Shown piece by piece: positions 1-64,000 of a stretch of 64,000 bases of DNA. A program made the translations under genes and the position numbers. The stretch spans positions 1 to 64,000 of the forward strand of contig JAYFMW010000028.1 of NCBI GenBank assembly GCA_042408215.1, read 5' to 3'. Position 1 is the first letter of the stretch; each line of letters begins with the position of its first letter. Below the pieces are notes generated by a model. That model had not been told where the DNA came from. It did not search any database and worked only from the letters and a program-made list of their open reading frames with translations. This DNA is from Microcoleus sp. (GTDB taxonomy: Bacteria > Cyanobacteriota > Cyanobacteriia > Cyanobacteriales > Microcoleaceae).

Positions 1-764
1 CTAATTTCGGTTTTTTCCACTCGGCCACCGACGGCCATGTTGCCGCGAAATTCATTGCCGGTGGGAATGCGGTTGACAGCACCGATGGGTTTACCATCCA
101 ACAGTATAATCCGTTTGTCTCCGTCTTTTGCTTCCGGCAGATAAGTCTGAACCATCACTGGAGTTAGACCTTGTTGAGTGCTAATTTCGACTAGGGAATT
201 GAGATTGCGATCGCCATTTTCCAAAAATAAAATCCCTTCCCCAGCTTTGCCGCCCAAAGGTTTGAGCACTGCTGCTCCTTTTTTCTCGACAAATTGTCGA
301 ATTACCTCTTTACTTTGAGAGACAATTGTTTCTGGGATTGCTCCCTCAAATTGCAAAGCGTACATTTTTTCATTCGCATCCCGCAATCCTTTTGGACTAT
401 TAACTACTAAAGTTTTAGCGGGATCAATGTAGTCAAGCAGGTAAGTAGCGTAGAGATACGGAACGTTGACTGGGGGGTCTGTCCGCATAAATACTGCGTC
501 CATTGCTTCGAGGGGCTGCAAAGTCGGTGGTTCCACCTCGTACCAAACTTCAGCCTCCTTCCAGCGTCCTTCTACCAATTTTACTGGGGTGAGTGTCACC
601 CGACTGAGGATTCCCCAGGTTTTGCCGCCGATGACACTCAACTCGTTGGCTTGAGTCGCCCAGACTTCGTGACCCAACTCTTGGGCTGCTTCCATGAGGG
701 CTACGCTGGTATCGTGTCCTGGAATTAGTCGCGCGAGGGGATCGATGATGAATGCAAATTTCAT
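1..764 (-). CDS. gshB: glutathione synthetase (3' part runs off window start)
   Basis: Minus strand from ATG at 764 reads MKFAFIIDPLARLIPGHDTSVALMEAAQELGHEVW..., later FMRTDPP, KPLGGKAGEG and RGNMAVGG motifs; directly downstream of glutaredoxin. Confidence 0.93.
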   Translation of the reverse strand, partial: MKFAFIIDPLARLIPGHDTSVALMEAAQELGHEVWATQANELSVIGGKTWGILSRVTLTPVKLVEGRWKEAEVWYEVEPPTLQPLEAMDAVFMRTDPPVNVPYLYATYLLDYIDPAKTLVVNSPKGLRDANEKMYALQFEGAIPETIVSQSKEVIRQFVEKKGAAVLKPLGGKAGEGILFLENGDRNLNSLVEISTQQGLTPVMVQTYLPEAKDGDKRIILLDGKPIGAVNRIPTGNEFRGNMAVGGRVEKTEI

Positions 765-821
765 TTTCTGTTGGCACTTATGAATTGGTCGCAGGAAAAT
801 TCCACCAGCTAAAAGTAATTT

Positions 822-1082
822 TTATTTTGCTAGCAGTGGGTCTAGCTGGCCGAGAGCATCGAGTTCGTGGATGTCGTCGCAGCCGCCTACGTGTTGGTCG
901 TTAATGAAGATCTGAGGCAGCGATCGCCCTCCGTTGGCTCGATCGGCCATTTTAGCACGAGCTGCTTCATCTCCGTCGATCGCGTACTCTGTAAATTTCA
1001 CCCCTTTTTGCTTGAGCAGTGCTTTGGCACGAATGCAAAACGGGCAGGTTCTCCAAGTGTAAATTTCTACTTTAGGGGCCAT
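822..1082 (-). CDS. grxC: glutaredoxin 3
   Basis: MAPKVEIYTWRTCPFC...SLPQIFIND.HVGGCDD; CPFC active site; start taken at ATG 1082. Confidence 0.93.
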   Translation of the reverse strand: MAPKVEIYTWRTCPFCIRAKALLKQKGVKFTEYAIDGDEAARAKMADRANGGRSLPQIFINDQHVGGCDDIHELDALGQLDPLLAK

Positions 1083-1281
1083 CGGATACTCAAACAGTAA
1101 CAATATTCTTTTATTTTAATCTCTTAACCAATCTTATTTAAATTTTTATATAGTCGCAGCCAACCAGCTAGCTGTCAAGTTATTTTTCATACAAGTTATT
1201 TATTTATATACAAATAAATAACTACCCGCCCTTAAATAAACGGAGACATTTTGAAGGCAAACAGCAGATTTATCAGCCTGG

Positions 1282-1968
1282 CTAGCGCTGCTGACCAACC
1301 TGCTTGTTTCGCTTTCTGCCGCCACAAATCATTCCTGCACCTGTCAGCAGGAGTGCGATCGCAGTACCCGGTTCTGGGATAGCTGTTGACCTTACCGAAG
1401 GTGCGTTTATATATATATTGGCAAAGCTCGGCGATGCCGTCGGTTGGACTACCGGCAATGGCGGTATCGGGTCTGCTATGACTGCTGGTGATTGGACTAC
1501 CGGCGACGGTACCGGGTCTGCTATGACTGCTGGTGATTGGACTACCAGCGGTGGTACCGGGTCTGCTATGACTGCTGGTGATTGGACTACCGGCGACGGT
1601 ACCGGGTCTGCTATGACTGCTGGTGATTGGACTACCGGCGGTGGTACCGGGTCTGCTATGACTGCTGGTGATTGGACTACCGGTGGCGGTACCGGGTCTG
1701 CTATGACTGCTGGTGATTGGACTACCGGCGACGGTACCGGGTCTGCTATGACTGCTGGTGTCGGTTGCGGAGCCGATCGGGATGCTGCCGATCGGGATGC
1801 TGCTGATTGTGGGCTGGGGGTATTGTTAGGGGCGCAGGCACTAGAAAAATTTCCGGGCCCGCACACATCTATTTGAGCTGAAGCCGGAGGGGCGGCAGCT
1901 AGATAGTAGAACCCTGTTGCCATTGCGGCCCAGATTCCAATTGCTAGTTTTGCCAGTGGCGTACACAT
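1282..1968 (-). CDS. secreted PEP-CTERM protein with Pro-rich 15-aa tandem repeats
   Basis: N-terminal signal peptide (..ASA|Q), repeats AVIADPVP[SP]PVVQSP, C-terminal IPEPG + hydrophobic helix + RKRNK. Confidence 0.8.
   Translation of the reverse strand: MCTPLAKLAIGIWAAMATGFYYLAAAPPASAQIDVCGPGNFSSACAPNNTPSPQSAASRSAASRSAPQPTPAVIADPVPSPVVQSPAVIADPVPPPVVQSPAVIADPVPPPVVQSPAVIADPVPSPVVQSPAVIADPVPPLVVQSPAVIADPVPSPVVQSPAVIADPIPPLPVVQPTASPSFANIYINAPSVRSTAIPEPGTAIALLLTGAGMICGGRKRNKQVGQQR
1440..1760. repeat. 45-bp coding tandem repeat, about 6.5 copies
   Basis: Unit ccgggtctgctatgactgctggtgattggactaccggcgacggta with period 45. Confidence 0.95.
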
Positions 1969-2481
1969 AACTATTTAGTTAAACAGTGGTAAAATCTGAA
2001 ATATTGCTACAGATTAGCGCTGCACGGGCAAGGATTTTCGAGATCTTACAATTTGATGTTGGCTTTGGATTAGGTCTGTAAAAGATGATCCAGCGATTGA
2101 GGCGATCGCCCAAACGCTTTAATAACTTTATTCTATTTCACATTGGTGTCGTCTCTTCGGTAACATACTGCCAGAGCACCCTCTTTGATAACATACCGCA
2201 ACATCTTTTTGCAATCTCTTAACCAACAGCCGTTACAGCCATTAAAAAAGATGATTTTTACCTTGACTATCGCCTCCTGCCTCTTTGATAAAATACTATA
2301 TTTCGCAGAACGCAAACTAGCTCTGCCGTATATAGTTGGCGCAGACACATTTTGACTACTATTTTATCATCTCATACTTCAATGATATCTGTCCTCAGTA
2401 TATGTACGTATTTTGTCGCTTGTCAACTACTTAAAAGCAATATTTAAGTATTTACCGAGGGCAGATGGCTGGTCACTGAGC

Positions 2482-4254
2482 TTAGTCGAAGTGTTGATTA
2501 ACATATTGAATGAGCATCGCTAGTCTGTCGCGGAGTGTTTCCAGGCCGAGACCTTTTGCCGCCGAAATAAATACGGCTTGAGGAAACTCTTCTCGGGCGA
2601 GGGCGAGAGTATCTTCATCTACTGCGTCGATTTTGTTAAAGGCTACAATGGCAGGCCCAGGGGTTACGGGCATATCTGTCAATATATTCATGACCGATCG
2701 AATTTGACTCTGCCACGCGGGATGGGAGAGATCGACGACGTGCAGCAAAGCATCGGCATCAGTCACTTCTTCGAGGGTGGCGCGAAAAGCATCGATCAAG
2801 GCGGGGGGTAGTTCGCGAATAAAGCCCACTGTGTCTGTGAGGACGATGGACAGTGGTTCCTCGGCGACGGGGCCCGGAATCGTTAGCCGTCGGGTGGTGG
2901 GGTCGAGGGTCGCAAATAACTGGTCGGCGGCGTAGACCTCGGAATTGGTGAGCAGGTTGAGCAGAGTGGATTTGCCGGCGTTGGTGTAGCCGACGATCGC
3001 GATCGAGGGTACTTCGTGCTGGTGGCGGTTTTGGCGCAGCCGGAAGCGGTGGGCTAGCAGTTGATTTACTTCTTGCTGCAAGCGAGCAATCCGTTTGGCG
3101 ATCGTCCGCCGTTCTGTTTCCAGTTTAGTTTCCCCAGGCCCTCTGGTACCGATGCCGCCACCTTGTCTCGACATCGCCTGACCGCGACCTCTGAGCCTGG
3201 GCAGGGTGTACTGTAGTTGAGCGAGTTCGACTTGCAATTTACCCTCGCTCGATCGAGCTCTTTGGGCGAAGATGTCGAGAATTACTTCTGTGCGATCGAC
3301 TACCCGAATACCGAGCAGAGTTTCTAGGTTCCGTATTTGTGCGGAGGAGAGGTCGCGATCGAATACAACGAGGTTAGCGCTAATCGTCTGAGCCGTCAGG
3401 GCAATTTCCTGAACTTTGCCTTCGCCTACGACTGTTTGGGGGTGCGGGCGCGATCGCTTTTGGCGCACTGTTTGCAGTACCTGACCCCCGGCGCTGTCAA
3501 CCAGCCGCGTGATTTCTGCGAGTCCGTCCTCAAAATCCAGCAGAGTCATCTCCTGAGTCATTACCCCTACTAGGAGCACTTTGTCTTGATCTGCATCAAC
3601 TTGTCTGGCGACAAACTCCTCTTCAAACTCTGCTTCGAGTCCTTCGACCAGATCCAGAAAGTCTTGGTCTGCGAGCTCGTCGAGACTCAGCGGTTCAGAT
3701 ACTGTCCACGGAGAGTTGAGAGTGGGCATTTGTGAGCTTTGAATAGCAGATTCTGCTACCTGAGAACTCAAAACTGACAACTCCAAACTGGCCTGATGTG
3801 CTTGGGGGATCAGGTGAGCGAGATAGGTTGCTTCGATGTAACCGGTGGCACCGCCGCCTCGGCGCTGAAATCCTAGCCCTGTCAGTGTCAGCCAAACTAA
3901 GGCGTCCAGCCGCTGAATTGCCATTGCTGTCAGGGCGGCTTCGCTTGGTGTTTCTGGTTTCAGGTGGGTGGCGATGCAGCGAATGCCGCTGAGGCGACCT
4001 CCTCCGTAGCGGGGCAATTCTACGGGCGGAATCTGCGTTTGGCGGGGACTCCCGACGCCGACGCGAATTACTTGTCCGCGACGGTTGATGTAGATGCAGA
4101 TTGGTTCGTCAATTTCGGTGCTGATGGCGGCTACGCGCTGGGCAAATTCGGTTGTGGTAAAGCGATCGCCCGGAAGTCGCTGGTGGTAAAGTTTTTCTAG
4201 TTGCTTGAGCTGGCTGGACTTTAACCCTTGCAGATTGCCGTAGATGGTTTCGAT
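2482..4254 (-). CDS. hflX: GTPase HflX, long cyanobacterial form, probable ATC start
   Basis: GYTNAGKST, DQLFATLDPT, DTVGF, NKID motifs; frame stays open upstream of the TTG at 4017 to IETIYGNLQGLK; GGAGA upstream of ATC at 4254. Confidence 0.9.
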   Translation of the reverse strand: METIYGNLQGLKSSQLKQLEKLYHQRLPGDRFTTTEFAQRVAAISTEIDEPICIYINRRGQVIRVGVGSPRQTQIPPVELPRYGGGRLSGIRCIATHLKPETPSEAALTAMAIQRLDALVWLTLTGLGFQRRGGGATGYIEATYLAHLIPQAHQASLELSVLSSQVAESAIQSSQMPTLNSPWTVSEPLSLDELADQDFLDLVEGLEAEFEEEFVARQVDADQDKVLLVGVMTQEMTLLDFEDGLAEITRLVDSAGGQVLQTVRQKRSRPHPQTVVGEGKVQEIALTAQTISANLVVFDRDLSSAQIRNLETLLGIRVVDRTEVILDIFAQRARSSEGKLQVELAQLQYTLPRLRGRGQAMSRQGGGIGTRGPGETKLETERRTIAKRIARLQQEVNQLLAHRFRLRQNRHQHEVPSIAIVGYTNAGKSTLLNLLTNSEVYAADQLFATLDPTTRRLTIPGPVAEEPLSIVLTDTVGFIRELPPALIDAFRATLEEVTDADALLHVVDLSHPAWQSQIRSVMNILTDMPVTPGPAIVAFNKIDAVDEDTLALAREEFPQAVFISAAKGLGLETLRDRLAMLIQYVNQHFD

Positions 4255-4437
4255 AACTGTTTCTCCCGATCGCTCTGTTGATCTAATTATTTTAATTATG
4301 GCAAAGCGCGATCGTGTTCTGGTTGTAAGTTAAGATTTGCTGGCGCGGGCTTTGCTGTTGCGGGATTCTGGATCGGCTCTTTCCAAAGCAAAGCGCTGCT
4401 GCTGAGCCGAAAATTTCGATCTCAAATCTCAAATCGA

Positions 4438-4821
4438 TTGATGTCATCTCAAGTTGTTTTTGGAAATGCGGGCGCTGAAGGTGCAAGTCGGGGCGGTTGG
4501 TTTGCTGGTCACTTTATCACCCCTAAAGATGACCCTCGATCGACTTCTATGTTAGAGGTAAAATGGGGCGTTCACCAAGCCGGAGACTGTAGAACAGAGT
4601 GGGCGGTAAATGCGGAAGCAACCACGCTTTCTATCCCGATCAAAGGGCGCTTTCGCTTGCAATTTCCCGATTGCGAAATCTTGCTATCTCGCGAGGGAGA
4701 CTACGCTTTGTGGATGCCAGGAGTGCCTCATTATTGGTCTGCGGAGGAGGATTCTGCGATCGTCACTGTGCGTTGGCCTTCCCTATCTGGAGATAGTTTG
4801 AGCCTTAAAAATTCACTTTAA
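4438..4821 (+). CDS. small cupin-like protein
   Basis: GWFAGHF..EVKWGVH..GRFRL..GDYALW.PGVPH.W beta-barrel pattern. Confidence 0.6.
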   Translation: MMSSQVVFGNAGAEGASRGGWFAGHFITPKDDPRSTSMLEVKWGVHQAGDCRTEWAVNAEATTLSIPIKGRFRLQFPDCEILLSREGDYALWMPGVPHYWSAEEDSAIVTVRWPSLSGDSLSLKNSL

Positions 4822-5884
4822 CTTCGGGAACCAAAACCCGGCCCTTGTAACCCGCACGCTGGTAGCGGGCGATCGCCTCTGAGGCGATAACACCCGCTTT
4901 TCCGCTTTCAACCAGCGCAACACAAGCACCACCAAAACCTCCGCCCGTAAGCCTTGCACCGAATACTCCGGGGGTTTCCTGCAATATTGCGGCTAGGGCG
5001 TCTACTGCTGGTGTCGAAACTTCATAGTCGTCGCGCTGGCTGGTGTGTGAGGCATTCATTAACTGGCCGAAACGCTCTCCTGGCAAGGACTTCAAAGCTT
5101 CGAGGACGCGGTTGTTTTCAGTAACGACGTGGCGAGCACGCCTCCTGAGAGGTTCTGGTAATACTTCCACAGCTTGCGAAGTGGCGATATCTCTGAGGGC
5201 TTTAACTCCCAGTAACCGGGCGGATTCCTCACACTCGGCGCGCCGCTGGTTGTAGCCACTACCTGCTGCTAGGTTATGGCTTTCGCCGCTGTCAATTACT
5301 AAAATTTCTGTGCTTGTGGGAAAAGGTATCGGGCGGCATTCGAGGCTGCGGGTGTCGAGAAATAGCATGGTGTTGGTGTCGGCTAAACTCGATGCCATTT
5401 GGTCCATGATGCCACAGTTCAAGCCGGCATATCGGATTTCGGCTAGCTGTCCGATTTGAGCCAGCCGCACGTCGTCTAGGGGGAGGTTGAGGAGGGCGCG
5501 CAATCCTCTGAGGGTGGCTATTTCTAAGGCTGCGCTGCTGGACAAACCGGCGCCGATCGGCACATTGGAGGTAATGTAGAGATTTATTGGCGGTATTTTG
5601 TATCCTTCTTTTTCTACAAGTCTGATGCAGCCGCAGATGTAACTAACGAATTTTTGCGGTATGGTATCGTCGTCTGAAAAATTTATCAGTTCGTCAAATT
5701 CTACTGAATAAAAATGATGTTTGTGGTCGCTACTAAATCCTAGTTGTACTGTTGTGCGTTGGGGAATAGCAGTGGGAAGTACAAATCCGTCGTTATAGTC
5801 TGTGTGTTCGCCGAGTAGGTTTACTCTGCCGGGGGCGCTGGCTTGGGTTTTGGGTAATGTACCAAATACTCGTTGGAAGTTCAT
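4805..5884 (-). CDS. galK: galactokinase
   Basis: APGRVNLLGEHTDYNDG, PIGAGLSSSA, CGIMDQ, GARLTGGGFGG; start at ATG 5884 because the upstream ORF extension is translated STRR. Confidence 0.93.
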   Translation of the reverse strand: MNFQRVFGTLPKTQASAPGRVNLLGEHTDYNDGFVLPTAIPQRTTVQLGFSSDHKHHFYSVEFDELINFSDDDTIPQKFVSYICGCIRLVEKEGYKIPPINLYITSNVPIGAGLSSSAALEIATLRGLRALLNLPLDDVRLAQIGQLAEIRYAGLNCGIMDQMASSLADTNTMLFLDTRSLECRPIPFPTSTEILVIDSGESHNLAAGSGYNQRRAECEESARLLGVKALRDIATSQAVEVLPEPLRRRARHVVTENNRVLEALKSLPGERFGQLMNASHTSQRDDYEVSTPAVDALAAILQETPGVFGARLTGGGFGGACVALVESGKAGVIASEAIARYQRAGYKGRVLVPEVKVNF

Positions 5885-5887
5885 TTT

Positions 5888-5962
5888 TGGGGAATGGGGA
5901 ATGGGGCATTGGGCATGGGGAATTGGGTCTGGGGAATGGGGAATTGGGCATGGGGATTGGGG
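5888..5962. repeat. heptamer STRR tract (GGGAATG/GGGCATT/GGGAATT)
   Basis: 7-bp periodic repeats immediately upstream of galK. Confidence 0.85.
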
Positions 5963-6120
5963 AGAAAAAAAAATATTTTTCATCGTTGCTCCTTTGATGA
6001 TGACCAATTTTTTTCCTGGATTCAAGACCTGTTAACAAAATGTAATCATGCCGGAATGGCTGCAAAAACTATTGGCTTGTGATATAATGAGAAATTAAGA
6101 TTTTTCCCAAATTTCAAAAA

Positions 6121-6954
6121 ATGCGATCGACCATCCCCCGGAAACAGTTTGCTCAACATTGGCTCAAAAGTGAAAAAGTTTTAGATAGGATTATCAAAGC
6201 TGCGAATTTGTCAGGCGATCGCGTGCTCGAAATCGGGCCTGGTACTGGCATTCTCACCAAGCGCTTGCTGCCTGCGGCTGAGTCTGTTGTTGCTGTGGAA
6301 ATCGATCGAGATTTGTGTCTCAAGCTAGCCAAACAATTTGGCGCATCCGATAACTTTTTATTGCTGCAAGGCGACTTCCTAGAGATGGATTTGGATGCTC
6401 AACTCGCTGCTTTTCGCAAATTCCAAAATCCGAATAAAGTTGTTGCCAATATTCCTTACAATATTACGGGACCGATCCTGCAAAAACTACTAGGAACGAT
6501 ATCTGTTCCTGCTGCTAAACCCTTCGATTCGATCGTGCTGTTGGTGCAGAAAGAAGTAGCGGAAAGACTTTATGCTAAACCGAGTTCGAGAGCCTTCGGC
6601 GCGCTGTCGGTGCGGGTACAATATTTGGCAGAATGCGAGTTAATTTGCGACGTGCAGGCTAAAGACTTTTTTCCGCCGCCAAAAGTTGCATCGGCGGTGG
6701 TACGGCTGCGTCCGAGATTGATAGAAACTCCTGCTGTTAATCCGCGCCATTTGGAGAATTTAGTTAAGTTGGGATTTAGTAGCAAGCGCAAGATGCTGCG
6801 AAATAATTTGAAAGGGGCTGTGGATTTAGATAAACTCGTTCAATTGCTAGAAGAGTTACAGATAAATCCTCAATCTCGCGCGGAAGATTTAAGCGTTGCG
6901 GAATGGATAGCTGTGAGTAATAATTTGTTGCCTGAAGATATTGTTGAGCAATAA
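6121..6954 (+). CDS. rsmA: 16S rRNA m6,2A dimethyltransferase
   Basis: FAQHWL, VLEIGPGTG, VANIPYNIT, QKEVAERL, FFPPPKV. Confidence 0.95.
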   Translation: MRSTIPRKQFAQHWLKSEKVLDRIIKAANLSGDRVLEIGPGTGILTKRLLPAAESVVAVEIDRDLCLKLAKQFGASDNFLLLQGDFLEMDLDAQLAAFRKFQNPNKVVANIPYNITGPILQKLLGTISVPAAKPFDSIVLLVQKEVAERLYAKPSSRAFGALSVRVQYLAECELICDVQAKDFFPPPKVASAVVRLRPRLIETPAVNPRHLENLVKLGFSSKRKMLRNNLKGAVDLDKLVQLLEELQINPQSRAEDLSVAEWIAVSNNLLPEDIVEQ

Positions 6955-7201
6955 TTTCCGGCGATCCCCTAGGAGATATTTGCGAAGAAATATTGTCTGT
7001 TAGCGAATCTGAGGGCAACATGAAGCCAGACTAACTTGCTGTGCCAAAGATAGCAGTGGCCGTGAGGAATAAATGACCCGGAACTAAAAAAAGTTTTCTA
7101 GAATTCTAGCAGAATATTTCCTTTGAGTTGTGAGAAAATGGACTCGGACTGGTGTCAATTAATTTCAACCTGGGGTTTCCTTCACCGCAGCCTAATCACT
7201 T

Positions 7202-8188
7202 ATGCGTTCATATTCTCTGCTAGCTTCAGCAAAAATCAATCTGTATTTAGAGATAATAGGCGATCGCCCAGACGGATATCACGAACTGGCGATGGTGCTT
7301 CAAAGCATAGATTTAGCCGATCGCATAGACTTGCGGGCGATCGGTACAGACACAATTCGCGTGCGCTGCGATCACCCCCAAGTCCCTGCTGATAAGAATA
7401 ACCTCGCTTACCGGGCGGCCGATTTGTTGGCGAAGCAATTCCCCGATGCTTTGGCGAGATACGGGGGAGTCGAAATTGCCATTCACAAGCAGATTCCGGT
7501 GGCGGCGGGGCTCGCTGGCGGTTCGGCAAATGCGGCGGCGGTTTTAGTCGGGATGGATTTGTTGTGGGAATTGGGACTCACTCAGTCGGAGTTGCAAGAG
7601 TTGGGGGGAACTTTGGGATCGGATGTGCCTTTTTGCATTGCTGGAGGTACGGCTTTGGCAACCGGTCGCGGGGATGAACTCTCGCCGCTGCCGGATTTGG
7701 GGAGTTTGTGCGTGGTGTTGGCGAAGTACCGAAATCTCAGTATTTCTACGGCTTGGGCGTATCAAACTTATCGCCAGCAGTTCAGTAGTTCCTATTGTGC
7801 GCCGGAGGATTTGGATTGTCGCCGGGAACGGCTGCATTCGGGCCCGATGGTGGGGGCGATCGCCCAAAAAGATCGATCGAAAATTGGTCAATTGCTGCAT
7901 AATGATTTGGAGAAAGTTGCTTTACCTGTGTACCCCCAGGTGTTGCAGTTGCGCGAGGCTTTTGAGTCGGCGGGGGTTTTGGGAACGATGATGTCCGGTT
8001 CTGGGCCGACGGTGTTTGCGTTGGCTGAGTCTTTGGCCCAAGCCGAGGAGGTTCGGGAACGGGTGAAAAGTGCGATGGTTGGTGAGGGAAGTCGAACCAT
8101 CGCCTCTCCAGATTTGGATTTTTGGGTAGCAAAGTTTAGCAATACTGGGATTCGGATTGTTTCGGATGAAAATGATTTGAAACCGTAG
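7202..8188 (+). CDS. ispE: 4-diphosphocytidyl-2-C-methyl-D-erythritol kinase
   Basis: AKINLYL, IPVAAGLAGGS, GSDVPF, MSGSGPTVF. Confidence 0.95.
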   Translation: MRSYSLLASAKINLYLEIIGDRPDGYHELAMVLQSIDLADRIDLRAIGTDTIRVRCDHPQVPADKNNLAYRAADLLAKQFPDALARYGGVEIAIHKQIPVAAGLAGGSANAAAVLVGMDLLWELGLTQSELQELGGTLGSDVPFCIAGGTALATGRGDELSPLPDLGSLCVVLAKYRNLSISTAWAYQTYRQQFSSSYCAPEDLDCRRERLHSGPMVGAIAQKDRSKIGQLLHNDLEKVALPVYPQVLQLREAFESAGVLGTMMSGSGPTVFALAESLAQAEEVRERVKSAMVGEGSRTIASPDLDFWVAKFSNTGIRIVSDENDLKP

Positions 8189-8326
8189 ATGAACGCCGAC
8201 AGGGATGAATCTAATTTTTTCGAGAGTATCAGCTTGAAAAACTGGTAAAATGGAACGAAACACGGATTTTAATTTTGGTCAATTAACCCGAAATCTAAAA
8301 TCTCAACTCTCAACTCTAAAATCGAA

Positions 8327-8680
8327 ATGGCTGATTTAACTAATCCCAATTCTACTTCTCAATCTCCAACTTCTGTTGAGGATGCTTTGCCGGCATCGCC
8401 TCAGCCACCAACGGTATTGCGGTGCGTGACTGGTTCGCTGATGGCGGGCGGGTTTGCGGCGGCTTTGTATGCGCTTACTTTGTCGATCGCTCAAACTTTT
8501 GCCAACAAGCCGATTCATTCTGACAATGTGACTGTGATTAACATTGCGGCGGCTGTGCGGACTTTGGTAATGGGAATTGTGGCTTTGGGAGGCGGTGTTT
8601 TTGCTTTTGCTGCTGTGGGTTTGATGGCGCTGGCTTTGCAAATTTTGATTCAAAATTTTGCGAAGAAACCCACAGTTTAA
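8327..8680 (+). CDS. DUF3082-like membrane protein
   Basis: Two hydrophobic helices, NIAAAVRTLV motif; follows ispE. Confidence 0.7.
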   Translation: MADLTNPNSTSQSPTSVEDALPASPQPPTVLRCVTGSLMAGGFAAALYALTLSIAQTFANKPIHSDNVTVINIAAAVRTLVMGIVALGGGVFAFAAVGLMALALQILIQNFAKKPTV

Positions 8681-8740
8681 AACAATCGGGTTAGACAAAC
8701 TTTCCTGGGCTGGCGCGGACTGAATACCAAAATAAAAGCA

Positions 8741-9391
8741 ATGGAATTATTTACGATCGGTCACTCAAATCTGAGTATTGAAGCGTTTGTTTTGCTGCTG
8801 CAACAACATGGAATTACCGCAGTGGCAGATGTGCGATCGCACCCTTTCAGCCGCTATTTACCCCATTTCAATCAATCGGAAATTAAAGCCTCTCTGTCTG
8901 GTGCCGGCATTCAATACGTTTTTTTAGGTAAAGAATTGGGCGCAAGACCGGAAGATTTAAGCTGTTACGATGTTAGTGGTAAAGCTTTATACCAACGCAT
9001 CGCCGCCACTCCTCTATTCTCCGAAGGAATTCAGCGCTTACTTAAAGGTGCAGCCAATTATAAAATCAGTCTAATGTGTGCGGAAAAAGACCCGATTACT
9101 TGTCATCGGACTATTTTAGTTTGCCACAAACTGAAAGATTTTAACTTGCAGATTAATCACATTCTGTCCGATGGCAATTTAGAATCGCACCAGGATTTAG
9201 AAGCCAGACTTTTAAGCAAGTTTAATACTTGTGCTGAGCGTAGTCGAAGTAAAGGCAAAAAAAATGATGAACCAATTCAATTAAGTTTGTTTGAATTAGA
9301 GCCTCGTGTGAAAACTGAAATAGTTGATTTAGAATCAGCTTATTATCGTCACGGATTGGAAATCGCTTATGTCACAAAAGAAAGCAATTAA
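8741..9391 (+). CDS. DUF488 family protein
   Basis: FTIGHSN, DVRS.P.S, LGARP, MCAEKDP.TCHR. Confidence 0.85.
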   Translation: MELFTIGHSNLSIEAFVLLLQQHGITAVADVRSHPFSRYLPHFNQSEIKASLSGAGIQYVFLGKELGARPEDLSCYDVSGKALYQRIAATPLFSEGIQRLLKGAANYKISLMCAEKDPITCHRTILVCHKLKDFNLQINHILSDGNLESHQDLEARLLSKFNTCAERSRSKGKKNDEPIQLSLFELEPRVKTEIVDLESAYYRHGLEIAYVTKESN

Positions 9392-9821
9392 TTTATTTAC
9401 AATTGGTTTTACTCAAAAAAGTGCCGAGGAGTTTTTTGGGACTTTGATGCAAGCGGGAGTCCGCAGGGTGATAGATACGCGACTAAATAATGTATCACAG
9501 TTGGCTGGTTTTGCTAAGCGGAAAGATTTAGAATATTTTCTGCGAACAATTGGTAATATTGAGTATGTTCATGTGCTGGATTTAGCGCCGACTCAAGATA
9601 TTTTGGATGATTATAAAAAGAAAAAGGGAGATTGGGATGTTTATGAACAGCAGTTTTTGGGCTTAATGCGCGATCGACAAATTGAACACAAGGTTTCATC
9701 AGATCTGATAGACTGTTCGTGTCTGCTTTGTAGCGAACCCAAACCTCATAATTGTCACCGCCGCTTAGTCGCTGAATATCTCAGCGATAAGTGGAAAAAT
9801 GTCAAGATTAATCATCTTTGA
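9369..9821 (+). CDS. DUF488 family protein (short type)
   Basis: FTIGFT, DTRL, LAPT, LCSE..P..CHRR; overlaps upstream gene. Confidence 0.85.
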   Translation: MSQKKAINLFTIGFTQKSAEEFFGTLMQAGVRRVIDTRLNNVSQLAGFAKRKDLEYFLRTIGNIEYVHVLDLAPTQDILDDYKKKKGDWDVYEQQFLGLMRDRQIEHKVSSDLIDCSCLLCSEPKPHNCHRRLVAEYLSDKWKNVKINHL

Positions 9822-9928
9822 TATTTAGTAAGGTGCGTCAGATCGGAGATTTTCAATCATCGCCCTAGAACTTCGTCTGACGCACCCTACCACTAATCTA
9901 CAATCTAAAATCTAAAATCTAAAATCCC

Positions 9929-10615
9929 ATGACTCGGATAATTTGTCTCGCTAATTCGTGGAAACGCGGCGACAGATGCATCGCCGGAATTAATGAACTT
10001 CAAGGTAAGTGGGTTCGCCCAGTTTCAGACTTACCAGATGGTCAGATTCCGCAAGAAATGCGGCAGATAAATAGACTTGAACCCGCATTATTAGATGTTC
10101 TAGACATTCCTCTGGCTAAGACGGGGCCGGACTTTGGCTTTGAGTGTGAAAATATCTCTGTTTTACCGGGAAAATGGCGGCAAGTTGGGAAGGTTCCGCC
10201 AGCATATTTGTTGAAATATTGCAACAGTCAGGAATATATTTTGCACAACGATTTGCGATATGTTACAGTGGAATATATGCAGTCTTTGCCAATGTGCGAT
10301 CGCCTGACTTTGCAATTAGTCAAAGCAGTAAAATTTACGGTAAAAAAGCTAAGTCAAAGATTTGAAGGTGCTCATAAATGGGAAGGATCTATTGTCACGC
10401 AGCATGACCAAAGATTGACCGCAACAATTACCGATCCGGTGTTTATTAGAAAGTTAGAATTGGGCTATCGACCGCAAAAAGCTTGTTTGGTAACGGTGAG
10501 TTTGAGTATGCCTTGGCGGCCCGATGATTGGGAGGGAGATGACCCTTGTTGGAAGTTGATTGCGGGTGTGGTAGAGTTGCCGGAAGATCTTGTTGGCGAT
10601 CGAGTTTTGTTTTGA
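9929..10615 (+). CDS. dual OB-fold (dOB) domain protein
   Basis: CLANSWK.G.RCIAG..WVRPV N-terminus, ITDP and VSL...WKLIAGV C-terminus; follows the DUF488 pair. Confidence 0.7.
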   Translation: MTRIICLANSWKRGDRCIAGINELQGKWVRPVSDLPDGQIPQEMRQINRLEPALLDVLDIPLAKTGPDFGFECENISVLPGKWRQVGKVPPAYLLKYCNSQEYILHNDLRYVTVEYMQSLPMCDRLTLQLVKAVKFTVKKLSQRFEGAHKWEGSIVTQHDQRLTATITDPVFIRKLELGYRPQKACLVTVSLSMPWRPDDWEGDDPCWKLIAGVVELPEDLVGDRVLF

Positions 10616-10710
10616 CCGAAATGGCGATCGATGCTTAATTTTTGTTAATTGTGCGTATTTTGTGCTATAATCATGCCGGAGTTTACCTTACCAAAAAGGG
10701 GTGCTGTTTT

Positions 10711-11196
10711 ATGAAAGCAGAATTTTATTATGACCGTTACAGATATACTTGCAGTTTAGTTCAAATGAATTTTACGCAAGAATTGAAAATTAAAAATCAT
10801 CAAGGCTTTGTATTAGCAGTTAAGCAAGGAGCCAAAATGGGAATTTTGGGCAAAACTCGCGAGAGTGCGAAAAAAGTTGATGTCAGTAAATCTCATTTTT
10901 ATAATGTAATTAAAGCAGCCATGAATGCTTTGGAATTAGAAGCTAGCAATGAGTTAATTTTAGAGAAGAATCGGACTATTTATGAAGCAGAGGAAAAGAT
11001 TCAGGAGCAAGATAGAGAAATTCGGGTGCTGAATGAACAGCTAAGAATACTTACAGAAAGAGTTGAGCAGTTGTCAGCAGAAAAGCAGCAATTAGATAAT
11101 GAAACCATAGAAACTGAGATTAGTCAAGAAGTAGAAGAATGTTTAGCATCACAGGAAGATTTATCGACGCAGGAAACACAGTTATTCATAAATTAA
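10711..11196 (+). CDS. hypothetical protein with C-terminal coiled coil
   Basis: ATG 10711 about 40 nt after TATAAT; E/Q/K-rich heptad C-terminus. Confidence 0.65.
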   Translation: MKAEFYYDRYRYTCSLVQMNFTQELKIKNHQGFVLAVKQGAKMGILGKTRESAKKVDVSKSHFYNVIKAAMNALELEASNELILEKNRTIYEAEEKIQEQDREIRVLNEQLRILTERVEQLSAEKQQLDNETIETEISQEVEECLASQEDLSTQETQLFIN

Positions 11197-11216
11197 TCGC
11201 AATATCACTTTTTGCA

Positions 11217-11816
11217 TTAAAACAAATCAGGGCAATAACTCCCTGGATTCGAGATCAAATTGTTTAATATTCCGAACTGTTGAAACACCGGAGAAGACAA
11301 GCTGACGGGTAATGAAACTGGCCCGCACGGAGCCTTATTGTCTTTGAAATACACAATTCCCAAATAAGATTTAACGCCTAATTGTTTAGACAAAGCTACT
11401 TGAATAGCCAGCGGATTGTTATTATAACTGGCAATTTTTATGCCATATAAATAATTGTTTGTTTCTGCTACAGAAAAGCCCAAAGATTTCAAAAGGCCAG
11501 CCGCAGAACTCGGTGTTTCTGGCTGTGGAAATGAGAGAGTGCCGAAAGAGTTTGTAAATTGAGATTCTTCTGAATATTCCGCAGTTTGGTGTTTATTCAG
11601 ATAACTAATATATTGTGTAGCTTCACTTTCTTTAGCTTGGTTGATTAATCTGAGGAAAGTAGGCAAAGCAATAGCCGATAAAATCCCAACGATCAATATC
11701 ACAACTAATAATTCAATCAAAGTGAAGCCGTGGGAGGAATTATGACATTTTTGTCGTCGTAAATAGCGTTTATGGTGACAGATGTATAACAAAAAGTTTT
11801 GAGTAAATACAGACAT
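11217..11816 (-). CDS. type IV pilin-like protein
   Basis: G|FTLIELLVVILIVGILSAIALP prepilin motif, QAKESEA, C-terminal Cys pair. Confidence 0.85.
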   Translation of the reverse strand: MSVFTQNFLLYICHHKRYLRRQKCHNSSHGFTLIELLVVILIVGILSAIALPTFLRLINQAKESEATQYISYLNKHQTAEYSEESQFTNSFGTLSFPQPETPSSAAGLLKSLGFSVAETNNYLYGIKIASYNNNPLAIQVALSKQLGVKSYLGIVYFKDNKAPCGPVSLPVSLSSPVFQQFGILNNLISNPGSYCPDLF

Positions 11817-11907
11817 AAATACCCCCTAAAACTGAACTAGAAGTAAAATAAGACCAAGGTCAAAAAAACCGGGTTTCTCCGAAAAATCGTGCATCAAACC
11901 AGAGATA

Positions 11908-14872
11908 TTAAGACAGAAACCCGGTTTTTGGCCCCGCGTAGATTCCGCCATTAAGTATTCCTTGCAATTCTCGCCAAGTTTTCGGATACTCAGCTTTATT
12001 TTGACAGATAATCGGCAACCAGCTAACACCGGGAATTTCCCCATCATAATCTTTTAGACGCTTTCGGGCTTCTCTCACGGAAACATAAAAAGAATTGCCG
12101 CCAGCAAAAGCTTGGAGAAAAGCTTTCAGAAACTCCTGGGCGACTAAATCCGGCACTCGTTCCCGCATCACGATAATTTGAGGGATATCTAAATGGGCTA
12201 ATTGCTTCGCCAATCCTAAGCCATCGCAAGAGTTAAAGATTGCTATTTCCAAACCCTTTTGAATAGCTATTTTCAAGGAATCTTTTAGCTGTTCCACGGT
12301 TAACTTATCTGTTTCATTGATACAAATCACCCCCGTACTGCCATCTACTTCGCTCTGACTGTGACCCGAAAAACACAAGATATCCCAGCCTATTTTATCA
12401 GTGAGATGTTCCTCAAGTTTCCTGAGATTTGGTTTTTCCAAAAATTTTATTTCGGCTCCTTGCAAATCCTCCAAAATTTGTCTATCTGCATCGAGATTAA
12501 TTCCTGTACTGTCGCCCAAAACTGCCAAAATTCTTACTTTGTTTCTCGATGGTACTGATTTTTTGACTCTGTTAGATAGTTTGCGACTTAAAGCTACTTC
12601 TGCTTTAGTGTAGCTTTCAAAAAATTCCCATTGATGCCAGGGGAGTTTTCGCAGTAAATTATCTTCAGTTTCGATGATTACCCGCACCTCGTCATTGTGG
12701 TTTAACTTGTCGCGCAATCCATGCTGGATTGGGTGAAATTGTTCTGATTTCAGCCAATTCTTTACATCCATTTCTACTTGTTCAGCTTAGGGTTTTTAGC
12801 TCCTCTATGGAAAAGTTAGTGATTTGACCTTTGTCTACTTTTATGGCACGGTTGTTTCGCTTACGGTTAAACTCATACATTTCTTGCCACTTTTGATAGT
12901 TTTCTGAAAGTTCAGGTTTGGGTGGCAATTTGCCTTCTAATGTTATGCCTAAACGCTGGCGATCGCACAAAATATCAGCACTGTCACCTCAAACCCTTGT
13001 TTCAAGTCACCACGCTCCAATTTTAAGAAGACTACTTGTTCAGACAATGGTCTGACTATATCCTCCATTACTGACAGCAAGTATTGGCGCTGTTCTGCCA
13101 TTGTTTGCAGGGTAGGAACTTGTCTGCCGAATATTTTTAGCGTTTCTTGATAGAAAATATTGAAATCATTATAAATTTTTTCTTTGTCCGCATCAGGAGG
13201 TACGCTGACTTTGACGACAACTCCATTTCCTTTATTTTCAATACTTTGAATGTTGAGTGGTATACCTTGATTTTCTACTTGGACTTGTTGGAAAGATTCC
13301 ACGAAAGCTTTCCAGTCAACACCGTGGCTGAAGATTAAGTCAACTGTATTTATAACTTCTTCAAAAAAGGTGGTAAATTCTCCTGGTTGATAGTTCGCCT
13401 GTACCGCTGGGGCGGCGTTCGCGATCGTCCGTTCGCGGTTTCGGTTCTTCTAGCAAATAAACCCACCTACAATCAACCCATTCTAGTTCCGTAGTGCTGT
13501 CAATATTCCAGGTTCCCAAACCGCAAACACCAGTCATTTGGGCACTACTAAAATCAGTGCCGATCGCCTGAACTTGACTAAATATTGCATATTCTAAATT
13601 AGCCGTTTCCAAAGTGGCTTGACTGAGGTCTGCTGTTTGAAGTTTAGCATTTCTGAGGTCTGCACCTATCAAGTTTGCTCCTCTCAAATCCATGCCTTGA
13701 TAGCATTTTTGATGACCGTTGCCGGTGACAAGTAAATCTCGCACTGCTGGATTGATTAATATTGTCTCATCGACTCTTGCCCAGTCGAGAAAACGAGCGT
13801 GACGCCACATAGTTCGGTGGATAGTAGCAAATCTAAAATCGGTGTTTTTGAGGGTGGCGTAGCTGAAGTTAGTATGGGCTAATTGAGTATTGCGAAAACT
13901 GGTGCCGCCCATCGCACCAATGACGATCGCTAACTGGCGAATTACGCTGTATTTATCATCTTCGGCTAAAACTCTTTTAGCAATGTAAGTTCCTAATAAG
14001 ACCAAAGCTACAGCTACAATTACAGATCCAGCGATCGCCGCAATAACTACAGGCGGATCGGCAAAGTTTTTGACACAATTATTCAGGACATCATAGCATT
14101 TATTGTTTCTGTTGTCAACTACTCCAGCTTGGATTAATACGGATGCTTTTAAATATCTCAAGGAATTTCTGGCAATAATTCCGGTGGCGATCGCACTTAT
14201 AGCCACAGCTTCAAATAGAGCCAAAGCTGCAATCGTCCGCCCCAGAACAACTTCAGCCAATGTTAGGGCTAAAGGAAGAGCGACAACTGCGATCGTAGTT
14301 GCAACGACAGCCGCAGTTAAAGTCACAATTAAAAACGGAGTATCGTTAGCCTTCGTTTCGCCAGACAAGGCACTAATTAAGGCACCAGTTCTAAAAGACC
14401 TTAACCACGAAAGTATGGGATGTTTATCATTGGAGAATGCAGAGAGAAAACCAATGAGAGGTACAAAAATAGCAGCCGCAATACCTAAATAATCTAAAGC
14501 TTTTTGTATCCCTTGGCGAATCATAGTAGTCAACAGAATAGCATTGACTAATAAGATGATTGCGGTTGGTATAAAACCGATATGCTCGGTTGTTTTGGGA
14601 ATTAGAGATTTGAATGTATTATCAACAGCAATTACAGCAGCTATTCCTGATATCGCCGAGAGCAGTGCTACAATTAAGAATATTTTGATTTGGGATTTTC
14701 TGGCTAATCCGCAGCGAGCGTGATTGAAATTAGCCCCATCGAGAGTTGCATTGGTAAAGTCTGCACCTCGGATATCTGCATTAGAGAAATCTTCATTGGT
14801 GAGATTACGACCTTTGAAAGAACGACCTTGGAGATTTTTACCGCGAAAGTTTTGAAAGGTTAATGATGACAT
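11908..14872 (-). pseudogene. membrane pentapeptide-repeat/CHAT protease fusion split into 4 ORFs by 3 frameshifts
   Basis: Pentapeptide repeats and TM helices (13361-14872), linkers (12949-13302, 12782-12970), CHAT domain with FSGHS and FNSCDG (11908-12771); frames join after small indels near 13395, 12970 and 12787. Confidence 0.8.
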
Positions 14873-14890
14873 ATGGTATAAGGAGGTTCG

Positions 14891-14970
14891 GCAGCGGATT
14901 TTGTAACGGATTTAACGGATGTTTGGCAGCGGATTTTGTAACGGATTTAACGGATGTTTGGCAACGGATT
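14891..14970. repeat. 35-bp direct duplication containing seven CGGAT units
   Basis: gcagcggattttgtaacggatttaacggatgtttg x2 plus a partial copy, 20 nt upstream of the pentapeptide-CHAT start. Confidence 0.9.
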
Positions 14971-14990
14971 CCTCGTTTCCAGGCTGTTCC

Positions 14991-15191
14991 CATTGGTGAC
15001 AACTTAAGACTGGAATTCATAATAAATGTCGCTTTTAGGCGAAGTCTAGATCCCCCTAAATCCCCCTTAAGAAGGGGGACTTCGATCCATTTCCGGTTCC
15101 CCCCTTATTAAGGGGGGTTAGGGGGGATCGAGAGGCTAATTTACCCATACATTAAACTGGTACTAAATTTGACATTGAGTTGACACTAATG
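14991..15191. mobile_element. MITE-like element with 18-bp imperfect TIRs and internal CCCCCTTAA-GGGGG palindromes
   Basis: cattggtgacaacttaag ... attgagttgacactaatg; related copies at 33605-33798 and 55983-56190. Confidence 0.75.
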
Positions 15192-15239
15192 AGAAGGGTA
15201 GTACCCCTACATAGTTTTACAAATGGCTTAGACGCGCTA

Positions 15240-15380
15240 TATATCATATCCGGTTGATTCGTGTTTGTATGGGCGGGGCGGGTTTATGAAGCTGTTGGCT
15301 TGGAAGTCAAGAATACTGGTGAACCCGCCCCTACAATACATTGCATTATACAAGAAGGAATCAATCGGACTCGATCTAAC
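15240..15380. mobile_element. second miniature inverted-repeat element with internal GGGGCGGGTT..AACCCGCCC hairpin
   Basis: tatatcatatccggttgattc ... gaatcaatcggactcgatcta ends. Confidence 0.5.
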
Positions 15381-15395
15381 CCAGTTAGGTAACTG

Positions 15396-16334
15396 CTACA
15401 AACGAAAAGATTGCCTCACATTTACCTCTCCTAACACGATATTAATGCTGAACAATTCCCTTAAATCTGGAGTAAATTCAAATTTAATAAAGTTGTCAGC
15501 TTTTCTCGATTCTACCTGATAAAGTAGCTCTTCTGACTCATTAATCAGCATCAATTTCAACCCTGGAGGCAAGTAAGTTTGATTTCCCATTGGATGCACT
15601 TCTATCTCAATATTTACTTCTAAATCTGGTTCTGGCGGCAGCGTGACTAGCAGTGCTACGGAGTGTTCTGCTAATTGCATTCCCAGGTCAATTTTATGAC
15701 CGCGATCGATAGGTAATGCGTTGTTGCTTCTAAAAGAGCGAAATTGCAATTTTTGAGAATTTAATAGCTCATCGATTACTTGCCATCCCTCATCAAAAAC
15801 ATCGTCAAACCAGTTCATTAAATTAATTGGTTTTAGTTGTTTGATTCGATTCATGTAGACGAGTAAATCTTCGAGGTAATTCATTTCATCCAGAGGTACT
15901 TGTTTAGCTACTTTTCTGGTAAATCCTAACAGCGTTGCTTGTCTCAAAGATTGGTCAAACTGTACGGCTACATAACCAATTCTGTCTCCCCAAGCATCGT
16001 AGGAAATCTGACAAGCGTCTGCATCTGGTAAGACGGGACAGCATTCTATTTTTCCTATTTGTTTAACGTGTAAATCTGCCACATCCATCAGTTTCAGCAT
16101 TAATGGATTGCGACTGTCGCTAACAGGCCAATCTGTCTCAAATCCCATGCAGCGCAGGTAAGAATCTACTGCATATACTGCGAGGGTATTAAGATAAACT
16201 TGTTTGAATTTTTTCGGACTGGATTGTTTGCTGCACTGTTGGGCAATTTCGTGCGCTTCAAAGGATAGTGGCACTGTGAAAGTTATGGTTTCAATCATTT
16301 TACTCATCATTAATTTATCCGCTGCATCACTCAA
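15396..16334 (-). CDS. DUF1822 family protein
   Basis: KQVYLNTLAVYAV..YL, DRIGYVAVQF..LLGF, L..WF..GWQ, LPPGL.L, ESR..DNFI motifs. Confidence 0.85.
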   Translation of the reverse strand: MSDAADKLMMSKMIETITFTVPLSFEAHEIAQQCSKQSSPKKFKQVYLNTLAVYAVDSYLRCMGFETDWPVSDSRNPLMLKLMDVADLHVKQIGKIECCPVLPDADACQISYDAWGDRIGYVAVQFDQSLRQATLLGFTRKVAKQVPLDEMNYLEDLLVYMNRIKQLKPINLMNWFDDVFDEGWQVIDELLNSQKLQFRSFRSNNALPIDRGHKIDLGMQLAEHSVALLVTLPPEPDLEVNIEIEVHPMGNQTYLPPGLKLMLINESEELLYQVESRKADNFIKFEFTPDLRELFSINIVLGEVNVRQSFRL

Positions 16335-16337
16335 CTA

Positions 16338-16997
16338 CTACTGTAATTTATTACGAATGTAATCTGAAAATTTCCGCAGATTTCGATCGAAAAAACTTTG
16401 GAGTGTTGAAATGCTTTTGGTAGGGTGAAATCTTTGAGCTATGGTCTTCCATTTTTCATCATCTAATATAGCTAAAGCTATGACTTGCCAAGTGATATCG
16501 GGACGATTTTTGATGGTTTTATTTCGGAAAAGACGATCGGGATCTTCTGCTATCAATTCACGCAGTCTTTGGGTATCTTCCATCATTTGCATCTGGGGAT
16601 AGTTTTGTTGATAAATATCGGATTCTTCTTGTTCAAATTTTTCTAAGTCATCTATCGAGAAACATTTAATTCTTGTTTCTCTTCTATATCGATCGCACAC
16701 ATCTCTAAATCTAAAGTTAAAGAAGTGATTCACCCAAGCCATGACTGGTTTTTTTGAATCATAGGTGTCAATGTTTTGACAGATATGCTCAACTATTTTC
16801 AACCGGGCTTCGCTGTAAATATCTTCGTAAAGATGAAGAAGGCTGTCATCACCTATGTGGGGACGAGTAAGTCTGTTATGACGGTAAATTTGGTCTATCA
16901 ATTTGGTTAATGCTATCTGTCGCTCTTGGCTTCCGGCTGGGTGCTGTTGAGCTTCTAGGGCTAGCTGTTTGAGCTGCAAATCGATTTCGTCTTCCAT
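16338..16997 (-). CDS. sigma-70 family (ECF-like) sigma factor
   Basis: LKQLALEAQQHP..S.ERQ.AL, NIDTYD...VMAWVN region-2-like segment, C-terminal HTH (WKTIAQ..ISTLQSFF.R); 3 nt from DUF1822 gene. Confidence 0.75.
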   Translation of the reverse strand: MEDEIDLQLKQLALEAQQHPAGSQERQIALTKLIDQIYRHNRLTRPHIGDDSLLHLYEDIYSEARLKIVEHICQNIDTYDSKKPVMAWVNHFFNFRFRDVCDRYRRETRIKCFSIDDLEKFEQEESDIYQQNYPQMQMMEDTQRLRELIAEDPDRLFRNKTIKNRPDITWQVIALAILDDEKWKTIAQRFHPTKSISTLQSFFDRNLRKFSDYIRNKLQ

Positions 16998-17058
16998 CGG
17001 GCTCTCCTCACTCCTGTGGGTATTTTTGTGCTGTCTGTTGGAACCTCTATTTATATTT

Positions 17059-17084
17059 CGGATTTGGTGGCCAGTTTTTACGCA
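17059..17084 (-). promoter_or_regulatory. candidate alternative-sigma promoter upstream of the sigma gene
   Basis: TGCGTAAAAA-CTGGCCACCA-AATCCG on minus strand. Confidence 0.5.
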
Positions 17085-17148
17085 TTTAGGGGGAAATTGT
17101 TACAAAACTTTACTGTTTTAGGGGTTTTGGAAAAAAAGTTTTGAGGTT

Positions 17149-17179
17149 TGCGGAAAAAGTTTGGCTGGATTCCGTAAGT
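17149..17179 (+). promoter_or_regulatory. candidate alternative-sigma promoter upstream of PEP-CTERM gene
   Basis: TGCGGAAAAA-GTTTGGCTGG-ATTCCG-TAAGT. Confidence 0.55.
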
Positions 17180-17296
17180 GAGAATAGGGGGCGATTTCCT
17201 GGGGTATGGCTTTGCTGGCGCGGGCTTTTGGGGAAAGGGCGATCGTCCGCTAAATACTTTGATTGTCAACTTTTACTTTTTCTGGGAATCAATTTT

Positions 17297-17908
17297 ATGG
17301 CTACTGTGAAGAAATTATCAATGATTGCGATCGGAGCAACATTTTTAGCTTTAGGAACAAACAGTGCGGCAGAAGGTGCAATTATTGGAGGAAAAATTTT
17401 TTCGACAGGAGGGGAAATATCAGTGCAAGTTTTACCAGCAGAAGCAGGTTTGACCAGCAATTTGAGTCTTTACTCTCCGGGAGCGCAAAGATTCATTGCA
17501 ACTAATCGGGATGTTGGCAAAGTCGTTAATTTGGGAAGTTTTCAAGCTGGCTTAGAACTAATATTTGGGATATTTACTCAAGGCAAAAAAGCCAAGGACA
17601 GGAACACTTTTTTAATGGGAGAGGGTTCGCGAAACCCCGATGGAATCGCCCATGCTGCGGTAGCTTTTCTCAGTCCTGGGGTAGCCATTGTTGGGTTTGA
17701 AGATAAGCTGGGTGGCGGAGATTTGGACTACGATGATAATACTTTCCGCTTTACTGGGGCGATCGCGAATACTCCAGATACTGCTGAAGCTGAACCTGTT
17801 CCCGAACCGACTACTGTGTTGGGTACTTTAGCTTTTGGTGCTGTCATTTCCCGCTGGCGGATGAAGCGCAAACAGCAACAGAAAGTTTTGAATTCAACGG
17901 TTGCTTAA
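17297..17908 (+). CDS. PEP-CTERM protein with DUF4114-like domain
   Basis: Signal peptide, GFED..GGGD.DYDD..F motif, VPEPTTVLG..TM..RMKRK. Confidence 0.85.
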   Translation: MATVKKLSMIAIGATFLALGTNSAAEGAIIGGKIFSTGGEISVQVLPAEAGLTSNLSLYSPGAQRFIATNRDVGKVVNLGSFQAGLELIFGIFTQGKKAKDRNTFLMGEGSRNPDGIAHAAVAFLSPGVAIVGFEDKLGGGDLDYDDNTFRFTGAIANTPDTAEAEPVPEPTTVLGTLAFGAVISRWRMKRKQQQKVLNSTVA

Positions 17909-17933
17909 TTTGAGATATTTCACTTCGTTGTAG

Positions 17934-18005
17934 TCCGTCGGGGGTTTAAAGTTTCGCCTCATAGCGAAAGTCCGGCGGGGGTTTAAACCCCCGCCTCATA
18001 GCGAA
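17934..18005. repeat. tandem GGCGGGGGTTTAAACCCCCGCC-type palindromes
   Basis: Two adjacent related units ending cgcctcatagcgaaag. Confidence 0.65.
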
Positions 18006-18168
18006 AGCAGGTTCGATAGACAAATATGCAAGGATTTTACAGCATTATTCAGTCGGTTTTTAACCGACTTGCACTATGAGACGGGGAATTGATTCCCCGG
18101 CGGACTTGCGGACAAACGAACCAAACGAATCAGCCAATCGCGCCGTTTCAAAAAAAAGTTGCGAGATT

Positions 18169-18199
18169 TGCGGAAAAAGTTCTATCGAATTTCGTAAGT
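18169..18199 (+). promoter_or_regulatory. candidate alternative-sigma promoter upstream of giant subtilase
   Basis: TGCGGAAAAA-GTTCTATCGA-ATTTCG-TAAGT, preceded by the same AAAAAAAGTT..GAG.TT as at 17131. Confidence 0.55.
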
Positions 18200-18301
18200 A
18201 ATAACAAGAGGCCGATCGCACTTTTAAACAAACGGGCGATCGCCCCATTTCAGTTCATTATATCACTTTTAATTCAATCCTAGACTAGGAGTGCAATTTC
18301 A

Positions 18302-21300
18302 ATGGCTACCACAAATGAAGTTTCCAGCAACCTGCTCATCGATGTTTTGATAACTGACACTTTACCGGGAAGTGCAGCCAAAAATTCCATCCTCAATCCT
18401 TTAAGCAGCAGCAACAGTCAAAATATTGGCGGTAGTCCTTTGATAGCTGATACCAAAACTCAGCCGATTATTGAACCAGAAAAGCTATCCAGTGCGACTG
18501 ACACGCTTAATTCAAAAAATGCGATTGCGGAACCCAATAGCAAAAAAATAGATGATTCATTAATTGTTTCGGACACTCTAAAAGGCGGTTTAAGCGGCTC
18601 AGCCAGCACCAGTATTAGTCAGGACACTATATCTTCCAGTCCTGGTACAGATGTCAAAGATACCCTGACTGGAAGCACAAAAGATGCACAGTTAGTTGTG
18701 ATTAAAGGCGACAGTATTACAGCAACTGATTCCTTGACTAATCCTCAGAGTGTGGAGAAGATACCATCTGAGAAAAGTCCCGATACCTTAGCTGAGAAAG
18801 AAACTAAGCCAGAAATTGCGATCGCCCAAAATACCTCTGTCGCAGAATCCAAACCAACAACTACTACCTTAGCTGAAACACAAACTAAGACAGAAATTGC
18901 GATCGCCCCAAATACCTCTGTCACAGAATCCAAACCAGCAACGACTACCTTAGCTGAGAAAGAAACTAAGACAGAAATTGCGATCGCCCCAAATACCTCT
19001 GTCGCAGAATCCAAACCAGCAACCACTACCTTAGCTGAGAAAGAAACTAAGACAGAAATGGCGATCGCCCAAAATACTTCTGTTGTCTCAGAATCGAAAG
19101 CAACAACGACTCCAGATACCTTAGCCACAAAAGAAAGTAAGCCAGAAATGGCGATCGCCCAAAATACTTCTGTCGCAGAATCGAAAGAAACAACGACTCC
19201 AGATACATTAGTTGCAAAAGAAAGTAAGCCAGAAATGGCGATCGCCCAAAATACTTCTGTTGTCTCAGAACCGAAAGAAACAGCGATTTCAGAAGCTATC
19301 AAACCAGATAATTCGACAGCAGAAAAACCAGCCACTACAGTCGCCGATGTTAGCAAAGACAGCAACCCAGAAAAATCTCCAGCTAGCAGCACAGAAAACA
19401 ACAAACAATCTACAGACAATACAGAAGTTGTCGCAGTTGAAACACAAAAAGAACTCAGTCCAACCGTTCCTAAATCAGAGCCAGTAGCCGATAATTCATT
19501 TACATCCGGGAAATTTGTTGTTGACTCTACAGGTCAAGTCGGCATTGATTTCTTATTTGACGGTGGCTTGTATAAAGGTCAACTAGCTATCATCAGTCTC
19601 AAAGGAATGGAGAAGTTTTCTCCGGGTTCCGAAGAATTTCTCAAAGAAGTGGCTTCGAGAGCACTTAGTAACTCTGCAAAAGGTCATGTAGTGATTGATG
19701 ACTTGAGCGAAGGTGCAAAATTTACCGGTAATTTACCTGAAGGAAATTCTAACGATGGAAGTTACTTAGGAGTCAAGACTTTTGCGATGACTCCGGGTGA
19801 GGAATTTGGGGTGATGTTAGTACCTAATGGGACTGTACAAGAGGTGCTTAATAATCCGGCGATCGGAGGAGACAAACGTCCTTTATTTTCAATGGTGACA
19901 GCGAATCCTGCTGAGGGATTTTATCTGGGTCAAATTGCAGATGTAACGGGTAGCGGCAAGACTTTTACAATGGAGGATATGCGAGTCGATTTAGGGAGCG
20001 ATCGCGATTACAATGACTTCGTATTTCAGGTGCGGGGTGCAACTGGTCAAGCTGTGAATTTAGATAGTGTGATTAATGCTGATAAAGATTGGCGCAAAAC
20101 GGATATGGGTCAGGCTTTGATTGCTTATGCTAAACCTTACGTTGAACCGAAGTTAGAGCCTGTAAAAGAGGATGCAAAACCTGTTACTAATTCTGAGTCA
20201 AATTCAGTTTTAGATGTTCCGATTTCGGATACTTTACCGACTGCAAAAGAGGATGCAAAACCTGTCACTAATTCTGTGGAAACTAAAGATGTGGCGGTTT
20301 CTGAAACAAAAGTAACGCCGACTGATGAAGCTAAAACAGAGCCGATCGCACCTGTTTCTACTGCTACTGAATCTGTCTCGAAAACCGAGGTTGCTACTTC
20401 AGATACAACTGTAACGCCAGCGGTGAAAATTGAAGAGGACAAAAAGGCGATCGTACCTGTTTCTACTGCTACTGAATCTGTCTCGAAAACCGAGGTTGCT
20501 ACTTCAGCAGGACTTACGCATGGGGAATCAGAAACCGGGTTTTTCTCCGAAAATACTTCGTTACAGCCCACAGATGCGGTAAAAAACCCGGTTTCTTTGG
20601 TCGAAGATCATCAGCCATCTTCAGATAAGACTGTAACGCCAGCGGTGAAAATAGAAGAGGACAAAAAGGCGATCGTACCTGTTTCTACTGCTAATGAATC
20701 TGTTGCAAAAACCGAGGTTGCTACTTCAGATACAACTGTAACGCCGGCGGTGAAAATAGAAGAGGACAAAAAGGCGATCGTACCTGTTTCTACTGCTACT
20801 GAATCTGTCTCGAAAACCGAGGTTGCTACTTCAACAGAACTTACGCATGGGAGTCCAGAAACCGGGTTTTTTGACGAAAATACTTCGTTACAGCCCACAG
20901 ATTCGGTAAAAAACCCGGTTTCTTTAGTCGAAGCGGATCAGCCATCTTCAGATAAGACTGTAACGCCAGCGGTGATAATTGAAGAGGAAAAAAAGGCGAT
21001 CGTACCTGTTTTTACTCCCAATGAATCTGTCTCGAAAACGGAGGTTGCTACTTCAGATAAGACTGTAGTTTCTGAGGTGAAGATTGCAGAGGAAAAAAAG
21101 GCGATCGTACCTGTTTCTACTGCTACTGAACCTGTTGCAAAAACCGAGGTTGCTACTTCAGATACAACTGTAACGCCAGCGGTGAAAATTGAAGAGGAAA
21201 AAAAGGCGATCGTACCTGTTTCTACTGCTACTGAATCTGTTGCAAAAACCGAGGTTACTACTTCAGATAAAACTGTAACGCCAGCGGTGATAATAGAAGA

Positions 21301-24300
21301 GGAAAAAAAGGCGATCGTACCGATTTCGACTAATACTGAATCTGTCTCAAAAACCGAGATTGCTACTTCAGCAGGACTTACGCATGGGGAATCAGAAACC
21401 GGGTTTTTCTCCGAAAATACTTCGTTACAGCCCACAGATTCGCTAAAAAACCCGGTTTCTTTGGTCGAAGAGCATCAGCCATCTTCAGATACAACTGTAA
21501 CGCCGGTGGTGAAGATTGAAGAGGAAAAAAAGGCGATCGTACCGATTTCGACTAATACTGAATCTGTCTCAAAAACCGAGATTGCTACTTCAGCAGGACT
21601 TACGCATGGGAGTCCAGAAACCGGGTTTTTTGACGAAAATACTTCGTTACAGCCCACAGATTCGGTAAAAAACCCGGTTTCTTTAGTCGAAGCGGATCAG
21701 CCATCTTCAGATACAACTGTAACGCCGGTGGTGGAAACTGAAGAGGAAAAAAAGGCGATCGTACCTGTTTCTACCTCAACAAAAGATGCGCCTGCTTCAG
21801 AGAAAACTGTAACGACATTAGTTGAAACTGAAACTCAAACTCAAACTCAACCTGCACCTCAACCTGCACCTAAAAACCTTTCGACAGTTGAGATAGAAAC
21901 CAAGACTAATCAACCGCAACCTGCTGTTACTCTCAGTCCAAAAAATGATGACAAACCAGCCATTTCTACTCAAGAAGTTGCTAAAGTTTCTCAGCCGATC
22001 GCCCAGGAAAGTAAGCCAGCAATTTATCCTCAAGAACTTTCGGCTGTCAATCAGTCAATTGCCACAGATAGCAAGCCAGTAACTGCCACGCCAGAAGTCG
22101 CTAAGCCAGCAATTGCTACTAACAGCCAGCCAGCAATTTCTCTTCAAGAAGTTGCTCCTGTAACTCAACCTGTCGCACCAAATGCAATTAGCACAATAGC
22201 CACAAATAGTCAACAAAAAACCAGTACAGATCCCATAAACCCCGTACAAAATGTCGGCTCTAATCCGGCTGCAATGGCTACCTCATTCCATTTTTTAAAA
22301 GCATCTCAGCCCTTAGTCGGTATTATTGGCACAGGATTTAATGTTAATAATTTTGACATAGACTACAGTCGCATTACTCTCGGAAAAGACCGCATTGCTA
22401 ACGATGACAATCCCTTAATTAAATCCGGTGAAGGTAGCGAACAAGGTACTCACGTTTTAGGCTTAATTGCCGCCACTCAAAATAACAGCAAAGGCATCGA
22501 TGGTATTAACAACGAAGCACCGATTTGGCTGGGTCGGGCTAGCGGCAACAACAGTTGGGCAGAATCCTTAATTGAATTTGTCGATACTGCCAAAAAATCT
22601 GCTCAATCAAATGCAGTTGTTAACATCAGTTTTGAACTAACTCAAGTTGATGCTAGCGGCAAGATAGTTCCCCGCTACGAACTGACAGAAGCCGAAAACA
22701 ATGCCCTAGAATATGCTCGCAAAAATCACATAGTTGTAGTCGTTCCTGCGGGCAACAATCCCCAAGAAATATCGGCTTTAGGGAAAGCATCTCTTCAGTT
22801 TGACAATATCATCACCGTCGGTGCATCTTCCGGCGGTCAAGTCACAGACTATTCCGGCACTGGCAAGGGTTTAGATATTTTAACAGAAGGAGGAACGCTG
22901 AACAATCCCGTGCGATCGACCGTCGGCGAAAGTACCGGATTGATGGCGGGTACATCCGTAGCAGCCGCCCAAGTTACAGGCGCAATTTCTCAAGTTTGGG
23001 CAGCAAATCCCCTGCTGAATTATCAGCAAGTTATTGATATCATCAAACGCACCGCCACTGATATTGCTTTGCCCAATTGGGATGCCAAAACAGGTGCAGG
23101 ATTGCTGAATTTGGCAGCAGCAGTACCTTTAGCAAAAGCGACTGAAGCTAAACCGCTACCACCAGAAGCGACTGTTCAAGATGTTGTCAGCCAAATCAAT
23201 AACTTAGCTCCAGAACTCGATCAACTGCTAGAGCAATTTAAGGCTGAATCTGACAAAATTTCTGCCAATCCAGACAGTGCTTTAGTCGAACCCAAACCTG
23301 AAGATGAAAAACAAGCTTCCCAAGAACTTGATGCTTTAATCGCAGATCTACAAAAAGACATTGATGACTTGCAAAACGATCCGTTTGCTGATGTAGATGG
23401 CATTGCTAGCGAATATCAATTTGATGCGAAAGACCAACCTTTAATCGGTATTATCGATACTGGTTTTGCTGAAAACAATCCCGATATTGACTACAGCCGG
23501 ATTATCAAAGGTAGCGATTACAATGATAGCGACGATAATCCCTTACTTCCGACCAACGACCCCAAGGCAGAACACGGCACTAAAGTATTAGAAATTATCG
23601 GGGCAAAACAGAATAATGACATCGGCATCAATGGCGTTAATGACGATGCACCGCTGTGGGTTGGACGTGCTGTTGGTTCTGGGAAATGGGCTCAATCTTT
23701 GCGGGAATTTGTGGATGCTGTAAAAGTATCCAAACAGCCCAATGCTATTGTCAACCTCAGTTTTGATTTAATTGACAAAGATGGCAACACTCGCACTAAA
23801 TTTACAGCTGAAGAACGAGCCGCCATTGAATACGCTCGCGACAATAAAGTCTTGATTGTAGCAGCGGCAGGAAATCAAGGTGTCGAAGGTTTATCTGCTT
23901 TGGGGAAAGCTTCGCGGGACTTTCCCAATATCATCACAGTTGGTGCGGCGGATTGGAATGGCAATCTTGCTGACTATTCTAGCTACGGTGCGGGAATAGA
24001 TTTAGTTGCTTTTGGCAGTACCCCTGAGAGCCAAGCAAGTTCTAATACTACTTCCAATGAGGATTTGCTCAAAGATTTAACTCCGCTTGAACGCCAAGCT
24101 GTGGAAAAAGCGATTAAATTTAACGAAGCACCAACTGAAGATGCCAAACTGACAGAAGCTGAGGAACAACTTGTCTTAGAAGCGACTAAAAAACTAGGAA
24201 AGGCGTTAGGAGATATTAAGAATCCTGATAGCAATTGGGCGGCATCAATTCCCGAAATTGTTGGTACTTCGATTGCTGCGGCGAAGGTGACTGGTGCGGC

Positions 24301-25372
24301 TTCTCAAGTTTGGGCGGCTAATCCAAATTTGAGCTTGGCACAGGTGAAAGCTATTCTCAAAGCTACTGCGGTTGATTTGGGTACTCCCGGCTGGGATATT
24401 CAAACAGGTGCGGGTTTGTTGAATCTGGCTGATGCTGTAGCAATGGCTAAATCTCCGCCAACTGGACTTGATGTTGCAGATAGTATTTTGTCCTCAAATT
24501 CTGATGTTTGGAGTGGGGAAGGTGCTAGCGAACAAGAGGCTCGTGGCTTTTTCAAGAAATTATGGAATGGAGCGAAGAAAGTCTTTAACAAGGTGAGCGG
24601 ATTTGTTGGCAAAGTGGTAGGTTTTGTTAACAAAGTATCGAGTTTTATCGGCAAGGTTAAGGACTTTTTCTCTAAAGTTAGCGGTATTTTTTCGACGGTT
24701 AAGAAGGTATTTAGCTGGATTAGTACCAAATTCTTGGCTCTGCCTATCTTGGGGAAAGTTGGGATAGTTTTAGGAGGAATTGCTCTGGTTGGAGGTGCGA
24801 TCGCAGGTTTGGTTGCATGGTTTAAGAAGAAGCAACAGCCCCCTGCACAGCCACCTGTTCAAAATACCACTCCGCAGGAAATTATCGATCTCCAAGGAAT
24901 TTGGGGCGGCTTGCCAACTGTACTAAAAACTGCTCTGAAAAATGGGATTAATAGTCCTTATGGGCGACCGCTTTTTCAGGGAGATCCGGCTGGTATCTTG
25001 CCACTAATCCAGACTTTATCGAGCATCAATCCAGGACTGAATTCTACATCGCCACAACTTTATTCTTGGCTGTTATATGGCACGCCAGCTCAGTTTCTAC
25101 CAGTGTTACAGGGTTCTGCACCAACTCCTGCACTGCCAGCGGACGTTGCTAATGCTTGGAGTGTTCTGAATCCACAGCAGAAACAAGAACTTTTGAAGTT
25201 CCTGCAAGGTGGAATTCCGCAGCTATATCAGCCCCTGTTTAATGGCACCGATCCTGATGGTATTTTGCCACTATTAAATGGTTTAGGTGGAATATCACCC
25301 AATGCTCAAAGCACTGTTTTGACTTTCTTACCAGGGGGAATTCCCAGTCCGTACCAGCCAAATTTTCCCTAG
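18302..25372 (+). CDS. giant S8 (subtilase) protein: low-complexity repeats, DUF4114-like domain, two S8 domains, cationic amphipathic segment and TM helix
   Basis: MEDMR..SDRDYNDFVF; S8#1 IIGTG/EQGTHV/GTSVAA; S8#2 IIDTG/EHGTKV/GTSIAA; GFFKKLWNGAKKV... Confidence 0.85.
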   Translation: MATTNEVSSNLLIDVLITDTLPGSAAKNSILNPLSSSNSQNIGGSPLIADTKTQPIIEPEKLSSATDTLNSKNAIAEPNSKKIDDSLIVSDTLKGGLSGSASTSISQDTISSSPGTDVKDTLTGSTKDAQLVVIKGDSITATDSLTNPQSVEKIPSEKSPDTLAEKETKPEIAIAQNTSVAESKPTTTTLAETQTKTEIAIAPNTSVTESKPATTTLAEKETKTEIAIAPNTSVAESKPATTTLAEKETKTEMAIAQNTSVVSESKATTTPDTLATKESKPEMAIAQNTSVAESKETTTPDTLVAKESKPEMAIAQNTSVVSEPKETAISEAIKPDNSTAEKPATTVADVSKDSNPEKSPASSTENNKQSTDNTEVVAVETQKELSPTVPKSEPVADNSFTSGKFVVDSTGQVGIDFLFDGGLYKGQLAIISLKGMEKFSPGSEEFLKEVASRALSNSAKGHVVIDDLSEGAKFTGNLPEGNSNDGSYLGVKTFAMTPGEEFGVMLVPNGTVQEVLNNPAIGGDKRPLFSMVTANPAEGFYLGQIADVTGSGKTFTMEDMRVDLGSDRDYNDFVFQVRGATGQAVNLDSVINADKDWRKTDMGQALIAYAKPYVEPKLEPVKEDAKPVTNSESNSVLDVPISDTLPTAKEDAKPVTNSVETKDVAVSETKVTPTDEAKTEPIAPVSTATESVSKTEVATSDTTVTPAVKIEEDKKAIVPVSTATESVSKTEVATSAGLTHGESETGFFSENTSLQPTDAVKNPVSLVEDHQPSSDKTVTPAVKIEEDKKAIVPVSTANESVAKTEVATSDTTVTPAVKIEEDKKAIVPVSTATESVSKTEVATSTELTHGSPETGFFDENTSLQPTDSVKNPVSLVEADQPSSDKTVTPAVIIEEEKKAIVPVFTPNESVSKTEVATSDKTVVSEVKIAEEKKAIVPVSTATEPVAKTEVATSDTTVTPAVKIEEEKKAIVPVSTATESVAKTEVTTSDKTVTPAVIIEEEKKAIVPISTNTESVSKTEIATSAGLTHGESETGFFSENTSLQPTDSLKNPVSLVEEHQPSSDTTVTPVVKIEEEKKAIVPISTNTESVSKTEIATSAGLTHGSPETGFFDENTSLQPTDSVKNPVSLVEADQPSSDTTVTPVVETEEEKKAIVPVSTSTKDAPASEKTVTTLVETETQTQTQPAPQPAPKNLSTVEIETKTNQPQPAVTLSPKNDDKPAISTQEVAKVSQPIAQESKPAIYPQELSAVNQSIATDSKPVTATPEVAKPAIATNSQPAISLQEVAPVTQPVAPNAISTIATNSQQKTSTDPINPVQNVGSNPAAMATSFHFLKASQPLVGIIGTGFNVNNFDIDYSRITLGKDRIANDDNPLIKSGEGSEQGTHVLGLIAATQNNSKGIDGINNEAPIWLGRASGNNSWAESLIEFVDTAKKSAQSNAVVNISFELTQVDASGKIVPRYELTEAENNALEYARKNHIVVVVPAGNNPQEISALGKASLQFDNIITVGASSGGQVTDYSGTGKGLDILTEGGTLNNPVRSTVGESTGLMAGTSVAAAQVTGAISQVWAANPLLNYQQVIDIIKRTATDIALPNWDAKTGAGLLNLAAAVPLAKATEAKPLPPEATVQDVVSQINNLAPELDQLLEQFKAESDKISANPDSALVEPKPEDEKQASQELDALIADLQKDIDDLQNDPFADVDGIASEYQFDAKDQPLIGIIDTGFAENNPDIDYSRIIKGSDYNDSDDNPLLPTNDPKAEHGTKVLEIIGAKQNNDIGINGVNDDAPLWVGRAVGSGKWAQSLREFVDAVKVSKQPNAIVNLSFDLIDKDGNTRTKFTAEERAAIEYARDNKVLIVAAAGNQGVEGLSALGKASRDFPNIITVGAADWNGNLADYSSYGAGIDLVAFGSTPESQASSNTTSNEDLLKDLTPLERQAVEKAIKFNEAPTEDAKLTEAEEQLVLEATKKLGKALGDIKNPDSNWAASIPEIVGTSIAAAKVTGAASQVWAANPNLSLAQVKAILKATAVDLGTPGWDIQTGAGLLNLADAVAMAKSPPTGLDVADSILSSNSDVWSGEGASEQEARGFFKKLWNGAKKVFNKVSGFVGKVVGFVNKVSSFIGKVKDFFSKVSGIFSTVKKVFSWISTKFLALPILGKVGIVLGGIALVGGAIAGLVAWFKKKQQPPAQPPVQNTTPQEIIDLQGIWGGLPTVLKTALKNGINSPYGRPLFQGDPAGILPLIQTLSSINPGLNSTSPQLYSWLLYGTPAQFLPVLQGSAPTPALPADVANAWSVLNPQQKQELLKFLQGGIPQLYQPLFNGTDPDGILPLLNGLGGISPNAQSTVLTFLPGGIPSPYQPNFP

Positions 25373-25845
25373 GGCTGGCTGATTTCCAAAATCTAATTGT
25401 TACCCAACAATCGCAGATTCAAGGCACTCAGTCAGCCCTGCAAACCTACCAAGATCAAATCAACGAAGCTAATACTTTGGTTAATCAACTCGAACAGCAG
25501 CGACAGGAGGCTCAAAATGCTGCTAATTACTGGAACAGCCAGATTTATACTTGGGGCATTGTCGGCTGGCAAAGAGGTCGTTCAGGACGCCAAAATCCTA
25601 TCTACGGCACGATTTACAATCCGCAGGCTGTAGCTTATCGAAATGAGGCACAAGCGGCTGCTAATATGGCGGCTCAATACCGAGATATAGCTGCACAAAA
25701 AGCCCAAGAGTTAACTGCTGCTTTGCAGCCACAAATCACAGCGCTGCAACAGCAAGTATCGGGAGAGCAGCAACAATTGCAATCGCTTGTACAACAGCAA
25801 CAAACATTGCAAAATCAGCCGCAGCCCGCAATTGCTGCACCGTGA
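25363..25845 (+). CDS. frameshifted Gln-rich coiled-coil C-terminal continuation of the giant S8 protein
   Basis: The -1 frame is open from 25363 (FSLGLADFQNLIVTQQSQ...) through ORF 25477-25845. Confidence 0.6.
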   Translation, partial: FSLGLADFQNLIVTQQSQIQGTQSALQTYQDQINEANTLVNQLEQQRQEAQNAANYWNSQIYTWGIVGWQRGRSGRQNPIYGTIYNPQAVAYRNEAQAAANMAAQYRDIAAQKAQELTAALQPQITALQQQVSGEQQQLQSLVQQQQTLQNQPQPAIAAP

Positions 25846-25922
25846 TTTGAAAGCCGATCGCCCTTTCTCAATTCCTAGGGGCGATCGCACTTCAAAAATA
25901 TTGCTCTTGTCAGATAGTTTAT

Positions 25923-26744
25923 TTGGTGAAAATGGGTTTTATGGTTACTACAAACAATCGATCGACTGCTGCGGCAAGATATTGCAATCCTCTGACACTA
26001 GCCTTATTAGCACTAGGTTTGCTGTCCCCTTTACCTGCGCCAGCAGCATCCTTAACGCCAGTTTCATTAGAACTGCAACTGCTGATTGATGTATCTAGCA
26101 GTGTGGATTCTAGAGAATACAACTTGCAGCTAGGAGGCTATCAGAGTGCTTTCACTAACCTCGCACCCCGCTTCGGGGCTGTTGGTTTTGGCGATGTTGC
26201 AGTTAATACCGTACTTTGGTCGGGAGCAAATCAACAACAAGTTGCAATTCCTTGGTTTTTAATTAACGACTCAAGAAGCGCGATCGAGTTTGCGAATACA
26301 ATTGCTGCTCTCAGTCGCCCCTTTGCTAACAAGACCGCTCCCGGTTCTGCTATAAATTTTGCAGTTCCTCTATTTGCAAATAACCAATTTGAAGGTAAGC
26401 GCTGGGTAATTGATGTTTCCGGCGATGGTAGACAGAATCAGGGATATTCAACATTCCAGGCCCGCGATCGCGCGCTGGCTATGGGTGTCACCGCTATCAA
26501 CGGATTGCCCATCCTAACCGACGATCGCAATTTATTGAGTTGGTATCAAGCCAATTTGGTTGGCGGTAGAGATGCTTTTGCGATCGCAGCGGGGGATTTT
26601 ACTGAGTTTGGAACGGCGATTGAAAAAAAATTAGCTCGCGAGATCGAACCTATTAGCAGCGAACCCGTTCCCGAACCAATGACAGTGTTAGGTACTTTAG
26701 CTTTTGGTGCAGTCGTTTTCCGCTGGCGGATGCAGCGAAAGTAG
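25923..26744 (+). CDS. DUF1194 (vWA-like) PEP-CTERM protein
   Basis: LLIDVSSSVD..EY.LQ, VIDVSGDG, INGL.I, VPEP..TM..RMQRK. Confidence 0.85.
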   Translation: MVKMGFMVTTNNRSTAAARYCNPLTLALLALGLLSPLPAPAASLTPVSLELQLLIDVSSSVDSREYNLQLGGYQSAFTNLAPRFGAVGFGDVAVNTVLWSGANQQQVAIPWFLINDSRSAIEFANTIAALSRPFANKTAPGSAINFAVPLFANNQFEGKRWVIDVSGDGRQNQGYSTFQARDRALAMGVTAINGLPILTDDRNLLSWYQANLVGGRDAFAIAAGDFTEFGTAIEKKLAREIEPISSEPVPEPMTVLGTLAFGAVVFRWRMQRK

Positions 26745-26800
26745 CAAGATCGAATACCGTGCGATCGCCCTTACCAAAATCTCAACAAACAAAAACCTGC

Positions 26801-26898
26801 GCGATCGCCCCTCTCCCAGAAACCGGGTTTCTGCGATAACTTTTGCATTACAACCGAGATTTTGCTAAGAAACCCGGTTTCTTGATCTACGCGATCGC
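26801..26898. repeat. single HIP1-bounded AGAAACCGGGTTTCT/AGAAACCCGGTTTCT palindromic unit
   Basis: GCGATCGC at both ends; arms separated by about 35 nt. Confidence 0.85.
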
Positions 26899-26935
26899 CC
26901 TGTGATATAATCCAGAAATAACTCTAATTTTTACT

Positions 26936-27166
26936 ATGAAACAATTAACCAGAATCACGCTTAATCCCCAAGTTATGGGTGGCAAACCTTGTATCCGAGG
27001 CATGAGAGTGACAGTAGGCGCGATCGTCGGTCTGATGGCATCCGGTCACACCCCCGCCGACATTCTTAAAGCTTACCCTTATTTAGAAGAAGCAGACATT
27101 TATGAAGCCCTAGCTTATGCAGCTTGGCGAGTCGAAGAACAAGAAGTTCCCTTGTTGCTGGCATGA
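26936..27166 (+). CDS. DUF433 antitoxin-like protein
   Basis: RITLNPQVMGGKPCIRGMRVTV..YPYL...DI.EAL.YA. Confidence 0.9.
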   Translation: MKQLTRITLNPQVMGGKPCIRGMRVTVGAIVGLMASGHTPADILKAYPYLEEADIYEALAYAAWRVEEQEVPLLLA

Positions 27167-27531
27167 AAATATTAATAGACATGAACCTATCACCCGACTG
27201 GGTTTTGGTTTTTGCTAAATACTCAATTGACTCTCTTCACTGGTTAAATGTCGGAGAACCAACCGCCCTAGACCAAATAATTATGGCTTGGGCCGTTACC
27301 AACGGCTACATTGTTTTCACTCACGACCTAGATTTTGGCATACTTCTAGCTACTACCCAGGCTAATGCTCCAAGCGTAATTCAGGTAAGAACTCAAGATA
27401 TTTTGCCCGCTACTTTAGAAAATATTGTAATTCCAGTTCTGCGTCAGTTTGAATCAGAATTAGAGCGCGGTTCTTTAATAACGATCGATCCCTCGCGTTC
27501 GCGAATCAGGATTCTGCCGATTATTACATAA
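27163..27531 (+). CDS. DUF5615 PIN-like toxin
   Basis: MKILIDMNLSP, FTHDLDFG; ATGA overlap with DUF433 gene. Confidence 0.88.
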   Translation: MKILIDMNLSPDWVLVFAKYSIDSLHWLNVGEPTALDQIIMAWAVTNGYIVFTHDLDFGILLATTQANAPSVIQVRTQDILPATLENIVIPVLRQFESELERGSLITIDPSRSRIRILPIIT

Positions 27532-27561
27532 GCCAGAAATATAACCCCTAGAATTAGAAGA

Positions 27562-28058
27562 GCGATCGCACTTCTCTCCCAGAAACCGGGTTTCTACGAT
27601 CGCTTTTGCATCCCACCAAGATATTTAGGAAGAAACCCGGTTTCTTAATTCACGCGATCGCCCCTCTCCCAGAAACCGGGTTTCTGCGATAACTTCTGCA
27701 TCCCACCAAGATATTTAGGAAGAAACCCGGTTTCTTAATTCACGCGATCGCACCTCTCCCAGAGCCCAGAAACCGGGTTTCTGCGACAATCTTTGCATCC
27801 CACCGAAATATTTAGGAAGAAACCCGGTTTCTCGATCCTACGCGATCGCACCTCTCCCAGAAACCGGGTTTCTCCAATAACTTTTGCATCCCACCGAGAT
27901 ATTTAGGAAGAAACCCGGTTTCTCGATCCTACGCGATCGCACACCTCTCCCAGAAACCGGGTTTCTGCGATAACTTTTGCATCCCACCGAAATATTGAGG
28001 AAGAAACCCGGTTTCTTTAACCCACGCGATCGCACCTTTCCCAGAAACCAGGTTTCTA
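27562..28058. repeat. tandem array of about 5.5 HIP1-bounded 90-98 bp palindromic units
   Basis: GCGATCGC at 27562, 27654, 27744, 27842, 27933, 28026; each unit has cccagaaaccgggtttct-N~35-agaaacccggtttct. Confidence 0.92.
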
Positions 28059-28102
28059 CTTGAAGTCCCATATATTAACTTTTATTACAAAAACTCCGAT
28101 TT

Positions 28103-28128
28103 TGCGTAAAAATACCCCGCGAAATCCG
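28103..28128 (+). promoter_or_regulatory. candidate alternative-sigma promoter upstream of GNAT gene
   Basis: TGCGTAAAAA-TACCCCGCGA-AATCCG followed by CATAAACAATAG. Confidence 0.5.
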
Positions 28129-28182
28129 CATAAACAATAGAAGGCCTTCACCTTCGGAGCAAATTCACCCCCCAAAAAACCG

Positions 28183-29232
28183 ATGACAGCCACAACTATA
28201 CCGATCGCCCCCATCGCCCCTTACAGCCACCGTCTAGCCACCGCAACCGACGCAAAGGCGATCGCCCCCCTTTGGCAAGCATTCGCCGCAGAACGCGAAT
28301 CCATCGACCCCTCAATGCTAGTCAAACCTAACTTCGACTTTGAAAAATACGTCACCAGCCAAATCGAAAAACCCCTTTCTTTCTGCTGGTTATTAGAACA
28401 CAGCGACACCATCATCGGCTGTCTATTTATCTACTATTACGACGAAGCCCCGCCCGCGAATCTCCCCGAATACTTGATTCAGCAACACAACATTGACAAC
28501 CCTTTTCAACCCCGCCGCGTCGGTTCCGTTTTGGGAATGTACGTCCAACCAGAACATCGGAAATCAGAAGCAATTCAAATGCTAGCAAAAGCTGCGATCG
28601 CCCATGCAAAAACCATGAAAGTTAGCGATATCGACTTACTAATTGCCGCAGATCAATCGGGTATGCAAGCCTTTTTACAGCGGGCTGGATTCACCAAAGC
28701 CGCCGTGCAATATACCCGCCATTACGACATTTCAACGGATGCTGAATTACCGAGTTTGCACCCGCCCCATCCCGAATTGCCCGATGTAGAATTGCCGACA
28801 CCGAGAGCAATTCCTCTACGCCATCCACAAACTAACGAACTCCTTCGCAATTCTCAAGAAGAACCTGTTTTCTTGATGCCCTTAGTTGATGACAAAGGTG
28901 AATTGCTGAAGTCATCTAGCGGTCAACATATTTACCCGGAATTGTTGCTAGATCCCGCAACTAATTCTTGGGTTATTGATGCGGAAGACAAATTAGTGAC
29001 TTGTCCGATTTTGCGGGATGAAAATGGAGAAATTGTCGAAAATCAAGGCCTCGTTCAATTTTCTCGTCCTGCTTACCAAATTGTAGACGGAAAACCTGCT
29101 TTAATGCGAGATGAAACTGGTAATTATGTATTTTGTGATGTTGAACTGAACAAACAGGGGAAAATATTGAAAACTCCTGATGGATTTCCGATTTTTAAAC
29201 AGCCGCAAATCCCGATTAGGACTTACGCCTAA
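28183..29232 (+). CDS. GNAT family acetyltransferase with C-terminal beta-hairpin repeat domain
   Basis: LGMYVQPEHRK motif A, FLQRAGF; repeated D/E-x-x-G turn motifs in the C-half. Confidence 0.7.
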   Translation: MTATTIPIAPIAPYSHRLATATDAKAIAPLWQAFAAERESIDPSMLVKPNFDFEKYVTSQIEKPLSFCWLLEHSDTIIGCLFIYYYDEAPPANLPEYLIQQHNIDNPFQPRRVGSVLGMYVQPEHRKSEAIQMLAKAAIAHAKTMKVSDIDLLIAADQSGMQAFLQRAGFTKAAVQYTRHYDISTDAELPSLHPPHPELPDVELPTPRAIPLRHPQTNELLRNSQEEPVFLMPLVDDKGELLKSSSGQHIYPELLLDPATNSWVIDAEDKLVTCPILRDENGEIVENQGLVQFSRPAYQIVDGKPALMRDETGNYVFCDVELNKQGKILKTPDGFPIFKQPQIPIRTYA

Positions 29233-29238
29233 ATACCA

Positions 29239-29306
29239 AAGAAACCGGGGTTTTTTACCAGTTTGGAAGACTGGGATGCAAGATTTTATAAAAAACCCGG
29301 TTTCTG
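29239..29306. repeat. palindromic AGAAACCGGG/AACCCGGTTTCT unit
   Basis: Same family as the 27562-28058 array; between convergent genes. Confidence 0.8.
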
Positions 29307-29315
29307 CGTCCAAGA

Positions 29316-29890
29316 CTATACTGATTCACCCACCATCGCTTGTCGTTCAGCTATTACATAATCCGGCACCCAAAATCTATCTACAGACATCACAATAGCA
29401 GCCGAAATAAAAATATCAACATCCTCTCCCATCTCTTTAGTTGGTAGCAAACCAAATAATTCGTCAAATTCATTGACATCTGCTAAAATGTTTTCTAAAT
29501 CATCTAAAAATTCATCTGGATAAATGCAGTGAATTGCTCCTTCATCTTCATAATATGCTTCTTCATCAGGCATGAATTGTGATGGTTTGATTTCTGCCAT
29601 CAAATAATCTAGTTTGTGAAATTCTGCTTCAGGAACGATCGCACCTACATCTTCCCCCGCTTCCTGTAACAGAATCCGATCGCCCTGAAACATCACTCGT
29701 TTCATAATCTCGATCGCATTTTCCCGAAAATCCTCAACAGTTAAGCGAAAAAATCCCTCACCTGCGATCGTCGTCACCCGATTCTCCCCCACATCCCCAC
29801 ATACCACGGAATTTCCCAAATAACCTTGCACTTCCCGCGCACTTCCAGGTACGATCGGACTATTGTCAGCAGCCTTGTGTCTTTCAGCCA
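29316..29890 (-). CDS. acidic protein with tandem Phd/YefM-like domains
   Basis: LTVEDFRENAIEIMKRV...RILL...DVGAIVP resembles the Phd fold; second weaker copy IYPDEFLDDLENILADV...AAIVMS. Confidence 0.5.
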
Positions 29891-29980
29891 TTGCTCTTTT
29901 CCCAACACTCGCATAATTGTTGACAGTATTGCACAACAGATAAAATTATAAATATATAGCTCTATGTTTTTTTACCGCCG

Positions 29981-32900
29981 ATGAAAAGCCTGTTTCTCGA
30001 TCGACTCCACCACCCCTCGCGCCCCGTCATCGTCTTCGACGGCGCAATGGGCACCAACCTACAAGTCCAAAACCTTACAGCAGAAGACTTTGGCGGCAAA
30101 GAATACGAAGGCTGTAACGAATATCTCGTCCACACCAAACCCGAAGCAGTCGCCCTAGTCCACCGAGGTTTCCTCGAAGCAGGCGCCGACGTCATCGAAA
30201 CCGACACCTTTGGGGCTGCTTCCATCGTGCTCGCCGAATACGATTTAGCAGACAAAGCCTATTATCTCAACAAAACAGCGGCAGAACTCGCCAAAAGTAT
30301 CGCCGCCGAATTTTCCACCCCAGAAAAACCGAGATTTGTTGCAGGTTCGATCGGACCTGGGACCAAATTACCAACATTAGGACACATTGATTTTGACACA
30401 CTCACCGCCGCTTTTACCGAACAAGCAGAAGGACTCTACGACGGCGGCGTTGACTTATTTATTGTCGAAACTTGTCAAGATGTGCTGCAAATAAAATCAG
30501 CATTAAATGCCATTGAAGCAGTATTCAAGAAAAAAGGCGATCGCATTCCATTAATGGTATCAGTCACAATGGAAGCCACCGGCACAATGTTAGTCGGTTC
30601 CGACATCAGCGCCGCCCTAGCCATTTTGCAGCCCTATCCCATAGACATTTTAGGATTAAATTGTGCCACCGGCCCCGATCGCATGGCCGAACATATTAAA
30701 TACCTTTCCCAACATTCACCCTTCGTCGTTTCCTGCGTTCCCAACGCCGGTTTACCCGAAAACATCGGCGGCCACGCGCACTACAAACTCACGCCCATAG
30801 AATTAAAAATGGCCTTGATGCGCTTTGTCGAAGACTTAGGCGTACAAGTCATCGGCGGCTGCTGCGGTACCCGCTACGATCACATCCGCGAACTATCAGA
30901 AATTGGCAAAACTCTCACACCCAAAATTCGCGAAACTACCTGGGAACCTTCCGCCGCCTCAATCTACAGCGCCCAACCCTACGAACAAGAGAATTCCTTC
31001 TTAATTGTCGGCGAAAGACTCAACGCCAGCGGTTCCAAAAAATGCCGCGATTTACTAAACGCTGAAGACTGGGATGGTTTAGTCGCAATGGCTAGGGAAC
31101 AAGTGCGAGAAGGCGCGCACATTCTTGATGTCAACGTCGATTATGTCGGCCGCGATGGTGTCCGCGACATGAAAGAATTAGTTTCTCGTGTTGTGACAAA
31201 TGCCACTCTCCCTTTAATGTTGGATTCCACAGAATGGGAAAAGATGGAAGCCGGCTTAAAAGTTGCGGGCGGCAAATGTTTGTTGAATTCCACTAACTAT
31301 GAAGACGGAGAACCGCGTTTTTATCAAGTTTTGGATTTGGCGAAAAAATACGGCGCTGGTATAGTGATCGGTACAATTGATGAAGATGGAATGGCGCGGA
31401 CTGCTGACCAAAAATTTGCGATCGCCCAACGCGCCTACAACGCCGCCGTCGCCCACGGAATACCCGCCCAGGAAATCTTTTTTGACACCCTAGCATTGCC
31501 AATTTCCACCGGGATTGAAGAAGACCGAAAAAATGGCAAAGCCACCATCGAATCGATCCGCCGCATTCGCCAAGAATTGCCCGGATGTCACGTAATTTTG
31601 GGAGTTTCTAACATCTCCTTCGGCTTAAATCCGGCGGCGCGGCAAGTTTTGAATTCCATGTTTTTGCACGAAGCAATGCAGGCGGGGATGGACTCAGCCA
31701 TTGTTAGCCCCAACAAGATTTTGCCCCTCGCCAAAATAGACCCCAAACATCAAGAAATCTGCCACAAACTGATTTATGATCGACGGGAGTTCGACGGCGA
31801 AATTTGCGTTTATGACCCCTTGGGCGAGCTGACAACGGTGTTTGCGGGCAAAACTACTAAGCGCGATCGCACAGAAGACGCAAACCTTCCCGTAGAACAA
31901 CGCCTCAAGCAGCACATCATCGACGGCGAACGCATTGGACTCGATATCCAACTAGCCAAAGCATTAGAAACCTATCCTCCTCTCCACATTATCAATACTT
32001 TCCTATTAGACGGGATGAAAGTAGTCGGAGAACTGTTCGGATCGGGACAAATGCAACTGCCGTTTGTATTGCAGTCAGCCGAAACCATGAAAGCGGCAGT
32101 TGCCTATTTAGAACCGTACATGGAAAAGTCCGAATCCGGCGACAATGCCAAAGGAACATTCATCATTGCTACTGTCAAGGGCGACGTTCACGACATCGGC
32201 AAAAACTTGGTTGATATTATCTTATCAAACAACGGCTATCGAGTAATTAATTTGGGAATTAAACAGCCAGTTGATAACATAATTGATGCCTACGAAAAGC
32301 ACAAAGCTGATTGTATCGCCATGAGTGGATTGCTGGTAAAATCCACGGCATTTATGAAAGAAAACTTGGAGGTATTTAACCAGAGAGGAATTACGGTTCC
32401 GGTAATTTTGGGCGGTGCAGCTTTAACTCCCAAGTTTGTGCATGAAGATTGCCAAAATACTTACAAAGGTAAAGTCGTTTACGGCAAAGATGCGTTTTCT
32501 GACTTGCATTTTATGGACAAACTCATGCCAGCAAAATCTGCTGGTAACTGGGAAGATTTGCAAGGATTTTTAGGCGAGTTTGCTGAAAATGGCAATGGGG
32601 CGGTTAAATCAGCTAAGACTTCTGAAGAAATCGCTGTTGAGGATGCGAAGAAAGCCGCCAAACTAGAAACTCCGGCTGTTATAGATACTAACCGTTCCGA
32701 AGCAGTTGATGCAAATATCGATCGCCCAAATCCTCCATTTTGGGGAACTCAGTTATTGCGGCCAGAAGAAATCCCCTTTGAAGAGATTTTCTGGCACTTA
32801 GATTTGCAAGCCTTAGTTGCTGGACAGTGGCAGTTCCGCAAGCCGAAAGACCAATCGCGGGAAGAATACGATGCTTTCTTAGCTGAGACAGTATATCCGA

Positions 32901-33544
32901 TTTTGGAACAGTGGAAACATAAAATAATCACTGAAAAACTGTTGCATCCGCAAGCAATTTACGGCTATTTTCCCTGTCAGTCTGAAGGCAATTCTTTGTA
33001 TGTGTATGACCCGGAAATTATGAAGGGCGGGCAAGATGTATCGACACCCGCAGCAACCTTCACATTTCCCCGCCAAAAATCGGCGCGCAGAATGTGCATT
33101 GCTGATTTCTTCGCACCCAAAGAATCGGGTAAAATTGATGTATTTCCGATGCAAGTAGCGACAGTGGGCGAGATTGCGACAGAGTATGCACAAAAGCTGT
33201 TTGCTAATAATCAATATACCGATTATCTCTACTTTCACGGGTTAGCGGTACAGACAGCCGAAGCAGTGGCAGAATGGACTCACGCGCGGATTCGCCGGGA
33301 ATTGGGATTTGCAAGCGAAGAACCGGATAATATTCGCGATATGCTTGCCCAAAGATATCGGGGTTCGCGCTACAGTTTCGGCTATCCTGCTTGTCCGAAT
33401 ATGGCGGATCAGTACAAGCAGTTGGATTTGTTGAAGTGCGATCGCATTAACCTATATATGGATGAAAGCGAACAACTTTATCCCGAACAATCTACAACCG
33501 CAATTATCACCTATCATCCAGCAGCGAAATACTTTACTGCTTAA
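29981..33544 (+). CDS. metH: cobalamin-dependent methionine synthase
   Basis: [37 protein letters not shown]. Confidence 0.97.
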
Positions 33545-33604
33545 TTTGTAGGGTGCACATTGTGCACCTTTTTCTCGTTTTTCTACTCGTTACCAGGCTC
33601 TACC

Positions 33605-33798
33605 GATTGGTGACAACTTAACGTTAAATCTTTAGTCTCTCTTGTTTATCTCGAAGTCTAGATCCCCCCTAGCCCCCCTTAATAAGGGGGGGACAAGAGT
33701 ATTATCAAAGTCCCCCTTCTTAAGGGGGATTTAGGGGGATCGAGACTCGACTACAAGCGACATTTATTATGGATTTCAGTGTTAAGTTGTCACCAATG
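33605..33798. mobile_element. MITE-like element (same family as 14991-15191, opposite orientation) within a CTCGTT.CCAGG palindrome
   Basis: attggtgacaacttaac ... gttaagttgtcaccaatg; flanks ctcgttaccaggctctacc / ggtagaacctgggaacgag. Confidence 0.78.
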
Positions 33799-33865
33799 GG
33801 TAGAACCTGGGAACGAGAAAAATGTCCCATGCCCGATGCCCAATGCCCAATGCCCGAGATCCATC

Positions 33866-34489
33866 TTACGAGTGATTGCGGGGAGTGCGCGCGCCGGCAG
33901 ATGCTCCAGCCATTGATGCAACTAAACCCAGCAGGGAGCCGAACAAAAACGACCAGCCAGCCTTTGCAGCATTACCAGCAATATTGCGAGTATCCTGAGC
34001 AGTTACGTTAGGCGGTTGGTTCGGTAAATTTACCCCGCCTTGCTGCGCTTGATTGAGCGCTTCTCCAGCATTAGCGGCGATTACGCCAAAAGTACCAGCT
34101 ACGCCATTTGCTAACAGCCAAGAGCCGATTGTTAAGGTAGTTGCCCACAAAATTGCTCCGTTCAAAAGCGCTGTGCTGCGGTTCATCGGCCCGCAGGCGC
34201 GAGCTGTTACCCAACCGCCAATGCCCAAGCTGATTAGCAAACTGATAATTGACCAAATTCCGACGCCGGTACCCACGTCCCCTGCTATACTGCGCGGAGC
34301 TCCTGAACTAGCAATGTTGCTCAACCCGATCGCAGCGCCCAATGCACTTAAAACCAGTTGTGTGCCGATCGCAATTACCAAACCTGAGAAAATCGGGCCC
34401 CACCGCACTCGATCGTGATATTCCATCACTGAATTCACCACCACGGGTTCGGTAACAAAGTTATCTACAGGTCTATTTACGTATGCCAT
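33866..34489 (-). CDS. conserved membrane protein
   Basis: DRVRWGPIFSG and four hydrophobic Gly/Ala-rich helices. Confidence 0.7.
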   Translation of the reverse strand: MAYVNRPVDNFVTEPVVVNSVMEYHDRVRWGPIFSGLVIAIGTQLVLSALGAAIGLSNIASSGAPRSIAGDVGTGVGIWSIISLLISLGIGGWVTARACGPMNRSTALLNGAILWATTLTIGSWLLANGVAGTFGVIAANAGEALNQAQQGGVNLPNQPPNVTAQDTRNIAGNAAKAGWSFLFGSLLGLVASMAGASAGARTPRNHS

Positions 34490-34811
34490 AGCTTTTCCTT
34501 TCCTCTGAGACTTGCTTTTATTTTTAACAATCTTTCACCTAAGCATTGATTGTGGCTGAGATTGATAGAAACTATATCTGTCTGGGGAAATAACCGCTCT
34601 CTATGTCTGAAGAAAGAAACGAACAAGTCATCAGCCCTCAACCAGCAGCTATTAGCTAATAAGCTTCTCCCGTAATAGTTGTGAAACAGGCATCCTGCCT
34701 GTGGTTGACTATCTTTTTAGGAGAAGTCTATTCACTGATGGCGGATGACTGATGACTGATGGCGATTCTATCCAGTTATAAAAGTTGGGGGATGTATAGA
34801 AAAAAGACAGC

Positions 34812-35138
34812 TTAGCGCAGTCTTACCGCTGTCCCAACGGCAGTAATCAGCAGCAGAGCCCCGGAAGAGTCTACATTAATCGTGCCGGTGTCAATTTCCA
34901 CTCCGATGACGGCATTTGCTCCCAGCCTCTGAGCCCGTTTTTCGAGTTCTGCGAGTGCATCTCGCTGTCCTTTGAGGAACACTTCCTCGTAACTGCCGGT
35001 GCGCCCGCCGATGATGTCGCGAATACCCGCGAAGAAATCTCGCAGGGCGTTGGTGCCGTAAACCACCTCAGCAGTTACAATTCCCAAGTAAGATTGAATT
35101 TCTGCTCCTTGGATGATATCAGTTGTTGTTACAATCAT
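34812..35138 (-). CDS. YbjQ/UPF0145 family protein
   Basis: MIVTTTD.I.G..I..YLG.V, RDIIGGR...YE, GANAVIG, GTAV. Confidence 0.9.
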   Translation of the reverse strand: MIVTTTDIIQGAEIQSYLGIVTAEVVYGTNALRDFFAGIRDIIGGRTGSYEEVFLKGQRDALAELEKRAQRLGANAVIGVEIDTGTINVDSSGALLLITAVGTAVRLR

Positions 35139-35288
35139 CAGTTGGCCTCGATCGCGAAAATTTTGAGTTAGTCTTGTTCTGTAGATTTACTACATCTCGT
35201 CGCTCAGAGATTCCTGGTACATCCTCAGTTGTCTGTTTGGCAAACTGACATTAATTCGCTCTTTCATTTCACACACTCTTTGAAACAA

Positions 35289-36389
35289 ATGGCCGTGTAC
35301 AAACAAATTCTCTTGGTATTCAGTACGTTGTTGGTGGCGGGACTCGCTGTCACTGCGCCGATCGGGGCACTCTCAGCAGAAACGTCTGTTGAAGTTAACC
35401 CTGAAAATAATTCAAATTTGGATGCTTTGCTGCGAAAAGGACGCGAGTTGGTCGATTTGGGAGACTACGGTAAGGCGATCGCCATTTATGAGCAAGCCGC
35501 CCGTTTAGATACTGAAAACCCGCGCATTTTTTCCGGTATTGGTTATTTAGAAGCGCGTCAGGGCAACTATCAAGCAGCAGTAGAATTTTACCAACAAGCG
35601 ATCGGTCTGGAACCCAACAATGCTGACTTTCAATACGCCCTAGGATATGCTATGGCGAATTTGCAAAACTATCCCGCTGCTGCTACCGCCTACCGCCGCG
35701 CCGCTGTGCTCGATCGCAAAAATGTTAATGCCCTGATCGGTCTTGGCGTGGTACTATTTCAGCAACAAGATTACAGCGGCGCTTTTAAAGCTTACCAACA
35801 GGCGATCGCGATCGACCCGAAAAGTTGGCAAGCTTATTCTTCAATGGGTTTAGTATTAATCCAGCAAGGAAACTTTGCTAGTGCAGTTAATCTGCTCCAA
35901 CAAGCCGCCAAACTCGCTCCCAAACAAGCCAGCGTACAGTTAAAATTAGGTACTGCTTTACTCCGTAGTGGCAACACTTCCGAAGGGCTGGCAGCTTTTG
36001 AAGAAGCTGCTAAACTAGAGCCTCGGAATCCAGAAGTGCAGTTAGAAATCGGCCAACTTCTCAAAGCTCAAAACGACTTCGACGGAGCGCTTGTAGCTTA
36101 TCAGCGTGCGATTACGGTGCGACCTAATTTAGTCCAAGCACACGCAGCGATCGGGGAAATTCAACTGGAAAAACAAGATTTCTTAGGAGCGATTATCACT
36201 TTTCGGCGCGTGATTCAGCTTGACCCTAACAGAGCCGAAGCTTATTATAACTTGGGTACTGCTCTCCAAAGGCGCGATCGCACATCCGAAGCAATTCAAG
36301 CTTTTCAACAAGCCCTCGATACTTATCGCCAGCAAGGTAACAATGATGGTGCAGAAAAAGCTGAGGCGGCGCTCATGGAACTCAAGTAA
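35289..36389 (+). CDS. secreted TPR protein
   Basis: Signal peptide followed by about 9 TPRs. Confidence 0.85.
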   Translation: MAVYKQILLVFSTLLVAGLAVTAPIGALSAETSVEVNPENNSNLDALLRKGRELVDLGDYGKAIAIYEQAARLDTENPRIFSGIGYLEARQGNYQAAVEFYQQAIGLEPNNADFQYALGYAMANLQNYPAAATAYRRAAVLDRKNVNALIGLGVVLFQQQDYSGAFKAYQQAIAIDPKSWQAYSSMGLVLIQQGNFASAVNLLQQAAKLAPKQASVQLKLGTALLRSGNTSEGLAAFEEAAKLEPRNPEVQLEIGQLLKAQNDFDGALVAYQRAITVRPNLVQAHAAIGEIQLEKQDFLGAIITFRRVIQLDPNRAEAYYNLGTALQRRDRTSEAIQAFQQALDTYRQQGNNDGAEKAEAALMELK

Positions 36390-36616
36390 TTGGGAATTGG
36401 GCATTGGGCATTGGGCATTGTTAACTGTTGACTGTTAACTGTTGACTGTTAACGAATAACGAATAACGAATAACGAATAACTAATAACTAATAACCAATG
36501 CCCAATGCCCGATGCCCGATGCCCAATGCCCGATGCCCAATGCCCAATGCCCGATGCCCGATGCCCGATGCCCAATGCCCGATGCCCAATGCCCAATGCC
36601 CAATGCCCAATGCCCC
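36388..36616. repeat. compound STRR tract
   Basis: TGGGCAT, TTAACTG, CGAATAA, CTAATAA and long CCAATGC/CCGATGC heptamer runs. Confidence 0.92.
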
Positions 36617-36634
36617 ATCCTCAGAGCTTCATCT

Positions 36635-38323
36635 ATGCAAACCTATGATGTGATTATCATCGGAGCTGGTCACAACGGACTGGTCTGTGCCTCTTATCTC
36701 CTCAAAGCGGGATATACCGTCCTCTTGTTAGAAAAACGTTCGGTTCCCGGCGGCGCCGCAACTACCGAAGCTGTGATTCCCGAATTGCCGGATTTTAAAT
36801 TCAACCTTTGTGCGATCGACCACGAATTTATCCATTTAGGGCCTGTTGTCGAAGAATTAGAATTGGGAAAATACGGATTAGAATATCTCGAATGCGATCC
36901 GGTTGTCTTTTGTCCCCATCCCGACGGCAAGTATTTTTTAGCTCACAAATCCCTCGAAAAAACCTGTGCTGAAATTGCCCGATACAGCGAACGAGATGCT
37001 AAAAAATATGCCGAATATACCGATTATTGGCAACGCGCTTTAAATGCCATGATTCCGATGTTCAATGCGCCTCCCAAGTCGATTATAGATATTGCTGGCA
37101 ACTATAATATTGCCCAACTCAAAGATTTATTTTCAGTCATCGGTTCCCCAGAAAAAAGCCTGGATTTTGTACGCACGATGCTCGCCAGCGCTGAGGACAT
37201 TCTTAATGAGTGGTTTGATGAGGAATTTCTGAAAGCACCCTTAGCCAGATTGTCCGCAGAATTGGGTGCTCCTCCATCGCAAAAAACGATCGCGATCGGC
37301 GCAATTATGATGGCAATGCGCCACAATCCAGGTATGGCAAGACCGCGCGGAGGTACGGGTGCATTAGTCCAAGCGCTGCTCAATTTAGTCAAAAGCTACG
37401 GGGGTGTGGTACTTACCGATCGGCACGTCGAGAAAATATTAGTTGATGATGGCCGCGCTGTGGGAGTTCGAGTTGCCGGTGGCACAGAATATCGAGCTAC
37501 AAAAGGTGTCATTTCTAATATTGATGCGAAGCGTTTGTTTTTGCTAATTGATGACAGCGATGTCGATGCTGCTGACCCGAATTTGCGGGAAAGATTGGAA
37601 CGCAAAATTGTTAATAACAACGAAAGTATTCTGAAAATAGATTTGGCTCTGAATGAGGCTCCAAAGTTCGATCGCTGGAATCATCAAGATGAATATTTAA
37701 TCGGTTCTATTTTGATTGCCGATTCGGTGAAACACGTTGAGATTGCTCATACTCAGCCTGCGATCGGCAAAATTCCTGATGCCGATCCGTCGATGTATGT
37801 GGTGGTGCCCACAATGCGAGATCCATCAATGGCTCCCCCCGGACATCATACGGTTTGGATTGAATTTTTTGCTCCTTACCAAATCGAAAATGCTGAGGGA
37901 ACTGGGCTCAACGGTACGGGTTGGACGGACGAATTGAAGCACAAAGTTGCCGATCGATGTATTGACAAATTGGCAGAATATGCACCCAATATCAAGAACG
38001 CAATTATCGGGCGGCGGGTGGAAAGTCCGGCAGAATTGGGAGAGCGTTTGGGGGCTTTTAAGGGGAATTGTTACCACATTGACATGACGCTGGATCAGAT
38101 GATATTTTTCCGCCCTTTACCGGAGTTGGCTAATTACAAAACGCCGATCGACGGTTTGTATCTCACGGGGGCGGGTACCCATCCGGGCGGCTCGATTTCG
38201 GGGATGCCCGGACGCAATACGGCTCGCGTTTTCATGCACGCTCAGCAGCCGATCGCGCAGATTTTGGCGGATGTGACCAATTCTTTGAAATCGACGGCTA
38301 AGTCGGTGTTTCGAGGGCATTAG
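36635..38323 (+). CDS. crtO: CrtO-type beta-carotene ketolase (phytoene dehydrogenase family)
   Basis: IIGAGHNGL FAD motif, FNLCAIDHEFIHLGP, GAGTHPGGSISGMPGRN. Confidence 0.85.
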   Translation: MQTYDVIIIGAGHNGLVCASYLLKAGYTVLLLEKRSVPGGAATTEAVIPELPDFKFNLCAIDHEFIHLGPVVEELELGKYGLEYLECDPVVFCPHPDGKYFLAHKSLEKTCAEIARYSERDAKKYAEYTDYWQRALNAMIPMFNAPPKSIIDIAGNYNIAQLKDLFSVIGSPEKSLDFVRTMLASAEDILNEWFDEEFLKAPLARLSAELGAPPSQKTIAIGAIMMAMRHNPGMARPRGGTGALVQALLNLVKSYGGVVLTDRHVEKILVDDGRAVGVRVAGGTEYRATKGVISNIDAKRLFLLIDDSDVDAADPNLRERLERKIVNNNESILKIDLALNEAPKFDRWNHQDEYLIGSILIADSVKHVEIAHTQPAIGKIPDADPSMYVVVPTMRDPSMAPPGHHTVWIEFFAPYQIENAEGTGLNGTGWTDELKHKVADRCIDKLAEYAPNIKNAIIGRRVESPAELGERLGAFKGNCYHIDMTLDQMIFFRPLPELANYKTPIDGLYLTGAGTHPGGSISGMPGRNTARVFMHAQQPIAQILADVTNSLKSTAKSVFRGH

Positions 38324-38444
38324 AAGTAAGATTTTTTAACCGCAGATGAACGCAGGTGAACGCAGATGGCAATGTGAGTCATCTGCGTTTATTTGTGTTG
38401 ATTGGCGAAGTTGAGCGTTCCTCAGATTGAGTGGGTGCTGTGTA

Positions 38445-38762
38445 TTAATGTCGCTTCTTTTGATTGGAAGGCGGTTTAACAGACTCTTCTCTATTTAAGT
38501 AATATAAAAGCGCGATCGATCCCCCGATCAGGACAACGGCTACTATTATCATAGTAGCCATTATTTTTAAACCAGATGAGTATACCATCAGAATTAACCC
38601 CAGATAAGGGACTCCTAACAAAATAGCAGTACCTAGGGTTTTTAAGGGCGTCCACTTAATCTTGAGTGTCGTGGTTTTGTATGGTTGACCAGTAAGTTTG
38701 TAGTGTTCTTTAGATGGGCCTAAAGGTTGTACAGGCGGTACTATGGGTTTGTGAGGAGGCAT
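38445..38762 (-). CDS. small 2-TM membrane protein
   Basis: Two hydrophobic helices, basic tail. Confidence 0.6.
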   Translation of the reverse strand: MPPHKPIVPPVQPLGPSKEHYKLTGQPYKTTTLKIKWTPLKTLGTAILLGVPYLGLILMVYSSGLKIMATMIIVAVVLIGGSIALLYYLNREESVKPPSNQKKRH

Positions 38763-38996
38763 ACCGTACTCTTGGAGATCAGTTCGTTAATAGTTATTTT
38801 TTCTGGGGTTTGCTATTTGATCCGGATTAAACTTGAGAAATATGTAAATTAGAAGTTGTTGGGGATACAATACAAAATGGCGATTGCGTTGCTGCATCTC
38901 CAAATCTACATTTATTTTCCGGAGCGACTTACCCAATTCATGTATTAAGTAATCATCCTTAGTGACAAGACAATTTGTATTGAGTTGAGTAGGGTT

Positions 38997-39698
38997 ATGA
39001 TTGATATCGATATTACAAGTTTTGACTTTGCAGACTTTGGCTGCTCTAACGGTAGCTCAATTCAATTTGGAATGGAGGTACTCAAAGGGCGTAAGGGATT
39101 CGGCATCGATCTCGATCCGAAGAAAATAGTATCAGCTAAAGCTGCTGGATATGAAGCCATCAAAGGAGATTTTTGCAATCTCGATCTCCCAGATGGTTGC
39201 GTAGATTTTACAATTCTCAGCCATACTTTAGAGCATTTACCAACTTTAGATTGTGCCAAAGAAGCAATAAAAAATGCTCTCCGAATATCGAGAAAGTTCG
39301 TTTTTATTAGAGGTCCTTTTTTCGATGCTGATGACTACTTGAAATCTTTAGGTCTCAAATTCTATTGGTCTGACTGGATCGGTCATACTTTGCATCTAAA
39401 AGCTGAGCAAGTAATGAACATTCTTGAAGATATAAACACGCCCAACTATGAAATATATGGGAGAGTTCTGCTTGAATCTTCGAGAGATGCAACTATTCAC
39501 CCGCTATCATCACTTAAAAACCAACATCAGTGGGTTATGGAAAAACATGGAGTAAAACCAATATTGACACTCACTCAAGCAATTTACAGAGAATTTATTG
39601 GTATTATTTGGTTGTCTAAGGATGTAAGTGTCTCTGATGTCCGAAATGTGTCACACAAACATTTGCTTTATCAAAAAGGGACACTTTTTCCTCTATAG
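38997..39698 (+). CDS. class I SAM-dependent methyltransferase
   Basis: DFGCSNG, GIDLD, SHTLEHL. Confidence 0.8.
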   Translation: MIDIDITSFDFADFGCSNGSSIQFGMEVLKGRKGFGIDLDPKKIVSAKAAGYEAIKGDFCNLDLPDGCVDFTILSHTLEHLPTLDCAKEAIKNALRISRKFVFIRGPFFDADDYLKSLGLKFYWSDWIGHTLHLKAEQVMNILEDINTPNYEIYGRVLLESSRDATIHPLSSLKNQHQWVMEKHGVKPILTLTQAIYREFIGIIWLSKDVSVSDVRNVSHKHLLYQKGTLFPL

Positions 39699-39763
39699 TT
39701 AATTACCTTGGGAATGGTAATAAGTTAAGCGATCGTATCTTAAACTTATTACCATTCATCTAT

Positions 39764-40445
39764 TCACTTTAAGTCTCTTCTTTTTCGACCAATAAATCTA
39801 AATGCTTTGGTCATTAAATCGACTTGACTGAATTTATTTTGATCGACATCTTTAGGGATTTCCTTCGTTTCGTAAAACACTGAGTGATCTTCTATATTCC
39901 AAGGCTGTTTACCAACATAACTTAGAAAAGATGAAGATGTCATTTTGTTTAAAAAATGTCCTGATGTTTTGCTATCCTTAAGAGGATTATCAGTTAAATA
40001 ATATTCGGAATTTTATTGTAAATGCTCCCAATTTTCCAGACGTTTTCCGTCGAAGTTAACGTGGCTTCCGTAACTTGAATAATACAAGGGATTAACAGTT
40101 AGATACAAAATGCCATTGACCTTTAAGATTCTGTTCATCTCCGAAAGAGAAGAATCTAGGTTTTGAACGTGTTCTAAAACAGAATGTGACACTATAATAT
40201 CTAAGCTTTTATCCTCTACTGGGATCGGGCTAACCCCATCATAGAGTAGAAACTTAACTCCAGGATGGTGAGAAGAATAATCTTCTACATCTCAACCATA
40301 AACCGGATCAAACTTTTCCTTTTAAAATTGACCAAATCCCCATTTTCCCATGCCAAACTCTAGTAAAGTTTGGGTTTTAGATAACTTGACTTTAGATGAT
40401 AGGTGTGTAAACAAATCATCAAAAATTTTCCTAGTTAGTTCCCAT
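39764..40445 (-). pseudogene. class I SAM methyltransferase pseudogene (not in ORF track)
   Basis: Manual translation M(fs)ELTRK..LLEFGMGKWGF..DIIVSHSVLEHV..EMNRILKVNG; in-frame stops at 40322-40324, 40292-40294, 40013-40015 and an extra G after ATG. Confidence 0.8.
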
Positions 40446-41240
40446 CTATCTTGAATTGTGTACATGAGTTACCTCCTCAGTTTTTTGGAAAATTGTAAAA
40501 AATTCATTGTCAGGCTTTTCAATATCCTTGGAATCAACAAGCTTTAAATCAATATATTTTGACGCATACAGCTCCTTGCAGATATTCGTAAAAGAGTGAA
40601 AGTCAAAAATATTACAATGTACATCAACATATCCCTTCCTAGAGACTTCTGAACGAGCTAATTCTAAAGCTTCAAATGCAGTCGAAAAACGTTTTTGATT
40701 GAGGAGTTCTTGAAAATCTCCTTTCCACACATCAAGGGCTGAAATAGGTCTGTAAAAGTAAAGATGCTCAAATACCTGATAAATTGTCGGTATGTTCAGG
40801 TCTTCATCATAATTCCGAATGATTTGCGATAAAGATGTCAGGTTTCTTATTTTGTCAAAAGTATATTCTTTATGGGGAACAGAAAGAAATAAAAAGCCAT
40901 CTTTTTTGAGAATTGAAGATACATTATTGAACCAACCAATGATATTCGGAATATGTTCTATTACATGATTGGCAATCACTAAATCAAATTCTTGATTAAT
41001 AGGCTTGTGAAAGTTTTTGTCTTTGACAACAAAATCAACTTCAACTAGATTTTCTGCCTTCTGCGGATTGTTATATTGGTGTTTGAGATACAGTTCAGCT
41101 TTAGAAAACCAATCCAGGTAAAATATATTAGCTTCTGCTTTATGAAAGGTAGGATTATCAAGAGCACCAATTTCGAGAATTTTAGCCGATGATAGCTCGA
41201 TAATTTTTTTTACAAACAATTGACGTGATGACTTTGGCAT
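40446..41240 (-). CDS. class I SAM-dependent methyltransferase
   Basis: ILEIGAL, DLVIANHVIEHIP, LKKDG.LFLSVP. Confidence 0.8.
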   Translation of the reverse strand: MPKSSRQLFVKKIIELSSAKILEIGALDNPTFHKAEANIFYLDWFSKAELYLKHQYNNPQKAENLVEVDFVVKDKNFHKPINQEFDLVIANHVIEHIPNIIGWFNNVSSILKKDGFLFLSVPHKEYTFDKIRNLTSLSQIIRNYDEDLNIPTIYQVFEHLYFYRPISALDVWKGDFQELLNQKRFSTAFEALELARSEVSRKGYVDVHCNIFDFHSFTNICKELYASKYIDLKLVDSKDIEKPDNEFFTIFQKTEEVTHVHNSR

Positions 41241-41304
41241 AACTATTTTTCCTGCTTCGGGTTGTCTCAAGTATTGGAAATTATTTAAAGTAGCAAAAAA
41301 ACTA

Positions 41305-44300
41305 CTAATTTTTCAAAACTTGTTCTAAAGTTTTGAGCCAATTAATACTTTTCACCTTGAGTATGTGTTCAGTAAGTAGTTGTTGATGAGCGACTTGAGC
41401 CAGCTTAGCTCTAAGTTCAGAATTATCTAATAAACTGCAAATAGCTTTGTACCAATCATCCACTCTATTTTCGACCAATAAACCATTAACCCCATGCTCA
41501 ATAATCTGGCTGTAAGCATTGCTGATACTGCAAATAGTCGGAATTTCCATTGCTGCATAGTCTAAAAATTTAATATAACTTTTGCAGCGGTTAAAAGGAT
41601 TATCTATCAATGGTGCAAGACCAATGTGCCATTTTTGCTCTGAGATCAGCCAATCTACAAATTTGGGATAGAGATTTGCTCCTTTGGGAATAACAACATT
41701 ATTAGCCCAACTAGGTATGGATTGGCGATCGCAGATACCAATTAAGTCAATTTCTACCTGAGTCCCTCGTTCTTTTTTGATTTGCATTAAAGCCGGCTCT
41801 ATCATCTGAAAATCTTCCAAATGAGTGCGCGTTCCCATATAGACCAATCGTAAAGGTTTGCGATCTTTAATAGTTGCACTTTCTTTTTTACGATTCAATT
41901 TCCACAGACGATCGTCCAAAACGTTAGGTATGACTACTACATTTTTATTGAAACGCTCGATTGCTCGGGCTAGATCCACCGTTGACACTGTTACAACATT
42001 GGCTGCTTGACATAAAATAGTCATTGCCTGAATCTCTTCTTGACGCTGTATTGACAGGTTGCTGCTACCAATATCGAAGAGGAGATCGTCAATTTCATAG
42101 ATTAACTTGCAGTTTCGGTTGGAACAAGTAGCAACTAATTGACGAGCATCTTGAGGATTAGATACAGCATTTCTTTGGACCACTAAATGATTTAAATTTT
42201 CAACTTTCTCGACAGATTTTAAGTCGATTACTTGGAAGTTAAATTCATGTTTATTTAGATATTTATATGGTAATAAAACTCGAATAAAACTGGAACCTGG
42301 AAAAGTCCCCCCTTGAGTCAAAGGAACTAAAGCACCTATTCTTTGAGTCTTTTGGTATCCTTCGATGATTTTTTTGTAAAAAACGCTGACAATACTAAAA
42401 GCTGCTCGATTGGGTGAATATCTTGCTGCTGTTTCAATAGCATTTAATTTAAGTTGTAATAAGACATTGCTTTCGACCTTAATTAGTTCATAAATCATAG
42501 ATATGCACTGATCGATTGATGTAGTATCACCAACTAGAGAGTTGAAAGAATGTACAGCAAACTCATTAGTACCTCCCCTTTCAGGAACAAATGGAATACA
42601 ACCAGAAGCCATAGCTTCTAATGCTGTGCGTCCGAAGGCTTGGTAGTCTGAAAGGTCTAGGAATATATCTGAGTTACGCAATAGGGTCGCAACCTCTTCA
42701 CGAGTCAGATGGGGAAAGATCGTCGTGTTTTCTGGAATAGGTATTCCAGACGACTCTATCATATTGCATTCAGACCCAAAGATAGTGAAATGTACTTCAT
42801 TTGGAAACAATTCTGATAAAATTTTGGTCACAGCTAAGGTCCGACGCGGAGCACGTATAGGCGTTGCCAATCTTACCATCATAGAAATCTCAATACGATC
42901 GCGTTTATTTCCCAAATTTGGGTAATACACTTGATGATCGATACTGGGTTCTACTTTGTGGACGGTAACAGAATGATTGCGATTAACAATGTCACACAAC
43001 CACTGTGTCTTAGCAAATAAGACAGCATGAGGGATGAGTGTGTAAGATTGTCGAGCCTCTTCCCACTCTGGGGTGTCTTTACGACAAAACAATGGTTCAT
43101 AGTCTTGTATATAGTAAGCTGGCAAAAATCTGGAATTTTCTATTGTTAAAAAATTGAGAATTTTGACAGAACTGTAAGTGGTTGCACATACAACTGAAAA
43201 ATTTTCAGCTAATCTTTTTAAGTCGGTGATAGTTTGATAAGAAGCTACTATTTCATTAATGGGAGAAATACCTGCATAGTTTTCTAAGAAATGAGAGTAA
43301 TTCTGCTGATTAACTGCAATTTTCACTGGGATTCCACAGCGATGAAGTTCTAGACATTCTTGCACAACTGAGTGAGATCCACCACCTCCTCCTTTCACAG
43401 GAAGTATAAATAGAATTTTGATAAATCTATCATCCAGATTTAAGTCAATACTTGGTTGATAAAATTGATCGCTCTCTAGCTGACCGCTCTGGGCTAATGC
43501 TATCCTTAATTTGTAGTAGGCAGGAGAAAAGTTGGGATCTAGCTCAAATGATTGAGAATAATAAGTAACAGCTTCCTTCCACTGCTGTTTTTGACTCAGC
43601 ATTTCTCCTAAGTTGTAATAAATATTAGCAGAATAATTTGGTTTCAGATCGATGGATTGACGATAAGTAGTAATTGCCTCTTCTATTTGTCCTTGTTGCT
43701 GTAGAGCTTCTCCTAATCGATGATAAGATGTTATGAAATTAGGATCGAATTCGATGGCTCGACGGTAAGAGTTGATCGCATCCTCAATTTGTCCTTGTTG
43801 TTGCAGAGCTTCCCCTAAACGATGATAAGCGCTCGGGAACTTGGGGTTAAGTTCGATCGCTAGACGATAACAGGCGATCGCTTCCTCGAATTGCTTGAGT
43901 TGACTCAGGGCATTTCCTAAGTTATGGTAAGCCTTAGAAAACTTCGGTTGCAACTCAGTTGCTTGGCGGTAGGCGACGATCGCTTCTTCATGTTTCCCTT
44001 GTTGTTGCCAAAGCTCTCCTAAGCTGAAGTGTAACTCAGGAGTATTTGGATTGAGTTCGATCGCTAGACGATAAGAGGCGATCGCTTCTTCCCACTGTTT
44101 GAGCTGACCCAGAACATTTCCTAACTGATTGTAAGCTTTAAAAAATTTCGGTTGCAGCTCAATTGCTCGACGATAACAGGCGATCGCATCCTCATATTTC
44201 CCTTGTTGCCGCCAAAGTTCCCCTAAACTGTGGTGACAGTCAGGGTTATTTGGGTTGAGTTCAATCGCTTGACGGTAGGCGGCGATCGCTGATTCAGTTT

Positions 44301-44679
44301 CTCCAAGCTGTTTTAGAGCTTCAGCTAAACGATAATAGGCGGTAGGGAAATTGGGGTTAAGTTCGATCGCCTGACGGTAAGAGGCGATCGCTTCGGGCCA
44401 TTGTTTGAGTTGGCTCAGGGCATTTCCTAGGTTATGGTAAGCCTTAGAAAACTTGGGTTGCAGCTCAATTGCTTGACGGTAAGATGCGATCGCCTCTTGG
44501 TGTTTCCCCACTCGTTGCAAAACCTCCCCCAAACTGCGGTGAAACTCAGGGTTATTGGGGTTGAGTTCAATAGCTTGACGGTAGATAGCGATCGCCTCGT
44601 CTAATTTACCTTCACCAGCCAACTGTTGGCCTGTTTGGAAATTTGTTTCAGCAGTTTCTTGGTGGATTTTTGTTGACAT
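41305..44679 (-). CDS. TPR protein with two GT-B (GT4-like) glycosyltransferase domains
   Basis: About 11 TPRs; YYIQDYEP, QAFGRTALEAMASG; GLAPL...FNRCKSYIKFLDY. Confidence 0.85.
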   Translation of the reverse strand: MSTKIHQETAETNFQTGQQLAGEGKLDEAIAIYRQAIELNPNNPEFHRSLGEVLQRVGKHQEAIASYRQAIELQPKFSKAYHNLGNALSQLKQWPEAIASYRQAIELNPNFPTAYYRLAEALKQLGETESAIAAYRQAIELNPNNPDCHHSLGELWRQQGKYEDAIACYRRAIELQPKFFKAYNQLGNVLGQLKQWEEAIASYRLAIELNPNTPELHFSLGELWQQQGKHEEAIVAYRQATELQPKFSKAYHNLGNALSQLKQFEEAIACYRLAIELNPKFPSAYHRLGEALQQQGQIEDAINSYRRAIEFDPNFITSYHRLGEALQQQGQIEEAITTYRQSIDLKPNYSANIYYNLGEMLSQKQQWKEAVTYYSQSFELDPNFSPAYYKLRIALAQSGQLESDQFYQPSIDLNLDDRFIKILFILPVKGGGGGSHSVVQECLELHRCGIPVKIAVNQQNYSHFLENYAGISPINEIVASYQTITDLKRLAENFSVVCATTYSSVKILNFLTIENSRFLPAYYIQDYEPLFCRKDTPEWEEARQSYTLIPHAVLFAKTQWLCDIVNRNHSVTVHKVEPSIDHQVYYPNLGNKRDRIEISMMVRLATPIRAPRRTLAVTKILSELFPNEVHFTIFGSECNMIESSGIPIPENTTIFPHLTREEVATLLRNSDIFLDLSDYQAFGRTALEAMASGCIPFVPERGGTNEFAVHSFNSLVGDTTSIDQCISMIYELIKVESNVLLQLKLNAIETAARYSPNRAAFSIVSVFYKKIIEGYQKTQRIGALVPLTQGGTFPGSSFIRVLLPYKYLNKHEFNFQVIDLKSVEKVENLNHLVVQRNAVSNPQDARQLVATCSNRNCKLIYEIDDLLFDIGSSNLSIQRQEEIQAMTILCQAANVVTVSTVDLARAIERFNKNVVVIPNVLDDRLWKLNRKKESATIKDRKPLRLVYMGTRTHLEDFQMIEPALMQIKKERGTQVEIDLIGICDRQSIPSWANNVVIPKGANLYPKFVDWLISEQKWHIGLAPLIDNPFNRCKSYIKFLDYAAMEIPTICSISNAYSQIIEHGVNGLLVENRVDDWYKAICSLLDNSELRAKLAQVAHQQLLTEHILKVKSINWLKTLEQVLKN

Positions 44680-44718
44680 ATACAAACCTCTATTCGATCT
44701 TGTTTTTCACTGAAATTA

Positions 44719-46533
44719 TTATTGATTTCGCTGAGGTACGATATGTTCGCGGAGTTTAAGACGCAAACGATCGAGAGCTTGATTGTTTTTAATTTCCTCT
44801 GTCAAAGCTTTGACATTAATATCAGGATGCTTGGATTTGAAGGCTGCTGAACCTTGCTTAGAAAGCTCTTGACGGCGTTCGTGTCCGAAACTTTTAGACT
44901 TAGAGTGATAGACGTAGGCATGATCGGCGATCGCTAGTTTAAACCCAGCTTTGCGAGCTCGAATAGAAAAATCATTCTCTTCTCCATAACCGTAGGGAAA
45001 GCTTTCTTCATCCAGCCAACCTATGGCATCGATTACTGCTCTCTTAATCATGTAACAAAAACCATTAACAAAACTGACACAAGGAAATGCTTTTTCGGAA
45101 ACATTTGCCACTATATTACTAAACATTTCCAGAGAGTATCCTTCAGGAATATTGTTAATCATCCAGCCTCCATTTTTGTCAAATATTTCGGGAATAGATT
45201 GCCAAGATGCACAATTTGAGAGGGGGCCGACTATGCCAATATCCTTTCTAGAAGTAGCACATTCAATTAATTTTTCAAGCCACCCAGGAGTAACAATTGT
45301 GTCACTGTTTAATAAAATTATGTAGTCACCTTTGCTGGCGCGCAGACCAATATTAGCTGCTTTGGTATAACCGCGAGCCGTCTCATTTCTAAACAAATTC
45401 GCTACAGAATATTCTTGAACCCACGACTTAACAAAGTCTCTAGTTTCTGCTTGAGAACCGTCATCTACAATCAGCAAGCGATAGTCAACCTTTGTGTGTT
45501 GTCTAATCGAAGTCAGACACTCTTTTACATCCTCGAAAGCATTGTGAACGCAGAGAACAATATCAACTCGATCAACTGTAGATTGTGATACAGGCGAGAA
45601 TTTAAATGACAAGGGAATGTGTGAAGATTTATTATGAACCTTCCGTTCTCCACAAAAATCAATCAAATCAGCTTGCGACTGTACACCGACATCTTCAAAC
45701 CCATCATTAATCTGGAGCATGGCTTTCCATAGCTGCAAATAAAGTTCAAAGTCACCAGGCTTAAGTTGCAGCCCCATTTGATAAAATACGATCGCTCCAT
45801 CCCTCTGTCCTTGTTTAATCAAAGCATTACCCAAACCCAAATAGAGTTTTGGATCTTTTGGGTTAACCTCCAGAGCCTTGTGATAGAGCTTGATATTATC
45901 TGGATTTTCTTGAATAGCTTGACTGTAATAACTAATAGCTTCCTTGGCAGATAATGGGCTGTAATTTCGCAGCGCATCCCCCAATTTTTCATACACGCAA
46001 GGCAGATCCGACTTTAACTGAATTGCACGCCGATAAGCAACAACCGCCTCTTCCCACCTCTCCAACTCCACCAAAGCATCCCCCAAATTATAGTAAGACC
46101 AATGGAAGTCTGGATTGAGCTTCGTCGCACTTCTATACCCCTCCACCGCCTCTTCCCATTTCTCCTGCTTAATCAGCACATCCCCTAAATTATTGTGCGA
46201 CCAACAAAAATCTGGATTAAATTTAATCGCTAGACGATATGCAACAACAGCCTCATCTAACCTTCCTTGTCCCTGCCAAATATCCCCTAAATTGTGGTGG
46301 ACTTCCCACAAATTAGGCTGAAGTTCGATAGCTTTATGATAAACTATTACTGCTTCATCCAACTCACCATTTTTAACAAGAGCATCCCCTAGACTTTGGT
46401 AAATCTCCGCCGCTTCAGAATCAATCTCTAGAGCTTTGCGATAGGAATAAATAGCCTTCTCCCATTCCCCCTTTTTAGCCAAAGCCTTCCCTAAACTGTA
46501 GTGAGGTTTAGCAGCATTGAAATTAGCTCCCAC
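44719..46533 (-). CDS. TPR-GT2 glycosyltransferase
   Basis: TPRs, VDDGS, LLNSDT, GEENDF; N-terminus may extend to ATG 46705 across a 1-nt frameshift. Confidence 0.85.
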   Translation of the reverse strand: MGANFNAAKPHYSLGKALAKKGEWEKAIYSYRKALEIDSEAAEIYQSLGDALVKNGELDEAVIVYHKAIELQPNLWEVHHNLGDIWQGQGRLDEAVVAYRLAIKFNPDFCWSHNNLGDVLIKQEKWEEAVEGYRSATKLNPDFHWSYYNLGDALVELERWEEAVVAYRRAIQLKSDLPCVYEKLGDALRNYSPLSAKEAISYYSQAIQENPDNIKLYHKALEVNPKDPKLYLGLGNALIKQGQRDGAIVFYQMGLQLKPGDFELYLQLWKAMLQINDGFEDVGVQSQADLIDFCGERKVHNKSSHIPLSFKFSPVSQSTVDRVDIVLCVHNAFEDVKECLTSIRQHTKVDYRLLIVDDGSQAETRDFVKSWVQEYSVANLFRNETARGYTKAANIGLRASKGDYIILLNSDTIVTPGWLEKLIECATSRKDIGIVGPLSNCASWQSIPEIFDKNGGWMINNIPEGYSLEMFSNIVANVSEKAFPCVSFVNGFCYMIKRAVIDAIGWLDEESFPYGYGEENDFSIRARKAGFKLAIADHAYVYHSKSKSFGHERRQELSKQGSAAFKSKHPDINVKALTEEIKNNQALDRLRLKLREHIVPQRNQ

Positions 46534-46787
46534 ACTCCAATAGGAATACTGATATCGCTTCCTATCCTGTTCCCCAGATTCCGAGTCAACCTTTGTTAAT
46601 GTAACTGATTGAGGAGGTAAAAGTTCATGATTTTCCTGCGATAGATGCGGATAAATCTGAATGCTTATTTACTGGAAATGCAATAATTTTTGATTGGTTG
46701 CTCATCGCCTGTACCTGTTGTAATTTTACACCCGTAAATCCGCTTAATTTATGATTCCTGGTGTTGGCTAAGCTATCCGGAAAATTT

Positions 46788-49700
46788 CTAAACTTTTGCT
46801 AGTTTAATGGCGCGCTTGTAAGCCTCGATCGCCTCATCAATCTCACCTTTTTCTTGCAAAGCATCCCCTAATTTGTGGTGAAATTCCCAGATGTCTGGTT
46901 TCAACTCAATAGTTTTTTCATAACACCCGATCGCTTCATCCAACTGACCCCAACTGTCTAAGACATCCCCCAAACTTTGATAAGCTTGAGCCAAATTGGG
47001 ATTTAATTCGATCGCTCTCCGATAACAGGCGATCGCATCTTCCCGCCGGTTGAGACTTGCCCAAGCTTTCCCCAAACCGTAATGAGACCCCTCGAAATTC
47101 GGGTTCAACTCTATGGCTGGCCGATAAGCCGCGATCGCATTCTCCCACTTACCCTGAACGCTCAAAACTTCCCCTAAATTGTGATAAGCATCCGCATAAC
47201 TCGGCTGCAACTCAATCGCACGCTGGTAACAGGAAATTGCCCGCTCCAACTTGCCCAGCTCTAACAAAGTATTCCCCAGAGTAAAGTGTTCCTCAGCCGT
47301 TGCCCAGTTGATATCTAAAGTGAGAGCTTCATACCAGCAATTTGCCCCTAATTTTGGCTGACCAGACTGCAAAAATACCTGAGCTAAATTCCGGTAAGCC
47401 GATGCTAAACTCGGTTTAATTTCAATCGCTTTTCGGTAACAAGAAATTGACTTTTTCCACTGTTTTTGCTGAGCATAAAGACTGCCTAAATTGGCATGAA
47501 CTTCAGCAAAATTCGGGTCAATTTCTAGGGCTTGAGCGTACCAATACCAGGCCGCATCTAGTTTGTCCATCGCTTGGGTAGCATTCCCCAAAATCTTGTA
47601 GGCAAGTGCCGCCGGAGGTTTCATTTCAATAGCTCGCTTGCACTCTGCGATCGCCTCCTCATATTTCCGCTGGTCGTAATAAGATTCTGCCTGTTTAATG
47701 TATGTTTCCGCATCGTAGCGAGGGACTATCTGCTCTGGTTTGCGATCGTTGCTATTGCCCTTTGCCGGCGCGGATGTGACAATTTCCGCAGATTTTGAAT
47801 GACCGTTGCTGGGAGTATTTACCTGTGCTGCGGTGGTCAGAGAATTACCAGATTGATGATGATTTAGCAAACTATTTTTGTTAAGTTCCGCCACTCTTTG
47901 AAAACAGAGCGCAGCTTCATCTAACTTACCTTGCTGTTTCAACGCTTTCCCCATATTTTGATAAGCCCCAGCCCAGTTCGGCTTTAACTCGATCGCGCGG
48001 CGGTAACAAACGATCGCATGAGTAATTTGACCTTGCTTAAACAAACTGTTACCCAGTTTAAAATGTTGCTCTGGTGGCACTTTTTCCGGTGCCAAAGAAT
48101 ACGCTTCGTACCAGCACTCATTCGCCTCTTCCAGCTTACCGGCCTGCGTCCACACCCTAGCTAAATTACGGTAAGCTGGTGCTAGATTTGGTAGAATGGC
48201 GATCGCTTTTTGGTAGCAAGTAATTGCCGGCGACCACTGTTTGGTCAGGGCATACAAACTGCCAAGATTTACGTGGGTTTCCGCATCATTAGACTGAATC
48301 TTGACGGCTTTTTTATAGCAGTCTATCGCCCCTTCCATATTCCCTTGCGCTTGCAAAATCTTGCCACACAGTTTGTAAGCAGCCACCGCATCTGGTTGAA
48401 TTTCAATAGCTCGCTTGCACTCAAGGATAGCCAGATCAAATTGTTTTTGAACGTAATAAGATTCTGCCTGTTGAATGCACGCATCAGCCGTTTCCTGTTT
48501 CCGAGAATCTGCCTCCAAACTGCTTTCAACAACTGTCAATTTAGACAAAATATCAGCCGATTTTTGAGGAATGGGGGCAGAATTCGTCGCAAGGGCGATC
48601 GCATTTAACTCTTGCGGTACAGTATCTATCGGTTCTGGCTGCTGCAACTGCACATTAGGTTTTTCAGCGGAGATTGTTGAACCGAGTTGCAAGGGATTAG
48701 TTGTAGGAATTTCCGAGGTTTGAGGTAACTCAGATCTACCATTTAAACCAAGAACTACTGTCTTGAACAAATCCCCAAAAATGTTAGCTGGACGTTCAAT
48801 AACTTTTCGATAATTGGCAGTTTCTTCGTTTAATTTTTTTTGGGCTTTGAGAGCATTTCCTAAATGTTGGTAAGCCTCGTTTGAATTGGGGTTTAACTCA
48901 ATAGCGTGGCAGTAACAGCGTATAGCCTGCGTTAGCTGATTTTGCCTCAAAAAGTTATCGCCTAGATGAATATGTTCTTCCGATGTTGCCTTGTCAGGCT
49001 CGATAGAATATGCTTTAAACCAGCACTCGTCAGCCTCCGACAACTGACCCATTTGCGTCCATACCCTAGCCAAATTTCGGTAAGTTGATGCTAAATTGGG
49101 CTGAAGGGCGATCGCTTTTTGGTAACACGCAATGGCGGGCTGCCACTGTTGTTCCTGAGCATAAAGCGTCCCCAAATTAGTATAAGCTTCAGCAAAATCA
49201 GGATCGATTTCAATAGCCTTAGCGTACCATTTTTTCGCCTCATCTACCTTGCCTTGAGCTTGCCTAGCATTACCCCAAATTTTATACGCCCTCGCATCTG
49301 GTTTAACTTTGATAACTCGCTGACAAGCCGCCGCCGCCAGCTCAAATTTCCTTTGAGCATAAAATGCTTCTGCACCTTGAATGTAGACTTCAATATCATC
49401 AATATCGCAGGTAAAAACAGCGGGTTCAATATTAGTTTTTTGGGGTTCTTTTACCTGCACAGATGTTGATTTTTGATAACAGACTAAAGCCCGCTCCCAA
49501 TTTTTCTCTTGGGCGTATAAGGTAGCAAGATTGGTATAAACTTCTGCAAAATCTGGCTGAATTTCCAAAGCTTTACTATACCAATGCTTTGCCTTAGCTA
49601 AATTGCCTTGTACTTGACTAGCCTTGCCCAAAGTTTTGTAAGCTGGTGCAAAATCAGGTTTCTGCTCCAGGGCTTGCGAGCAAGCAGCGATAGCATCATC

Positions 49701-52484
49701 TAACTTGCCTTGTTCCAAATAAAAATCTGCTCGTTTTTGGAAATAATCTGCTGATTCTTGGTTCATAATAGAGATCGGGTTTTTAGGGTTTTCAAGCACA
49801 ATTAAATTTAGGGGCTTCTTTGAGGGAAGGAGATTAATTTTTCCCATCATTTTTTTGAGGGATTTCAAATTCACTAAAAGATCTTCAGTCAATGGGTTTT
49901 GATACATTAACTCTCGAATCGGAGCACAGTTAAAGCTCTCCCCTGTTACATAATAATGTTCAAGATTTAGCTGCTGGCTGATGGCCCAGTAGTAATGTCT
50001 GATATAATTGGGCGACACCAGCTCAATTACCTTAGTTCCCGGTTCACAAAACATAATATTTGTTAAACCGCTGCCGTGGGGCGAAACAATGACTTTTGCA
50101 CGAGCAAATAAGGCTATTTGCTCATCCAAATTCATAGATTCTAATAACACTGAAACAAAGCCAAATCCGCTTAAAATTTCTATGACATTTTCTTCATTTA
50201 TGACTCGCCGATAGCTGCATTTGCTGCGACTGATATAGATGCGCTCTGGGTAAGATTTGCGATCGCCTACGGAAACACCTGTTTGACTTAAGTTTTTTGC
50301 GTGATTAGATAGATTTTGAATCCCGGATAAAACTGTTTTTGTGGTATAATTATGCAAGTCGTGTTTATGAGAAAAGTCTTTGAAAAAAACCTGCCTCAGA
50401 AACTTCAGCCCTCGCGGCGACAACCAGCCCAGATATCCAGGAAAAGAGGGAACAATTAATTGTTTGGCTTGGATGTAGGGATGGCGATCGCTTTCTATGA
50501 TTTTAGATTCAGGAATGCCCAAAGCTTTCAGAGTTTCTCGCTGAAAAGACTGCTGACAGCTATTCACCAAAAACCAATCAATCTCTTCCAGATTCACAGC
50601 GCTGCTGAGCATAATTTCTACTCTAGGTAGGATATCTACCATCCAGTGAAAATAGACATTTCCTGATAGTCCAGCTAATACCGCCACCTGGCCATCTATT
50701 TGTTCTAAAGGTGGCAATTCTTCCGATTCTAAATTCAGAAATCTGTGTTGAGTAGAATGTTGATTTTCACATCCAGGTAACTCACCCGGATATTCGCGGG
50801 AAAGTTCAGGTAAAAGTTGATTGTCCTGATTAATAATAGCGATCGCATTGCAAATCATCCAAGAATTTTTCTGCGGTACAACCCAAGCCCTGCCATTTGG
50901 CAATTTAGCTACAAAGGTTTCCGGTGAATCAACAGCAGTCTCTTTCTGCTGAGAACAAAAATATACGCCATCACCTAAGTGTATAGGCTCAAACTGTCGG
51001 AAAATTCCCTTGAGGCACCGCTGACAATCTAAACCCTGACATTCCGATTTTTGCTTTTCATTCCCGTTAACAAGCAGGGCTTTTTTATTCTCTCGTAGGG
51101 GCGGTGCCCCCGTGCCCGCCCCGATCTCTGAAATAACCGATTTTTCGTCGGTGGGGGGGTAGGCACGGGGAGTAGGGGTCGCACTACCCCTACCAAAATC
51201 CTCGTTTTCCTGAGAATGAATCAATTTCTGCTGTTTTTTCAATACAGCCTGCAACTGCTCGGAAATATCCGAGCGATCGCCTGCAATTGCCAGCGCCATG
51301 TGGTAAACTATAATCGCTGCCGGAAATCGTTTCTGCTTCGCCAAGCAATTTGCCAACCGCAAGTAAATATCCACATTATGAGGCTGAATTTGTAACGCTT
51401 TTTGGTAATAACTTTCCGCCTGTTTGTACCCGCCATACTCAGCCAAGACATTTCCTAAATGAAAATAAGTCTGTACTAAATGCTCGTAAATTACGGCAAG
51501 TGGTAATTGGTTTGTAGTTAGTGCTTTAATAAACCGAGCACAAGCTACTTTAGCCCGATCGAGTCGATCGTTTTCAACTAATAAACTTGCCCGATCGCAA
51601 AAATCATCCACAAACTCGCTTTGCAGAGCAATAGCATTTTGAAAACAGACCATTGCCTCAGCTAGCTTCCCTTGTGCCATCAGGGAAAAAGCCCGATCGC
51701 TGTATGCTGAAACATGATTGGGCTGTTTGCTAATCACCTGTTCAAAACATTCTCCTGCAAAAGCGTGCAGCCCCAGTCTTTGAAATGCTTTGCCCAAATT
51801 ATGACGAGCGATAACTAACTCTGGCTGCAACTCGATCGCCCGACGGTAAAGCGCGATCGCCTCCTCTGGCTTCTTCTGTTCCAACAGAGCAATACCTAAA
51901 TTATTGTACAGAGTAGCATCACCGGGTGCCACAACTATTCCCGCTTGAAAAACCTGAATTGCCTGGTCAAATTTGCCCGACTGTACCAGAATGCAGCCCC
52001 AATTACTATAGGCATTAATTGCGTAGGGCAAAAATTCTTTTGAGGGCGGTGTCGAAGCCACCCCTACAAGAACCTTGAACTCTTGTGGAACGGGCATCTT
52101 GCCCGTTCCTGAGAATGGTGTCCGATGTGCTTTTTTCGAGCTTTTTGCCCAGCAGCGTATCGCTTGCTGGTAACTGTGAATCGCCGCTTCTATCTTGCCT
52201 TGCTGTTGAAAAGCAACTCCTATATTATAGAGAGCTTTAACGTCATCTGGGTTCACAGCAAGGGCCTGCTGGTAGCTGCTAATCGCCCCTGTGAAATCCC
52301 CCTGCTCTTGCAGAACTCTACCCAAATTTTGTTGTAGTTCTGGGCTATTTTTTCCTAATGCCAGTGCTTGTTGGTAGTGAAAAGCAGCATCTTCTATCCT
52401 TCCCGTGCGATCGCACAGCAAACCCATTTTGGCAAAAGCTTCTACTAAATTGAAATCTGGTTCCGTCCTTTGGGTGCTGAGCAT
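46788..52484 (-). CDS. large TPR protein with central GT61/DUF563 glycosyltransferase
   Basis: Many TPRs; YFHWMVDILP, RIYISR..RR..NE, PHGSGLTNIMFC. Confidence 0.85.
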   Translation of the reverse strand: MLSTQRTEPDFNLVEAFAKMGLLCDRTGRIEDAAFHYQQALALGKNSPELQQNLGRVLQEQGDFTGAISSYQQALAVNPDDVKALYNIGVAFQQQGKIEAAIHSYQQAIRCWAKSSKKAHRTPFSGTGKMPVPQEFKVLVGVASTPPSKEFLPYAINAYSNWGCILVQSGKFDQAIQVFQAGIVVAPGDATLYNNLGIALLEQKKPEEAIALYRRAIELQPELVIARHNLGKAFQRLGLHAFAGECFEQVISKQPNHVSAYSDRAFSLMAQGKLAEAMVCFQNAIALQSEFVDDFCDRASLLVENDRLDRAKVACARFIKALTTNQLPLAVIYEHLVQTYFHLGNVLAEYGGYKQAESYYQKALQIQPHNVDIYLRLANCLAKQKRFPAAIIVYHMALAIAGDRSDISEQLQAVLKKQQKLIHSQENEDFGRGSATPTPRAYPPTDEKSVISEIGAGTGAPPLRENKKALLVNGNEKQKSECQGLDCQRCLKGIFRQFEPIHLGDGVYFCSQQKETAVDSPETFVAKLPNGRAWVVPQKNSWMICNAIAIINQDNQLLPELSREYPGELPGCENQHSTQHRFLNLESEELPPLEQIDGQVAVLAGLSGNVYFHWMVDILPRVEIMLSSAVNLEEIDWFLVNSCQQSFQRETLKALGIPESKIIESDRHPYIQAKQLIVPSFPGYLGWLSPRGLKFLRQVFFKDFSHKHDLHNYTTKTVLSGIQNLSNHAKNLSQTGVSVGDRKSYPERIYISRSKCSYRRVINEENVIEILSGFGFVSVLLESMNLDEQIALFARAKVIVSPHGSGLTNIMFCEPGTKVIELVSPNYIRHYYWAISQQLNLEHYYVTGESFNCAPIRELMYQNPLTEDLLVNLKSLKKMMGKINLLPSKKPLNLIVLENPKNPISIMNQESADYFQKRADFYLEQGKLDDAIAACSQALEQKPDFAPAYKTLGKASQVQGNLAKAKHWYSKALEIQPDFAEVYTNLATLYAQEKNWERALVCYQKSTSVQVKEPQKTNIEPAVFTCDIDDIEVYIQGAEAFYAQRKFELAAAACQRVIKVKPDARAYKIWGNARQAQGKVDEAKKWYAKAIEIDPDFAEAYTNLGTLYAQEQQWQPAIACYQKAIALQPNLASTYRNLARVWTQMGQLSEADECWFKAYSIEPDKATSEEHIHLGDNFLRQNQLTQAIRCYCHAIELNPNSNEAYQHLGNALKAQKKLNEETANYRKVIERPANIFGDLFKTVVLGLNGRSELPQTSEIPTTNPLQLGSTISAEKPNVQLQQPEPIDTVPQELNAIALATNSAPIPQKSADILSKLTVVESSLEADSRKQETADACIQQAESYYVQKQFDLAILECKRAIEIQPDAVAAYKLCGKILQAQGNMEGAIDCYKKAVKIQSNDAETHVNLGSLYALTKQWSPAITCYQKAIAILPNLAPAYRNLARVWTQAGKLEEANECWYEAYSLAPEKVPPEQHFKLGNSLFKQGQITHAIVCYRRAIELKPNWAGAYQNMGKALKQQGKLDEAALCFQRVAELNKNSLLNHHQSGNSLTTAAQVNTPSNGHSKSAEIVTSAPAKGNSNDRKPEQIVPRYDAETYIKQAESYYDQRKYEEAIAECKRAIEMKPPAALAYKILGNATQAMDKLDAAWYWYAQALEIDPNFAEVHANLGSLYAQQKQWKKSISCYRKAIEIKPSLASAYRNLAQVFLQSGQPKLGANCWYEALTLDINWATAEEHFTLGNTLLELGKLERAISCYQRAIELQPSYADAYHNLGEVLSVQGKWENAIAAYRPAIELNPNFEGSHYGLGKAWASLNRREDAIACYRRAIELNPNLAQAYQSLGDVLDSWGQLDEAIGCYEKTIELKPDIWEFHHKLGDALQEKGEIDEAIEAYKRAIKLAKV

Positions 52485-52671
52485 ACTTAAACTACTGATT
52501 TGACAAGGTAAGTTCTCAAAAAAAATTGAGAGTGGAAGAGGCGTTATGGAATAGGTAATGGCTGCAATTCGGCTGCTTTTAATTAGAATATCCGTCCTGG
52601 ATCTATTACCAATTAGCAATTAGCAATTACTATTTAATTAATGGTATAGCCACCGGAAATTGAGTAGAAAT

Positions 52672-53796
52672 CTAGATGATTTCAAAGTTATTCGATCCAA
52701 GATTTAGGTTATTACCTACTTGAGCGACGATCGACACTTGACCGTTTTGATTGCGGTAGTACAGCGAACCGTCAACCGGGTTGTAGATGAGATTAGCCGC
52801 GCCTGTCACCCCAGGAGCGTTGGGATTGAAATTGGGGACGGTAATAAATTGGTTCCCAGTTAAATTGCCCGGTATTAAAGCATTAAAAACAGCTTTGTCA
52901 AGCTGTATTTTATCTTCTGTAGGATTAAAGTCGGTCAGCGTATCCATATTATCTATGCCGAGGAACTCGAAGCGGAATGTATCCGCCCCGGCACCACCTG
53001 TGAGGGTGTCATTTCCTCGATCGCCAGAAAGAATGTCGTTGCCAGCATCACCCATAACGAGATCGTTGCCTTTACCGCCGAACAAAATATCGTTGCCATC
53101 GCCGCCTCTTACGGTGTCATTTCCTAAGTTGCCGCTTACGAAATCATCCCCAGCGCCGCCAAATACCCAGTCGTCGCCTTTACCGCCGAAGATAGAGTCG
53201 TTGCCTTTGCCACCCACGACGACATCATGGCCCTTCCCTCCAAAAAGGGTATCGTTGCCTTTACCGCCGTCGAGGAAGTCATTGCCGCTATCGCCATAGA
53301 TGATGTCATCGCCCTCCTCGCCATAAAGAACGTCATCGCATTTACCGCCGAACACGGTATCGTTGCCAGCGCCAGCTCTAACGTAATCCTCCCCCTGGTT
53401 GCCTTCGATATAGTCGTTGCCGTCGCCGCCAGAGAGGATGTCGTTGCCGCGATCGCCGTAAAGGACATCATTGCCAGCATTGCCATCAACGATGTCATTG
53501 CCTTTACCGCCCATGACAGTATCATCGTTTTCGCCTCCAGAAAGCGTATCTTGTCCCTGGTTGCCTTGGATGACATCATTGCCACCGCCTCCACCAACGA
53601 GGTCGTTACCCCCTAGAGCAGCCAATTCTTCATCTTGGTTGGTGCCATAGGCAATGTCGTCCAAAGGAGTGAGGTTAAGTCGCGGGATACCGGGTCTAGT
53701 GGTGGGTCTGAGCTCACCGGAGCCTGTGATAATCAAACCATCACAGTCATCCGGGCCTGTACTGTGTGGTGGACTAGGAATTACGATTTGAGACAT
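52672..53796 (-). CDS. RTX/hemolysin-type calcium-binding protein
   Basis: Many GGxGxD nonapeptides, GGAGADTF, DTLTDF...DKI type I secretion tail. Confidence 0.9.
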   Translation of the reverse strand: MSQIVIPSPPHSTGPDDCDGLIITGSGELRPTTRPGIPRLNLTPLDDIAYGTNQDEELAALGGNDLVGGGGGNDVIQGNQGQDTLSGGENDDTVMGGKGNDIVDGNAGNDVLYGDRGNDILSGGDGNDYIEGNQGEDYVRAGAGNDTVFGGKCDDVLYGEEGDDIIYGDSGNDFLDGGKGNDTLFGGKGHDVVVGGKGNDSIFGGKGDDWVFGGAGDDFVSGNLGNDTVRGGDGNDILFGGKGNDLVMGDAGNDILSGDRGNDTLTGGAGADTFRFEFLGIDNMDTLTDFNPTEDKIQLDKAVFNALIPGNLTGNQFITVPNFNPNAPGVTGAANLIYNPVDGSLYYRNQNGQVSIVAQVGNNLNLGSNNFEII

Positions 53797-54360
53797 GGTA
53801 AATCCTTTGTTGAGGATAGTGATGTATGTGCAGTATCTGCACCCTAACGAGATGACAAACCAGCTAAAGAAAGCAATCAATCAAGCTTTTAAGCAAATTG
53901 ACCTAGAAATTGCAAATGATTGACAGGCCGATCGATCGTCAGTCAAGTTGCCGCCTGTCAGTTCGCCCGCCCGATCGACCCAACTACTAAGACAGCATTC
54001 AGTGGAAAGCTTTGGGGTTGGGTAGCATTTGTTACTTTGGACCCTAGCCAGTCATCTTGGATTGGGGAAGATCGATCGGGAGTATCTATATCTCTGGTCA
54101 GATTTACTAGCAAAAGTCCTGATGTCCGGAATAGCTTTGCGTGATATTACTGACTAACTGAAGGGTGACATAAAAGGAACAAAAGTACAGGGAATTGCGT
54201 CGCAGCGCAGCCCGCCCTTGTGGGTTTCTAAACAGCGTAAAATTCTCACCTTTAATTAGGGCGACCTACTTCACAAATCCATCTTTTGTGCAGATAGAAA
54301 TTCTCACTCAAATCACTCAAATAATGAGAAACTAATATTAGCGTTACCCTTTTTTGAGCG

Positions 54361-55455
54361 ATGACCAACCGGATTTTAATTATTGGAGGGCGGGGACGAA
54401 TTGGCACAAGCGTTGCCCAAGATATTCTCACCCATACCGACGCAGAAATTACTGTGACTGGGCGTGATTCTGAAGGCTCTATTCCGCCTGGACTTCCGCC
54501 GGATCGGGTGCAATATCTGGCTTTAAACTTAGCGGACAGTGCAGCTCTGGAAGAAGCAGTTTCATCCTCTAACCTTGTCGTCCACACTGCCGGGCCTTTT
54601 CATTACCGAGATGCTAGCGTGCTGAAAACTTCCATAGAAGCAGGTGTTAATTATACCGATGTCAGCGACAGCCGCCGTTTTACTAGCAGGGCTTTAGCAT
54701 ACCGCGAATTAGCCAAGAAAGCGGGTGTTACTGCTATTGTTAATACGGGAATTTTTCCGGGAGTTTCTAACAGCATGGTACGCCGAGATGTCGAGCATTT
54801 AGATACAGCAGAACACATCCATTTGAGTTATGTAGTCGGAGGTTCTGGCGGTGCTGGTGTCACCGTAATGAGAACGACTTTTTTAGGTTTGCAAACGCCT
54901 TTTGATGTTTGGATTGATGGCAAGTGGCAGCAGGTAAAACCCTACAGCGATCGCGAAACAATTGAATTTCCCCAACCCTACGGCAAAACAGGGGTTTACT
55001 GGTTCGATATGCCGGAAGCAATCACTTTGCCGGAAACTTTCCCAGTCAAAACAGTGATTACTAAATTCGGCACTTTTCCTGACCTTTACAATCATCTTAC
55101 CTGGTTTGTTGCTAAGTATTGGCCGGCTAGCTGGCTCAAAAATAAAGGAGTTATTGAATTTCTCTCCTATGTCAGTTATGGGATGACCGGTGTTAGCAAT
55201 AATTTTAGTGGGGTTGGGGTGGCGGTGCGATCGCAAGTAACCGGCCTCAAAAATGGCAAACCAGCTCAAGTTTGCTCGATCGCCCTACACGACAATGCTG
55301 CCGCCGCTACTGGCATCGGTACTGGCAGCATCGCTCAATTAATCTTAGAAGGCAAACTGACAAAACCGGGCGTTTGGTCGGTAGAACAGGCTCTTTCTAC
55401 GGAGCTATTTGAACGATCGATGCAGAGTCGCCACCTCAAAATCGATCGAGTTTGA
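54361..55455 (+). CDS. saccharopine dehydrogenase-like oxidoreductase
   Basis: IIGGRGRIG, HTAGPF, YTDVSD, GIFPGVSN. Confidence 0.85.
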   Translation: MTNRILIIGGRGRIGTSVAQDILTHTDAEITVTGRDSEGSIPPGLPPDRVQYLALNLADSAALEEAVSSSNLVVHTAGPFHYRDASVLKTSIEAGVNYTDVSDSRRFTSRALAYRELAKKAGVTAIVNTGIFPGVSNSMVRRDVEHLDTAEHIHLSYVVGGSGGAGVTVMRTTFLGLQTPFDVWIDGKWQQVKPYSDRETIEFPQPYGKTGVYWFDMPEAITLPETFPVKTVITKFGTFPDLYNHLTWFVAKYWPASWLKNKGVIEFLSYVSYGMTGVSNNFSGVGVAVRSQVTGLKNGKPAQVCSIALHDNAAAATGIGTGSIAQLILEGKLTKPGVWSVEQALSTELFERSMQSRHLKIDRV

Positions 55456-55556
55456 TGCCGTTAATCTATCTTCAGGTAGAAGTCTGTATAGCAATCAGCG
55501 TCTTAATATAAGCCCTAGCACAATAACTATCTCTTAAAATACGAGGAGAAATTGAC

Positions 55557-55904
55557 ATGAAGCGGGTTTTAAAAGCTCTGGGACAAACATTAAGTCGCTG
55601 CATTTTTCTGGGCTGTATGCTGACTTTAATTGGTTTAGCTGTAGTACCCAGTCAGGCTGCTCGCGCAGCAGGTCAATATAACAGTCAAGCGCAGCAGGGA
55701 GCTAAAATTACCGACCCCGCAGAAAATTTCGAGGATTTGAATCCCCAAGAAGCTTACGAAGAAATAGTCAAAAGCGCTCAAAATCCTGCAAAGGTAGAGA
55801 AGGTTTACGAAGAAAGCTTACAGGAGTACAAAGCAGAGCATCCACAAGAAAGTTTAGTGGAAAAAGCTGAAGATTTCATCGAAAAAGTAACGGGGAATGA
55901 ATAA
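55557..55904 (+). CDS. secreted hypothetical protein
   Basis: GAGGAG RBS, signal peptide, acidic helical body. Confidence 0.65.
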   Translation: MKRVLKALGQTLSRCIFLGCMLTLIGLAVVPSQAARAAGQYNSQAQQGAKITDPAENFEDLNPQEAYEEIVKSAQNPAKVEKVYEESLQEYKAEHPQESLVEKAEDFIEKVTGNE

Positions 55905-55982
55905 ATTAACATATTTCTATCTAACTCAAATTGCTAGGAATAGGGCCTAGGGAATAGGGCATGGGGAATAGGGAAACCCCAC

Positions 55983-56209
55983 AATAAATGTCGCTTTTAG
56001 GCGAAGTCTAGATCCCCCTAAATCCCCCTTAATCAGGGAGTAGGGTGTGAGTAGGGGTTGACTTTGAGAAATACTCTTGTCCCTTCCGAGTGTAGGGGCG
56101 GTGCCAAGAGTGCCCGCCCTCCTTAGGGGGATCGCGCAGTTCGATACAAACAAGAAAGACTGTCGGTTTGACGTCAGGTTGTCACCAATGGGCAGAGCCT
56201 GGGAACGAG
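55983..56209. mobile_element. partial copy of the MITE family with a nested GTAGGGGCG..CGCCC element
   Basis: aataaatgtcgcttttaggcgaagtctagatccccctaaatccccctt shared with the 15 kb copy; right TIR ggttgtcaccaatg plus ggcagagcctgggaacgag. Confidence 0.7.
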
Positions 56210-56298
56210 TAGAACCCCCCTTAAGGAAGATGAATAAATAGCAATTTTTCAAGTAAATTTAGTGATAGTTACAGTTAAATGAAAAGCCCAAAAATATC

Positions 56299-56820
56299 AT
56301 GGCAAATAAAAAAAAATCCGTGAAGGAATCTGATGCCAACATTGACCCGATTTCCGGGGAAACGGGGGCACATCCAGTGGGAACGGGTATCGGTGCGGCG
56401 AGTGCGGGTGCTGCGGGTGCTGCGATCGGCGGTGCTGTGGGGGGACCCGTGGGAGCAGTTGTGGGGGCTGTTGTAGGCGCGTTTAGCGGTGGTTTGGCTG
56501 GTAAAGGTGTAGCAGAGGCGATCGACCCTACAGTAGAAGATGCTTACTGGCAAAACAACTACACCTCTAGTTCTTACGCAGATCCGGGCGCGACATACGA
56601 AGACTATGAGCCTGCATACCGCACTGGCTATGAGGGATACAGCCGCTACTCCGCTACTGGTAAGAGCTTCAACGAGCTTGAAGACGATTTGCAGCGCGAC
56701 TACGAAATCAATCGCGGTAAGTCTAATGTGCAGTGGGAAAAAGCTAAGCACGCCGCCCAGGACGCTTGGAATCGCGTTGAACGCGCTATTCCTGGAGACA
56801 TAGACAAAGACGGCCGCTAA
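56299..56820 (+). CDS. glycine-zipper stress-type protein
   Basis: DPISGETGAHPVGTG, GxxxG zipper, EDAYW..NY, PAYRTG, WEKAK.A..DAW. Confidence 0.8.
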   Translation: MANKKKSVKESDANIDPISGETGAHPVGTGIGAASAGAAGAAIGGAVGGPVGAVVGAVVGAFSGGLAGKGVAEAIDPTVEDAYWQNNYTSSSYADPGATYEDYEPAYRTGYEGYSRYSATGKSFNELEDDLQRDYEINRGKSNVQWEKAKHAAQDAWNRVERAIPGDIDKDGR

Positions 56821-56900
56821 GGGCGATCGCGAATATTGCGGTTTTTCTGTTGATATCAGGCACAATTTTCAACAGGAATTTGGCGAAATTATTCGGGTTT

Positions 56901-56935
56901 AAAACCCCTCTCTGTTTCGGGGAGGGGTCTTTTTT
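56901..56935 (+). terminator. intrinsic terminator
   Basis: acccctctctg-ttt-cggggaggggt hairpin followed by a T-run. Confidence 0.7.
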
Positions 56936-56968
56936 AAGCTCAGTTAAAAGTTTTTCAGCATCGGAATT

Positions 56969-57082
56969 GATATCAGATCAATTCCGCTCTTCATCGAAAA
57001 TATTCATCTCTCTCTGATCTCCCTCTGCGTTCTCTGCGTTCTAGAAAGGTTAAATCATTCCGATGCAACCAAAATTGATATG
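56969..57082. repeat. ~105-bp dispersed element, inverted copy at 61828-61932
   Basis: ccgct..atcgaaa.tattca..tctct..ctctgcg.tctctgcg..ggttaaatcattccgat matches the reverse complement of the 61.8 kb copy. Confidence 0.7.
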
Positions 57083-57170
57083 ATGCTGGATTTGAAATTG
57101 ACACTTTTTGACACAATTAGCCTTACAATTAAACTAATTCAGGACCGATCGTTCAAAATAGGTATAAATT

Positions 57171-58499
57171 GTGGAAGAAATATTGGCACAAGCTTGGACT
57201 CTCAAGCAAAATTTAATTGACTTTGTACTGGAATCTGAGGGAGAATTGGCCGTAGCTTTGGAAGCTTATGTAGCCGATCGCTCTTCGCGGGATCGCTATG
57301 ATATTGCTCAGCAAAATCAAATAATTGACAGTTTTACCGTTGAAGGCAAAGTCGGAGATAAAATCCCGATCGACCTTTTTATCGCAAGTCAGCCAGATTT
57401 AACCGAGAGCGATCGCAACTTGCTAGAAAGTTGGCGACACAGGAGCTTTACTGGTTTATTTGAAATCACTCAAATTTCCCCAGAGGGCTTCGATCTAACC
57501 AACTGGCTCACCAACAAACAATACGCAGTCAAACCCAACAGTCCTAATTTTCTGCAAGAAATGTCTCGGTTTAAGTTAGGAGAAATTTTGCTAACTCGCA
57601 TTGCTCCTCTCACCGATAACTGCTGGATATTATCGGGTCCTCCCATACCGATGGGGAAATTGGGCAAGCCGAAATTGGCAGTTGCGATCGGCAATTTCAA
57701 GCAGAATCACAAAAAATCTCTGTACAGCGATGCGCCGGAATTGTTAGAGCAGGCTTGGCAGTCGGTAGAACAGTATCATGTAGATTTTACCGAATTTTTT
57801 GACAGCGATGAAGTGACGCTATCGGGATATCATCTGAATAAAAAAATTGCAGAATTTCAGGAATTCATCACTAAAAAACGCTTAGCTGATGCAGGCTTTG
57901 ATGAAACTAAATCTCTCGCCCAGATAGTTGAAGATGCTGGAGTCGATGCTGAAGAAATTAAAGCAGCCGCAATCGCAGCCAGCGGTGCAGATCCCTCTTC
58001 AGTTGACGTAGCGATCGACAGTAACTCAAAAATGGTAATGCCTAAAGCTGAGTTGCCCGATCGCTTCAAGAAAGCCGAACAGGTGACAGCACTTTCTCAT
58101 CCGCGCTGGGGCCAAACGTTTTTGTCTACCTACACTCAATTCACCGCCATGCTAGCAGCAGAAGACTGTCTAAGCATTCCCGGTGCCGAAAAACTGGTTC
58201 GCAACTATTTAGAAGATCCGGCAATTAATGCCTGGATTTGGCAGCGGTTAGCTAAAGTTGATCCAGCTAAACTAGAACAAGTTTTGCAAACAGTATTGGA
58301 ACGGCCTGATTTTCAGATCCATCGGGATTTAGATGCGCTGCTGCTGGAATTTAACAAACCTTTAGAACCCGAATTGCCGGAAATTGCGAGCGTTCCTTTA
58401 CACTTGCACAATTTATTTCAGGAAGCTTTAGGCGAAGTCAATAAGTCAAAGTCTAAGCCGCAGGATAAAAAGAAAAGCTCTAAGGGTTTTAAATCCTAA
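57171..58499 (+). CDS. conserved hypothetical protein
   Basis: 442-aa ORF, AGG upstream of GTG start, basic tail. Confidence 0.75.
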   Translation: MEEILAQAWTLKQNLIDFVLESEGELAVALEAYVADRSSRDRYDIAQQNQIIDSFTVEGKVGDKIPIDLFIASQPDLTESDRNLLESWRHRSFTGLFEITQISPEGFDLTNWLTNKQYAVKPNSPNFLQEMSRFKLGEILLTRIAPLTDNCWILSGPPIPMGKLGKPKLAVAIGNFKQNHKKSLYSDAPELLEQAWQSVEQYHVDFTEFFDSDEVTLSGYHLNKKIAEFQEFITKKRLADAGFDETKSLAQIVEDAGVDAEEIKAAAIAASGADPSSVDVAIDSNSKMVMPKAELPDRFKKAEQVTALSHPRWGQTFLSTYTQFTAMLAAEDCLSIPGAEKLVRNYLEDPAINAWIWQRLAKVDPAKLEQVLQTVLERPDFQIHRDLDALLLEFNKPLEPELPEIASVPLHLHNLFQEALGEVNKSKSKPQDKKKSSKGFKS

Positions 58500-58743
58500 C
58501 CTCCTTTGCGCTTGTCGGTATCGAGATTTCTGCACGGAGGCGTAAGATCACTTAGTCTGACGGCTTGATTGCTGGCAGTATCAGGATAGTTTCGGAGATT
58601 TCAGCAGCAAACGGAATGCAGGAAAATATCGGCTCGTTGCAATCCCGCAGAGATCGACTAGAGCCATTTTGGGCGCGTTATGTCAAGCTTCCTCACATCA
58701 TCAAAAAGTGAATCTGTAGGGTGCGCCTCGGCGCACCTTACCG

Positions 58744-59097
58744 CTACCAAAATAATTCTAATCTTCGAGCCGAACAGCCATCCGTTGCAGCGGCAAACTG
58801 AGGATGCTCGAAACAGTCAACAAGTAAGAAAGCACAGTGCTCAACTTCAGACTCAGCAACAGCCAGCTCTCCTCCGGCCGATGAAGTTTTAGCCCCGCAA
58901 CAGAGATGCAGTAAACTATCCAGTAAATAAAGCTCATCTCGATCGGGATTTCTTCGCTTAAAGTTCGCGCGTGCGAAGCTATCCCGTAGGGAATCGTCCG
59001 TTGGCTGCGAGTTGCGATCGCACAACAGGACTAGACCGGCAAGAGAAGCCATAAAAGAAACCATAACGAGATAGTCATGCCAGTTAAGAGCAACCAT
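58744..59097 (-). CDS. possible small membrane-anchored protein
   Basis: AAGGA RBS-like site, N-terminal hydrophobic helix; no recognisable family. Confidence 0.35.
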   Translation of the reverse strand: MVALNWHDYLVMVSFMASLAGLVLLCDRNSQPTDDSLRDSFARANFKRRNPDRDELYLLDSLLHLCCGAKTSSAGGELAVAESEVEHCAFLLVDCFEHPQFAAATDGCSARRLELFW

Positions 59098-59209
59098 TTT
59101 AAAATTTCCTTGTTATCCTAATTTTTAGCATCAAACATTAGTCTAAAGGATATGTTTTCCCAGTCAAAGCAATAGTTACAAATTGACACAGCCGCAGTTA
59201 CAAATCTCA

Positions 59210-60109
59210 ATGAACAATAATCGCGATCGGCAGCCACACCGTTTAGTCAGCCGAAAAGGACAATTCACCCTGAATGTTGTCAGGCTAGGCCTACCTCGCC
59301 TGCATTTCGCCGACCTTTACCACTGGTTGCTAACTCTTTCTTGACCTGGATTTTTTACTTTAATTAGTCTGCTGTATGTCATCACAAATTCTTTATTTGC
59401 CTTAGCTTATTTAGCGGGAGGAGATTGCATCGCCAATGCTAGACCCGGTTCCTTCAAAGATGCCTTTTATTTCAGCGTGCAAACAATGGCGACGATCGGC
59501 TACGGTTCCATGTATCCGCGCACGGATTATGCTAATATAATAGTTGCTATCCAAGCGCTTTTTGGTCTATGGGGAGTGGCGATGGTGACGGGACTTGCCT
59601 TTGCTAGATTTTCCAAGCCGACAGCTAGAGTTATATTCAGCCGCGTCGCTGTTATCGCTCCTTTCAACGGCGTTCCAACTCTCATGTACCGCACAGCAAA
59701 TCAGCGCTTCAATCAAATTTTAGAAGCGCAGCAACGAGCTACTTTAATTCGCGATGAGGTAACACTTGAAGGAGAAGTAATGCGCCGTTTTTACGACTTA
59801 GAATTACTGCGGAGTCAATCACCTATTTTTGCACTAACTTGGACGGTTATGCACGCAATAGATGAGAACAGTCCTCTGTACAAACTTACTGCAAAAGACT
59901 TGGTAGAGCAGCAAGCGGAGATTGTCATTACCTTAACGGGACTTGACGAAACCGTTTCGCAAACAATTCACGCCCGCCATTCTTTCGTAGCATCAGAAAT
60001 TTTGTGGGATCTGCGGTTTGTAGATATTATATCCAGAACGCCCGCAGGAAAACGGGTAGTTGACTACACTCGCTTTCACGAAGTGAAGCCTCTGGAATCA
60101 AACTTTTGA
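59210..60109 (+). pseudogene. inward-rectifier (KirBac-like) potassium channel with in-frame TGA
   Basis: ATG 59210 in frame; DLYHWLLTLS*PGF (TGA 59342-59344 at a W position); TIGYG filter; FARFSKP. Confidence 0.85.
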
Positions 60110-60176
60110 TTGAGCCAGTGCTACAATACCTGTATGGCAACACAAGTTAATATTTATGAACTCAATAACTGTGAAT

Positions 60177-60503
60177 ATGACACTGAAAGAATTGCAACCG
60201 CAACTCCTGGCTTTAACTCCCGAAGAAAAGGCTCAAGCTATACAATTACTATCTCAAAGTTTAAGCAACATTTGGCCGGGAATTCAAAAGACTCCCGGCT
60301 TGTGCGGCGGCGATGCTTGTATCAGACAAACGCGAATTCCTGTTTGGGTGCTGGTGAATGCTAGCCGTTTAGGTATTTCTGAAGCTCAACTCCTAGAAGA
60401 CTATCCGACTCTGCGTGCCGCTGACTTGGCGAATGCTTTTAGTTATGCTGAGGCCTATCCTGATGAGATTGAAACAGCAATTCTAGAAAATGAGGAAGAT
60501 TGA
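60177..60503 (+). CDS. DUF433 antitoxin-like protein
   Basis: IQKTPGLCGGDACIRQTRIPVW..YP.L..ADL.NA..Y. Confidence 0.88.
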   Translation: MTLKELQPQLLALTPEEKAQAIQLLSQSLSNIWPGIQKTPGLCGGDACIRQTRIPVWVLVNASRLGISEAQLLEDYPTLRAADLANAFSYAEAYPDEIETAILENEED

Positions 60504-60506
60504 AAA

Positions 60507-60848
60507 GTGGCGCGTTTTTATGCAGATGAACAATACCCCAAGCGGGTTGTGGAATTGCTGAGGAATTTAGGTCACGATGTCCTTACCGTACAGGAAGCAG
60601 GAAATGCTAATCAAAAAATTCCTGATGAAGAAGTGTTAGCTTTTGCATTGAGTATTGACCGCGCTATTTTAACGCTCAATCGCCGTGATTTTATCAGGTT
60701 GCATACATTACAACCAGACCATGCTGGTATCATTGTTTGTAAAGATGATTCAAATAGGGAGCGGCTGGCTGTACGCATTAATCAAGCTATTTATAATCTG
60801 GAAACATTGAGAAGTTTACTGATTCGAGTTAACCGTCCTTCGGAGTGA
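60507..60848 (+). CDS. DUF5615 PIN-like toxin
   Basis: FYADEQYP, GHDV, PDEEVL, LTLNRRDF, HAGII. Confidence 0.88.
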   Translation: MARFYADEQYPKRVVELLRNLGHDVLTVQEAGNANQKIPDEEVLAFALSIDRAILTLNRRDFIRLHTLQPDHAGIIVCKDDSNRERLAVRINQAIYNLETLRSLLIRVNRPSE

Positions 60849-60854
60849 GTATAA

Positions 60855-61100
60855 GTGATAGAATACCCCTGGTCTGGAATTCAAAAGACTCCCGGCGTCA
60901 TGGGCGGTGAAGCCTGTATCCGAAAAACGCGGATTCCTGTTTGGCTGTTGGTGAGTTATCGCCGTCAAGGTGCCACCGATGCTCATATTTTAGAAGGTCA
61001 TCCCGATCTGAGTGCAGCAGATTTGGTGAATGCTTTTAGTTATGCTGAGGCCTATCCTGATGAGATTGAAACAGCAATTCTAGAACAAGAAGAGGCATAA
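60855..61100 (+). CDS. second DUF433 protein (core domain only)
   Basis: IQKTPGVMGGEACIRKTRIPVW; 3' end nearly identical to first copy. Confidence 0.8.
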   Translation: MIEYPWSGIQKTPGVMGGEACIRKTRIPVWLLVSYRRQGATDAHILEGHPDLSAADLVNAFSYAEAYPDEIETAILEQEEA

Positions 61101-61103
61101 ATT

Positions 61104-61150
61104 GTGGCGCGTCTTTATGCAGATTAATAACAATACTCGTTTCCTGTTGT
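61104..61150 (+). pseudogene. remnant of a second DUF5615 gene
   Basis: gtggcgcgtctttatgcagat then TAA TAA; matches the start of the 60507 gene. Confidence 0.65.
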
Positions 61151-61161
61151 ATTTTCTCTCT

Positions 61162-61734
61162 TTATTGTGTTTCTTCCTCTGTAAAAATAGGAGGCCACAA
61201 TTCAGAAACTGGCAATTCCCAACCAGAAACAAGTTCTGGTATAGTTAAGATATCCCCATTTTGTAAAATTTGTGGTTCGCCAGAAGAGCGATAAATTGTA
61301 ACTGTTTCTTCATCAGGATCGATCAGAATTCCCACAATCGCTCCGAGTTCAATAAATTTCAGAATCTTGGTTTCGATCGGCTTAATGCGATCGCTCTGAG
61401 ATTTAATCTCTACCACCAAATCGGGGACAAGTTGTCCGAAATAACGCGGACTTTGACGCAATCGTGCGGCGCGCACAAAAGAAACATCGGGTGCTTTTAG
61501 GTTAGCATCTGGCATGATGAAACCGCCTGCGGAGTCAAAAACTCGTCCGAGACGGCGGGGATTTATCCAAGCGAAAAGAAAGGCGATGAGACGGCTGCTG
61601 ATTTCGCTGGATACGATGTCTGATGGGCCCATAATTAAAATCCTCCCGTCTTCTAGTTCAATTTGGTAATCTAAACCAGCTTCGGAAAAAGCGGTTTGAA
61701 CTTGCTCTACATCTTTGACAGTCATCGTTGACAT
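61162..61734 (-). CDS. Uma2 family endonuclease
   Basis: APDVSFV, PDLVVEIKS.SD, GILIDP. Confidence 0.9.
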   Translation of the reverse strand: MSTMTVKDVEQVQTAFSEAGLDYQIELEDGRILIMGPSDIVSSEISSRLIAFLFAWINPRRLGRVFDSAGGFIMPDANLKAPDVSFVRAARLRQSPRYFGQLVPDLVVEIKSQSDRIKPIETKILKFIELGAIVGILIDPDEETVTIYRSSGEPQILQNGDILTIPELVSGWELPVSELWPPIFTEEETQ

Positions 61735-61950
61735 AGGATTTTTCTCCCGTTATGAGCTGATATTTCATTTTAGCACGATCGCCATTTTCAACCTACTGGA
61801 TTTGCGGGAGCATAAACGATGGGATAATATAGTTTACAATTGGATCGGAATGATTTAACCGCAGAGAGCGCAGAGGACACAGAGTCAGAGAAGAGAGATG
61901 TGAATAATTTCGATACCAGCGGATTTGATATAACTAACACAAAAAAAAAT

Positions 61951-63120
61951 ATGAAAATTAACCCGACTCGAATGCAATCGGTACAGTCGCCAATTATTCC
62001 TGTTATTGGTGAACTAATCAGTCAAAATCCGGGAACCATATCATTAGGACAAGGCGTGGTTTCTTACAATCCGCCACCACAATCTTTTGCAAAAATTCCC
62101 GAATTTCTCGCAAATCCCGAAAATCACAAATACAAAGCAGTCGAAGGAATTCCGCCTTTACTCGATTTAATTTCAGCCAAACTTAAAGCAGATAACAACA
62201 TAGAAATTAATAGTAAAAACTCCATTGTTGTTACTGCTGGCAGCAATATGGGTTTTATCAATGCCATTCTTGCTATCACTTCGGCGGGGGATGAAATTAT
62301 TATTCAATCGCCTTATTACTTCAACCATGAAATGGCGATTTTCATGGCAAATTGCCGTCCCGTAATCGTAGAAACTGACGAAAATTATCAACTCAATCCC
62401 GATGCAATAAAAAAAGCAATTACCGACAAAACGCGAGGGATTGTCACCATTTCACCAAACAACCCAACCGGCGTAGTTTATACTCCCGAAGCACTCCGGG
62501 AAGTGAACGAAATCTGCCGCCAACACAACATCTATCATATCAGCGATGAAGCCTACGAATATTTTACTTATGACGGCGTTAAACACTTTTCCCCCGCAGC
62601 TTTTTCTCATAGCAACGAACACACAATTTCCCTATTTACTCTCTCCAAAGCCTACGGTTTTGCTAGTTGGCGGATTGGGTATATGGTAATACCAGAACAT
62701 TTGCTAGATTCAGTGAGGAAAATTCAAGATACAATCCTAATTTGTCCGCCAGTAATTTCGCAATATGCAGCCTTGGGAGCCTTGCAAGTTGGGCGAGAAT
62801 ACTGCGATAATCATGTAAGGGCGATCGCCTCTGTGCGACAACTTGTCTTAAATGAACTAAACACCTTGCAAAACTTGTGTACAATTTCCCCAGCCTGCGG
62901 AGCTTTCTACTTTTTCTTGAAAGTTGACACACAACTCGATACAATGGAATTAGTAGAAAAATTAATTCGCGAATATCAAGTGGCTGTGCTTCCCGGTACA
63001 ACTTTCGGCATGGATCATGGCTGCTATTTGCGAGTCGCCTACGGTGCTCTGGAACTTGAAACCTGCGCCGCAGGAATTAGCAGATTAGTTAAAGGTTTGA
63101 AGACAATTTTAGGAGCTTAA
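61951..63120 (+). CDS. PLP-dependent class I/II aminotransferase
   Basis: ISLGQG, SPNNPTG, SDEAY, SKAYGFASWRIGY; upstream ORF extension is a repeat element. Confidence 0.9.
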   Translation: MKINPTRMQSVQSPIIPVIGELISQNPGTISLGQGVVSYNPPPQSFAKIPEFLANPENHKYKAVEGIPPLLDLISAKLKADNNIEINSKNSIVVTAGSNMGFINAILAITSAGDEIIIQSPYYFNHEMAIFMANCRPVIVETDENYQLNPDAIKKAITDKTRGIVTISPNNPTGVVYTPEALREVNEICRQHNIYHISDEAYEYFTYDGVKHFSPAAFSHSNEHTISLFTLSKAYGFASWRIGYMVIPEHLLDSVRKIQDTILICPPVISQYAALGALQVGREYCDNHVRAIASVRQLVLNELNTLQNLCTISPACGAFYFFLKVDTQLDTMELVEKLIREYQVAVLPGTTFGMDHGCYLRVAYGALELETCAAGISRLVKGLKTILGA

Positions 63121-63123
63121 AAA

Positions 63124-64000
63124 ATGGTTGCTGCCAATTTGAATCCAACTAGAAATTCTGAGCAATTAACTAAATTAAAAATTGCTGAATTGCGACTTTT
63201 GATGCTTAATTATGACTTAGATTGCTATTTCGTCCCAGCCGTTGACGAACACTTAAATTTATCAGTACCAGAAGCTAAGCAGCGGCGAGCTTGGATTAGT
63301 GGGTTTACCGGTTCCGCTGGCGATTTCTTGGTTGGTAAAAATTCGGCTTGGTTGTTTGTGGATTCCCGCTACTACGAACAAGCAGAATTGCAAGTTGATT
63401 CTGCACTCATCCAAATATCGAAACTCGGTTTGGAAGGAAATCTTAATTTCATTGAAACTTTAGAAAAGCTGGCTGTAGAATCTGCACCAAGTCAAACTAA
63501 ATTGCGTTTAGGTTTCGATCCGTTTACTCTGTCTGTTGAGCAATATCAGAGTTGGGTGAAGAAATTTGCTACTGCTGGAATTGAACTCATACCAATATCT
63601 GAGAATTTAGCCGACAAAGTTCGTTGGCGAAGCCCTCGCAGAGGATCGCACAATCTAGCAAAAACATCGGAAACCTTACCTGCGATCGATGAATCTCCCA
63701 TATTTAGTCTACCTGTATCCCTGACAGGAGAAAGCGCAGCCGAAAAATTAGCCAGAGTCAGGGAAGCGATGCAAAAAGCTAACATCGATGTGCTTCCGAT
63801 TACCAACCTCAATCAAATAGCATGGTTGTTCAATCTCCGGGGTTCGGATATTCCCAACATTCCGATTTTTATCTCCTATGCAATTGTCACGCCCGATGCA
63901 GCTTTTCTGTTTACCAACCCGGAAAGAGTTTCACCAGAAATTCAGCAAGATTTACACAACTGCGCGACTCTGCTTCCCTACGCAAAATATCCCGAAACCT
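63124..64000 (+). CDS. aminopeptidase P (M24) family, runs off window end
   Basis: DEHL..RRAWISGFTGSAG, VDSRYYEQA, IAWLFNLRGSDIP. Confidence 0.88.
   Translation, partial: MVAANLNPTRNSEQLTKLKIAELRLLMLNYDLDCYFVPAVDEHLNLSVPEAKQRRAWISGFTGSAGDFLVGKNSAWLFVDSRYYEQAELQVDSALIQISKLGLEGNLNFIETLEKLAVESAPSQTKLRLGFDPFTLSVEQYQSWVKKFATAGIELIPISENLADKVRWRSPRRGSHNLAKTSETLPAIDESPIFSLPVSLTGESAAEKLARVREAMQKANIDVLPITNLNQIAWLFNLRGSDIPNIPIFISYAIVTPDAAFLFTNPERVSPEIQQDLHNCATLLPYAKYPET

Follow-up and report, generated by a model that had tools for sequence, protein, structure and literature searches.

The window analysed here is a 64,000-nt stretch of Microcoleus sp. DNA (contig JAYFMW010000028.1, positions 1–64,000). 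Its minus strand carries a predicted ECF-type sigma factor, DUF1822, a sensor-protease ending in a CHAT (caspase-like) domain and a type IV pilin-like protein, and its plus strand carries a PEP-CTERM surface protein and a giant exoprotein, with copies of a promoter-like motif (Table 1). The sigma, DUF1822 and pilin genes were found on the minus strand in the order given by a first-pass annotation of the sequence, and its 3-nt spacing between sigma and DUF1822 holds only with a TTG start; the ATG at 16310 (304 aa) is the start that most orthologs share. The giant exoprotein gene seems to run on to 25845 after a change of frame.

Table 1 Features of the locus, with coordinates in the window
Feature	Position	Strand	Basis or remark
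Type IV pilin-like gene, constant fourth gene of the pentapeptide variant	11217..11816	(-)	N_methyl and Pilin_GH
CHAT (caspase-like) domain ORF	11908..12771	(-)	PF12770, E 4.6e-12
Sensor-protease, middle: linker domain plus EACC2, spread over two further frames	12785..13397	(-)	Breaks near 12985 and 12790-12798
Sensor-protease, 5' part: pentapeptide repeats, ~6 TM segments, pentapeptide repeats	13361..14872	(-)	Leaves frame near 13397
DUF1822	15396..16334	(-)	PF08852, E 1e-64
DUF1822 linker, residues 181-200 (...KLQFRSFRSNN...)	15711..15770	(-)	Low pLDDT; candidate cleavage region at Arg191/Arg194
ECF-type sigma factor, divergent (sigma2 and sigma4), 219 aa	16338..16997	(-)	ORF, fold match, ortholog annotation
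Bipartite promoter-like motif, GCGTAAAAA-N13-CCGAAA	17056..17083	(-)	58 nt before sigma start; predicted autoregulation
Motif copy before divergent PEP-CTERM gene	17150..17177	(+)	
PEP-CTERM/DUF4114 surface protein	17298..17908	(+)	Predicted target
Motif copy before giant exoprotein gene	18170..18197	(+)	
Giant DUF4114 and subtilase exoprotein, 2356 aa	18302..25372	(+)	Predicted target

Gene linkage and the frame of the sensor-protease

The genes for sigma, DUF1822 and CHAT are linked more often than expected by chance. Across 80 surveyed genome loci, sigma lay directly upstream of DUF1822 in 67/71 homologous loci, EACC2-CHAT was the next gene after DUF1822 in 54/70, and all three stood together in 44/62, counts that overstate independence because the loci are kin (some genomes also occur in both locus sets). 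The pilin was present at 13/13 loci of the pentapeptide-sensor variant. DUF1822 matches were found in 211/301 genomes of the phylum, and among the best 30 Pfam DUF1822 loci (long-sigma subfamily) only 4 had a CHAT gene within 1.5 kb, so many sigma/DUF1822 pairs have no adjoining protease. This genome alone holds six EACC2-caspase modules. A protein with the C-terminal half of DUF1822 precedes each of its six EACC2-CHAT genes, each of its four DUF1822 N-halves follows a sigma of this family, and the three C-half proteins that lack the N-half bear TRADD-like_N instead.

The protease of the window is assigned to EACC2-CHAT by homology, with profile matches at 12785-12988 (E 3e-17) and 11911-12786 (E 8e-152); the same profile also matches the N-terminal EACC2-CHAT of CHASE2/STAND/WD40 proteins. 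Its sensor is the N-terminal pentapeptide-TM-pentapeptide region, no TPR was found in it, and the TM segments are predicted to place the CHAT domain in the cytoplasm. A single multi-TM pentapeptide protein ending in a catalytic CHAT domain had been described from the sequence. Both catalytic motifs are present (FSGHS, His codon 12363-12361; FNSCDG, Cys codon 12228-12226) and relatives have the architecture intact, with 14 complete ORFs; in this genome three frameshifts spread the gene over four pieces in different frames (ORF 13361-14872, the frame of 12949-13359, a short frame at ~12985-12790 and ORF 11908-12771), so that the sequence does not read as a single protein.

We give a little less than an even chance to the breaks being local assembly errors, with the protease intact in the strain, which would be compatible with any mechanism for the locus; genuine loss in recent time is the other possibility. 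Compared with five intact orthologs, the window has extra bases near 13397 (+1), 12985 (+2) and 12790-12798 (+1). That all three are insertions within ~600 nt speaks for error, as do similar breaks in other modules of the same kind and in the exoprotein gene, and a dN/dS of 0.45-0.46 for the window CHAT paired with intact orthologs, equal to that between intact copies (0.39-0.46), with His and Cys kept. Against error, frame breaks are rare in control genes: of 73 control orthologs (27,413 aa in all), 7 were flagged and 2 judged true frame breaks, with 0/10 among further control orthologs. Three breaks in one gene far exceed that rate, and the breaks sit outside long homopolymers. Among the runs listed, related-strain contigs lacked the extra base at 13393 in 4/4 runs and those at 12978 and 12789 in 3/4, and no run was found near enough to settle the frameshifts (best share 0.56). 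Should the frameshifts be real, the switch proposed below would stay off in this genome, barring action in trans by a paralogous EACC2-CHAT. With its protease gene reading as broken, the window copy makes a poor test object.

The sigma factor and its predicted complex with DUF1822

The sigma ORF had no Pfam match, its NCBIfam sigma matches reached only E ~0.003 (below cut-off), and Foldseek and PDB profile searches returned nothing at E <=0.001. Its AF2 model (pLDDT 80.3) matched ECF sigma2 domains with Z 10.5-8.8, the best being SigC (Z 10.5, rmsd 2.0, 86 aligned), and its C-terminal region matched SigH (Z 6.7) and SigR region 4 (Z 5.7). Sigma factors made up almost all of the 29 best VIA-align rows for the model, with sigma2 and sigma4 regions both matched. 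Orthologs are annotated as sigma-70/sigma24; the one at locus L022 matches TIGR02937 (E 1e-4), a family whose cut-off is exceeded by long-form relatives. We thus predict an ECF-type (group 4) sigma factor with sigma2 and sigma4 domains only.

DUF1822 was modelled as a nuclease-like, PD-(D/E)xK-like N-terminal domain with a W-motif, a flexible linker and a C-terminal Ig-like domain. The best structural matches of the N-domain were I-Ssp6803I (Z 8.5, rmsd 3.1, 112 aligned), Hje (Z 8.4), D212 (Z 7.4) and Hjc (Z 7.2), with several restriction-endonuclease-like members among the top rows, and a Z near 8 is close to the level that common folds reach. PDB sequence searches and Foldseek gave nothing for DUF1822 at E <=0.001. 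The catalytic residues of PD-(D/E)xK nucleases are D...(D/E)xK, and most of the 39 DUF1822 sequences aligned depart from this set. Of the 39, 37 retain N41, 33 retain D79 and 32 retain E89; the canonical lysine is arginine in 30 (D79...E89-x-R91) and cysteine (Cys91) in the window copy, and the E-x-R is unaligned in 7 long-sigma subfamily sequences. The linker carries [FY]R in 26 of the 39 non-redundant sequences, compared with 5% of random windows of the same length.

The predicted sigma:DUF1822 complex scored 0.84, against 0.00 for the best of three controls; the mark used for such scores was reached by 116/157 solved and 2/215 mismatched pairs and is only roughly valid with the alignments used. 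At least 95% of contacts agreed between runs, and partner pLDDT was at least 84. The interface involves sigma residues 21-38, 58-73, 109-122, 135-145 and 174-215 and mainly residues 9-154 of DUF1822, so that sigma2 and sigma4 are both buried in the model. Together with the linkage, the complex argues for the anti-sigma role put forward in the first-pass annotation, and we consider it quite likely that DUF1822 binds this sigma as an anti-sigma factor.

Promoter motif, proposed switch and rival readings

Three exact copies of the bipartite motif occur in the window, and four at no more than one mismatch (chance mean 0.13). Over 15 loci we counted 49 matches, compared with 6 in reversed DNA, and 44 of the 49 precede sigma, PEP-CTERM or exoprotein genes. 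A second clade retains the left half and has an altered right half in 13/52 upstream regions (counted over the sites listed; reversed DNA there mirrors the input); left-half constancy with right-half change is as expected for ECF -35/-10 elements. The pilin gene had its own motif copy in 0/13 cases, and scans for the sigma-70 consensus and terminators stayed at chance level. A general PEP-CTERM motif was rejected, as only 1 of 13 PEP-CTERM-like ORFs of this genome has it. The RNA runs had a word share of only 0.09-0.11. This sigma probably reads the motif, which another regulator could own instead. The position of the motif before the PEP-CTERM and giant subtilase exoprotein genes supports the suggestion that surface or competition genes are the output.

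On balance we lean slightly towards a switch in which DUF1822 holds the sigma factor, the membrane CHAT protease likely cuts DUF1822, and the operon and the PEP-CTERM and subtilase exoprotein genes are then turned on. The nuclease-fold N-domain would clamp the sigma, as in the predicted complex, and the Ig-like C-domain would dock on EACC2-CHAT. On a signal, which we would guess to be surface contact or envelope state, perhaps perceived via the co-encoded pilin, CHAT would cut DUF1822 after a linker arginine; the cut fragment would be degraded or loosened, and the freed sigma would use the motif as its promoter. Cleavage of DUF1822 by CHAT, taken by itself, is moderately probable. Since the N-domain would stay bound to the sigma after a linker cut, release would need a second step.

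In the strongest rival, which we consider unlikely, DUF1822 would be an anti-sigma factor and not a substrate, with CHAT processing itself or another protein, or else offering a platform for docking, and with partner switching to free the sigma. The sigma-binding domain would indeed stay whole after a linker cut, and the scarcity of CHAT genes beside the best 30 DUF1822/sigma loci points the same way. The reading is close to the autopeptidase activation proposed by Kaur et al (PMC8195603), and self-cleavage has been proposed for DdvA (PMC11506125). Against it stand the conserved aromatic-Arg of the disordered linker and the 6/6 pairing of the DUF1822 C-half with EACC2-CHAT in this genome, and the sigma partner is cut in both HetF/PatU3 and Csx29/Csx30. 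An improbable second rival is a conflict or defence module in which the sigma-like protein masks a latent nuclease, the PD-(D/E)xK domain, until the caspase frees it, with transcription secondary. The nuclease matches, the conserved N41, D79 and E89 and the placement of sigma over the nuclease-like face would fit; the replaced lysine, the unaligned E-x-R of the long-sigma sequences and a Z value that may reflect a common arrangement argue against it, and a dedicated promoter motif with surface-gene targets suits a regulator. Weakest, and very improbable, is that the upstream ORF merely resembles one half of a sigma/anti-sigma pair and is no working sigma, with repression or activation by it or by another regulator bound to the motif: the sub-threshold family and PDB searches favour this, and against it stand the fold matches to both sigma domains, the TIGR02937 matches of its relatives and the two-block, ECF-like spacing of the motif.

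If the cleavage switch is right, a major class of cyanobacterial caspases would have a role in signalling and not in cell death, and a subset of PEP-CTERM and giant exoprotein genes of mat-forming Oscillatoriales would gain its first candidate regulator. A broader view, possible though doubtful, is that DUF1822 is a large cytoplasmic anti-sigma family built on a nuclease fold that has lost its former function, its members being cut by their cognate EACC2-caspases at the conserved linker Arg. Many caspase-to-sigma circuits would then operate in parallel in cyanobacteria, with the heterocyst HetF-PatU3-HetZ circuit as a remote homolog, and the pentapeptide/pilin variant would sense surfaces and switch on polymorphic giant exoproteins for mat competition.

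Comparison with known systems

The neighbourhood of EACC2-caspase, ECF sigma and DUF1822, and this sensor architecture, were catalogued computationally by Kaur, Iyer, Burroughs and Aravind (eLife 2021, PMC8195603; the architecture in supplement 3), who proposed that caspase (autopeptidase) activation leads to sigma-driven transcription. The window locus has the same three components, namely an EACC2-CHAT whose variable sensor is fused to a constant module and the neighbouring ECF sigma and DUF1822, with the protease frame interrupted by its three breaks. The two rows found there with this sensor pair it with TRADD-N proteins and not with sigma, full DUF1822 and pilin. DUF1822 is given there as a TPR protein, an assignment ruled out by the alpha/beta and beta-sandwich model obtained here. 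The main text of that paper has no matches to 'anti-sigma', 'pilin', 'PEP-CTERM' or 'subtil', and the literature searched, which covered few subscription papers and bioRxiv supplements, yielded no experiments on DUF1822/EACC2-caspase modules, with DUF1822 named in two papers and EACC2 in one. To the catalogue we add the predicted sigma:DUF1822 complex, the DUF1822 fold and linker, the promoter motif with its targets and the constant pilin. A catalogued neighbourhood thereby becomes testable: the proposed anti-sigma is named and its interface predicted, a linker Arg is put forward as the scissile residue, and the promoter-like sequence and the genes it would control are specified.

In the type III-E Csx29-Csx30-CASP-sigma system, as described in PMC10028731, the Csx30 N-domain binds its sigma and the C-domain is needed for protease recognition. 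Alike are the CHAT protease, the two-domain anti-sigma and an ECF sigma whose own locus contains binding motifs for it; the window system differs in having no Cas7-11, crRNA or TPR and in its predicted activation via a membrane sensor, not target RNA. Family scans gave no sign of Csx30 homology. A scan of the 39 larger ORFs of the window gave no cas family, and cas1 lies only on contigs C6 and C26, in keeping with the CRISPR independence first suggested. DdvA-DdvS of Myxococcus, as described in PMC11506125, also ties CHAT to ECF sigma release through an anti-sigma that binds sigma2 and sigma4; its CHAT is periplasmic and fused to a transmembrane anti-sigma, whereas at our locus a cytoplasmic CHAT and a separate soluble anti-sigma are predicted.

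HetF-PatU3-HetZ of Anabaena PCC 7120 is the closer experimentally tested cyanobacterial precedent. The window CHAT is not a HetF ortholog (17.7 bits with the HetF model, cut-off 1200), and this genome's true hetZ-patU lies on contig C6, where patU was found adjoining the HetZ family match. A DNA pattern of the published cleavage-site peptide located patU3 in 0/201 genomes. Reciprocal Atlas scores for PatU-DUF1822 (0.83 and 0.84, below 0.9) gave a lead only. With full and domain alignments hhalign gave a probability of 0.5% and scores no better than those of shuffled controls, and neither iterative HMM searching nor a C-domain profile of greater depth gave anything significant. The proposed switch resembles that system in its logic: HetF, a membrane CHAT protease, cuts PatU3 after Arg117 (TNYR|SPET; PMC9457339), and PatU3 inhibits the ECF sigma HetZ (PMC13342950). 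As described, hetF lies outside the hetZ-patU operon, unlike the window CHAT, and the sigma and inhibitor genes are adjacent, as they are here. The setting there is cyanobacterial and CRISPR-free, with cleavage of a sigma-inhibiting partner after arginine, as is proposed for the window system.

Gene order and state of the protease gene

The first-pass annotation had described co-oriented sigma, DUF1822, CHAT protease and pilin genes. All four units are present on the minus strand, with both CHAT motifs (FSGHS and FNSCDG), but the protease is not a single open reading frame. Relative to five intact orthologs (78–94% DNA identity), its gene carries extra bases near 13397, 12985 and 12790–12798, which are missing from related strains' contigs in 4/4, 3/4 and 3/4 runs, respectively; a 944–1025 aa ORF lies behind DUF1822 in seven loci of the genus. 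The protease is thus broken in this assembly. These breaks may be assembly errors, although control genes were seldom broken (7/73 flagged, 2 judged true breaks), or else a recent true loss; dN/dS shows no sign of long decay. Breaks were also found in the neighboring exoprotein gene and in two paralogous sigma/DUF1822/CHAT modules on contig C5 (C5:500500-506100 and C5:167900-174400; L190, L191), which are of the CHAT-NACHT and TPR-CHAT types and carry several each. The frames of the four other EACC2-CHAT genes (caspase-like protease modules) in this genome (7.36 Mb, 30 contigs) read as intact. Named homologs (~80–91% identity) are mostly from Microcoleus, which makes a mat-forming cyanobacterium of the Oscillatoriales the probable source.

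Coordinates of features in the window
Feature	Position	Strand	Description
Two DUF488 genes and a Dual-OB (DuOB) gene	8741–10615	+	
Pentapeptide/TM/CHAT gene		-	Third unit, same orientation as sigma and DUF1822
Type IV pilin		-	Fourth co-oriented unit
DUF1822	15396–16334	-	PF08852, E 1e-64
Sigma ORF	16338–16997	-	219 aa
Exoprotein	18302–25845	+	DUF4114-subtilase
TPR-glycosyltransferase genes	40446–53880	-	Large genes, clustered with methyltransferases and an RTX-repeat protein

Two elements (14882–14951, 15045–15133), a tandem duplication of 35 nt and a palindromic repeat that occurs genome-wide, stretch the gap between DUF1822 and the sensor gene to ~520 nt. Elsewhere, the DUF488/DuOB set, also found in locus L037, looks like a nucleic-acid defense or repair module, and the glycosyltransferase cluster is a probable surface-protein glycosylation locus.

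The linkage presupposed by a three-gene switch held in part. Of 579 confirmed DUF1822 loci, the 80 best were examined. DUF1822 has a sigma factor of the same family directly upstream in 67/71 loci whose flank is long enough. EACC2-CHAT comes next in 54/70 (and lies anywhere in the flank in 62/70), and all three are present in 44/62. The trio is not universal, however: of the 30 best Pfam DUF1822 loci, a subfamily with 390–400 aa sigma factors (5/5 tested pass TIGR02937), just 4 have CHAT within 1.5 kb. Fifteen of the best 80 loci have a pentapeptide-TM sensor with a C-terminal CHAT that keeps His and Cys in every case; 14 of these genes are complete (956–1115 aa stop to stop) and one ends at a contig edge. 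A pilin accompanies 13/13 pentapeptide-type loci with 5 kb of flank and 0/43 other loci. As hydropathy gives six TM segments in 11/14 sensor orthologs, the CHAT domain is probably cytoplasmic. Two further loci (L032, L033) have the same pentapeptide-TM-linker scaffold (~630 aa) without EACC2-CHAT and at a distance from sigma/DUF1822. The scaffold therefore takes several C-terminal tails, of which the protease module is one.

Predicted sigma:DUF1822 complex

The 219-aa ORF has no Pfam match and only weak NCBIfam sigma matches. Its AF2 model (pLDDT 80.3, from an 11-row alignment) aligns with ECF sigma2 domains (SigC Z 10.5, SigW 9.8, SigK 9.3) and region-4 domains (Z 5.7–6.7), and nearly all top rows are sigma factors; on this structural evidence, we consider it a divergent member of the ECF sigma factors. 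The DUF1822 model (pLDDT 88.6, pTM 0.80) has two domains. Residues 11–160 resemble PD-(D/E)xK-type nucleases (I-Ssp6803I Z 8.5, Hje 8.4, D212 7.4, Hjc 7.2), with a would-be catalytic set D79...E89-x-R91 in which position 91 is Cys in the window copy, and residues 200–304 align with Ig-like sandwiches (Z up to 7.3). This architecture rules out DUF1822 as a TPR protein. One weak DUF1822 match per genome was also seen in about 100 small genomes (1.6–2.5 Mb) from a different class of the phylum; the family therefore reaches beyond the photosynthetic class.

The suggestion that DUF1822 acts on the sigma factor finds support at the level of predicted binding: the complex scored 0.84, 0.85 and 0.84 (best control 0.00), with ≥95% agreement in contacts and partner pLDDT ≥84, against a mark passed by 116/157 solved pairs and 2/215 mismatched pairs that is only roughly valid here because the alignments were supplied by us. 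A sequence search found no like complex in the PDB. In the model, the DUF1822 N-domain overlies the sigma4 helix-turn-helix and the sigma2 helices, including residues 58–73, which we take to be the core-binding region; anti-sigma factors likewise cover sigma2 and sigma4. Within the window's own genome, 6/6 EACC2-CHAT genes follow a DUF1822 C-half and 4/4 N-halves come directly after a sigma; in three proteins with the C-half, TRADD-like_N takes the place of the N-half. This clean sorting fits a division in which the N-domain serves the sigma factor and the C-domain the protease.

Promoter-like motif and predicted targets

A two-block motif, TGCG(T/G)AAAAA-N13-(C/T)CG(T/A)AA, has three exact copies in the window (chance mean 0.13 at ≤1 mismatch): one ahead of sigma, one ahead of the PEP-CTERM gene that diverges from it, and one ahead of the giant gene for the DUF4114-subtilase protein. 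It precedes sigma in 13/14 confirmed pentapeptide-type loci with upstream DNA, and 15 loci hold 49 matches (6 in reversed DNA), 44 of which precede sigma, PEP-CTERM or exoprotein genes (two assigned by position only). Surface or competition genes, the output named in the first-pass annotation, are its predicted targets. When the genome is scanned with a matrix built from sites in relatives, the three sites in the window come out on top, a ranking not independent of training. The fourth, unlinked site (C10:167094; L185:4093, minus strand) scores 29.7 bits (reversed-genome maximum 21.9) and precedes an ORF of 109 aa that belongs to no family, behind which comes a subtilase + VWD protein (at least 952 aa); the fifth match lies within a coding region. 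In another clade, the left block is kept and the right blocks are GGAAGATA-like (13/52). The motif was absent before the pilin (0/13) and is not general to PEP-CTERM genes (1/13); in the available text of Haft 2006, a PEP-CTERM upstream motif is reported only from Proteobacteria (PMC1569441).

Relatives' exoproteins reach 4114–4497 aa and differ at their C-termini (that of L181 ends in Amidase_2; L180's has an RHS/YD protein next), like polymorphic competition proteins, which suggests a competition or surface function. In the window exoprotein, a long amphipathic stretch rich in Lys and Phe and a hydrophobic helix lie towards the end; from ~25360 the protein seems to run on in another frame into a Gln-rich coiled coil.

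Proposed switch and known systems

A likely scheme runs from sensor through CHAT and DUF1822 to sigma, within which signal, docking, cleavage and release are what we infer. Sensor activation would bring the CHAT dyad into alignment, DUF1822 would dock via its Ig domain, and CHAT would cut it after a linker Arg; the N-fragment would then become destabilized, freeing sigma to transcribe its own operon and surface genes. The linker (181–200) is modeled with low confidence and contains [FY]R in 26/39 sequences (5% of random windows) and hydrophobic-[RK] in 37/39 (40% of random windows), counted over sequences non-redundant at 70% that are kin and hence not independent.

The system is real, conserved and already known computationally: as described in parts of Kaur et al. 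2021 (PMC8195603), EACC2-caspases neighbor ECF sigma and DUF1822, caspase activation is proposed to lead to transcription, and supplement 3 enters the pentapeptide-TM sensor architecture twice. The literature searched contained no experimental study of it. New here are the anti-sigma model, a candidate cleavage site and a predicted regulon, which make the system directly testable.

A language model gives PatU and DUF1822 as leads for each other (0.83 and 0.84), but profile comparison of the two found nothing. One Sphaerospermopsis genome has hetZ-patU directly upstream of a sigma-DUF1822 pair (L126:2148-6933), a single case that may be chance. The proposed switch has precedents. In Anabaena, according to the portions available, HetF cleaves PatU3 after Arg117 (PMC9457339) and PatU3 inhibits the ECF sigma HetZ (PMC13342950). 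Csx30 of type III-E CRISPR, as far as its available account goes, has the same N/C division of labor as proposed for DUF1822, and the same release puzzle (PMC10028731).
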